Source: Nageia nagi (taxonomy: Eukaryota > Plantae > Pinophyta). Taken from it: a stretch of DNA of 64,000 nt. Position numbers and translations under genes: made by a program. Each line of letters begins with the position of its first letter. Position 1 is the first letter of the stretch. The stretch spans positions 134,168,001-134,232,000 of the forward strand of contig JBITNC010000001.1 in assembly GCA_050084985.1 (NCBI GenBank), given 5' to 3'. Of this stretch, positions 1 to 64,000 are shown piece after piece. The notes under the pieces were generated by a model. The model was given only the letters and a program-made list of their open reading frames with translations. It ran no database searches and was not told where the DNA came from.

Positions 1-111
1 ATATAAAACATGGTGGTCCAATCATATCTCCTTAAACCTACCTTGCATCCATGTTAAGCTCATTACCACTCTTACCCAATTATGGTAGGTTTGAAAATGA
101 AAGACCAAGGA

Positions 112-211
112 NNNNNNNNNNNNNNNNNNNNNNNNNNNNNNNNNNNNNNNNNNNNNNNNNNNNNNNNNNNNNNNNNNNNNNNNNNNNNNNNNNNNNNNNN
201 NNNNNNNNNNN
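112..211. other. Assembly gap (100 N)
   Basis: Run of 100 N; sequence on either side need not be contiguous. Confidence 0.99.
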
Positions 212-3200
212 CTCATGCTCTTAAGAAGAATTTTAAGAAAGGTGGAAACAAGAAGAATTATGATCATAATAAGTCAAAGAAAACCAAATCTAATTTTGAT
301 AAAAATTATAATTTTTGTGGCATCTATGGCCATAAGGAAGTTGGTTGCTTCAAAAAAAAGAAAGATCAAAGTGAAAAAGAATCTAGAAAACCAAACAAAT
401 CTAATAATAAGAAAAAGAACAAGAATTATGCTTATGTTGCTATTTTTACTCTATGTCTTGCACTTTTTCAAATGATTAGATTGTTGATTCTAGATACACT
501 AATCACATGCATTTTTTAAAAGATAAATTTGAAATTTTTTATAAGTATTGAAAAGATGCAGTTGTGATAGGCGATAATTCATTCCTTGAAGTTCAAGGTA
601 TTGAAAGTGTATGGTTAAAAGGAAAGATTCTTAAGAATATGCTTTACGTACCAAAATTCACTATGAATCTCCTTTCCATAATTCAAATTGCAAGGAAAGG
701 TTAATCTTTTGAGTTTAACTCACACTCTTGGTGCATGAAAAAGGGTCTTGCCACTTTGATGAAAGGTCAAGTGAAAGATGACCTTTACATTATGGATCAT
801 TCTTTAAAAAGGATGTGTCTTACTATAAATGTTTTCTCTAAAGAAAATATTTGAGACCATAAATTAGGCACCTAAACCATAAGAACATTCAATTTATGAA
901 ATATCAAGAACTTATGGAAGGTTTACCTATAATTTCATCCATAATTGGTCTTTGTGAGAAGTGCATCCTAGAAAAAATGAATAATTTTTTTTTTTAAAAG
1001 ATAAGGCAACTAGAGACACTCAACCTCTTTAGCTTATGCATTCAAATTTGATGGGTCCATTTTTAACTAATTCACTTGGAGGAGAGTCTTATATCTTAAC
1101 CTTTATTGATGACTATAGCAAGATGCCATTTGGTTATCTTATAGAGCACAATGATCAAATATTTGATAAGTTCAAATATTTCAAAGCTTTAATAGAAAAT
1201 TAATTTAGATTTAAAATCAAGATTTTGAGATCTAATAATGGGATTGAATATAATAGCATTGAATTTAATGATTATTGTACCAAGTGTAGAATCAAAAGGT
1301 AGTTTATGATCCTTTACACTCCTTAACAAAATGGTGTAGCTGAAAGAAAAAATAAGACTATTCAAGAAATGGTAATATGTATGTTGGGAGATCTTTTTAG
1401 CTTTTTATGCAATGAAACTATAAATACTGTAATCTACATCTTAAATGAATATCCTATAAATGTAATTGAACATAAAACTTTGTATGAGGCATGGACAAAA
1501 AAGAAACCTAACATCTCTCACTTTAGGATCTTTGGTTGTGATGCTTATGCCTTTATTGTTCTTGAGAAAAGGAAGAAGTTGGATAAGAGATTCGAAAAGT
1601 GTATTTTTATGGGCTATAGAAATAAGCATAAAGGTTATAAGCTATATCAACCTTCCTCTAGAGCAATCTTTATATCTAGGTATGTAAAGTTTAATGAACT
1701 TCTTAAAGAATCTGCTTCTTATGAGAACCTTGATGAGGGTGATGATTCTTTTGTTGCACATAATTGAATGGATGTCAATGTGGATATGTCACCTAAGAAA
1801 CAAAAATCTCTAACATAAAGGATAATAAGAAGTACAACCCTTAAAATAAATCCTTATTTTTCAAAATTACTTGTAAGAATGAGCCCTCATCCTTCAAAGA
1901 AGCTTCAAAGCATGAGTGCTAGATGAATGCAATGAATGTGGAGTATGAGGCTCTAATGAAGAATCAAACTTAGGATTTGGTTTTTTATCCCAATGAATGA
2001 AATATGATTGGTAATAAATGGTTTTACAAGGTCAAATATAATTCACCTGAAAAAATTGAGAAATACGAAGCAAGGTTAGGAGCCAAGGGTTTTACTAAAA
2101 AATATAGAGTTGATTATGAAGATACCTTTGCTCTAGTGGAAAAGATGCCTACTTTTAGGGTAATCCTTTCTCTTTTAGGAGCTCAAGGATGATTTTTTTT
2201 TAACTTGATGTTAAGAGTGCTTTTATCAATGGTGAATTAGATGTGGAAATCTATATGAGCCAACCAAAAGAATTTTTTATGAAAGGTAAATAATATTTTA
2301 TTTGCAAGTTAAAAAAGTCTTTGTATGGATTTAAGTAAGCACCTTGGGCCTGGTACAAAAATATTTTATGATACTTTGAGTACATTAGGTTTTGTAAATG
2401 CTTTTTTGACACAGATCTTTATATGCTCAACCAAGGACAAGACTTGATCTTGATTCTTCTCTATGTGGATGATCTATTGATTATAGAGAATAATATAATC
2501 CTCATACAAGAGTGTATATTCAAATTCAAGGTAACTTTTGAAATAAAAGACCTTAGTTTATTGCACTACTACATTGGTATGTAAGTATATCAATACAAGG
2601 ATTGTACTTATCTTATTCAATCCAAGTATATCTTATATATCTTGCAAAAGTTTATAATGAAGGAATGCAAACCTATTGAAATCTTAGTTTTTCTTGAAAT
2701 CACTTTATCTCTTAGTACCAACTCTCAGTTGGAAGATGCTACAATTTATAGGCAATTATTTGATAGTCTTCTTTATTTGACTATGGTTAGATATTACCTT
2801 TTCCATGAATTTTATGGCTTCCTTTATACAAAAGCTGTATGTTGAGAACCTCAATGTAATTACATAATTGTTGAGGTATATTATGAAAACTAAGGATCTT
2901 ACTATCAAATATAACAAGTTACCCTCATTTGTTCTCTCAAGATTCTCATATTTTGACTATGGCAAAGATAGATGTGAACAAAATCAACCTCTTCTTATGT
3001 GTTTAGCATTGGATTAGATACTATCTCTTGGGCTTACAAGAAGTAACCAACCACTGCTCTCTCCACCATAAAGATTGAATATCGTGCAATGTCAATTGCA
3101 ACCTAGGAAGCCATTTGGTTGAGGCATATTTTGAAAGAAATTGGGCATAAGCAAGTTTTTTCATTTCAAATTTTTTTAGATAATCAATCAACTATTACTT

Positions 3201-3415
3201 TGGTAAAGAATCATGTTTTCCATTAGAGTATAAAGCATGTAGAAATCGAAGCCCACTTCATCAAAGAGAAGGTTCTAGATGGTATTTTACACTTGCAGTA
3301 TTATCCATCAATCCTAAACTCTAATGATTTATTCACTAAGCCGCTTCTTAAAGCCTAGTTCTCCAAGATTAGGGATTCTATTAGGTTGGTGAATTTTCCT
3401 CCAAAAAGAGAGTAA
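212..3415 (+). pseudogene. Degenerate copia gag-pol polyprotein (A)
   Basis: Zn-knuckle remnant FCGIYGHKEVGC (~313); protease D*IVDSRYTNHM (~473); pre-integrase HKLGHLNHK (~857); integrase HSNLMGPF, FIDDYS, PYTP*QNGVAERKN (1038-1353); RT IGNKWFYKVKY, LDVKSAF, LYVDDL (~2459); RNase H KHVEIEAHFIKEKV, DLFTKPL (~3233-3345). Many stops and frameshifts. Confidence 0.95.
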
Positions 3416-4430
3416 AGGTTGAATTCTTAGTGAATCCATTGTAACTTCTTCCTTCTCAATAAAGTTGTTGAGGACTTTGTTTTTTGTTTTTTATTTGTAT
3501 ACCTTGCTTATACATTACCTTTTTGGTGACTATAAGTAATGGCTTAATATCTTAGTGATGACTTATAGTGCACCACAAATCCAAGTACATTATATCAAGA
3601 TGAAATTTTTTAATAAAAAAATTATAGCTCTATTCATCTTACTTTGACTCTCTTGATTTATTCGTTAGACTGCTTTAGAAAATTTGATGTGCACATTTTG
3701 AAAGTTTCTTATGGTTAGTGAAGTTGTCCTCAAAGGGGAGTGAAGTTTGAATTTCTATATTGGATTCATATTTGCGATGATAACTTCATCCTTAAGAGGA
3801 TATTTTTTTTATAGTGTTGATTTTAAATGTACACCTTCATGGTTAGTTCGATCTATGTGAGGAACTCATAGGACATTTTGGTTTCTATTATCACTATGTG
3901 AGGAATTAGTACGTATTTGTTGGCATTATTTGGTTATCCATATGTGAGTGATTCATATATGCATATGCTCCTTTTTTATTATTGATCAACACATATTTCT
4001 AAGATATAGCAAATGATTATGAGTAATGGCTTGGCATTTTCGTGATGACTTATAGTGCATCATTGATTATTTTATGGATGGCATTACTTAGTTTAGTTTA
4101 TTTATATTTTGAATGATATGAATATTTATATGATGCATCTAACTAATCTTGTTTATGAGTTGCTTATAGCTTACAAGTTACTTACTTCAGGTGGGCAGGC
4201 TCACATATCAACTTAGTAATTGATTGACTATACTTTTAGTGAAATCAATTTTGATTAATGATTGCATTGTAAACTATTTTATCAAATGGTATTGTAGTAA
4301 GTATAAAATTAAGATCTTACTTATTTCTCAAATATATAAATGTTCTCATCTCCACTTATATCTCTATGAAAAAAAAACTCTCTTACTCTTTCTTTCTTCT
4401 TTTCTCTACACTCTGTATCAATATTACATT

Positions 4431-4439
4431 AAGAGGGAG
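4431..4439 (+). promoter_or_regulatory. Polypurine tract of A
   Basis: AAGAGGGAG immediately before TGTTAG; equivalent to AAGGGGGAG at 35137-35145. Confidence 0.85.
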
Positions 4440-4873
4440 TGTTAGAATTTGTAATGTAATATTATGTAATATTTCTCTTTAATGTAAATTCACTTAATGC
4501 TAAAAGTATCTTTAGATACCTTAAAGCATTAAGGGAATAAAAATAAGAAAGTGATTAAATATATAAATATCGTTAACCTTACCCTTAGATTAAAGGGAGG
4601 TTAAATATTGGGTTTCTTCTTATAAATAGAGAGGTACCCCCCTCTCATATTGTACAACTTAGAAGCAAGCTTTGCTATATGTATAGGTTTTGAAGAGAGG
4701 AGAGATTCTGTAAGAGAGGTCCTTGATAATAAGAAGATATTAGGTAGTGGATGTACTCCTAAGGATGGAGGAATCACTTTATATCTTATGTTCATTGTGA
4801 GATTGGTTTATGTTATTATGTTATTGTGTTGATGTTGTGAGTGTCTTTTTGAGATCTTGGTAGATTAGAAGTT
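4440..4873 (+). repeat. 3' LTR of A, right end missing
   Basis: Starts TGTTAGAATTTGTAATG; TATAAATA at 4621; shared motifs GTGGATGTACTC and GAGATCTTGGTAG as in solo LTR 33696-34197, but lacks the terminal ...CCTTCA and runs into gypsy pol. Confidence 0.8.
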
Positions 4874-4889
4874 AATTAAAAAAGGGTTA

Positions 4890-7800
4890 ATTTTAAAAAA
4901 ATATACCCCCACCATTCTACATCTTCTTGAGCTTGAAGGATATATTATGTAGAATTGTTTAATAGATTTAAAATTTTCAATGACTATAATGCCTAAGAGA
5001 GTATCATAAACTATTATTTTGATTCATACAAGACATTCTATAGGAGTGTTGTGGTTAGATGGGATAAATGTTAAAACTATTAGAGTAGTCAAAGATGTAC
5101 CAATGAGGTTACATAAGTATATTGGGATTTCCATTTTACAAGATATAATACTGGTTTATTTACCATCCTTATTTTATATTTATTTGTTAATAGAATCCAA
5201 AACCAATTTGGGTAGATATTTATCCATGGATTACTCTCATATAATGGTACTGTTTAAAGATAAGAGAGTCAAAATCTTGAATGAGGTGAGCACTTCTTTT
5301 TGCACAAAAAAAATTACCTCAATTCAATATTATATATGATGATGTTGAGATGATTGAGGGTCTGAAAGAAGTCTTGGAAATAAAGGATGAATTCTCCATC
5401 AATCAATTGAATCAAATAGAGGATATGGGTATGAGCACCTATTACATTTTGTATCTCGATACCATCATTCTAGCTTTGACCAAATATGATTTAAGAAAGT
5501 TTAAAGTATGGTAATTATTCTTTGATGACATCAAATCTAAGAATGGGGAAAGACTCTGAGTTATCTTGAGGTCCCCTTCAGAAGGAACCAAGATTTTCTC
5601 TTTTAGATTAACATGAAGCTGAACTAATACTATTGTGGAGTATAAAGTATTGTACTTAGGATTAGACCAAGGTATAAAGATGAAGATAAAGTGTCTTAGC
5701 ATATTCAACAACTCTGAGTTAGTGATAAATCAAGTAACAAATAAATGTTCAGCTAGGCACAATTATCTAAGATAATATAAAAATAAAATTTGGGACTTGT
5801 TAAAGAGATGTTTTATCTTAAATGTTATGTTAATACTAAGAAAATAAAATGATGAGGCAACTACTCTTAGAAAAAGAGGATCTAGGTTTGATGGTATTGA
5901 TCACTGGTTTAAAATAGAGGATATACAAACGACTTTTAGACCTTCAATATTAGATAATGATACTTTCTAGAAAGTATTCAAGGATGATGAGATTTTGGCC
6001 CAACAACCATTGTGCTGATTGGATTATCCAAATTCATTATCTAAATCTTTCAAAAAGGAAGATGTATTGTAACTCAAAAATAATATTATCCCAAAAGATG
6101 TAATTCCTTTCAAAAGACTCTTTGACAAAGATGACTAGTCAAAGCCAAATAAAGATATGGATAGTAAAAGGAGTTATTAAGAAATAGAGGTTTCTCTTGA
6201 AAAGTTATTGAAGGTAAGATCCCAAAACAAAGATGAAGATATTGATAATATCATTAAAACAACTAAAGAATTTGTTTGTATCATAGCATGGTCTTACCCA
6301 ACACACCATTGAGCCAGTTGAAGTGTCAAGGCCTTTCTGATAAAAGAAGATATTGAAGAAAAATATAATTTATTTGATTAAACATTCCACCTAGCTTTCT
6401 AAATTAGTACCAAAATGAAAGAACAATGGAGATATAAGACTTTATGTGAATTTTAGAAAGAACATATCTTGCCTACTATTGATGAAACAAAATATTTCTC
6501 ATTAATTGATAGCTTTTCAAGATACAATCATGTATGGGTGAAGGATGAGGATTAGTATAAAACCATATTTACAATAAACTAAGGGATATTTTCTTTCCAA
6601 CGAATGCCTTTTAGATGTCAATCAAATATCATGGGAAAATTTCAAAGAGCTATGGATCATGCTTTTAGGGATTTGGTAAATAAAATAGTTTGTATTTACC
6701 TATATGATATTATAGTGTTCTCACATTAGAATAAGTGTCATTTACAACATCTCCTATAGACTTTTATAAAATTTCAAGAGTTCAAAATTTATCTGAACCT
6801 AAAGAAATCAATCTTTATAGTAGGTGAAGGTAACCTATTGGGATATGTTATCTCAAAGGGAGGTTGGTTGATTGATTTGAAAAAGGTTAATGCAATATCA
6901 AAATTAATCATTCCTTGCAACAATAGGCTCTTCATTTACTCCTAGTCCACAAAATTAACTTTGTGAGAAGTTTTATTCAAGACTTTTTTGAAATAGTGTG
7001 ATCAATCACTGAGATGTTAAAAAATGAAGTTTCATTTATTTGGAAATGAGAGAGAAGACTTTTATTTGAATAAACTATGTTGGATATTATCAACATACCA
7101 GTTCTAAAGAACCCTTATTTCAACAAAGATTTTATATTATATACATATAGAGCTAATAAAACCAAAGTGATAGTACTGACACAAAATGAGGATAAAAATG
7201 ATGAGCATCCAATTTCTTTCTTTAGTTATACATTGCATTATGTTGATTAAATTTATGGTTTTATTTAGAAATAAGTATTTTTAATAATGAGAGAATTAAA
7301 CAAATCTAAACAGTATATCTCCTAGAGATGAATATTGGTTCTTACTAGTCATTTTGGTGTGAGAAATTATACTCTACAAGGAGAGATTGGTGAAGGAAGA
7401 GCTAGATTAATTTATAAGATTTTAAAGTATGATATAGAGATTCAACTTATAAAAGTGATGAAAGGAATATCTCTCTATTAGAAACTTGTGGTAGACATTT
7501 ATCAAACCAAGTATTCTTGCAAGAAGAGATCAATCAAGAAGAGAAATTGCTAAGTAATCAACAAGATTGGATTGTACAACTCTCCAAATATGTAAAGTTT
7601 GGTAAACCTCTAAATCATTTGAATGCCTCACAAAGAAGAAGATTTAAGCAAAATGCATTTAATTATGCCTTGGTGGAGAATGGGTTATTTAGGAAAAATC
7701 ATGATGGAGTATTACTAAAATGTATACATCCAGTTGAAGTTAATAAGGTTATAAAAGAGTTTCATTATAGCCTTGTAGGAGGATATTTTTCTGGCCACAC

Positions 7801-8397
7801 TACAACCATGAAGATTTTTCCAGTCAAGTATTATTGACCCTTAATATATATAGACTCTTTTATAATAGAAATAATTATAAAAAATTTCATAAATTCATTA
7901 AGAGGATGGAATGGTGCTAATATCGCTACAACCAACCATGGTAGAAGAACCCTTGCAATAGTGGGGAATTGATTTAATTGGTATGATAAATCCTAATTCT
8001 TCATCTTGATACAAGTTTATCCTAACCACTATTGACTATTTCATCAGATGGACTAAATTCATGGCAACCAAGAATGTAGATCAAGATACTATTATTACTT
8101 TCATGGAGTGAATAATAACCCATTTTGACATGCCATAGATAATTATATTTGATAATGGTCCCACATTCCTAGGAACAAAGCTTACAAAGTTTTTACTAAA
8201 GTATGACATTCATTGGAAACCTTCTTTGAATTATTATCCAAAGGGAAATGGATTAGATAAATATACTAATAAGAATCTATTGAGGATTATAAAAGAAGAT
8301 TTAATGAGTGAAAAAGGATTGGTATAAGAAGCTTGATATTTCTCTATGGGAAAATCAAATTACTTTCAAGTTATTAATTAAATCTTCCTTGAATACA
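4890..8397 (+). pseudogene. Degenerate Ty3/gypsy (Tat lineage) pol fragment: PR-aRH-RT-RH-INT
   Basis: Protease region PPPFYI...NCLID..SMTIMPK (~4905-5000); RT WVKDED*YKT, RMPF, FQRAMDHAF..VCIYLYDIIVFS (YLDD equivalent at 6697); RH FILYT..EHPISFFS (~7130-7230); integrase EFHYSLVGGYFSGHTT, WGIDLIG, IDYFIRW, DNGPTF, YYPKGNG (7757-8255). Confidence 0.92.
5509..5883 (+). pseudogene. Additional (archaeal/plant-type) RNase H domain, aRH
   Basis: One frame reads W*LFFDDIKSKNG..VILRSPSEG..FSFRL..TNTIVEYKVLYLGL..IFNNSELVINQV..RK*NDEA, matching the RNase HI-like FDG / TNNxAEYEAL / GDSELV / PRxxNxxAD motifs. Confidence 0.9.
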
Positions 8398-9044
8398 TTG
8401 ATAAATACTTATCACCTTACCTAGATGTCAAAGAAATATGCATATAGGAACTTTTCATGGATATATGATCTTGATATGCGAACCCTATACCAATAGTAGA
8501 CATGAATAACGATGTAGATGTGAACAGGAGCATGGATGCTAAGCTCACAAATGGTATTATGGACACAAGAGGGAGTGCGAACACTAAGCCTATGACTAGT
8601 AGAGTCCAGAACCAAGACCTAAATAGTAGTATGATAAATAACAAGCCTAGTATAGCATATAATAATAAAATGAAGAATGATAGAGCTATGTGATAATCAA
8701 ATCTCTATCCTAATAAGCGATGTTGAAGAACATCTTGAAAGATAATAAGCATGGGAATATGAGGAAGAGATCTGATGATGAATCCATATAAGGTCTTACC
8801 CCTCTTATAGGCAAGTGTACTCCTCCATAGGACATCTGGAGGCTAGCATCGATGTTGGGATACCTAAAAGAATAGAAAGACACCACATGAGTAATATTCC
8901 ATAATGGGCCAATATAACATATAATCATATAATGATATAATAAAACACTTAATAATATAATATAAAATAATATTATTATAATACGTGTTATAATATAACA
9001 CCTAAGAAGGGCCACATTAAGGGGATCAAATTTAAGTGTCAATA
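8398..9044 (-). repeat. Partial 3' LTR of T
   Basis: Collinear with 37688-38318 (TTGATAAATA.TTATCACCTTAC...AAATTTA.GT.T.AA.A); preceded on the minus strand by purine-rich AAAGGAGGGCATC (9045-9057). Confidence 0.85.
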
Positions 9045-9158
9045 GATGCCCTCCTTTGCAAGTATAATAAGAATGAAGCTTTGAAATGAAATTATGTTTG
9101 CAAAGAACATAAATAGCAAAGAGAAAAAAATTGATACTTCCCTAGTTTAGTTATAGAA

Positions 9159-9619
9159 TGCTAGAATTCCTAATGCATTATTGTTTGGTATCTAAAATGT
9201 GTCTCACTTACTTAATTCATCTAAATACTAAAAGTATTTAACAATACCTTTTTAGTATTTAGGAATTAAATAAATGTAACTTAATCATTCTTACCTCATG
9301 TAAACCTTAGATTAAATGGTGAGTTAAGGTGGGATTCTCTCCTATAAATAGAGGGATTAACCTTGTTGTAAACACACTTGAATAGAGTAAAGTTATGCTT
9401 ATGCTTTATCCGTTGATAAGATGAGAGAGAGGTTGTAAGAATTATATTTGAGAAGTAAAAGGTCTTGAGTTGAAGTGGAGTACCTCTCATCTTTGATAGG
9501 AACCACTGTACATGATTGTCTCACTTATGTGTGATTGAGTGATTATCTCTTGAGTTGTTGCTTAGAAGTAGAAGAATAGTCCAAGGTGATCTTGGGTATA
9601 GGAGGATTCATCTCTTTCA
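9159..9619 (+). repeat. 5' LTR of B
   Basis: TG...CA; TATAAATA at ~9343; collinear with 35146-35601. Confidence 0.93.
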
Positions 9620-9621
9620 AT

Positions 9622-9633
9622 TGGTACCGTAGT
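9622..9633 (+). promoter_or_regulatory. Degenerate primer-binding site (tRNA-iMet type)
   Basis: TGGTACCGTAGT 2 nt after LTR end; compare TGGTATCAAAGCC after the LTR of D. Confidence 0.7.
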
Positions 9634-12600
9634 CTACTTGGAGGCTCTTTCTACTTGTTCAAATTTTTAAGGTAAAATCATATTGAGGTATAATTTTCTC
9701 ACTCTCATTTATTTTGTTTAGCTCTTTTAAGCTCTTTTTTATTCGTACACATAATCTTATATTTGGTTTAAATTAGTTTTTTGGTGTAAGAATTGCTTAA
9801 GAGTAAGAACAATTTTTGTTGGTATGACAATATATTATTCTTATACATTTTATTTTACACACTAACTTTTTATGTTAGTTGCAATTTCTTTAGACAACTT
9901 ACTTAACATATTCTTAACAAAAAAGGGTTTGTAAATCTTGCAATTTCTTTTTAAAACAAGAAAGAATTTTTTTTAATAAAAAAGTCTACATTTTTGTGTT
10001 GTGTTTGTACAATTGTTTGTTATATTTTAAAAAAAGAAGTTTAATTACAATGCAAAAAAAAAAAATTGTGAATATAAATATAAATGTTATCAAGTTAAAT
10101 TTTTTTTTTCCAATACTGTAATGTAAATATAAAACTTACTAAAAACTTTGTAATTAAAAATATATTACATTTAATATTTTTTTTACGAGTCAAAGGTTGA
10201 AAATCAAAAAATTCTATTCATATTGAGGGTGGCTTCACCAGGCGGACGTCCAACACCCGCCGCCACCACCATGGGCGGCTCCAACGGGCGGATGCCATCA
10301 TCGTGGATGGATCCATCTGGCGGACGCCTTGCAACCCCACCACCATCGCCCCTTTTCATCCCTACTTCACAGCAAGCCATGCTACTTCCATCATGCCCAC
10401 CAGGCCACGTTCGGCCTCTCCACGTCGCGCCTCAACATGTCATTGGAGAAAGAAAGGTGAGTTCTCACTATGCCACCACCGTAGCCATCTCCTCCACCAC
10501 CACCTCCGCTGACATCTCCACCTTCACCTTTGTGCATTGCTGTTCAGCTAACTCTGCTCAGTCGGCGGTGCCTCTTCCCCTATGCACGGTTCCTTTGCTC
10601 ACCGATGTCACGCCAAGGAGGAAATATTTCTTATCAGATTCTATTATTAACATATTCACAACTTTTTGATAATTATATTAATGCAACTCATCCTTTTGTA
10701 CCTGGAATAACAAACTACGCAAGCCCCCCAACGGAGCCAATAGAAATCCTATCTGGATGCAAAAGATAAGAGGTAAGAAAAAATAGAAAATGTGATCCTT
10801 TTCCCCCCATGTCGCCCACACTTGGTGTGCACCATGTGTGGTTCATTTCCTACCTACTCATGGTGTGTTTTCGCTAGCCCTGGCCTCTTAGCCCCCTTGC
10901 CCCTCCTCTTTGCATTTGTCCCCTCTCCTCTTTCGTTAAATAGACCACAAACTTTTTTAATTAATTGACTCTTTTGCAAATAATAAAGAGACATACACAA
11001 GTTGTACAAATAGTATTTTTGAGCTTTAAAAGTTTTGTAAATTACTTAATTTGAATTTAAAACTCTTATTTATGGTTATAAGTGTAGTTGGTGTAAATAT
11101 TTAATGATTATTTTTATATGGTTATTTTTAAAGAGAAGTTATATTTTTCTTAATAAAGAAAGAATTTTTTAGGAAAAGAATGTTATTATAAGATTTTTTT
11201 TTTCTTCTTCTCCTATTATAAAGTAAGGATTCTTTTTTAAATCCCTTAATAATAGGAGGATGTTACTTCTTTAAGTAAAGTAATTTTTTACCTTTTTCTC
11301 TAAAAATGTGGGGGGGAGACAATGAAGTGTTTTTTTTTAAAAAAAAGAGAAGTGGATATTAGTCTTTGTTGCCTTAAAGATATTATTACTTAAAGAATTT
11401 ATGATGGAATTTTTTTTCCTCTCTTATCTTATCCTAACCTTGTTCTTGAAAATGTAAATAGGAGTGTTTGTGATGTCTTCTAAGCATAGGAAAGTAAGAT
11501 GTCTTATTGCGAGAATGAAGACTATTGACAAGAAGATGGAAAAGCTTTGGAAGAAAATAAGGAAGATAAAATGTAAAAATGGTCAATCTTTGCAAGACAA
11601 AGGAATGAAATCATAGCCCACATGCTTCACTTTCAAACTTGTTATATAGTGGACTACAATATTTTTATGATTGAGAAAATGGCTCTTCCTCTTGAATTGA
11701 GTCTTCTCTAAGAAATTTGTGTTAAATTAACCTTGTTTTATGATAATTCGCTAAGACGTATGTTGATATTGAGCATATTGTAAAGCTCCTAGAGCCTTGT
11801 TATGTAACTAGCCCAAAACTAAAGAAACTACTAACCCCTTATTATGTGTGGTTTTATTATGTGTGGTTTTCCTTCTTGTTTGTGATTAAACAATCAACAA
11901 ATGCTCAAATTAAGTTAAGTTAATGGTAAAATATGCACTAACTTCAACACTAACTTCAAATGCTACTTCATCCCTACTTCACAGCAAGCCATGCTACTTC
12001 CATCATGCCCACCAGGCCACGTTCAACCTCTCCACATTGCACCTCAACATGTCATTGGAGAAAGAAAGGTGAGTTCTCACTATGCCACCACCATAGCCAT
12101 ATCCCTACACCACCACCTCCACTGACATCTCCACCTTCACCTTTGTGCATTGCTGTTCAGCTAACTCTGCTCAGTCGGCGGTGCCTCTTCCCCTGTGCAC
12201 GGTTCCTTTGCTCACCGATGTCATGCCAAGGAGGAAATATTTCTTATCAAATTCTATTATTAACATATTCACAAATTTTTGATAATTATATTAATGCAAC
12301 TCATCCTTTTGTACCTGGAATAACAAACTACGCAAGCCCCCCAGCGGAGCCAATATAAATCCTATCTGGATGCGAAAGATAAGAGGTAAGAAAAAATAGA
12401 AAATGTGATCCTTTGCCCCCCATGTCGCCCACACTTGGTGTGCACCATCTGTGGTTCATTTCCTACCTACTCATGGTGTGTTGTCGCTAGCCCTGGCCTC
12501 TTAGCCCCCTTGCCCCTCCTCTTTGCATTCGCCCCCTCTCCTCTTTCGTAAAATAGACCATAAACTTTTTTAATTAATTGACTCTTTTGCAAATAATAAA

Positions 12601-14678
12601 GAGACATACACAAGTTTTACAAATAGTATTTTTGATCTTTAAAAGTTTTGCAAATTACTTGATTTGAATTTAAAACTCTTATTTATGGTTATAAGTGTAG
12701 TTGGTGTAAATATTTAATGATTATTATTATATGGTTATTTTTAAAGAGAAGTTATATTTTTCTTAATAAATAAAGGTTTTTTTAGGAAAAGAATGTTATT
12801 ATAAGATTTTTTTTCTTCTTCTTCTCTATTATAAAGTAAGGATTCTTTTTTAAATCCCTTAATAATAGGAGGATGTTACTTCTTTAAGTAAAGTAAATTT
12901 TTACCTTTTTCTCTAAAAATGTGGGGGGGAGACAATGAATTGTTTTTTTTTTAAAAAAAGAGAAGTGGATATTAGTCTTTGTTGCCTTAAAGATATTATT
13001 ACTTAAAGAATTTATGATGGAATTTTTTTCCCTCTCTTATCTTATCCTAACCTTGTTCTTGAAAATGTAAATAGGAGTGTTTGTGATGTCTTCTAAGCAT
13101 AGGAAAGTAAGATGTCTTATTGCGAGAATGAAGACTATTGACAAGAAGATGAAAAAGCTTTGGAAGAAAATAAGGAAGAAAAAATTGAAGATAAAATGCA
13201 AAAATGGTCAATCTTTGCGAGACAAAGGAATGAAATCATAGCCCACATGCTTCACTTTCAAACTTGTTATATAGTGGACTACAATATTTTTATGATTGAG
13301 AAAATGGCTCTTCCTCTTGAATTGAGTCTTCCTAAGCAATTTGTGTTAAATTAACCTTGTTTGTATGATAATTCACTAAGACTTATGTTGATATTGAGCA
13401 TATTGTAAAGCTCCTAGAGCCTTGTTATGTAACTAGCCCAAAACTAAAGAAACTACTAACCCCTTATTATGTGTGGTTTTCCTTCTTGTTTGTGATTAAA
13501 CAATCAACAAATGCTCAAATTAAGTTAAGTCAATGATAAAATATGCACTAACTTCAAATGCTACTCCATCCCTACTTCACAGCAAGCCATGCTACTTCCA
13601 TCATGCCCACCAGGCCACGTTCGACCTCTCCACATCGCTCCTCAACATGTCATTGTAGAAATAAAGGTGAGTTCTCACTATGCCACCACTGTAGCCATCT
13701 CCCTCCACCACCACCTCTGCTGACATCTCCACCTTCACCTTTGTGCATTGCTGTTCAGCTAACTCTGCTCAGTCGACAGTGCCTCTTCCCCTGTTTCATG
13801 GTTCCTTTGCTCACCAATGTCATGCCAAGGAGGAAATATTTCTTATCAGATTCTATTATTAACATATTCAAAATTTTTGATAATTATATTAATGCAACTC
13901 ATCCTTTTGTACCGGAATAACAAACTACGCAAGCCCCCCCAGTGGAGCGAATAGAAATCCTATCTGGATGCGAAAGATAAGAGGTAAGAAAAATAGAAAA
14001 TGTGATCCTTTTCCCCCCATGTCACCCACACTTGGTGTGCACCATGTGTGGTTCATTTCCTACCTACTTGTGGTGTGTTGTCGCTAGCCCTGGCCTCTTA
14101 GCCCCCTTGCCCCTCCTCTTTGCATTTGCCCCCTCTCCTCTTTCGTCAAATAGACCAAAACTTTTTTAATTAATTAACTCTTTTGCAAATAATAAAGAGA
14201 CATACACAAGTTTGTACAAATAGTATTTTTGAGCTTTAAAAGTTTTGCAAATTACTTGATTTGAATTTAAAAATCTTATTTATGGTTATAAGTGTAGTTG
14301 GTGTAAATATTTAATGATTATTTTTATATGGTTATTTTTAAAGAGAAGTTATATTTTTCTTAATAAAGAAAGAATTTCTTAGGAAAAGAATGTTATTATA
14401 AATTTTTTTTTCTTCTTCTCCTATTATAAGGTAGGATTCTTTTTTAAATCCCTTAATAATAGGAGGATGTTACTTCTTTAAGTAAAGTAATTTTTTACCT
14501 TTTTCTATAAAAATGTGGGGGGAGACAATGAAGTGTTTTTTTTTTTTAAAAAGAGAAGTGGATATTAGTCTTTGTTTCCTTAAAGATATTATTACTTAAA
14601 GAATTTATGATGGAATTTTTTTTCCTCTCTTATCTTATCCTAACCTTGTTCTTGAAAATGTAAATAGGAGTGTTTGTG

Positions 14679-14930
14679 ATGTCTTCTAAGCATAGGAAAG
14701 TAAGATGTCTTATTGCGAGAATGAAGACTATTGACAAGAAGATGGAAAAGCTTTGGAAGAAAATAAGGAAGATAAAATATGAAGATAAAATGCAAAAATG
14801 GTCAATCTTTGCGAGACAAAGGAATGAAATCATAGCCCACATGCTTCACTTTCAAACTTGTTATATAGTGGACTACAATATTTTTATGATTGAGAAAATG
14901 GCTCTTCCTCTTGAATTGAGTCTTCCCTAA
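14679..14930 (+). CDS. Leader small ORF, 83 aa, basic and probably helical, unknown function (unit 3)
   Basis: MSSKHRKVRCLIARMK...LELSLP*; protein-level homologue at 61168-61410; acceptor-like motif upstream. Confidence 0.5.
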   Translation: MSSKHRKVRCLIARMKTIDKKMEKLWKKIRKIKYEDKMQKWSIFARQRNEIIAHMLHFQTCYIVDYNIFMIEKMALPLELSLP

Positions 14931-16288
14931 GCAATTTGTGTTAAATTAACCTCGTTTGTATGATAATTCGCTAAGACTTATGTTCATATTGAGCATATTG
15001 TAAAGCTCCTAGAGCCTTGTTATGTAACTAGCCCAAAACTAAAGAAACTACTAACCCCTTATTATGTGTGGTTTTCCTTCTTGTTTGTGATTAAACAATC
15101 AACAAATGCTCAAATTAAGTTAATTCAATGGTAAAATATGCACTAACTTCAACACTAACTTCAAATGCTACTTCATCCCTACTTCACAGCAAGCCATGCT
15201 ACTTCCATCATGCCCACCAGGCCACGTTCGGCCTCTCCCCATCGTGCCTCAACATGTCATTGGAGAAAGAAAGGTGAGTTCTCACTATGCCACCACCATA
15301 TCCATCTCCCTCCACCACCACCTCTGCTGACATCTCCACCTTCACCTTTGTGCATTGCTGTTCAACTAACTCTGCTCAGTCGGCGGTGCCTCTTCCCCTG
15401 TGCACGGTTCCTTTGCTCACCGATGTCATGCAGGGAGGAAATATTTCTTATCAGATTCTATTATTAACATATTCACAACTTTTTGATAATTATATTAATG
15501 CAACTCATCCTTTTGTACCTGGAATAACAAACTACGCAAGCCCCCCAACGGAGCCAATAGAAATCCTATCTGGATGCGAAAGATAAGAGGTAGGAAAAAA
15601 TAGAAAATGTGATCCTTTTCCCCCCATGTTGCCCACACTTGGTGTACACCATGTGTGGTTCATTTCCTACCTACTCGTGGTGTGTTTTCGCTAGCCCTGG
15701 CCTCTTAGCCCCTTGCCCCTCCTCTTTGCATTTGCCCCCTCTCCTCTTTCGTAAAATAGACCATAAACTTTTTTAATTAATTGACTCTTTTGCAAATAAT
15801 AAAGAGACATACACAAGTTTTACAAATAGTATTTTGGAGCTTTAAAATTTTTGCAAATTACTTGATTTGAATTTAAAACTCTTATTTATGGTTATAAGTG
15901 TAGTTGGTGTAAATATTTAATGATTATTATTATATGGTTATTTTTAAAGAGAAGTTATATTTTTCTTAATAAATAAAGGTTTTTTTAGGAAAATAATGTT
16001 ATTATAAGATTTTTTTCTTGTTCTTCTCCTATTATAAAGTAAGGATTCTTTTTTAAATCCCTTAATAATAGGAGGATGTTACTTCTTTAAGTAAAGTAAA
16101 TTTTTACCTTTTTCTCTAAAAATGTGGGGGGGAGACAATGAAGTGTTTTTTTTTTTAAAAAAGAGAAGTGGATATTAGTCTTTGTTGCCTTAAAGATATT
16201 ATTACTTAAAGAATTTATGATGGAATTTTTTTCCCTCTCTTATCTTATCCTAACCTTGTTCTTGAAAATGTAAATAGGAGTGTTTGTG

Positions 16289-16540
16289 ATGTCTTCTAAG
16301 CATAGGAAAGTAAGATGTCTTATTGCGAGAATGAAGACTATTGACAAGAAGATGGAAAAGCTTTGGAAGAAAATAAGGAAGAAAAAATATGAAGATAAAA
16401 TGCAAAAATGGTCAATCTTTGCGAGACAAAGGAATGAAATCATAGCCCACATGCTTCACTTTCAAACTTGTTATATAGTGGACTACAATATTTTTATGAT
16501 TGAGAAAATGGCTCTTCCTCTTGAATTGAGTCTTCCCTAA
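16289..16540 (+). CDS. Leader small ORF, 83 aa (unit 4)
   Basis: Intact ATG-TAA copy. Confidence 0.5.
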   Translation: MSSKHRKVRCLIARMKTIDKKMEKLWKKIRKKKYEDKMQKWSIFARQRNEIIAHMLHFQTCYIVDYNIFMIEKMALPLELSLP

Positions 16541-17883
16541 GCAATTTGTGTTAAATTAACCTTGTTTGTATGATAATTCACTAAGACTTATGTTGATATT
16601 GAGCATATGGTAAAGCTCCTAGAGCCTTGTTATGTAACTAGCCCAAAACTAAAGAAACTACTAACCCCTTATTATGTGTGGTTTTCCTTCTTGTTTGTGA
16701 TTAAACAATCAACAAATGCTCAAATTAAGTTAAGTCAATGATAAAATATGCACTAACTTCAAATGCTACTTCATCCCTACTTCACAGCAAGCCATGCTAC
16801 TTCCATCATGCCCACCAGGCCACGTTCGACCTCTCCACATCGCGCCTCAACATGTCATTGTAGAAATAAAGGTGAGTTTTCACTATGCCACCACTGTAGC
16901 CATCCCTCCACCACCACCTCTGCTGACATCTCCACCTTCACCTTTGTGCATTGCTGTTCAGCTAACTCTGCTCAGTCGACAGTGCCTCTTCCCCTGTGCA
17001 TGTTTCCTTTGCTCACCGATGTCATGCCAAGGAGGAAATATTTCTTATCAGATTCTATTATTAACATATTCATAACTTTTTGATAATTATATTAATGCAA
17101 CTCATCCTTTTGTACCCGGAATAACAAACTACGCAAGCCCCCCAGTGGAGCGAATAGAAATCCTATCTGGATAAGAAAGATAAGAGGTAAGAAAAAATAG
17201 AAAATGTGATCCTTTTCCCCCCATGTCACCCACACTTGGTGTGCACCATGTGTGGTTCATTTCCCACCTACTCCTGGTGTGTTGTCGCTAGCCCTGGCCT
17301 CTTAGCCCCCTTGCCCCTCCTCTTTGCATTTTCCCCTCTCCTCTTTCGTCAAATAGACCACAAACTTTTTTAATTAATTGACTCTTTTGCAAATAATAAA
17401 GAGACATACACAAGTTGTACAAATAGTATTTTTGGGCTTTAAAAGTTTTGCAAATTACTTGATTTGAATTTAAAAATCTTATTTATGGTTATAAGTGTAG
17501 TTGGTGTAAATATTTAATGATTATTTTTATATGGTTATTTTTAAAGAGAAGTTATATTTTTCTTAATAAAGAAAGAATTTCTTAGGAAAAGAATGTTATT
17601 ATAATGTTTTTTTTTCTTCTTCTCCTATTATAAAGTAGGGTTCTTTTTTAAATCCCTTAATAATAGGAGGATGTTACTTCTTTAAGTAAAGTAATTTTTT
17701 ACCTTTTTCTCTATAAATGTGGGGGGGAGACAATCAAGTGTTTTTTTTTTTTAAAAAGAGAAGTGGATATTAGTCTTTGTTGCCTTAAAGATATTATTAC
17801 TTAAAGAATTTATGATGGAATTTTTTTTCCTCTCTTATCTTATCCTAACCTTATTCTTGAAAATGTAAATAGGAGTGTTTGTG

Positions 17884-18135
17884 ATGTCTTCTAAGCATAG
17901 GAAAGTAAGATGTCTTATTGCGAGAATGAAGACTATTGACAAGAAGATGGAAAAGCTTTGGAAGAAAATAAGGAAGAAAAAATATGAAGATAAAATGCAA
18001 AAATGGTCAATCTTTGCGAGACAAAGGAATAAAATCATAGCCCACATGCTTCACTTTCAAACTTGTTATATAGTGGACTACAATATTTTTATGATTGAGA
18101 AAATGGCTCTTCCTCTTGAATTGAGTCTTCCCTAA
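17884..18135 (+). CDS. Leader small ORF, 83 aa (unit 5)
   Basis: Intact ATG-TAA copy. Confidence 0.5.
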   Translation: MSSKHRKVRCLIARMKTIDKKMEKLWKKIRKKKYEDKMQKWSIFARQRNKIIAHMLHFQTCYIVDYNIFMIEKMALPLELSLP

Positions 18136-19494
18136 GCAATTTGTGTTAAATTAACCTCGTTTGTATGATAATTCGCTAAGACTTATGTTGATATTGAGCA
18201 TATTGTAAAGCTCCTAGAGCCTTGTTATGTAACTAGCCCAAAACTAAAGAAACTACTAACCCCTTATTATGTGTGGTTTTCCTTCTTGTTTGTGATTAAA
18301 CAATCAACAAATGCTCAAATTAAGTTAATTCAATGGTAAAATATGCACTAACTTCAACACTAACTTCAAATGCTACTTCATCCCTACTTCACAGCAAGCC
18401 ATGCTACTTCCATCATGCCCACCAGGCCATGTTCGGCCTCTCCCCATCGCGCCTCAACATGTCATTGGAGAAAGAAAGGTGAGTTCTCACTATGCCACCA
18501 CCATATCCATCTCCCTCCACCACCACCTCTGCTGACATCTCCACCTTCACCTTTGTGCATTGCTGTTCAGCTAACTCTGCTCAGTCGGCAGTGCCTCTTC
18601 CCCTGTGCACGGTTCCTTTGCTCACCGATGTCACGCCAGGGAGGAAATATTTCTTATCAGATTCTATTATTAACATATTCACAACTTTTTGATAATTATA
18701 TTAATGCAACTCATCCTTTTGTACCTGGAATAACAAACTACGCAAGCCCCCCAACGGAGCCAATAGAAATCCTATCTGGATGCGAAAGATAAGAGGTAGG
18801 AAAAAATAGAAAATGTGATCCTTTTCCCCCCATGTCGCCCACACTTGGTGTGCACCATGTGTGGTTCATTTCCTACCTACTCGTGGTGTGTTTTCGCTAG
18901 CCTTGGCCTCTTAGCCCCCTTGCCCCTCCTCTTTGCATTCGCCCCCTCTCCTCTTTCGTAAAATAGACCATAAACTTTTTTAATTAATTGACTCTTTTGC
19001 AAATAATAAAGAGACATACACAAGTTTTACAAATAGTATTTTTGAGCTTTAAAAGTTTTGCAAATTACTTGATTTGAATTTAAAACTCTTATTTATGGTT
19101 ATAAGTGTAGTTGGTGTAAATATTTAATGATTATTATTATATGGTTATTTTTAAAGAGAAGTTATATTTTTCTTAATAAATAAAGGTTTTTTAGGAAAAG
19201 AATGTTATTATAAGATTTTTTTCTTTTCTTCTCCTATTATAAAGTAAGGATTCTTTTTTAAATCCCTTAATAATAGGAGGATGTTACTTCTTTAAGTAAA
19301 GTAAATTTTTACCTTTTTCTCTAAAAATGTGGGGGGGAGACAATGAAGTGTTTTTTTTTTTAAAAAAGAGAAGTGGATATTAGTCTTTGTTGCCTTAAAG
19401 ATATTATTACTTAAATAATTTATGATGGAATTTTTTTTCCCTCTCTTATCTTATCCTAACCTTGTTCTTGAAAATGTAAATAGGAGTGTTTGTG

Positions 19495-19746
19495 ATGTCT
19501 TCTAAGCATAGGAAAGTAAGATGTCTTATTGCGAGAATGAAGACTATTGACAAGAAGATGGAAAAGCTTTGGAAGAAAATAAGGAATAAAAAATATGAAG
19601 ATAAAATGCAAAAATGGTCAATCTTTGCGAGACAAAGGAATGAAATCATAGCCCACATGCTTCACTTTCAAACTTGTTATATAGTGGACTACAATATTTT
19701 TATTTTTGAGAAAATGGCTCTTCCTCTTGAATTGAGTCTTCCCTAA
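19495..19746 (+). CDS. Leader small ORF, 83 aa (unit 6)
   Basis: Intact ATG-TAA copy. Confidence 0.5.
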   Translation: MSSKHRKVRCLIARMKTIDKKMEKLWKKIRNKKYEDKMQKWSIFARQRNEIIAHMLHFQTCYIVDYNIFIFEKMALPLELSLP

Positions 19747-22700
19747 GCAATTTGTGTTAAATTAACCTTGTTTGTATGATAATTCACTAAGACTTATGTT
19801 GATATTGAGCATATTGTAAAGCTCCTAGCCTTGTTATGTAACTAGCCCAAAACTAAAGAAACTACTAACCCCTTATTATGTGTGGTTTTCCTTCTTGTTT
19901 GTGATTAAACAATCAACAAATGCTCAAATTAAGTTAATTCAATGGTAAAATATGCACTAACTTCAACACTAACTTCAAATGCTACTTCATCCCTACTTCA
20001 CAGCAAGCCATGCTACTTCCATCATGCCCACCAGGCCACGTTCGACCTCTCCACATCGCGCCTCAACATGTCATTGTAGAAATAAAGGTGAGTTTTCACT
20101 ATGCCACCACTGTAGCCATCTCCCTCCACCACCACCTCTGCTGACATCTCCACCTTCACCTTTGTGCATTGCTGTTCAGCTAACTCTGCTCAGTCGGTAG
20201 TGCCTCTTCCCCTGTGCATGTTTCCTTTGCTCACCGATGTCATGCCAAGGAGGAAATATTTCTTATCAGATTCTATTATTAACATATTCATAACTTTTTT
20301 GATAATTATATTAATGCAACTCATCCTTTTGTACCTGAATAACAAACTACGCAAGCCCCCCAACGGAGCCAATAGAAATCCTATCTGGATGCGAAAGATA
20401 AGAGGTAGGAAAAAATAGAAAATGTGATCCTTTTCCCCCCATGTTGCCCACACTTGGTGTACACCATGTGTGGTTCATTTCCTACCTACTCGTGGTGTGT
20501 TTTCGCTAGCCCTGGCCTCTTAGCCCCTTGCCCCTCCTCTTTGCATTTGCCCCCTCTCCTCTTTCGTAAAATAGACCATAAACTTTTTTAATTAATTGAC
20601 TCTTTTGCAAATAATAAAGAGACATACACAAGTTTTACAAATAGTATTTTGGAGCTTTAAAATTTTTGCAAATTACTTGATTTGAATTTAAAACTCTTAT
20701 TTATGGTTATAAGTGTAGTTGGTGTAAATATTTAATGATTTATTTTTATATGGTTATTTTTAAAGAGAAGTTATATTTTTCTTAATAAAGAAAGAATTTC
20801 TTAGGAAAAGAATGTTATTATAATATTTTTTTTTCTTCTTCTCCTATTATAAAGTAGGGATTCTTTTTTAAATCCCTTAATAATAGGAGGATGTTACTTC
20901 TTTAAGTAAAGTAAATTTTTACCTTTTTCTCTAAAAATGTGGGGGGAGATAATGAAGTGTTTTTTTTAAAAAAAAAGAGAAGTGGATATTAGTCTTTGTT
21001 GCCTTAAAGATATTATTACTTAAAGAATTTATGATGGAATTTTTTTTCCTCTCTTATCTTATCCTAACCTTGTTCTTGAAAATGTAAATAGGAGTGTTTG
21101 TGATGTCTTCTAAGCATAGGAAAGTAAGATGTCTTATTGCGAGAATGAAGACTATTGACAAGAAGATGGAAAAGCTTTGGAAGAAAATAAGGAAGAAAAA
21201 ATATGAAGATAAAATGCAAAAATGGTCAACCTTTGCGAGACAAAGGAATGAAATCATAGCCCACATGCTTCACTTTCAAACTTGTTATATAGTGGACTAC
21301 AATATTTTTATGATTGAGAAAATGGCTCTCCTCTTGAATTGAGTCTTTCCTAAGAAATTTGTGTTAAATTAACCTTGTTTTTATGATAATTCGCTAAGAC
21401 TTATGTTGATATTGAGCATATTGTAAAGCTCCTATAGCCTTGTTATGTAACTAGCCCAAAACTAAAGAAACTACTAACCCCTTATTATGTGTGGTTTTCC
21501 TTCTTGTTTGTGATTAAACAATCAACAAATGCTCAAATTAAGTTAAGTCAATGGTAAAATATGCACTAACTTCAACACTAACTTCAAATGCTACTCCATC
21601 CCTACTTCACAGCAAGCCATGCTACTTCCATCATGCCCACCAGGCCACGTTCGACCTCTCCACATCGCGCCTCAACATGTCATTGTAGAAATAAAGGTGA
21701 GTTTTCACTATGCCACCACTGTAGCCATCTCCCTCCACCACCACCTCTGCTGACATCTCCACCTTCACCTTTGTGCATTGCTGTTCAGCTAACTCTGCTC
21801 AGTCGGCAGTGCCTCTTCCCCTGTGCACGGTTCCTTTGCTCACCGATGTCATGCCAAGGAGGAAATATTTCTTATCAGATTCTATTATTAACATATTCAT
21901 AACTTTTTGATAATTATATTAATGCAACTCATCCTTTTGTACCTGGAATAACAAACTACGCAAGCCCCCCAGTGGAGCGAATAGAAATCCTATCTGGATG
22001 CGAAAGATAAGAGGTAAGAAAAAATAGAAAATGTGATCCTTTTCCCCCATGTCACCCACACTTGGTGTGCACCATGTGTGGTTCATTTCCTACCTACTCG
22101 TGGTGTGTTGTCGCTAGCCCTGGCCTCTTAGCCCCCTTGCCCCTCCTCTTTGCATTTGCCCCCTCTCCTCTTTCGTCAAATAGACCACAAACTTTTTTAA
22201 TTAATTGACTCTTTTGCAAATAATAAAGAGACATACACAAGTTGTACAAATAGTATTTTTGGGCTTTAAAAGTTTTGCAAATTACTTGATTTGAATTTAA
22301 AAATCTTATTTATGGTTTATAAGTGTAGTTGGTGTAAATATTTAATGATTATTTTTATATGGTTATTTTTAAAGAGAAGTTATATTTTTCTTAATAAAGA
22401 AAGAATTTCTTAGGAAAAGAATGTTATTATAATATTTTTTTTTCTTCTTCTCCTATTATAAAGTAGGGATTCTTTTTTAAATCCCTTAATAATAGGAGGA
22501 TGTTACTTCTTTAAGTAAAGTAAATTTTTACCTTTTTCTCTAAAAATGTGGCGGGGAGAAATGAAGTTTTTTTTTAAAAAAAAAGAGAAGTGGATATTAG
22601 TCTTTGTTGCCTTAAAGATATTATTACTTAAAGAATTTATGATGGAATTTTTTTTCCTCTCTTATCTTATCCTAACCTTGTTCTTGAAAATGTAAATAGG

Positions 22701-24300
22701 AGTGTTTGTGATGTCTTCTAAGCATAGGAAAGTAAGATGTCTTATTGCGAGAATGAAGACTATTGACAAGAAGATGGAAAAGCTTTGGAAGAAAATAAGG
22801 AAATAAAATATGAAGATAAAATGTAAAAATGGTCAATCTTTGCAAGACAAAGGAATGAAATCATAGCCCACATGCTTCACTTTCAAACTTGTTATATAGT
22901 GGACTACAATATTTTTATGATTGAGAAAATGGCTCTTCCTCTTGAATTGAGTCTTCTCTAAGAAATTTGTGTTAAATTAACCTTGTTTTTATGATAATTC
23001 GCTAAGACTTATGTTGATATTGAGCATATTGTAAAGCTCCTATAGCCTTGTTATGTAACTAGCCCAAAACTAAAGAAACTACTAACCCCTTATTATGTGT
23101 GGTTTTCCTTCTTGTTTGTGATTAAACAATCAACAAATGCTCAAATTAAGTTAAGTCAATGATAAAATATGCACTAACTTCAAATGCTACTTCATCCCTA
23201 CTTCACAGCAAGCCATGTACTTCCATCATGCCCACCAGGCCACGTTCGACCTCTCCACATCGTGCCTCAACATGTCATTGTAGAAATAAAGGTGAGTTCT
23301 CACTATGCCACCACTGTAGCCATCTCCCTCCACCACCACCTCTGCTGACATCTCCACCTTCACCTTTATGCATTGCTGTTCAGCTAACTCTGCTCAGTCG
23401 ACAGTGCCTCTTCCCTGTGCATGTTTCCTTTGCTCACCGATGTCATGCCAAGGAGGAAATATTTCTTATCAGATTCTATTATTAACATATTCATAACTTT
23501 TTGATAATTATATTAATGCAACTCATCCTTTTGTACCTGGAATAACAAAATACGCAAGCCCCCCAGTGGAGCGAATAGAAATCCTATCTGGATGCGAAAG
23601 ATAAGAGGTAAGAAAAAATAGAAAATGTGATCCTTTTCCCCCCATGTCACCCACACTTGGTGTGCACCATGTGTGGTTCATTTCCTACCTACTGTGGTGT
23701 GTTGTCGCTAGCCCTGGCCTCTTAGCCCCCTTGCCCCTCCTCTTTGCATTTGCCCCCTCTCCTCTTTCGTCAAATAGACCAAACTTTTTTAATTAATTGA
23801 CTCTTTTGCAAATAATAAAGAGACATACACAAGTTGTACAAATAGTATTTTTGAGCTTTAAAAGTTTTGCAAATTACTTGATTTGAATTTAAAATCTTAT
23901 TTATGGTTATAAGTGTAGTTGGTGTAAATATTTAATGATTATTTTTATATGGTTATTTTTAAAGAGAAGTTATATTTTTCTTAATAAAGAAAGAATTTCT
24001 TAGGAAAAGAATGTTATTATAATATTTTTTTTTCTTCTTCTCCTATTATAAAGTAGGGATTCTTTTTTAAATCCCTTAATAATAGGAGGATGTTACTTCT
24101 TTAAGTAAAGTAATTTTTTACCTTTTTCTCTAAAAATGTGGGGGGGAGACAATGAAGTGTTTTTTTTAAAAAAAAAGAGAAGTGGATATTAGTCTTTGTT
24201 CCTTAAAGATATTATTACTTAAAGAATTTATGATGGAATTTTTTTCCTCTCTTATCTTATCCTAACCTTGTTCTTGAAAATGTAAATAGGAGTGTTTGTG

Positions 24301-24552
24301 ATGTCTTCTAAGCATAGGAAAGTAAGATGTCTTATTGCGAGAATGAAGACTATTGACAAGAAGATGGAAAAGCTTTGGAAGAAAATAAGGAAGATAAAAT
24401 ATGAAGATAAAATGCAAAAATGGTCAATCTTTGCGAGACAAAGGAATGAAATCATAGCCCACATGCTTCACTTTCAAACTTGTTATATAGTGGACTACAA
24501 TATTTTTATGATTGAGAAAATGGCTCTTCCTCTTGAATTGAGTCTTCCCTAA
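24301..24552 (+). CDS. Leader small ORF, 83 aa (unit 9)
   Basis: Intact ATG-TAA copy. Confidence 0.5.
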   Translation: MSSKHRKVRCLIARMKTIDKKMEKLWKKIRKIKYEDKMQKWSIFARQRNEIIAHMLHFQTCYIVDYNIFMIEKMALPLELSLP

Positions 24553-25910
24553 GCAATTTGTGTTAAATTAACCTCGTTTGTATGATAATTCGCTAAGACT
24601 TATGTTCATATTGAGCATATTGTAAAGCTCCTAGAGCCTTGTTATGTAACTAGCCCAAAACTAAAGAAACTACTAACCCCTTATTTATGTGTGGTTTTCC
24701 TTCTTGTTTGTGATTAAACAATCAACAAATGCTCAAATTAAGTTAATTCAATGGTAAAATATGCACTAACTTCAACACTAACTTCAAATGCTACTTCATC
24801 CCTACTTCACAGCAAGCCATGCTACTTCCATCATGCCCACCAGGCCACGTTCGGCCTCTCCCCATCGTGCCTCAACATGTCATTGGAGAAAGAAAGGTGA
24901 GTTCTCACTATGCCACCACCATATCCATCTCCCTCCACCACCACCTCTGCTGACATCTCCACCTTCACCTTTGTGCATTGCTGTTCAACTAACTCTGCTC
25001 AGTCGGCGGTGCCTCTTCCCCTGTGCACGGTTCCTTTGCTCACCGATGTCACGCAGGGAGGAAATATTTCTTATCAGATTCTATTATTAACATATTCACA
25101 ACTTTTTGATAATTATATTAATGCAACTCATCCTTTTGTACCTGGAATAACAAACTACGCAAGCCCCCCAACGGAGCCAATAGAAATCCTATCTGGATGC
25201 GAAAGATAAGAGGTAGGAAAAAATAGAAAATGTGATCCTTTTCCCCCATGTTGCCCACACTTGGTGTACACCATGTGTGGTTCATTTCCTACCTACTCGT
25301 GGTGTGTTTTCGCTAGCCCTGGCCTCTTAGCCCCCTTGCCCCTCCTCTTTGCATTTGCCCCCTCTCCTCTTTCGTAAAATAGACCATAAACTTTTTTAAT
25401 TAATTGACTCTTTTGCAAATAATAAAGAGACATACACAAGTTTTACAAATAGAATTTTGGAGCTTTAAAATTTTTGCAAATTACTTGATTTGAATTTAAA
25501 ACTCTTATTTATGGTTATAAGTGTAGTTGGTGTAAATATTTAATGATTATTTTTATATGGTTATTTTTAAAGAGAAGTTATATTTTTCTTAATAAAGAAA
25601 GAATTTCTTAGGAAAAGAATGTTATTATAATATTTTTTTTTCTTCTTCTCCTATTATAAAGTAGGGATTCTTTTTTAAATCCCTTAATAATAGGAGGATG
25701 TTACTTCTTTAAGTAAAGTAAATTTTTACCTTTTTCTCTAAAAATGTGGGGGGGAGATAATGAAGTGTTTTTTTTAAAAAAAAAGAGAAGTGGATATTAG
25801 TCTTTGTTGCCTTAAAGATATTATTACTTAAAGAATTTATGATGGAATTTTTTTTCCTCTCTTATCTTATCCTAACCTTGTTCTTGAAAATGTAAATAGG
25901 AGTGTTTGTG

Positions 25911-26162
25911 ATGTCTTCTAAGCATAGGAAAGTAAGATGTCTTATTGCGAGAATGAAGACTATTGACAAGAAGATGGAAAAGCTTTGGAAGAAAATAAGG
26001 AAGAAAAAATATGAAGATAAAATGCAAAAATGGTCAACCTTTGCGAGACAAAGGAATGAAATCATAGCCCACATGCTTCACTTTCAAACTTGTTATATAG
26101 TGGACTACAATATTTTTATGATTGAGAAAATGGCTCTTCCTCTTGAATTGAGTCTTTCCTAA
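25911..26162 (+). CDS. Leader small ORF, 83 aa (unit 10)
   Basis: Intact ATG-TAA copy (ends LSLS). Confidence 0.5.
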   Translation: MSSKHRKVRCLIARMKTIDKKMEKLWKKIRKKKYEDKMQKWSTFARQRNEIIAHMLHFQTCYIVDYNIFMIEKMALPLELSLS

Positions 26163-27506
26163 GAAATTTGTGTTAAATTAACCTTGTTTTTATGATAATT
26201 CGCTAAGACTTATGTTGATATTGAGCATATTGTAAAGCTCCTATAGCCTTGTTATGTAACTAGCCCAAAACTAAAGAAACTACTAACCCCTTATTATGTG
26301 TGGTTTTCCTTCTTGTTTGTGATTAAACAATCAACAAATGCTCAAATTAAGTTAAGTCAATGGTAAAATATGCACTAACTTCAAATGCTACTTCATCCCT
26401 GCTTCACAGCAAGCCATGCTACTTCCATCATGCCCACCAGGCCACGTTCGACCTCTCCACATCGTGCCTCAACATGTCATTGTAGAAATAAAGGTGAGTT
26501 CTCACTATGCCACCACTGTAGCCATCTCCCTCCACCACCACCTCTGCTGACATCTCCACCTTCACCTTTATGCATTGCTGTTCAGCTAACTCTGCTCAGT
26601 CGACAGTGCCTCTTCCCCTGTGCATGTTTCCTTTGCTCACCGATGTCATGCCAAGGAGGAAATATTTCTTATCAGATTCTATTATTAACATATTCATAAC
26701 TTTTTGATAATTATATTAATGCAACTCATCCTTTTGTACCTGGAATAACAAAATACGCAAGCCCCCCAGTGGAGCGAATAGAAATCCTATCTGGATGCGA
26801 AAGATAAGAGGTAAGAAAAAATAGAAAATGTGATCCTTTTCCCCCCATGTCACCCACACTTGGTGTGCACCATGTGTGGTTCATTTCCTACCTACTTGTG
26901 GTGTGTTGTCGCTAGCCCTGGCCTCTTAGCCCCCTTGCCCCTCCTCTTTGCATTTGCCCCCTCTCCTCTTTCGTCAAATAGACCACAACTTTTTTAATTA
27001 ATTGACTCTTTTGCAAATAATAAAGAGACATACACAAGTTGTACAAATAGTATTTTTGAGCTTTAAAAGTTTTGCAAATTACTTGATTTGAATTTAAAAA
27101 TCTTATTTATGGTTATAAGTGTAGTTGGTGTAAATATTTAATGATTATTTTTATATGGTTATTTTTAAAGAGAAGTTATATTTTTCTTAATAAAGAAAGA
27201 ATTTCTTAGGAAAAGAATGTTATTATAATATTTTTTTTTCTTCTTCTCCTATTATAAAGTAGGGATTCTTTTTAAATCCCTTAATAATAGGAGGATGTTA
27301 CTTCTTTAAGTAAAGTAATTTTTTACCTTTTTCTCTAAAAATGTGGGGGGGAGACAATGAAGTGTTTTTTAAAAAAAAAAGAGAAGTGGATATTAGTCTT
27401 TGTTTCCTTAAAGATATTATTACTTAAAGAATTTATGATGGAATTTTTTTTCCTCTCTTATCTTATCCTAACCTTGTTCTTGAAAATGTAAATAGGAGTG
27501 TTTGTG

Positions 27507-27758
27507 ATGTCTTCTAAGCATAGGAAAGTAAGATGTCTTATTGCGAGAATGAAGACTATTGACAAGAAGATGGAAAAGCTTTGGAAGAAAATAAGGAAGA
27601 TAAAATATGAAGATAAAATGCAAAAATGGTCAATCTTTGCAAGACAAAGGAATGAAATCATAGCCCACATGCTTCACTTTCAAACTTGTTATATAGTGGA
27701 CTACAATATTTTTATGATTGAGAAAATGGCTCTTCCTCTTGAATTGAGTCTTCCCTAA
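27507..27758 (+). CDS. Leader small ORF, 83 aa (unit 11)
   Basis: Intact ATG-TAA copy. Confidence 0.5.
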   Translation: MSSKHRKVRCLIARMKTIDKKMEKLWKKIRKIKYEDKMQKWSIFARQRNEIIAHMLHFQTCYIVDYNIFMIEKMALPLELSLP

Positions 27759-29117
27759 GCAATTTGTGTTAAATTAACCTCGTTTGTATGATAATTCGCT
27801 AAGACTTATGTTGATATTGAGCATATTGTAAAGCTCCTAGAGCCTTGTTATGTATTTAGCCCAAAACTAAAGAAACTACTAACCCCTTATTATGTGTGGT
27901 TTTCCTTCTTGTTTGTGATTAAACAATCAACAAATGCTCAAATTAAGTTAATTCAATGGTAAAATATGCACTAACTTCAACACTAACTTCAAATGCTACT
28001 TCATCCCTACTTCACAGCAAGCCATGCTACTTCCATCATGCCCACCAGGCCACGTTCGGCCTCTCCACATCGTGCCTCAACATGTCTTTGGAGAAAGAAA
28101 GGTGAGTTCTCACTATGCCACCACCATAGCCATCTCCCTCCACCACCACCTCCGCTGACATCTCCACCTTCACCTTTGTGCATTGCTGTTCAGCTAACTC
28201 TGCTCAGTCGGTGATGCCTCTTTCCCTGTGCACGGTTCCTTTGCTCATCGATGTCACGCCAAGGAGGAAATATTTCTTATCAGATTCTATTATTAACATA
28301 TTCACAACTTTTTGATAATTATATTAATGCAACTCATCCTTTTGTACCTGGAATAACAAAGTACGCAAGCCCCCCAGCGGAGCCAATAGAAATCCTATCT
28401 GGATGTGAAAGATAAGAGGTAAGAAAAAATAGAAAATGTGATCCTTTGCCCCCATGTCGCCCACACTTGGTGTGCACCATGTGTGGTTCATTTCCTACCT
28501 ACTCCTGGTGTGTTGTCACTAGCCCTGGCCTCTTAGCCCCCTTGCCCCTCCTCTTTGCATTTGCCCCCTCTCCTCTTTCGTTAAATAGACCACAAACTTT
28601 TTTAATTAATTGACTCTTTTGCAAATAATAAAGAGACATACACAAGTTGTACAAATTGTATTTTTGAGCTTTAAAAGTTTTGCAAATTACTTGATTTGAA
28701 TTTAAAACTCTTATTTACGGTTATAAGTGTAGTTGGTGTAAATATTTAATGATTATTTTTATATGGTTATTTTTAAAGAGAAGTTATATTTTTCTTAATA
28801 AAGAAAGAATTTTTTAGGAAAAGAATGTTATTATAAGATTTTTTTTTTCTTCTTCTCCTATTATAAAGTAATGATTCTTTTTTAAATCCCTTAATAATAG
28901 GAGGATGTTACTTCTTTAAGTAAAGTAATTTTTTTACCTTTTTCTCTAAAAACGTGGGGGGGAGACAATCAAGTGTTTTTTTTTTAAGAAAGAGAAGTGG
29001 ATATTAGTCTTTGTTGCCTTAAATATATTATTACTTAAAGAATTTATGATGGAATTTTTTTTCCTCTCTTATCTTATCCTAACCTTGTTCTTGAAAATGT
29101 AAATAGGAGTGTTTGTG

Positions 29118-29369
29118 ATGTCTTCTAAGCATAGGAAAGTAAGATGTCTTATTGCGAGAATGAAGACTATTGACAAGAAGATGGAAAAGCTTTGGAAGAA
29201 AATAAGGAAGAAAAAATATGAAGATAAAATGCAAAAATGGTCAACCTTTGCGAGACAAAGGAATGAAATCATAGCCCACATGCTTCTCTTTCAAACTTGT
29301 TATATAGTGGACTACAATATTTTTATGATTGAGAAATTGGCTCTTCCTCTTGAATTGAGTCTTCCCTAA
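29118..29369 (+). CDS. Leader small ORF, 83 aa (unit 12)
   Basis: Intact ATG-TAA copy, last before gag. Confidence 0.5.
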   Translation: MSSKHRKVRCLIARMKTIDKKMEKLWKKIRKKKYEDKMQKWSTFARQRNEIIAHMLLFQTCYIVDYNIFMIEKLALPLELSLP

Positions 29370-29975
29370 GCAATTTGTGTTAAATTAACCTTGTTTGTAT
29401 GATAATTCGCTAAGACTTATGTTGATATTGAGCATATTGTAAAGCTCCTAGAGCCTTGTTATGTAACTAGCCCAAAACTAAAGAAACTACTAACCCCTTA
29501 TTATGTGTGGTTTTCCTTCTTGTTTGTGCTTAAACAATCAACAAATGCTCAAATTAAGTTAAGTCAATGGTAAAATATGCACTAACTTCAAATGCTAACT
29601 ACAATTGTATATTAGGACTTACTAAACTTCAAATTACTTAAGGCTAAACAAGTACACTAATATGACTTACAATCTACTAACACTAATTTACAACTTACTA
29701 ACTACAAATTACTAACCTAACAAGCTACTAACCTACAACTTGTTAATTTTATTTATTTATTTATACAAATTTGTACAAGTTTCTTTCAATTGTAAATAAT
29801 ATTAAACATCGTTAATTTATATTGATTGGTTACTTAAAATTGTTATGATTGTTAGATGCTTGATGGTTATTTAAATATTTGTTAATTTCATGGTTGAATA
29901 ATTTTGTAATTGTCATTTGAAAATTGTATGTTGATGCTTCTTATGTTTTAATCAATTAACCTTTCTTTTGTAGAA

Positions 29976-32900
29976 ATGGGAGGTTCCTTTGCACTTAAGC
30001 ACATCTTTGATGGTTCCAATTATGGTATTTGAGAAACAAGGATAAAAGAAGAGCTTAAAGAATGCAAGCTTTGGAAAATGGTGAGTGAGAATCAAGTTGC
30101 CCAATAGAAGCTAAAGCACTTGAGGTCTATAAAAACAAGAATGAGTTTGAAGCTTCTATGATATTTAAGGTAGTTTCAAATCAAGTTCTCCTCATGATTT
30201 CAACTTCAACATCTACCATAGAAGCTTGGGATAATATTAAGAAGATCTACCTTTTTTTAATTTTTCGAAGAGGTTCACCATATTTCAAAAACTCTTGCAA
30301 TCTTATCAAAAAGATGATGAAGGTGTGGCAATCTACTTGAATAAGATAATTGATCTACGGACTCAACTTGTGAGTTCTATGTATAATTGAATTAATGATA
30401 AATTTATGATTTTCATCATCTTACAAAGCCTCTCAACAAAATATATTCCCTTTGTGATTGTTATTGAGATTAGGCTTGATGATAAAGAGGAAGTCTTCTC
30501 TCTTAAAAATATTTCTAAACTCCTCTTAAAGCATGAAGAGACCATTAAAAAGAAGGTGTTGATTTATTCTCCAAAGGAGAAAAATGTTTCTTTAAGTGCA
30601 ACTAATACGACTCACTTTAACAAGTTCAAAAATCATAAGAAGATCCCTCATGCTCATCCTAGTAGAAATGTAAAAAAGTATGAAAATAATCATCATGATC
30701 ATAAAAGCAAGTTAAACAAACTTCATGTGCTTAAGGAAATGTTTGATAGAAATTGTAACTATTATGACATCTATGGTCTCAAAAAGAACCATTGCTTCAA
30801 AAAAAAGAGGGAGAAAAATTGCAAAGGCAAAGATAATATGAACAAATTCAAAGAGAGAAGAATAAGAAAGGTGCTTATGTTTGTGCTCTTTATTCCAATT
30901 CTCATACTTTTACAAATGATTGGATTATGGATTTCAGTTACACTAATCATATGAGCTTTGAAAGGAATAATTTTGAAAACTTTCACAACTATAGGAAGGA
31001 TGTGGTAGTAATAGGAGATAACTCTATGCTAGAAGTTCAAGGAATTGGAAGCATCTTGATGAATGGAAATGTGTTTGAAGATATTATTTTTGTACCTAAA
31101 TTAGGAATGAATCTTTTTTCAGTTATTCAAATTGCAAAACATGGATATACCTTGGAGTTCAATTCAAACTCTTGGAGTATAAGGAAAGGGTTTGCTACCT
31201 TGATAAAAGGATTAATAAAGAATTACCTTTACATAGTTGATCAAGTGCTTACTAAGTTGTGCCTTATCTCAAATGTTTATTTTAAAGAAAACCTTTGGCA
31301 TCAACATTTATGTCACCTAAACCATAAAAGTATTCAACTCATGAAGGATTAAGATCTTATGAAAGGATTACCTCATATTTCACCCTCCATTGGCCTTTGT
31401 AAAACTTGCATCTTAGGAAAGATGAAGAGGCAAAATTTTGAGAAATATAAGGCAACTAGGGCATCTTAACCTCTCCAATTGATTCATTCAAATTTGATGG
31501 GTCCTTTTTAAACTAAGCCTTTTGGAGGAGTGTCTTAGGTCCTTACTTTTATTAATAACTTTAGTAGGATGAATTTTGTGTATCTAGTAGAGAATAAGGA
31601 TCAAACCTTTGACATGTTCAAGGAGTTCATGGCCTTAGTAAAAAATCAAACTAATCTAAAGATCAAGATGCTAAGGTTCAATAATGAAGATGAATACATG
31701 AGTAATGAGTTCAATGACTTTTATGCAAAACATGAGATCAAAAGCTAGTTTATTATCCCTTATACTCTGTAATAGAATGGTATTGTAGAAAGGGAGAATA
31801 GGACCATAATGGATATGGCTATATGCATGATGAAAAATACTCGTAAATGTTTATGATGTGAAGTTGTTAGCACTTCTATCTACACTTTGAATAGGTTTTC
31901 CATAAAATCAATTGAAGGAAAAACTTTATACAAGGCATCGATAGGAAAGAAACTTGATATATCACATCTAATGGGTATTTGGATGTGAAGCATTTTCCTT
32001 CATAGTTTTTGATAAAAGGAAGAAGTTGAATAATAAGTTAGAAAAATGCATTTTTGTGGGATATAACAATCAACATAGAGGGTATAAGCTCTACTCTCCT
32101 TCAACAAAAGTATTTTGTTTCAAGGGGTTAAGTTTAATAATATTTCTAATGGCTCTTATTCAAGTGAGGTATTTGAAGACTCTTCAAAAATTCCTAAGTG
32201 GTTGGATATCTCTTTAGATAAGTCACCTTAAAAGAAAAATTCTCCAACTCAAAGGATAACTATAAGCATAAATTTGAATAAATATCTCCTTTCTAAAATC
32301 AATATTCATAATGAGCCTTCAACCTTTAAGGAGGATTATAAACATGCTTATTGGATGGATATTATGGATTTGGAATATGAGATGCTTATGAGAAATGAAA
32401 CTTGGGACTTAGTTCTAGAATCATTGTCAAAGAATGTAATTGGAAAGAAATGAATTTATAAGATCAATTAAAATTTAGAGGGTGAAATTGAAAAATATAA
32501 GGTAAGGTTAATGGCTAAGGGTTTCACTCAAAAGTATGAAGTTGATTATGAAAAAACCTTTACATTAGTAGAAAATATGGTTATGTTTAGATTGATCCTT
32601 ATCATTTGTATAGTTCAAGGTTGAAAGGTACTTCAAATTGATGTAAAGAGTGCATTTCTCAATGATGATTTAGATGTTGAAATCTTCATATGTCATCCAG
32701 AAGGTTATGTTGTGTAAGGGAGATAGTCCCATATGTTCAAGATAAAAAAGTCTTTGTATGGACTTAATCAAACACTAAAAGCATGGTATAAAAACATTTT
32801 AGAGTATTTTGAATCTCTTGGGTTCTCTAAAAGCTACTTAGATTCATATCTTTATGTGCTAAATGAAGGAAAAGATTTGGTCTTTATTCCTCTCTATGTG

Positions 32901-34350
32901 GATAATATTTTGATCACAAGGAATAATATGGTGATAATAAATGATTGCATAACCAAAACTAAAGTAGAATATGAGATAATTGATCTTGATCTCTTGCACT
33001 ACTACTTTTGTATGCAAGTGTATCAATGTAATTATTGTACCTACCTTAGTCAATCTAAATATGTATCAGATATTTTGTAGAAGTTTGTAAGGGAAGAGTG
33101 TAAGCCTATGGTTATTCCCATTTCTCCTAGAATCAAACTTGAGACTAGCTCAAACTCTCAGTTGGTAGATGCTACAAAGTACAAACAACTTATTGGTAAT
33201 CTTCTTTATTTGATTATCTCTAGGCTAGATTTTTCCTATGTATTGAATTTGATGGTGAGGTTTATGCATAATATTTATGTTGATCATCTTCATGCTACTA
33301 AAAATATTTTAAGGTATATTTAGGGTCCAAAAAATCTTACTCTCAAGTGTACTAAGTTGCCTTCTTTTATTCTCTTAGGGTTCTCTAATTCTGACTATGG
33401 GGATGAAAAATATGATAAGAAATCTACTTATGCCTATGTATTTAATATTGGATCAAGTGCTATCTCTTGGAATTTCAAGAAGCAACCTATAGTCACTCTA
33501 TCTACTATAGAAGCAAAATATAGATATATGACTATTATAATCCAAGAAATAAATTGGTTCAAGCATATTTTAGAAGAAATTGGGTATGAGTAGGTTGGCC
33601 CATCCTTGATATCTTAAGATAATCAGTCAACCATTTCTTTGGCCAACAACCCTATATTCCATTAGATAAAAAAATATATTTAAATCCAAGAATATTGTTT
33701 GAATTTATAATGCATTATTGTAAAGGTTTGTATTAATTTTCTTTGTAAATTCACTAATACTTAATGTTATCAATAGATACCTTAAGTATTTAAGTGAATA
33801 TGATAATGTAACTTGTACTACACTCTATATCATGAACATGCCCCTTGGGTAAAAGGGAGTGCATGTCATGCTTTTGTACATTGGGTAAAAGGGTGATCTA
33901 AAGAGGGTGTTTGGCCTATAAATATAAGGCTTCTTATTTGTGATTACACACCAATTTGTAGAGTAAAGTTATGCTATAAGATAATGTTTAGAAAATAATA
34001 TTAGAAGAATTGTAAGAGATTCATATTTGTGAATGAAGTGAGATCTAGTTAGTGGATGTACTCTTAGTTGGAGGAATCACTTTACATCTTGAGTTATCTT
34101 TATGAGATTATCTTATTTGAGTTATTGAGATGTGATATTGAGCTTTCATGAGATCTTGGTAGTATAGGGTTGTTTATATTATATTTCAATCCCTTCAAAT
34201 ATTTCATTAGGGAGAAATTTTTGGATGACACCTTTCATCTTTAGTATTTTTTATCAAACAAAAACTCTATTGATTTGTTCACCAAACCCCTTTCTAACAC
34301 TTAGCTCTATAAGCTTTGGGGGTCTCTCAGGCTAGTGAAGTTACTGTAAA
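29976..34350 (+). pseudogene. Degenerate copia gag-pol of B (RNase H interrupted by solo LTR)
   Basis: MGGSFALKHIFDGSNYGI* (copia gag N-terminus); DWIMDFSYTNHMS protease; LWHQHLCHLN; HSNLMGPF; IDVKSAFLN; LYVDNIL; GFSNSDYG..KSTYAYVF..ISWNFKKQPIVTLSTIEAKY; FIREK..DLFTKPL. Confidence 0.95.
33696..34197 (+). mobile_element. Solo LTR of a related copia family, TSD AATAT
   Basis: TGTTTG...CCTTCA flanked by AATAT (33691-33695, 34198-34202); removing it restores IQEY|FIREK in RNase H. Confidence 0.93.
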
Positions 34351-34464
34351 GGGGAAGTGAATTGTGAAATTTTGTTGAATACATTTTTTATGATGAAAAC
34401 TTCAATCCTACGAGGATATTTTAGTTGTATAGTGTTGATATTTTTGTACACTTATATTTTTTGG

Positions 34465-34640
34465 TTTTCCATGTGTGAGGAACTAGTATGTTCATGTTAA
34501 CATTGTTTAGTTATCCACATGAGATGAAATTATTTGTACACTTCTTACACTATATATTTATCCATGTGTAAAGAACTAGTATGTGTATGTTGGCACTATT
34601 TAGTTATCCATGTGTGAGGCACTTGTATGCACATGTTTGA
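34465..34640 (+). repeat. Degenerate ~45 bp tandem repeats in 3' UTR of B
   Basis: Recurring TCCATGTGTGAGGAACTAGTATG-like motif, about 4 copies; similar repeats in A at ~3855-3960. Confidence 0.65.
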
Positions 34641-35136
34641 ATGTATATCCTATTTTTTGATACTTATAATCAACACATGTATTTCTTATACAATAGGTGA
34701 CTATGAATTTGATTGGCATATTTGTGATTACTTATAGTGCACGATTTGATCAATTTATAAATGGTATTATTTGATTCATTTTTTATATTGATATGAATGT
34801 ATGATACATCTAATTGATCTTGTGTATGATCTTCTTGTAACTTGTAGGTTTCTTCTTGAGATTGGAGGTTACTTACTTCGAGTATGCAAGCTTATGGAGG
34901 CTCATTTTATCAACTTCTTGTTGAAGACTACTTCTAATACATTAAAAACATTTATGATTGATGGTTATTGTATTATAAACCATTTGTTAATATGGTCAAG
35001 TAGTTGAGCCTTTTATAAGATCTATTACTTCTCAAGATGTAATGTTCTTATCTTCGATTATATCTATTATGGAGGAGAACTCTCATACTATCTCTCTCTC
35101 ACTCTATCTTCTCTACTCACTACCCAATTTTACATT

Positions 35137-35145
35137 AAGGGGGAG
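35137..35145 (+). promoter_or_regulatory. Polypurine tract of B
   Basis: AAGGGGGAG directly before TGTTAG. Confidence 0.92.
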
Positions 35146-35601
35146 TGTTAGAATTCCTAAGGCATTATTTTTTGGTATCTAAAATGTGTTTCACTTAATT
35201 AATCTAGATACTAAAAGTGTTTAGAAATACCTTTTTAGTATTTGAGAATTAAACAAGAAAATTTTTTCCATTCTTACCTCATGTAAACCTTGGATTAAAA
35301 GGTGAGTTGAGATAGAGTTTTATATTATGAATAGATGGCTTGGCCTTGTTGTAAATATACTTGAATAGAGAAAATTTATGCTCATAATTTATAGGTTAAT
35401 AGGATGAGAGAGAGCTTGTAAGAATTATCTTTTAGAAGTAAAAGGTCTTGAGTTGAAGTGGAGCATTCTCATCCTTGAGAGAAGACATTATACATGATTG
35501 TCTCACTTATGTGTGATTGAGTGATTGTATCTTGATTTGTTGTTTATAAGTATAAGAACACTCCAAAGTGATCTTGGGTGTAGGAGGATTCATGTATTTT
35601 A
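35146..35601 (+). repeat. 3' LTR of B
   Basis: Collinear with 9159-9619; terminal CA mutated to TA; followed by TSD TAGAA. Confidence 0.93.
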
Positions 35602-37466
35602 TAGAACTATGAAATCATAAGGGAATGATGATGTATATTTCCCCCTCTTTTCCTTAGTTGTGAGATGGAATGTCTTTCATGTAGTAGAGTCAACCAAGGG
35701 AAAATAATAACCGAAAAAAGAATAGAAAAAAATACCAAACTCCAAGCATATATGTGATGGTAAACTCATAAAAGATATAGTTGTGATAGCAAGAGTAAAT
35801 CATAACATTTTATTTCATAAAAAAATGATATAGGAAGCAAGAGAAAGGATGAAATTAACATAATATGCATACATTATCATGACAATACCAAATATCCTAT
35901 TCTTAGATATATATTAGTAAATAAATATTGAATGTTTTATTCTTAGATGCATACATAAAAGATCATAATAATGTGCGTCAACATCATCATGAGGTATATG
36001 CCCCATTCCTAGATGTAAACATATGATCATAAAGAAAAATATGATGGTTAATATCCCAACCAACAAATTAGATCATAAAGAATGTCATACATCATCATGG
36101 GTTGCAAATTCCCTATTCCTAGATTTGAATAAGATATGCCAACATCATCAAAAAACTATTATGGTTAATTTTATCAAATCTTTTTCTAAGCAAGGTTTAA
36201 ACATTTTTGTAGAATCCATTGAAATTTTTTAAAAAGGTTTATATTTTATATTTTCTCCACTCAGAAATATCAACGTTAGAATAAGTGCAATATTTTTCTT
36301 CATAATGTGAGTGCAAATGCTAATATGGGTGGGAATGGTCAGGCTAGCAAAAATTTTGGTATTTATTATGCATAATAGCTTCATCTAAGTCATATTTAAT
36401 TACAAAAATAGTATCATTAGCAATAAGCATCATATTATCATGACTAGTATCATTCAAAGTAGTATCATCAATCATAGAATCTTGACTATCATTATCATTA
36501 GTTTGAGTATCAACATTATCAATGGAAGCATTAGAAATAGTTATATCATAATCAATTTTATAAATACTGGTATTTTATTTTAAAATAATAACATGATCAT
36601 TACATAAAGCAACATTTTCTTCAACAACATCATGAACAACATATTCCTTAATAATATCATCATTCTCAATTTTGGTATGTATGTTACTTACCTCATGAAG
36701 CTCACCACATTTGAAATTTGTAGTAGGAATATGATTATGATTAAAGATGGCATATAATGTGATACATAAAATAATACATAATGATATTCCTTTCACACAT
36801 ATTAGTATGATAGGACATAGAGCAAAAAATAATATGATAAAGCATGACATACATGTGGGATATATTATGGAAGATAATATGATTAATGTAACAAATACAA
36901 TTTCACATAAATCAGTAAAGGAGCATTAGTTAGCCATTATGTGCAAGATATGAATTCCAAAAATCACCAATATGTCCCAATAATAATTATATATGAATGA
37001 GAAAAACTTTCAATGAAAAAGCTCACTAAATTGAACAAAAAAACCTTCAAAATTAAGGGTTTTATGTAAAAATTAAATTCTAGAAAAATTTCATCAACTC
37101 CAAATCTCATGAAAATACAAGAAAACACACCCAATTTCACCTTCTAAAAGTTGTCTACCATGAATATCTAGGGTTTAGGAAAAATTATAGGGCACAAAGA
37201 GCCACCAATTTTTCAAAAATTAGGATCAAAATCTAGAGTTTTGAAAAAAATGAAATTCTATAAAACAAAAATACCCCCAAATTTTTAATAATTTCAAAGC
37301 AATAAGGCTTTCTAATTTTGCAAAAAATTAACAAAATAAAGAGCCAATAAAACCTATGACTTCCTATGAAAAATTCCATAGAAACTATGATGTCCTAAAA
37401 TTAAAATTTGAAGTAGGTTTATGAAACACTCTCCTACCCTAATTAAGATATGAATATGCTATAAAA

Positions 37467-37477
37467 GGTGGGCACCA
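37467..37477 (-). promoter_or_regulatory. Primer-binding site of T (tRNA-Lys-like)
   Basis: Minus strand TGGTGCCCACC 3 nt after LTR end TCAACA; equals TGGCGCCCACC with one CpG transition. Confidence 0.7.
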
Positions 37478-37480
37478 ATA

Positions 37481-38318
37481 TGTTGAATGTTTTTAGTTAC
37501 CCCTAGGATAACCTAAGTAAAAACTATACTAAACATTCACACGTGATAATATGCAATACTATGCAGAAAATAGAATAACAAAAAATACAATAATCTAAAA
37601 TAATTGAATAATAATATAGTGCATAGATGAAGAATTCAAATTATTGGACTAGACCTAATGCTAAATAAAAGTAAGGGAATAAGATATTTGATAAATAGTT
37701 ATCACCTTACTTGGATTTCAAAGAAATATGCAAATAGGAACTTATCATGGTTACATAATCTTGATAAACAAACTCCACACCAACAATAGATAGGAAAAAT
37801 AGAGCGAGTATGCACAAAAGCATGAATGTTGAGCTCACAAATGGTATCATGGATGCCAGAGGGAGTGTGAATGCTAAGATTTCAATTAGTAGAGTTCATA
37901 ATGAAGACCTAGATAGTAGTATGATAAATAATAAGCTTATTCTAGAATATAATAACAAAATAAAGAATGATAGAGCTCCCATTATAATTAAACCTCTATC
38001 CTAATAGTAGGTGTTGAAAAATACCTTAAAAGATAATAAGAATGAGAATATTAGGAAGATATTTAATGATGAACCCATGTGAGGTCTTAACCCTCTTATA
38101 GGAAAGTGTACTCCTTCATAGGATGTCTTAAGGCTAGCATTGATGTTGGATTAAATACAAGATTAGAAGGACACCACATAGGTAATATTCCATAACAAGA
38201 TGATATAACATCTAATCATATAATGATATAATAAACTATTTAATAACATGAAATAATATGATTATAATATAACAACTAAGTGAGTTCACCTTAGGGGGAC
38301 TAAATTTAGGTATTAACA
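37481..38318 (-). repeat. 5' LTR of T
   Basis: Minus strand TGTTAA...TCAACA termini; homologous to 8398-9044. Confidence 0.87.
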
Positions 38319-38805
38319 ATTGCAACAAAACATCTAGCTATAGCTTATGTAATTCATCACCCCCAATAACCTTTTATTTTTAACTGGGCTAAGTTCTTGC
38401 TTTTATCAAATTAACCAAAGGTTTTCTATATTAAAATGGTTGGATGATTTTCATTACCAATCCTACATATATTTTTTGGTAGTACACTAACATCAAAAGG
38501 CTTTTCCCAAATGGTGGCCCTCATTTAGTGGACCATTTGACTGATATGTTGTATGATGGAGGATTGTATTATGATTTTGTTGAGTTTTTCTAGGTCTTAA
38601 ACTCTCATTATTAAAATGCACTCAAACATCATGCCTTGAAATAGGTACTAGTAGTCTTTTAAGAATGAATATGTTAGAAATATGTGACTAGTATTTCATA
38701 AAATAAACATACCATTATTCATATATATGGCTTGGGAGGTATAAAATGAGACTATCATTATTTATTATATATTGGTTATTCAGTATGGATTATTGTTGAT
38801 ATATG

Positions 38806-39335
38806 TGAAGGAATTGAAGGATTCCTTAAAATCCACCTAATATCACTTTGGATTTAATCTTCCTAATATTAAGAATATGTATATCATTCAAATAAAGATA
38901 ACTCAAGCATGTATAGTGGTTCCTCCATCCATGGAAGTACATCCACTTGAACCATATCAATTATATTATCTCAAGAACTCTAGGTCTCTCTATAACTAGA
39001 AGCATATTTAATCTTCCTACAAGATCAATATTTCCTCAAACTACAAGCATGGGAGATGTGTTTTCCATAAATGTATTTTACATAAAGCCCAAGCCCTCCT
39101 TTTATAGATGAAAAAATCCCTTTAACCACCCATTTACCTAAGAGGTAATATCATGAGTTTATCCACTCTTTTACTCAAGGGGTATGCTCATGAGCTTGAG
39201 TTTAGATCAAGTTTTCCACTTAGATTCTTAAAATATATTCTTTTAAGTATTATGTGATTTTACATAAAAGAATTATTATTTCTTATATACAATTTAAATA
39301 CTAACTTATACTATAATACATTATATGTTCTAACC
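38806..39335 (-). repeat. 3' LTR of C
   Basis: Collinear with 50594-51121; adjoins PPT. Confidence 0.9.
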
Positions 39336-40004
39336 CTTCCCCTTAATGTAATATTGAGGAAGTAAGAAGAAAAGAATGTAAGAGTATAAGAGATTTCTCC
39401 TTCATAAAAAATACAATTGGAGATGAGAACTTGAGAATAATAATTGAAATGGTTCTATAAAGATCAACTACTTAACCATTTAAATAAATTATTTATAATG
39501 CAATAATCATTAACCATAAATGGTTTTAATAGACAAGTAGTAGTTATTAAATAACATGTTTACATGATGAGCTTCTATGAGCTTTCATACTCAAAGTAAG
39601 TAACTTGCAATATCCAAAAGAAACCTACAAGCTAAAAGAAATTCATAACAAGATCAGTAATATGCATCATAATGCACTTTATCAACCATGATATATAATA
39701 GAGTTATATGTGCACATCACAAAATCATGATATCTAGTAATATCACATGTGCATAATAATATCTATGAGAAAATACTCATATAACAAAAAAAATTACTAA
39801 GAGGAAGTTTGTATCACATCAAACACCACTCTATCCCTCTTGATAACAAATTCACCTATATGGAGAAGACCAAAAAATATGTTACTTCAAAATATTTCAC
39901 AAAGTTAATATACCTCACACTCATTTATCTTAAAAAAGGCACACAATATCAAATATCAAGTTTATCATACCATCAATTCAATATTTACAAGGTATAATCC
40001 ATAA

Positions 40005-40140
40005 GATAATAACTTGACTACACTACCTAGTCAAGATTTATAAGCCAATAACACAAAATGCCAACTTGACTATGCCACCTAGTCAAGATTTACAAGTTGA
40101 TGTCATAAAATACTAACTTGACTATGCTACTAGTTAAGAT
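40005..40140. repeat. Three ~50 bp repeats each containing inverted repeat CTTGACTA...TAGTCAAG
   Basis: Copies at ~40012, ~40064 and ~40116; related decayed copies at 63860-64000. Confidence 0.7.
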
Positions 40141-40229
40141 GCATATGATGGAATAAGGTAGCATTAATATATTAACATGAATTCAATTTTTATTAATGGG
40201 ATTAAGGTGAAAAAAATTACAATTTTGGA

Positions 40230-40614
40230 TAAGGGTAAACCTTTTTAACCACTCCAATGTACAATTTGTAGTCATGGAGAAGGGAGAAACTTTTTAACCA
40301 CTCCATAAATATGTAGTCATGGAGAAGGATAAACCTTTTTAATCACTCCATCAATATCTAGTCATGGACAAGAGAAAACCTTTTTAATCACACTCCATCA
40401 ATATGTAGTCATGGAGAAGTACGAATATTTTTGACCACTCCATGAATAGGTAGTCATGGAGAAGGGAGAATATTTTTAACCACTTCATCAATATGTAGTC
40501 ATGGATAAGGGTGAACATTTTTAACCATGTGATCAATATGTAGTCATGGAGAAGGGCAAACCTTTTTAACCATCCCATCAATATGTAGTCATGGAGAAGG
40601 ATGAACCTTTTAAA
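40230..40614 (-). repeat. ~46-47 bp minisatellite (about 8 copies) in 3' region of C
   Basis: Unit TTTTTAACCACTCCATCAATATGTAGTCATGGAGAAGGG..AAACC; reverse complement of the array at 63408-63760. Confidence 0.92.
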
Positions 40615-43600
40615 CTAATTTTTATAATAAAGATTAACACTCCTTTGAATTATGTATTCAAATAAATATCACTAAATGTTAATCTTCCTAGGTACCAATA
40701 GGTATATGAGATTATCTGACTATAACCTCTATTTTAGGTAGTCCTAAATCATATGATAATAAAACTAGTGCTATTGGTGTATCAATTAACCTAGGATTGT
40801 AACCCGTATTTAATATATATTAAATATAGTATGTTAAGATTTGAGAACATTAATTTTTATTCAACTCAAAGGGAAATAATGATTTATTAAAGAGAAAATG
40901 ACATGATACCCCTAACCAACCTAAACTAAAGTGCAGATTGATGCCATATCCATTGCATAATAGAGTTTAATAAATACTAACAAAGAATGAAAAAAAATAT
41001 TGGATCCATTTTCAATTACTCAACCAACTCATATTATGAAATTCATGTACCAAATAATGTATAAGAAACATTCATTCATTATTTTATACTTATAAAAATA
41101 AATGAAGCACAAAAAACAACACATCACATAAGCTTAAGCAAATATAATAAAAGAAATTCCCTTGAAATATTATAACCAAAGTTCTTACACCATAATATTG
41201 CACAAAATATTGATACAACATACAATGTATTATTCAACTACAACCATGGTAGGTTACCCTAGTATTATGATAACTCTTTGAAGAATCACTTCTACCTAAC
41301 CTAAAATACTTGAGAGCTAGGTACAAGATGAACTAGATCATAACATGCTTCTCTAGAATATTTCTTGAAAATCCATAGGATAGATCCTTCAAAAAAAAAA
41401 AAGAATAAAACTACAAGGAAAAAGGTTAAATAAACTTAAAAAAACCAAATATCCTCTTTCCTAAAAAGCATTTCACATTTAACTATCATGTGTCCCTTAG
41501 GTATTATCTATTTAATAAAGTTACAAGTGTATACCAAATTAATAAGATAAAGACTTTACTTTCTCTTTATTCTAGTTGATTCCTTGTAGATAACTTGTAC
41601 AACATTTTCTTGTAAATTCTATTCTTCTTGAGTAAAATTTGGCAACTCTTGTTAGACTTGATATAATACTATTGATTCCTTAATCTAGTTTCAAATTTTT
41701 GATTCATAATAAGATATCACTTTTTTCATTTACACAAATTGGTTTGCAACTTGCAAGAATATTTCATATTTTTAATTTTTTCTTGGGGTAATTTATATCA
41801 ATCTTGATTTTAATTTCTAAATTTCCTCTTTAGCTTCTAATAAAGTTATATATATATATATATATATTATTTGTCAATCCTATATTATTCCATTCTTTCT
41901 CTAGATCTTCTATCAATAAAATTTCTTTTTCCACAAATAATTCATCTTTATCATACAACATGTTAGTTGAGGAGATTTTATTTACCCTATCTCCAAAGGT
42001 ATATGTGATTCCTAGTACTAGCTAATTACATAAAAATTTGTACCTCCATTTAATCAAATCAAAGCTTGATTTAATCTTACTTCTTCCTTTTGAAACTGTA
42101 ATATCTTGATTTTTAACCTTTGAAATCATATCCTTTAAAGTATTAAGCAAATGTACTATAGTTATCATTCCTTTACAAGTTTATCATTTTTTTCTAAATA
42201 ACCATAACATCATATCCGGCTCTATTTGTTCACTATCTAACTTTTGTTTTTCTTTATCAAAAGTTACCTCAACTACTATCTTCCTTAATTCCAAAATAAC
42301 TTTTGTAGCTTCTTCAACGAGATGAGTTGGTAATTTTTCAGGAACTTCTAAGGATCCACCCATTTCCTTTTGTTTTTCACCAATTTGAGCTTGAAAAGGA
42401 GATAAAGGAGGAGTTATAAATAGTTGAGGGGATCTTGGTTCTCCTAATTCTTCTAAAGGTACTATTGTTAGGGGCTCAATAATTTGAGGTAATGGTCTAG
42501 CCTCAATTATTGGAGTTTATTATTTTGTCTCTTTTACCAATAATACAACACTAGTGAAATCTTAGAGAGTTATTAGGAAGCTATAGAAGATGATGATGAA
42601 GCCTCTCCAATTCTCAATCTCTTTACTATTGGTTCATCCTCAACATTTTATATACATACCTTATATGTAGAGGTTATAACAAAATCTTATTTTTGATACT
42701 TCTTGGCTGAAAGAAGATCCATAGGGAAACTTTGACCCTAAATAATAAGAGTTTTAGGTGAAATTTGCTTTTGTATTAGCACGGTTTCATATATTTTCAT
42801 TATTTTCACTATTTCTTCCTAAATAGGATTTCTCTGAAAAGGAATAGTAGATTGGGGAATAGGTTCATGATGAGGTAACAATACCAAAGATCCTAAATTC
42901 TTTTGCTATTCTTATACCTTCTTAGTTACTTTCACAATTGGTTGAGAATAATGAATCATGATTTCTTCAATCTTCTTTTCCAATACAACTTCAAATTAAT
43001 TATCACTCTTTTAACCATAGTCTATTGTTTCCACTTTAGGCTTCATTGTATCAATGGTGCCTTCTTTAATTTTTATCAGTTGATTAGAAATATATCCAAC
43101 TAAAGATAAATGGAAAAAACCTCTATTAAATCCATACTTTTCTCAAATGGGATGCAATTGTTTTCTCTCTTTCAATGCTTTAATTTGTTTATCTTTAAAT
43201 TCATCTTCTTCATGAGAAACCTTAAAACTATTTAATTTTATCCAAATTTGAGCAAATTTATCCTTAGGATCAAATGACCTACAAAAGGTCTCCTTAAAAC
43301 CATATTGTTACATAATAGGTAAAGTGATAAGAAAAGAATGTGCACTATTAAATATCTTGTGCCCAATTTCACACAAATACTTAAAGAAGCTATACTTCCC
43401 CAATTCTCACCTTAAAATATTCAACTAGTTGTCTAATGGATTCTTCATACAGAATGGAATTAGGGTAAATTTTTAGTTATAATTTTTGATATAATTTACC
43501 TCCATACATCCTAACTATTATTATTGCTTCAAGAATCATCACCTTCCCTACCTCATATTCTTCCAAAAAATTTAAGAAATGGTTAGATATCCTAAGAATG

Positions 43601-44744
43601 GTACAACTAAACTTGCCATATACATTTTAAAAAAAACAATTCATAGAACCATTGATAGCTACCTATCCCTTGGTAAATGTTAGGTAACATTTCTTGCATA
43701 GTGTCAAACTTAGCCTCATGACTTAATTCTTTTACCAAAATACTCTTTAACTATTACACAATAATGTGAATTAATATGGAATAACAAAAAAATGTATTGG
43801 CTTCATAATCCTTGTTTAATTTCACCAATTCATTATGCATTATTTTAAATAAATAAATAACCAAATCATATACATCAAGAGCTTTGAAAGTAGTCTTGGT
43901 CATAAGGAAAAGGACTTAAGAATAATGAAATGATTTTTATGACATAGGATGTAGTTAATGTTTTTTACATAGAACCTAGCCCAATATTTGAAAGAGAATA
44001 GGCTTAATGAAAAAGATTCTTGTCCATACAAGGTTATGTCCTATTGAAACCTTACATGGATTTTAGAATTTCCCACAAATAACAGATACCTATGAAAAGT
44101 AGTTAGGTTGAAGAGCTTACCATTTTTATGAAGTTTAAAGGCCTTCATGATTATTTTTTTCCTAAATTCAAAGATGGCTTTATCTCTTTCATCCATGAAG
44201 TAATGCCTAATAGGATCATATCTTCTAATCAATCGAGCCATAAAATCACTTAAAAAATGAACTAGAGGTCATACTAATTTCCCTATATCAGAATTCTATG
44301 ATTATATTGAGTAAACCCTAGCTTTGAATATTATTTAGCCATATTATACAACTTCAACATCATTCTAGGGTCATAATCAAGAGGATCCATGAGGCATTTG
44401 TATTTTCTTTCAATTTCAAGGAAAAATCATAATTGTTCTTATTTTCTCAAGGCCTAATATACCTTATTGATAATCCCTTTATGCAAAATACCTCTAGACC
44501 CAAGTGACCTATATTCACATTTATCTGCAAGTGCATTATTTTAAATCATTACCTTTGGAATATCTACCATATTCTTCTTGTTAACACAGAGCATTATAGC
44601 TAAAATAACCAAACAATAACCTCTTTTCAATTCAATGGTTAATAGATAGCTTGATTAAAGTATCTAGTAATATCTTAACACCCAAGAGCAATTGGTAACC
44701 CCTCACATTGTTTAATTTTCTCTTGTCTAATCACCTCATGGCTT

Positions 44745-45215
44745 ATCTGATACTCTGAATGCTTACCTGATAGGGAGTAAATTTGGTTTATGTGACATGA
44801 GTATATATGATAATGACAATATGATTGGTTGGTTTTCTAATTAAAAACTTTATTTAGTAATCAAATGCATTACCTAACATAATTAAAATTTACTTGATAA
44901 AATAATTCGCTATCTAATGCAAATTAATCTTATCTGATGGATAGTAAAGTTATCTATCCATAACACCCTTTATCTGATGGTAATAAGGTTATCCGATGGG
45001 AAAAATCCTTACCCAACAACATCAATCCTTATTCAATGGAATAATATTTACCCAATTATCCTTATTTGACAAAATATATGCTTATCCAATAAGCCAAATC
45101 CCTATCTAATAGAATCTAGCCTTATCTGATGATACTAAAGCTTTTAAACTAATAATGTTAATCCTTACCTGATAGCAAATTATCTTACTCGATGATGTTT
45201 AACCTTACTCGATGA
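44745..45215. repeat. Cluster of short degenerate repeats (CTTA[C/T]C[C/T]GAT[A/G])
   Basis: More than 10 variants, mostly spaced about 20-25 bp. Confidence 0.7.
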
Positions 45216-45391
45216 GACTTATTTTTCATTAATAATACACATTGATGTTGTTTCCCTTGTTTTTAAATACTTAGAAAAACCAAATAAATTAGTAGAAGAT
45301 AAAAATAGGTATTAATGGGAGGATATTCTTGAAAAACATTTACCCAAAGGAATTGTTTAGAAGAAGAGGTAAAGTTGAGATACAAAACCAC

Positions 45392-45710
45392 CCCATCCAT
45401 AAACATGGAATTCTTCCTTAATTAATGAAACAAACAATATGGCATCCACCTATAAATATGGATACTCTTCCATCAATAAAGAATCAAATAATGTGGCATA
45501 CATCTATAAATATGTATATTATTCCATCAATAATGAAGAAAATAATGTGGCATCCATCCATAAACATGGATATTCTTCCATCAACATGGAAGCAAATAAT
45601 GTGGCATCTAGCCATAAATATGGATATTTTTCCATCAATATGGAAGAAAATAATGTGAAATCCATCTATAGACATGGACATTCTTTCATAAACATGGAAG
45701 ACAATAATAT
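45392..45710. repeat. 54 bp minisatellite (about 6 copies)
   Basis: 18-aa periodicity in ORF 45425-45658 (WHPSINMDILPS....IM). Confidence 0.9.
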
Positions 45711-48700
45711 GATTTATTTATATTAACTAGGGTAGGTACAATATTTTGCATACCAATATATGTATAATATTTTATTTTGAGTTTTGATATGTAATCATAT
45801 ATGATTATCATATCAAAAATATCATCCACATAAATTAGGTTTAAGAATAAGTTATCTACATCACCAAAGAAACTTTTCACACTTGATTATCTTTCAACCT
45901 TGTCTTGTTGAAAGTGCAAGTATTATAACATCTTACAATTTGAGCAAAAGATGAACTTTATACTTTTAAGTAAGACTCTTAATCTTTGCTTCAAATTTCT
46001 CAACTTCATATTTATAGTCATGTTTTGATCTCTTTAGGAGACTCATTAAATACTTGATCCAACACTTGACCCTTTTTAAAAGGTTTCACATGAAATAAGA
46101 GACCATTTTCTTTAAAAATTCCATCAATATATTTCACTTAAAATCAAATTTTGATTATGAAGGAGAAAAAATATAAATCCTATAACCTTTAATTTCATAG
46201 ATCATAATGATACACTATATTGTTAACTCCTTCCTCTTTTAAATAAGACTATATATTCATAGGAAAGTCAAATCCTCTTAAAATTATTGATAAATTTTCC
46301 TCCTTATTTTTGATTCTTAAGAATAATCTTACTAAGGTCATCAACAAAAGTGAAGACAAAGGACACTTCACTAAGGGTATTAAAGAGGAAAGGTACCATA
46401 AAAAAACTTAAGTGATGCTAGTGGCTTAAAAATTGCTTACTTATCTTCCCTAAGATACAAATTTCTAAAAGGTCCATTCTTATGAAGATATTTTAGCCAA
46501 AATTAAAAAATTATCAAAAAGGAGTGTAATAGTCTAATGCATTCCAAATTGTTAAGGTGAGATTTATCATAATGAATCATATACCACATCTATAGGACAC
46601 AATTTATTACATGCCTTTATCGCAATCATACTTATTTGATCCAAACCAATCACCATGAAACTTTGGAAATCATAAGTTTTAGTAAACAAAATATGAGGCA
46701 TATATCCCTTAACATGTATACAAGATCAAGAGAGAAGACTACCTTTTAAGTTCCTATGAATATGTTTAATTTAAAAATTACCCCACCATGTTTTTATTGT
46801 ACCTTGAGATTTTATTAACTAAACTCTAGGATCCTTATCAAGGCTATAGAAGTATTTCTAAGGAAATTTCTTAATATTATCAATCCTATTGGTTGTAGGA
46901 TTCAACATTCAAGCCTTATATACAACTAAAAATATTTATTTTAAGATCTTTGTATTTTAATTCCAATACCTATTCTTTCAAGAATACATCCATCAACATG
47001 GATTAAAAAATAAGCTTCCAATATAAAAGTAAATGAGGTATCAAGTGGTGCACTATAAGTCATTATAAAGATCCCAAGCCAATACTTATAGTCACTTAAG
47101 TTATGATCAATGTATAAAAAAATGTATACATAATCAATAATTATATCAACCCTCCTAAGGATGAAGTAGTCATTACAAGAATTCATACTTTAATCTTTAT
47201 TGAGGAAAATTTCACAAATCTAAACAACTAGGGTTTAGGTAAACATATCAACTAAGTTTAATTTTGATAGACAATAACTACAAATTCATATCCAAAATTT
47301 CCTCCTTGATAAAATATTCTTGGATTTTGAAATATAATTTGTTATGAAGTTAATAACTCAACTTGTTAAGGGTAACTTCATTAATAACTATAGCATATAT
47401 AAATTTATCTTTGTTAATCTCATTAAAACAATATTAATCAACCTATGCATTGCAATGGCGATATATGAAATATTTACCTTTTGAAGAAATTTTACACTAT
47501 TTCTCACCTAAAATAATGATATAAAAAATATGCATAATAAGTCAAATTTGAAGAAGGTTTACACAACTTTCAAGTTCTATATAAGGATATATATAAAGTG
47601 TGCATAAGGAAATAATGATATCAAACAAGTGCATAGCCAAAATTGAGGAAGAGTTTCTATCCAACCATGGATATCAGTACAAGTGCAGCCATTTTAACTT
47701 ATGTGCAACTTAGGAATAAAGTTGCTATTAACTAATCTTTTTAATAAAAAATTGTATTCATCTAAACTTCACAACTTTAGCTTCAAGTTGCATTAAACCT
47801 TATTATTTCCACAAATATTTGCATAATATTATTTATCCAAATGCTTGCAATATTTATAATTGCAAAAAAATATTAATAATCCAAAAAAAGCCATAGTCCA
47901 ATTGTAAACTTTTAAGCATATAGTAAACAAATTATTCAATCAATTATTTTGCAATTTACAAAGTAATTTTGTAATTGTAAACCACTTGTACAAATTGTAA
48001 GTTATACTTGTAAGTTGTAAGTTATGGATTATAACTTATTATTCCATTGATTAACAATCAAATTTGTAAGTTAGATAAATCTAAACTACATTTATTGATT
48101 ATTAAATTATAGGTTAGGGCACTTTTATTACTTGTGTTGTAATTATTATAATGAATTTAAGCACTTGTAATTTTATTTAACAACTTAAATACTAAGAAAA
48201 TCAACCACAAAAGGAGTTAGTAGTTTTCCTTGAGGTTATTTGTTAGTTACAAATATACTTAAGAGCTTTATTTTAAGAGATATTACATCATGCTCTTGTT
48301 TAAGAGCTCAAAGCAAGAAATCTTGCATAATGCTTACCTAGTGATATTATCAAGAACTTTCATTTTGCTCAATAAGGGGAAAATTAACTAAGTTTATATC
48401 TTGAGAAGATTCATATTTTTCTCATTTAGATTGCACCTTTTCCATCTTGATTCTCCTTTCAAAACCTTCAATCTTGCAAAAAGGACATTAGACATATCCT
48501 ATTTTCCTTTGAAGCTAAGGTTAAATCTCAGAAGAAACTAAGAGTTAGCAAAACAAATATGAGATTTTAAATACATAATAAACTTATCTCAACAATATCT
48601 AAGGTTACTTACTAAAATTTAATTAAAAAAAAGAACTTTAAATCTATTAAGTACCGTTAAGAAAAAAAAACTCTTTAAAGTTTTCAAAAATCTATCCTTT

Positions 48701-50593
48701 TAAAAATAAGTATGATTTTCTTTTGCTAAAAAAGAGTTTTGTCAAAGTATTGTGAACATAAAGAATCACATTATTCTCCCCCCCCTTTTTTGAAAATAAT
48801 TCCTCAAAAAATATTAAATACCCTCTTTTTTTAATAATAAGAGGCCTAATAATTACCACCATTCCCTAATTACACCTTCCTCTCTCTCCTCCTTTTGTAA
48901 AAAAATTCCATTATGGCTCCATTGATAAAAAATAATCAATATAAAGAATAAAAAACTATTGCTTAAACACTATTTCACCAAATATAATAGGATTCAAAGA
49001 AATCATTTACCATCCCATCCACTCTCCGGTGAAGAATTAATATAAAATTGCACTTTTACCAAGTGCATTAATCATGAAGGGAAAAAATGTACTCAAGGGT
49101 TTTCCTTTTTTTTTAATACAAAAAATAATCAACTAAAGCATGTACATGGAGGAGAGAAGTCATCCATAATAAAAAAATACCATGAGGGAGGGAGGTAGGA
49201 ATCAGAGCAAGCTTAACGTTTCCACCTACTTCACCTCCCTTATCATGTAGAAGGGTGGCATCTTGGGTGGTCATGTATGGGGTCACACTGCAAAGAGTGA
49301 ATGGAGAATATGTAAGGGGTGGAACCCCTCACATCATCCATAGGGAGGTTATAATATCCAAAAAGGCTGATCCCTAGGGGCTATTAACACCCAATAGGGT
49401 CACATCCTAGCAATGGTGCACCACCTACATGGGGGCTACCAAGTCCTGATAGGGTTATATTTTAAGGGGATCATTAGATCTTAATGGGGGGTCATTCCTT
49501 GGGGGAATGTGCACCACCAAAAAGGGGGACACATGCTCCCAATAGGGGGCTACACACTGAGGGGGCCAAAAGATCCTAAAGGGGTGTGTGCACCTCACAA
49601 GGGCTACACCACCCTATGAGGGAGGTAGGATCCCACACCATCTGGAGGGGGGGTTTAGTCCCTTTCACCCCTACAAAAAAAAAATTCATATATTTTTTAT
49701 TATTATTTAAGAATTGATTATAAATTTGGTTTACCAACTAGGTACAAAACTAAACATGTTTCAAGTAAAGATTGTATATTTGTAATAAGGGTTTAGCATG
49801 AGCATTGTAAAAAAATAAAATGCTATTGTTAGGTGTAAAGGTAAACCTTACAAACATTTTACTATGTTCAATTTGGGTGAAAATCCACATGAATTTATAC
49901 AAAACCATTGAATCTCAATTGTTTGAAAAATATAACAATATTATTAAATATATTGTGTAATATATTTCATAATGATATTGGTAAATCATTCCACTCTTTT
50001 TACAAAGATTTCTCTTTGTAAAAAATAGTATCACAATATAGATAACAATTTTGTAAAAGTGTTAAAAAATTGCAAACTTTCATAAATATTACATAATAAT
50101 ATATTGTGATATATGTAGTAATTTTGTAAAGGATAATTTAAGGAGACAATTTGCAAATTTCAAAAATTAATTTCAAAACTTTACAAAATTATAGCTAATA
50201 TAGAAAATAATGTTATAAACTAACATATGTATACCAATACATAAAGTTGCATACTATACCCCTAAAAGAATGTTAATATCATACAAAAAGAGAATATTAG
50301 TACAAAAAAATAGTTAAGAAGAACCAAAAAATAACTTCTTAATTTTTAAGCTATTCTTACACCAATAAGCCTTTTCTTTTTAACACATATAAGCTTAATT
50401 GCAAAGAAAAATCTTATATTTGATAAAAAAGAGCTTATGTGTAAGAAAAAGAGATTAAAAGAGCTAAACTTTAGCAAAACAAATGTAAAAATAACTTAAA
50501 AAATATAAAAGAGTGAGGAGAAAAACTATACCCCAATATGATTTTACCTCACAAGATGAATGAAAGATCTCCAAGGGTAGATTTGATACCGAA

Positions 50594-51121
50594 TGAAAGA
50601 ATTGATGGATTCCTTAAACTCCACCCAAGATCACCTTGGATGCAATATTCCTAATCGTAAGAACACATATATAATTCACTCAAAGAGAACTCAAGCATGT
50701 ATAGTGATTCCTCCAACCATTGGAGTACATCCACTTGAACCATCTCAATTATATTATCATAAGAACTCTAACTCTCTCTACAACTCTAAGAATATTCAAG
50801 CTTCCTATAAGATCAAGCTCTCTTCAAAGTACAAGCATGAGAGTGCATTCAATATGTGTATTTTATATTAATCTCAAGCCCTCCTTTTATAGGTGAAAAA
50901 CTCTCTTTAGCTTTCCCATTTACCTAAGAGGTAAGATTATGATTTTTTCCACTTTTTTACCTAAGGGGTATGCTCATGAGCTTGAGTTTAGGAAACATTT
51001 CTCACTTAGATACTTAAAATATATTATTTTCGGTAGTAAGTGATTTTACATAAGAGAAATATTATTCCTTATATACCATCTAAAGACTAAATTACACAAT
51101 AATACATTATATGTTATAACA
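50594..51121 (-). repeat. 5' LTR of C
   Basis: Minus strand TGTTAT...TTTCA followed by PBS-like site. Confidence 0.9.
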
Positions 51122-51126
51122 AGATG

Positions 51127-54050
51127 GACTACATAAAAATGCATTGGGGAGATGATAAGGGGAATAAAAGCATCTACAAACCTCCCTTGAATTATGGATT
51201 GATAAAAATAAAGGGTAAGAATTGTTAGTCATTAATCTCTAAAATTATGCATGAATTGCACCTAAGAGAGATAGATGTGGCCTTTGATTATGAACCAAGT
51301 GATATTTTCATAAATAAGGTTACAAAAATTAATAGTAAGCCAAGTAAGTTTCATCCTATGTAGGAACTTGAATATGAACAATATATAAATAATGTAGAAG
51401 GAGGTCCTTTCCTACTAGATAATATCATAAATATGATACCAAAGATCAAATGGAGGTATTTCTATCAAAATATAAAAGAGTTTAATCTAAAACATATGCG
51501 ATCATTAACCAAGATCTTGCAAGCTAATTTGGAGAGAAATGATTGGGACTTAGACAAACAACAATCCTTATACAATATCAAAAAGAGTCTTAAAAAAGGT
51601 CCACTTCCTAGAATTATGGTATGGATAAAAAGTTTAGTGCTTACTATGATTCAAAAAATGCAATATAAATGAAAAGAAGCCTATAAAAATAGAAATATAA
51701 TGCCAAAGAGATAAAGGTAAAGAAAGGCATAAAATTGAGAAAGAAAAGAAGGATGCTCAAAAGAAATAATAGGGTACAAGGGATGATGAATCTAGCACCA
51801 AATTTATAGTAGTAACCTTACAAGATATAATGTGAAATGCTATGCAAGAAGCGGAAGATGTGAAGTGAAGAGTTTCCCAAATAGAACTATAGTTAGAATA
51901 AGAATAAGAGAAATGAACTAAGAGCAAAAAGATTCCAAAGAAGATTGAATCTCAAAGGAAGAAATAAAGAATGCATCATTCAATTGATAAATATGTGCAA
52001 CAATCTTAGGACCAAGCATGTATGCATTTCCCTCCTCAATCTATTTCCTAGGATGAAAGGTATTTGGTGGAGAGGATAACCCTTTTAGAATTGAATTTAG
52101 GGGATCTCTTAGATCTATGTCATAGAAAATTAGTCTTGTTGAAGTTATTCAAACTTATCTTGTAATACAAATAGATTATCAAAATTTTCAAATTAAAAAT
52201 GGAAATTTTGTTGGAAGTGAAATGGATGGTGATACTGAGCCAAATACCTCTTATCTTGGAGGTACCCCATATATACAGTTAGCCTCTAAAACTTATCAAA
52301 TTTCTCCTTCTTAAATTGTGCCTGATAATACCCTTCTTATTATTACCTTGCAAAAATGTCTAGAAGGAAAAATTAGTAGGTTTTAGGAGTATAATATAAT
52401 GCATGCTATGGTAGACACCTATTTGAAATGAAAAATAAGAATCTTCCTTTTATCTTGGAGAAAATAAATATCAAGATTTCCTTGAATCCAAAGTATAAGG
52501 AATGGCACATGGACATATTTTAGGATTTTTAACCTAGCCAAGACCCTTCAATGATGATAAAATGCCACTTTTTCATTCAAGTATACAAGGTTATCATGAA
52601 GATAAAAGTGCATTTACATAATGAGGTTTTGAATTGATTGATTCTGATGTAGCTTTATTTGAAAAGAAGTATAATAAGGAGAAAATAATGAGAGAGACCA
52701 TTGAGAATAATGTCATTAATATTCAAGATCAGGTCAAAATAATGAGAATCCTCTTAAAGTTTTTGTAGAAAATATTAAATGTATCCCCTTATGACATGTT
52801 TATAAAAGAAAAAGAAGTAGAGTTGAAGGCTAAAGATATAGATATTGCCTAGAAGATTGTAAGGCAACAAGTATTTGATGATGCCCAAGATCAATATGAA
52901 GCAAACTTGAAGGAGTAGAAGGACTTGATCATAAGAAAAGAGGGAGAAATAGTTATAGACATTCAAAAGGATTAGGATATGGAAACTACCCTAGCCATAA
53001 GAGAAATGGGGGAAAAAACCCTCAAAAAGGATTTAACAAATAATCAAAATAGTGGTACTTAAAAACTCAATTATAAATAAAGGAAACTTCAAATGTTGCA
53101 AGAAGGGATGTTAAGCTAGCAAAGTTGAATGAAAAGCTTAACGATCTAGAAATTTAGCTTGATATTACCAAAGTATAATTCTTGGCTTATGAATCTTAGG
53201 AGACCACAACACCACCTACATCATCTACCATGTTTTTTAATAAAAACATATTAGTAAGTTTGAAAGGAAACTATAGATGAATATAACTAAAGAATTGAGG
53301 TCTATATATTTCATTTGGGATTATGTGTACTATTTTTAAAATACCCTAAGTAAGAAAATGATACAGTCAAAATGGGCTAAAGAAATATTTTATGGGTAAA
53401 TTTTAGAGGCTAATGCAATAATAGAAGTTATATATTAGATGAATACTCCTCAAGTATACAACTTATTTGTAGAACTCTATAAAGATATGTTATTATTGAC
53501 ATTAGTCATCATGAACTTGAATGCTTTGGTTGAAAATGGAGAAGTGTTGATGAAGGATTTAACTCAAGAGATAAATAAGTTATTGGAACTACTCAATACA
53601 TTAATTAAAAAGGATTATCAAGATTTTAGATCCCTAATGGAACTCTATTATCAAAATAAGAATTCTATACTACCTTGGATTTCAAATCCATAGATTAGAT
53701 AGAGTTCATGGATTGGAAAATAGAAGTGTTGGAGGAAAGGTTTATATATTTTATGAGAAAATTAATTGGTGTTTAGCTAAAGCTAAAGGAATTAGCTATA
53801 TTGTATAAATTAATAAACAATAAGATAGATAATTAGTTGATCATAGTTGGTTTCAATGCAAGAACTTTTAAAGAATGTTTAGAAAATGATTAGGCAAAGG
53901 TAAGGATAGTGCTAAATTTTAAGATTCCATCTTCCACACCATGAATTTTATTTGTTAAGTTCTTAATATAGTGGCACAAATTTTTCTCAAAGTCACCAAT
54001 AATGTATACAATTATTTTAGTTCAAAGGGGAAATGAATGATTTGAAGAGA
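51127..54050 (+). pseudogene. Highly decayed coding-like sequence, likely a retroelement extra ORF; probably continuous with 38319-38805
   Basis: Purine-skewed, E/K-rich ORF fragments (51433, 53439); flanks C with near-TSD; no named domain recognised. Confidence 0.3.
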
Positions 54051-54099
54051 AATGATATAAATTTGATAATTGTTGACCAATTTTTATAAGGATTTAGAA

Positions 54100-57000
54100 G
54101 TGTTTTCTCATGCTTACAAGTTTAGAAATAGAAAACACACAACATAGCCTCAAAGAATGGAAATATCCATGAACTCCATGAGATGAATCAAATACTTTAT
54201 GTATTACTTCAAATACATGTTACAAACTTTATCTAATGGACTATTGCATACTTTAGACCTTCATGTATAAAAAAATAATGGTTCAATGTAACAAAGACAC
54301 CCATCACTACCATGCACAACACAAAGTGCAATGGTATTCATAAGAGTAAGTGGTATCACTAGCACTCATGGGTCTGCTTATGGAAAAGAAAAAAAATTAG
54401 GATTCTATGAATGTCAACTAAGTACACTTTCTTCTCTACAATGCAACAAGTGGAGGAGCCTAAGGCATCAGTGAGTTACAATAATAATAACATGATATTA
54501 TAGTAACTAAGCTAATAATGAATGAATACAAATCAACCATATATTGATCAAGAAACTCCACAAGATGAGTAGAGGCTTATTGAAGAATCTTGCATGGAAT
54601 TTTTATATGAGTAAAGATGTTATAGAATAGTACTACAAGTGTGGAGTATTGCTGTAGCTAAGGGATGACACACCATGCTCATCTATGCTGAAAAAATCTA
54701 TCTAGTAGGTTTGATGTAGATTTCCTTGAGAATGTTGTTGTGGGAAGGAGTAAAAGAATACATAAATATCTTACCAAAAACATTGCAATTTGAAATCGAG
54801 GGGGTTCCTACCAAGGAATATGCAACCCACTTTATAAATTTTTTTCATCAAATGACAAATTTATTTTTGTTCTAAATAAATATTTGAAACATAACAATTT
54901 ATTGAAGAAATAAATTCTTTTAATATCCCCCTTAATTTGAAAATGTTTATACTCCATAGGTGAATAAGTATTGTTTTAGTGCAACTAAAAGCACCCAACA
55001 TAGTTGGTTTTAATGCATTTGAAGGTATCCAATAGTATCTTACTATCTTTATAACAAGTGTTGGATCAGTGCATCTATAGGAAACCCAACATGGCTTGTT
55101 CTAGTGTTGTTGATGGCTCTTGATAAAGGTGGCTCTCTTGATGAAAAGTGTTTCTCTAGCACATCTAAAGCAACCAACATGGCTAGTTTAATACATTCAA
55201 GGCACTCGACTAAAGCTAGTATTTCTCATTTGATGATAAGTATTGGTTTAGTGATACTAAAGCACCCAACATGGTCAAATAAGTGTAATCAAGTTACCCA
55301 ACATAAGCTCACACTCCATTTATGATCCAAAGTGTTGTATCATTGCATGTCAAGGCACCCAACATAGCCTAATAAGTGCAATCAAGGCACACAATAGGAG
55401 GTAAACAATGCAAATGTTATGAATGGCATAAGTGGAGTACGTACAAGAGGGAAATAACATGAGCATCATGTCAATTATGTACAAGGAGAAGCTGAGCTAG
55501 TTTGAATATGATATTACTCCTCCTCAATATCATCATGTCACGAAAATAGGATCATTAAACCCATATAGATTGAACTAGCTCCAACACCAAGTTAAAATAT
55601 GAAGGTTTTTTAAATTGTAAAGATGATAAATACATGTAGTAGATTTCAAATATATACCAAATGAAGAAAATAAGTTCACCAACAACTAATTTATGAAGTC
55701 CCTTAGATATTACCAAACTTTGGTACCAACCTGCAATTCACCAAACTAAAGGATTTTGAAATTCTTGGAGATGAAAAGAAGTCTAAAATTTTATAGATTT
55801 TGATAAAGATCAAACTTATTCAGAATATGAATTTTTCTCTACATATACAAATAGATCATTAATACATTTCTAATGAGTATTTACATTGCTAAAATGAACT
55901 TCTAAATCTTATGGAGCATCAATTTGAAGTTACTAGACTTAAAAACCACTTTCTTAGATTTGAAACAACTTTGTCGAGCCCAAAAAATAGTGCAAAATAT
56001 GAAACTCATAGAGTCCAAACATTTTTCATTAAGCTATAACTTTTCCAAATAATGTTAAAGTTAAAAAATTGAATATTATTATACTTTTTTTGAGTCTGAG
56101 TGGCTTGAACTCTACTAAATTATGAAAAAATTCAAAATTTTAAGAAGAAAATTTTGGGAAAATTGACATGTTTACTAGGCTAGTTTTGAAGGGATGTAAC
56201 TTGATCAAATATAAATAAAAATTAGTACTATAACCTATAAAAATTATCAGCATGGAATTATCTATCTAATTATGAATATCCAAGAAAATTTGAAGAAGAA
56301 TAGAAGGGTCATGAGTAAGATTACGAAAATGTAGGTCCAAATATTATGGTTTTTGAGTGTATTTCATCTACAAAGTATTGCATGTTATATATGGATGGAA
56401 AGGTATTAAAAACATGATTCTAAAACAAAAGAAATCAATTAGTCCTTTATAAAAGTAGTTTTGAATAACCATGAATAACTCTAAATCCATTGCTCAAAAT
56501 GGGAAACAAACAAGTACCCACATAGTTAAAATGATCCCAAATGGCTAACTATTGCCATAGAATAAACTTATATAATTTGTATGAAGATACAAAAATATTT
56601 TCTCATGTTTACAAGTTTGGAAATAGAAACTATTTCACATAGCCTAAATAATGGAAAACTCCATGAATAGAATACATCGGATGAATCAAATACTTTATGT
56701 ATTGATTCAAATAATTGTTAGAAACTTCATCTAATGGAATATTACATGCTTTAGACCTTCATATACAAAAATATTATGGTTCAATGTAACATATATACCC
56801 ATAAATTACATGAAAAAAACTAAGTAAAATGGCCTTCATAGGAGTAAGTGGTGCCACCAACACTCACAGGTCTACTTATGGATAAGGTAGACAATCGAGC
56901 TTCTATGACTCTTAACTAAGTACATTTTACTCTCTATAATGCAATAAGTAGAGGATGTTAAGGTAATAATTAGTTACAATAGGAGAAATATGGAACTATA

Positions 57001-58574
57001 TCAACCAAGCCAACAATGATTGAATACAAATCAACCATATATAGATTAGGAAACTCCACAAAATGAGTAGAGGAATGTTGAAGAAGTTTACATGTACTTG
57101 TTGGAGGAGTAAAGGTGTTGTAGAATACTATTATTGGTTTGGAGTGTTACAGTAGGTAAGGGATAATATATAATGCTTATCCATACTAAATAAATATGTC
57201 CTCTAAGTTTGATGTATATTTCTTTTGAGAATGTTATTGCAGGGAGGAGTACAAGAAAATATAAATATCTCACCAAATACATTACAATTTGAAATGAAGG
57301 GGGTGTGCACCAAGGAATATGCACCCCACTTTAATGTTTTCCACTAAATTATATATTTATATTTTTCTAAATAAGTATTTGAGATATTATAATTTATTGA
57401 AGAAAGAAATTCAATCTTCCCATTAATGTGAAAGTATTTATACTCCACAACTACATAAGTGTTGGTTCAATGCAACTAAAGGAACCCAAAATAGTTGGTT
57501 CTAGTGCATTTGAAGGAACCTAGTAGTATTTTTCTCTCCTTATAACAAGTCATAGATAAATGCATCAACATGGCACCCAAGATGATCGGTTCCAATGCCC
57601 CTAATGGCACTTGAAAAAGGTATTTCTTCTAATGATAAGTATTGATCCAGTGCATCTAAAGCATCCAAAATGGATAGTTTAGTGCAATCAAGGTAACTTG
57701 ATGAATCTCACATTACTTATTTGAATATAAGTATTATTTTAGTACTACTAAAGCACCAACATGGCTGAATTAGTGCAATCAAAGCACTAAAAACAACCTA
57801 ATCAATGCAATCAAGGTACCTAATAGGGGGCAAATGGTGTGAATGATATGAATGGCATAATCAAAGTGCATACAAGAGGGAAATAACATGATCATCATAT
57901 TTAATATGTACAAGAAGAATTCAAGCTTATTTAAAGATGATATTACTCCCCCTTAATATCATCATGCCATCAAAACATAATCATTAAACCCATCTGGATT
58001 CAACTAGCTCTGATACCAAACTTAAATTTGAAGGTTTTTTGAACTCCAAGGATGAAAAATATATGTAACAAATATAAGATATTATACCAAATAAAAAAAA
58101 TAGGTTCACCAACCACTAGTTGATGAACTACCTCAGATGCTAGCAAACTTCGATACCAAATTTTAGTTCACCAAACTAAGGGATTTTGAAACTCTAAAAA
58201 AATAATAAGAAGCTTAAAACTTTTAGAGGTTTCGAGATAGATAAACTTTTTTAAAATATAAATTTTCCTCATATATGTAAATATATAATTAATACCTTTA
58301 CAATGAGTATTTACATGGGTCAGTTTGAAGTTACTTAACTCAAAAACTACTTTTCTTGACTCAAACAACTTTATCGGGCCCAAAAATAGTGCAAAATATG
58401 AAAGTACCAAAGTTTGCACATTTTGAATCAACTAAAACTTTCTTGAATTATGATAAAGTAAAAACAGTAAAGATTTACATAATTTTTTGAGGTTTGGATG
58501 GCTTGAACTCTTCCAAATTGCAAGAAAGTTTAAAATTCTAGGAAAGATGAAATTTTTGGGAAAATTGATTGGTT
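54100..58574. repeat. Old direct duplication, period ~2.4-2.5 kb (second copy cut by D)
   Basis: TCTCATG.TTACAAGTTT.GAAATAGAAA at 54106 and 56601; collinear up to GGGAAAATTGA at ~56156 and ~58558. Confidence 0.9.
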
Positions 58575-59226
58575 TGTTAAAATTTGTAATGCATTATTAT
58601 GTAAATAGCTTAGGTGTATTGTTTTTAATTAATTAAAAACTAAAGAAACATACACAATACTTAAGTTAGAAAGAAAATATTTTGTAATATGGAATAATCC
58701 ATTTATTATGTGGATTATCAATGTATGCAAATGTAGAGCCTCATATATTTTATATTAGGGGTATATCCATATATGTATGTTGTCCCATATACTTAAAATA
58801 TAAGTATGTGCATATGTAATATATATGGGTAAAAAGCCTTCCAACTACCATTTTCACCTAATTTGAATCCTATGGACAATGGTATTCTCCTTGTGTAAAA
58901 TGGTATACCAAAGTAGGATTTGAGCCTATAAAAGGAAGGCTAGGCTTATTGTAAAAGTCACTTTTGTAGAAGCATTGTTATGCTATTAGTTTAGATATAT
59001 AAGGATCAAATATTTTTAAGAGAGATTTTTTCTTGAGAAGTAATATACTTAGATTCAAGTGGATGTACTCTCTTAGAGAGGAACCACTATATTTCTTGTG
59101 TGTTAATTTGCGATATTGCTTATTATTATGTCCTTTGGGAGATTATTATCTTTGAGAGATATTAAGTGTTAATTTGTTGGATATTGGTACAAGAGATCTT
59201 GATTGTGGAATTCTACAATTCCTTCA
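58575..59226 (+). repeat. 5' LTR of D
   Basis: TGTTAAAATTTGTAATGCATTATT...CCTTCA; TATAAAA at ~58927; GTGGATGTACTC motif. Confidence 0.9.
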
Positions 59227-59228
59227 AG

Positions 59229-59241
59229 TGGTATCAAAGCC
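59229..59241 (+). promoter_or_regulatory. Primer-binding site (tRNA-iMet)
   Basis: TGGTATCAAAGCC, one mismatch from TGGTATCAGAGCC. Confidence 0.9.
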
Positions 59242-61167
59242 TCCTTGTGATCATCTTCTTCAAATTCTAGCTCTATCATCTTGAGTTAACCCTCATTAAA
59301 AGTATATCTAACCTTAATCATTTTCAATTTTTAAGTTAGATCAAACATATTTTTCTATGGTTAAACTCTAAGATATTGTGAAAATTAGTGTATCTAATTT
59401 TTGTTCATAGTTAAATCTAATTCTTTTGAATAATTATATTTTAAAAACTATGCTAAAGATCCCTTTATAGTTGCATTTTTTGTTAAATACAAAATGAGAT
59501 TATACATGTTGTGTTTACATTTAATACTTCATTATTGCAAATTTACAAAAATCTAATGTGATTTTTTATAATTTTTTATGAAGTAATTTTTTTTTATCAC
59601 TTAAAATAATAATATTGTAATATTATTACAAAAAGTAGGGTTACAATTTTTTTTTTGTAAATAAAAGGTACAAAAATTTGTAAAGTTTTTTTAATATAAA
59701 AAAATCAAAGTTAAAAATTCTATTTTTTATATAGAATTTAATTTTTATATTTAAAAAAAAAAATAAAATAGAATTCTATAATTTTATTTTTTATTTAAAC
59801 AAAATTTTAAAAAAATTAGAAAGATTTGGCCATGCACAAGCCAAGCCGCACCAACCATGCACACCCCAAATGGGTGGCATAGGCTACATGTGACCCAAAG
59901 GGGTCGCACTAGTTGTATGCACCCCAAAGGGGTGGTGTAGGATGCACTAGTTGTACACCTCAAAGGGGCATTACTGGCCAAGATGCATTGATTACACATC
60001 TAAAGGGGCAACATTAGCTAGGTTATTAGTTACGCATCCCAAATGGGTTGTGTTGACCACATCATCTACATGCTCCAAAAAGGGTGTTGCATAGGTCATG
60101 CATCATGCAGAACCCCCAACAAGTGGTGTGAGCCATCACAGCCATGCAAAAAACTAAAGGGTGATGCAAGCCATCTATAACATCTTTTAGGGCAATGTTC
60201 AACTTAAGGGAGTGATCCAAATCATGGGGGTATTTGTTTTGATAAAATATTAATTTTTTTTAAGGTAATATAAATTTTTGTGAAAAATTTCATGATATAA
60301 AGGAAGAGTAATGAATTACATTTATTATTCTTATATCATAAAATTATATGAGTGCTCAATTTTTTTCATTCCTTTTAATGGAAGAGAATTTAAATATATG
60401 TCATTTTTTCTAAAAATATCCAATAAAACTTTCACCTTTGTCAAAAAGAGATGGGCATAGCATAAAATATTAATGAATACCCATCTCTATTTATTTATGA
60501 CATCTGGGTTTTAATCATGGGAACTTTATAAAGTATGGTTGGAAAACATTTATTATATTTTTAAGAAACTTTAACTCAAGTGGGTATCCTATGCTAAGTG
60601 TTATAAAAATCTTGATTTAAATATTTTTTATCAACTATTGCAAATATAGTAATTTTTAAGTAATCTATGTTTTTGCTTTTCATTAAGTTGGTAAATATGT
60701 ATTTTTTTCCTTGGATAGATAACTTAACCCATTGGAAAAATTATAATGGAAATTCTAAATTTTGTATACATTTTACAAATTAAAAGATTATGATGATATA
60801 ATATTATGGTAATTTTCTTGTTCATATTTTTTTAATGCAACATTTTTTGCAAATTATTATAAATTTTAAAACCTTGCAATAGTTGACACATTTAGATAAA
60901 TTTTTAAGAAATGGAAAAATTTTGAAGGCATAACTTTATCTTTTTGGCAATATATAATTATATCAAATATATTGTAAACTATTTTTTTGCAAAAGTTTAA
61001 GATTAATATTTTACAAAATGGTAAATATTTAACCTTCTATGATGTCATCTTTATGGGATGTACATATGTTCATATACTTGATAAATATTTACCTTTGATA
61101 AAGGTATTAATTTTTGATAAAATTATTCTAACCCTATCTTTGCAATTGCAAATAGGATCATTCCTTA

Positions 61168-61410
61168 ATATCTTCTAAGAATAGGAAAATAAGGCATCCT
61201 ATTATGAGAATGAAGGCAATCAAGAAAAGGAAGGATCAACTTTGGAAGAAGGCAAAGAAGAGGGAAGAAGAACTCAAGTCAAAGAAATAGTCAATAATTG
61301 CAAAGCAAATAAACAATACTATGATATTTCTTCATAATCATCACACAACTCAGCTAAATGATTTGATGGTCATAGATATGGTTTATCATCTAGAGTTGTA
61401 CTTTCCTTAA
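61168..61410 (+). pseudogene. Decayed homologue of the leader small ORF
   Basis: ISSKNRKIRHPIMRMKAIKKRKDQLWKKAKKREEELKSKK*SIIAKQINN...LELYFP*; no frameshift; ATA where B has ATG and TAG where B has TGG. Confidence 0.75.
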
Positions 61411-62289
61411 GTTATTTTGTGTGTGTTACCTCTTGAGATAGGACTCATGTTACATCATGTTCTACTATCCTTTAGAGCTTTCTATGTAAACTAACCACTA
61501 ACCAAGGAAACTATTAACCCTTTATATTGTGGTTGTTCCTTTTTAGTGTCTAATACAATAGATATATGCTTAAACTTAAGATAACATGCACTAACCAACA
61601 ATTGTAGATTAGATGAACCTATAATTAAGTTGATTTGTGTAAGTACAAGCTATTAACACAATGAACAAACAAAGTTACTAACTTACAAACTTCAAATTGC
61701 AAGTTATAACTTATTTTTAGTTGCACCAAGTTATACAAACCTTATAAGTGCAACACACAATAAACAAGTTGATCAATTTATTTTACAAATTGATTCAATT
61801 TAATATGCTTTTGTGTTGATTGGAAAATTTGATTGGTTAACAACTTGATCAACTTGCATCTTTTAAATAATGGGGACTTTTGAGAAAATTGGGATATGCA
61901 CATTGTTTAAAATTAAAGGCTTATGAAATTTTTTTGATTGTATGCTTGGGTATGTATATTGTTTGAAATTATGCACATGATTAATGTTCTTGGTTGGATA
62001 AAAATTTAATGTTCTTGTATATGCATGGAAATTTGTGTAAACTTTATACACAATCCTTATTAGTTGCATTATTATGCTTTGAGCTATATTGCAAAAGGAA
62101 TATTATAGATGTGCATTGTATTATTCATTGATATCTTTAAATTGTGTATATATATACATATTTGTTATTTGATATCATTGGTTAAAATGGAAATGTTTAT
62201 AACTTCCAAAATAATTTTTTATGAAAATCATTTAAAATAAAAATTTGAGTAAACTTTCTTCAAACTTTACTATTTTTCTATCCTAGGTT

Positions 62290-62825
62290 TGATGCAAAAC
62301 TTTTGTGGACATATTCTTGTTGAGTGGAAAGTTTTAAACTTTCTTCAAACTTGAATGGTGGTGCTCATTTATCCAAATTTTTTGGTTTTTGCACATTGGT
62401 TGATATTCTTATTGAAGTGGAAAGTTTGTGGACTTTCTTCAAATTTAAATGGTTGTGCACATATTTTTTATTGATTGGAGAGAAAATTGATCCTAAGGTT
62501 TGTGTACATTAATTTATTAGAGTGAAAAGTTTGTGAAATTTCTCCAAATTTAAATGGTTGTGCACATTGATTGATTAGAGTGGAAATTTTGTGAACTTTC
62601 TCCAAATTTAAATGGTTGTGCATATTTTTGATTGATAGGATAGAAAATTGATCCAGAATTTTTAATTTGTGCACATTGGTTGATATTCTTATTGATGTGA
62701 AAGGTTTGTGAAATTTATCAAAATTTGAATGGTTTTACACATATTTTTGATTGATTGGATAGAAAATTGATCCTCAATTTTTGATTTGTGCACATTGGTT
62801 GATATCCTTATTGGAATGGAAAGTT
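62290..62825 (+). repeat. Degenerate tandem repeats in D where gag-pol would be
   Basis: Recurring CAAATTTAAATGGTTGTGCACAT / GCACATTGGTTGATATTCTTATTG / AGAAAATTGATCC blocks. Confidence 0.8.
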
Positions 62826-63407
62826 AATACACATTCAAGTTATTGAGGATATTGTTTGATCATAAATCACCATTGAGTAGTGTGATAATGAATTTCATTT
62901 GGTTTTTATTAGTGTGAATATATTCTTTCTTAAACACCATTAATGTACATGGAGAAGTATTGCTTTATTAAGTAACCTTGTTGATTGCTTTTGCTTTGAA
63001 AAGGAAGTATATGAGTACCCTTTGGGAAGTGTTCATTCCTTCAGTTGTTAATGAAGTTACTATTAAGGGGGAGTATTATTAACTTCATAATAAATTATAT
63101 TTAAAAAATAAAATTCAAGAATATTTTATCAAGGAGTAAATTTTAGATGGGACTTTATGTTTATTTGTCCATCAAAATAAAACATTATTGATATTTTTCA
63201 CCTAAATCCTAATTTCTTGGATTGGTAAAGTTATCCTCAAGAAGGATTGAAATATGAATTCTTTTCATAATTACTTAATTATTAGGAGGGTTATTGTATA
63301 ATGGATATAAAAAGTGGCTATAAGTATTGGCTTGGCATCTCTATGATGACTTATAGTATACTACTTACTTCCATCCATATTGATGGATTATTTGCAAGAT
63401 GTAGTAG

Positions 63408-63760
63408 ATGGATTGGTTAAAAAGGTTTTCCCTTCTCCATGAATATAAATTAATGGAGTGGTTAAAAAGGTTTTCCCTTTTCTAAAAGTACAAACTATTG
63501 GAGTGATTAAAAAGGTTCACCTTTCTCCAAAACATCAAACTATTGGAGTGGTTAAGGTTCACCCATCTTCAAATTTGCAAATTGATAGAATGGTTAAAAA
63601 GGTTTATCCTTCTCCAAAATACAAAACTATTAGAGTGGTTAAATAGGTTTTCCCTTCTCTAAAGTTACAAATTGATGGAGTGGTTAAATAGTTTCACCCT
63701 TATCCATGATTACAAATTGTTGGAGTGGTTAAAAATGTTTTCCCTTTTCTAAAATTGCAA
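63408..63760 (+). repeat. ~46-47 bp minisatellite (7-8 copies) in 3' region of D
   Basis: Unit TGGAGTGGTTAAAAAGGTTTTCCCTTCTCCA...; same family as 40230-40614. Confidence 0.92.
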
Positions 63761-64000
63761 TTTTTGATTTATGTCATACTAATTCCTTTTTTTTGGGAAG
63801 CTTTTCTATCATGAATTAATATTGTTGAGAAATTGAAACATGTTATTCAATTTGACACCTTGTGGCTTGTACATCTTCACTAGGTGTTATTTTTAGTCTA
63901 TGGCTCATAAATATTAACTAAGTGTTATATTCAAGTTGGCATATGTGGCCTATGGTTCATAAATCTTGACTATGTGGTATATTCACATTGACATTTGTGG

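Follow-up and report, generated by a model that had tools for sequence, protein, structure and literature searches.

A decayed Ty1/copia retrotransposon of Nageia nagi carries, between its 5′ long terminal repeat (LTR) and gag, a small open reading frame that is very probably a real, fast-evolving gene of its copia lineage. This ORF, which we call ORF83, lies in a 64,000-nucleotide stretch of contig JBITNC010000001.1 (the window), to which coordinates refer unless another contig is named. An earlier note on this DNA proposed a conserved accessory ORF of the family, encoding a basic, helical protein without a described domain, and our analysis supports that proposal. Judged by sequence, the product belongs to a protein family that comprises three or more subtypes and has no database match. 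Copia elements are usually considered to need gag-pol alone.

Element B and its amplified leader

The window is AT-rich (26–36% GC) and made up of stacked decayed retroelements. One of them, element B, is a complete but decayed Ty1/copia insertion with two LTRs, a 5-bp target-site duplication (TAGAA), a purine tract and a decayed TGG motif resembling a primer-binding site (PBS). Along the plus strand, the first TAGAA copy precedes the 5′ LTR, delimited by self-BLAST (9159–9619), and the TGG motif follows (9622–9628). The broken and decayed gag-pol, recognized by its Pfam domains, occupies 29976–34360, and the 3′ LTR (35146–35601) comes after the polypurine tract and ahead of the second TAGAA. 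The domains have the copia-type order Retrotran_gag_2, Pol_BBD, gag_pre-integrs, SH3_retrovirus and RVT_2, with Retrotran_gag_2 and gag_pre-integrs scoring below the cut-off. In two further elements of the window, C and D, the counterpart of the TGG motif reads TGGTATCA, which we take to be a primer-binding site of the tRNA-Met type. This type of site and the anatomy of the elements make a land-plant host likely.

The leader of B was later amplified 12-fold, producing a tandem array of 12 units with a period of 1590–1613 nt (10355–29607, plus strand). Every unit contains a GC-rich island, a splice-acceptor-like site and a copy of the ORF, and the copy in the last unit (29118–29369, plus strand) runs on into unique leader and gag. 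The units are only 0.5–4.3% apart, whereas the two LTRs, each about 460 nt long, differ by 15%, so the array spread, or was homogenised, long after insertion. It amounts to a dead copia leader turned into a young 1.6-kb satellite. Its units form two loosely alternating groups (units 3, 5, 8, 9 and 11, and units 4, 6, 7 and 10), a pattern that suggests multi-unit duplications.

Several other features were seen in and around these elements. A GC-rich island stands at the same leader position in every family member with little sequence in common (about 10200–10950 in B, 49200–49700 and 59830–60200 elsewhere in the window, and 108–700 in the metagenome contig L001 described below), and the island of B contains the donor-like sequences AG/GTGAGT and AG/GTAAGA. 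A solo LTR of a related subfamily, with AATAT flanks, sits inside the RNase H region of B near the end of gag-pol (about 33696–34170) and has by far the deepest contig coverage in three DNA runs. Tandem repeats of 45–58 nt occur in the 3′ regions of elements (34460–34637, 40011–40615, 45393–45708, 62311–62813 and 63407–64000). An LTR-like pair with 78% identity and an integrase-like remnant flank B (7433–9037 and 37688–38311), and B would be nested in this older insertion; the remnant, which has no Pfam match, is presumably of gypsy type.

The ORF83 family and its coding signature

The ORF quoted in the earlier note is confirmed in array unit 3, where it runs from ATG to TAA over 83 codons (14679–14930, plus strand). 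An ATG-initiated ORF of at least 83 codons arises in 19 of 2,000 shuffles of the AT-rich leader. Each array unit had been said to carry the ORF; 8 of the 12 copies are intact and the others are frameshifted, at 11473, 13086, 21103 and 22711. Among the units 13 sites within the ORF vary, 11 of them by missense, one by nonsense and one by synonymous change, a spectrum that shows no selection on the array copies, which drift neutrally. An intact ORF beside a decayed gag-pol was likewise rejected as a sign of recent selection, because 83 clean codons would be expected with P = 0.10–0.16 at the lesion density of B.

In B the ORF ends at its own stop 606 nt before gag. The layout is identical in L001, a metagenome contig that shares this leader and in which an open ORF of 84 codons (64% identical) precedes a broken gag. 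The ORF is a sense frame upstream of, and separate from, the polyprotein, and all seven relatives recovered with HMMER are at most 80 residues long; a fusion between ORF and gag is ruled out by the stop position common to the copies. An overlapping antisense ORF of 70 codons (14630–14842) was also dismissed, as every antisense frame has at least two stops in L001 and at least four in D.

Many further copies exist outside the window: contigs covering the ORF region number 174, 289 and 92 in the three DNA runs. Along L001, codon 2 is ATG, as in B, at 86–100% of depth in these runs, and no indel common to at least 25% of depth falls inside the ORF in any of them, with indels listed just before it (1270 and 1271) and just after it (1545). 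Searching 1.84 billion representatives with HMMER returned 7 protein relatives of 40–80 residues, and a word search with a wider alignment returned 11; pairwise identity among relatives is 31–80%. There are three subtypes, a B-type, a D-type (P0006) and a third type (P0009), which are 31–47% identical to one another. The start region and stop position are common to further relatives at 31–77% identity, also among members that are only 34–46% identical, and the stop column is the same in all full-length members. A protein tree of nine rows has no supported branch. No relative was found in a protein scan of IMG/VR, and ten IMG/VR pattern loci proved to be chance matches. For gag there are 25 relatives, all from metagenome or read assemblies; one ORF relative (P0015) and one gag relative (P0024) are Logan records whose longest contig is 3622 nt in each case, possibly the same contig.

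Element D (about 58600–64000, plus strand) has an acceptor-like site (61128–61155) followed by an ORF homologue (61168–61410, plus strand). The homology drawn earlier between this frame and ORF83 holds at 40% amino acid identity (tblastn E = 8 × 10−13), with the same stop position and breaks only at codons 1 and 41, but the D copy has 80 codons rather than 83 and its alignment includes one 9-nt in-frame gap. The description of the ORF as lying upstream of gag applies to B and L001 only, as D has no gag-pol behind it: neither gag nor pol was found from the end of the ORF to the remaining piece of RNase H, its last ~40 codons. P0006, an independent D-type record, is open over all 80 codons and identical to D at 58 of the 80.

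Element C (38806–51121, minus strand) has an LTR pair 83% identical with near-matching 5-bp flanks. The remnant of the ORF reported there (48340–48495, minus strand) is a positional, frameshifted one: its MSNVLF stretch is homologously placed in the leader, but its match to the family profile is not significant (−0.3 bits, E = 25) and covers positions 8–39 of the profile instead of the start. Loss of the frame in C implies that the ORF is dispensable for some derivatives. Both C and D lack gag and pass from leader-like DNA into the RNase H end through a common junction in the last RNase H codons, which suggests that they derive from old internal deletions and together form an old non-autonomous sublineage. 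A short integrase remnant is present in C downstream of the RNase H junction (46325–46408).

The case that the ORF is coding is carried by comparisons of B, L001 and D. In a three-way alignment the 252 nt of the ORF are interrupted by a single in-frame gap (9 nt), where the downstream leader has 29 over 606 nt and the upstream leader 10 over 293 nt; an ORF of this length would be expected to have about 12. The dN/dS ratio is 0.36 between L001 and D (bootstrap 0.17–0.70) and 0.52 between B and D (0.24–1.10); true gag-pol, compared at a similar depth (B against the element at 295–3251), gives 0.42. When the substitutions between L001 and D are permuted, 36 identical residues are kept against 26.4 expected (P about 0.001); no such excess is seen in the other two sense frames, and a weaker one occurs in one antisense frame (P about 0.01). 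Thus the proposed check of dN/dS and frame preservation favours coding through the deeper dN/dS values and the indels, with L001–D significant, B–D borderline (BLOSUM P = 0.03–0.06) and B–L001 powerless. For this last pair, mismatches are spread 17/17/19 over the codon positions (dN/dS 0.67, P = 0.17–0.32) and true gag also lacks a codon signal (dN/dS 0.90), because post-insertion decay dominates. In the DNA runs, 33 variants inside the ORF (from 40 of 61 variant rows) include 10 synonymous changes against 7.9 expected (P = 0.24).

These data also bear on a reading in which there is no functional protein and the segment is either a conserved cis-acting part of the leader or an upstream frame that regulates through being translated, irrespective of its product. 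Such a reading would suit the close pairs, which have no codon signal, and the protein relatives, which derive from gene callers and are therefore open by construction. It would also suit the outcome of a check set beforehand, that the ORF be more conserved than the flanking leader: at the nucleotide level no such excess is present, with identity between B and L001 at 79% in the ORF against 87% in the downstream leader, and three-way identity at 53% against 50–58% downstream. The deficit of gaps, the amino-acid-level excess specific to the sense frame of the ORF in L001–D and the retention of start region and stop position among divergent members nevertheless make it improbable, and we retain the reading of a protein-coding gene.

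Leader signals and predicted splicing

Signals in the leader make it probable that the ORF is expressed through splicing. A candidate donor, AAG/GTAAA, lies 50 nt behind the 5′ LTR of B (9669–9676, plus strand) and recurs after the PBS of C (50550); a search of D for this donor-like site found none. A predicted 3′ splice site composed of a branch-point-like CTAAC, a pyrimidine tract and AG (acceptor 1; 14640–14667, plus strand) lies 11 nt before the start of ORF83. B, L001 and D all have the same arrangement, CTAAC...AATAG/GA, 10–12 nt ahead of the first codon; the three agree at 24 of its 34 columns, compared with 67 of 259 columns of the upstream leader (measured in the last array unit). From acceptor 1 to a shared serine codon the distance is 14, 16 and 15 nt in B, L001 and D, respectively, a variation in spacing from which it follows that the exon would start untranslated. 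A second predicted 3′ splice site, again with branch-point-like and acceptor-like sequence (acceptor 2; 29956–29973, plus strand), is placed 2 nt before the gag ATG (29976) and is also found in L001.

In B, 30 ATGs separate the donor-like site from acceptor 1, and a further 16 lie after the stop of the ORF and ahead of gag. With so many leader ATGs, simple scanning would reach neither the ORF nor gag, and in combination with the acceptor-like sites we infer splicing. The four ATGs that B has in the last 270 nt before the donor-like site speak against this, as does the lack of that site in D. One donor near the primer site would be joined either to acceptor 1, yielding the ORF83 RNA, or to acceptor 2, yielding the gag-pol RNA, and the unspliced RNA would be the genome.

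The conserved downstream leader of B (29370–29975, plus strand) contains a sense-strand cluster of (A)CTAAC and TACTAAC motifs, with 8 CTAAC where shuffles contain 1.3. Comparable sense-strand clusters occur in L001 (8 copies; 1531–2175 of that contig), D (4 copies; 61411–62030) and C (4 copies; 47801–48330), against 0 in 3715 nt of gag-pol. The cluster may act as a set of decoy branch points or as an array of binding sites. An Rfam search of the last unit and leader gave one chance-level match only.

The predicted protein, its possible role and known accessory ORFs

Family members have a pI of 9.8–10.2 (10 for ORF83) and 12–16 lysines and arginines in their first 40 residues. Structure prediction gives one long helix (residues 11/12–63/75) followed by a non-helical tail (pLDDT 77 and 83, pTM 0.41 and 0.45), and no transmembrane segment was detected (maximum 19-residue hydropathy 0.93). 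The best-kept parts of the protein are its two ends, with a modal fraction of 0.78 each against 0.65–0.72. The tail of ORF83, LPLELSL (codons 76–82; 14904–14924, plus strand), has the form LxLxLxL and resembles the EAR motif. All nine full tails have the ending L-x-[LIM]-x-[LIF]-P, and four of the nine, including that of the window, have a strict LxLxL, which appears in the last 12 residues of 0.1–0.8% of shuffles, for a motif that was noticed post hoc. The leucine missing from the other five may reflect decay, or may mean that the tail is not an EAR motif. According to two EAR studies, such motifs are most often C-terminal and occur in extended LxLxLxL forms (PMC9956375), and they bind TOPLESS in extended form with all three leucines mattering (PMC4646777).

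Database searches returned few leads. No Pfam family reached the cut-off for the ORF or its relatives, and neither bMERB nor Snf7 appeared at E up to 1 (eight members) or up to 10 (three proteins). The family profile matches the bMERB domain of EHBP1 over positions 13–58 (E = 0.003–0.004), and only EHBP1 chains were matched. The ESM Atlas gave no usable match for ORF83; a CHMP1/Snf7 cluster scored 0.89, with an Snf7 model at row 10, a score that below 0.9 counts as a lead only. DUF1140, the first Atlas match for P0004 (0.93), was set aside as the other top rows gave no support. Foldseek against the PDB found nothing at E 0.001, and the best hits of a wide VIA fold search (Z 6.4) are generic long helices, including bZIPs. 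The absence of bMERB and Snf7 from the matches in these fold searches is uninformative because the model is a single helix.

We tentatively prefer a model, as yet short of probable, in which ORF83 is an accessory gene expressed from spliced leader RNA whose product is a basic, helical nuclear self-regulator with a nucleic-acid-binding half and a TOPLESS-type corepressor tail. In this model the protein would be translated from the spliced leader RNA, its basic half is predicted to bind nucleic acid, with the (A)CTAAC cluster as predicted target, and its LxLxL-like tail would recruit a TOPLESS-type corepressor, the partner being assumed; the predicted nuclear protein would thereby regulate expression of its own element. 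That the product is a nuclear self-regulator of some kind has about an even chance of being right, and the EAR/TOPLESS mechanism in particular is doubtful. A more specific version, in which a copia-encoded EAR microprotein from an alternatively spliced leader recruits TOPLESS, either damping the element itself or repressing genes of host defence, and is kept even without gag-pol, appears unlikely. That a D-type record is open, in a subtype whose window copy has no gag-pol, is consistent with a factor that acts on the element encoding it.

The same features can be read in other ways. A regulator of RNA in the manner of Rev or Rex would place its basic helix on the ACUAAC cluster of the leader RNA and use the hydrophobic tail as an export signal, setting the balance between unspliced genome and spliced gag-pol RNA. 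The predicted multi-acceptor leader would suit such a factor, as would the sense-only (A)CTAAC cluster, present in all four elements and absent from gag-pol, and the ORF that stays open in the D-type record though D has no gag-pol. The cluster presumably resembles branch-point and STAR-protein sites, and the spacing of M70, M74, L78 and L80 matches what we take to be one export-signal pattern. However, the supposed export helix contains a proline, the leucines of the tail have a 1-1-1 spacing that presumably agrees more closely with EAR than with Rev, and lysines make up most of the basic residues. Sequence and fold searches returned neither Rev nor Rex, and we hold this role to be unlikely. 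Less likely again is a cytoplasmic or particle helper, a helical hairpin binding Gag, membranes or trafficking proteins through bMERB-like Rab binding or an ESCRT-III-like fold. The EHBP1 match and the CHMP1/Snf7 cluster speak for it, but the former is confined to EHBP1 chains, Pfam gave neither domain, Foldseek nothing at its threshold, and the VIA score represents generic long-helix similarity.

An anti-silencing or activating factor resembling VANC, which would bind clustered motifs in element DNA and lift methylation or recruit activators, we judge similarly improbable. Small transposable-element accessory proteins with coiled-coil helices do include the anti-silencing factor VANC21 (PMC13547354). 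The motif cluster adjoins the gene, and a self-acting activator would account for retention without gag-pol; yet the protein has no acidic activation region, its tail resembles a repression motif and no homology was found. The earlier note had suggested a transactivator among its guesses, and a repressor-type tail, on its sequence, points away from a plain one.

Larger 5′ extra ORFs (eORFs) are already known in plant LTR elements. In the REXdb survey (PMC6317226), 5′ eORFs characterize gypsy lineages and are entered for only 2 of 16 copia rows, a column whose reading is slightly uncertain because of blank cells; sense-strand 5′ frames (eORF-5′F) are given for 21% of Ogre, 33% of Tekay and 23% of TatII elements, and for 5% of Bianca and 4% of Ikeros among copia. 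ORF83 resembles these frames in lying in sense between 5′ LTR and gag, in evolving fast and in being lineage-limited, and differs in having its own acceptor-like site and 80–84 codons, as the survey counted only extra frames of at least 250 codons (PMC6317226). ORF0 of rice Retrosat2 is likewise an extra frame, of unassigned function and more divergent than the polyprotein, but that element is set apart by LTRs of more than 3 kb, against about 460 nt here (PMC3485330). Extra ORFs of plant LTR elements are mostly 3′ of pol; like ORF83, the env-like ORF of SIRE and antisense 3′ ORFs such as gene23 of Grande, whose product is nuclear, have been proposed to act like retroviral regulatory factors, but they lie between pol and the 3′ LTR, whereas ORF83 is 5′, far smaller and without a transmembrane segment (PMC7264820).

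ORF83 resembles TOPLESS-binding EAR repressors (PMC9956375, PMC4646777), and EAR-bearing pathogen effectors such as HaRxL21 and Jsi1, in a C-terminal LxLxL(xL) pattern set in a tail that is predicted to be non-helical and follows a basic region. It differs from EAR repressors in its lack of a recognised DNA-binding domain, in the strict motif being present in only four of nine tails and in being encoded by a retrotransposon. The openly available literature searched contained no precedent for a retrotransposon-encoded EAR protein, and the word 'transposon' occurs 0 times in the review of EAR motifs (PMC9956375). A small spliced 5′ ORF in copia is likewise not described in that literature, which included part of the REXdb survey.

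Small accessory genes of this kind have been invisible by design, because the main plant survey took only extra frames of at least 250 codons. Natural intact members of the ORF family exist. With its two predicted acceptors, the leader could allow a single LTR to drive two products, and should the tail prove to be a genuine EAR motif, the element would be drawing on the same corepressor that pathogen effectors hijack.
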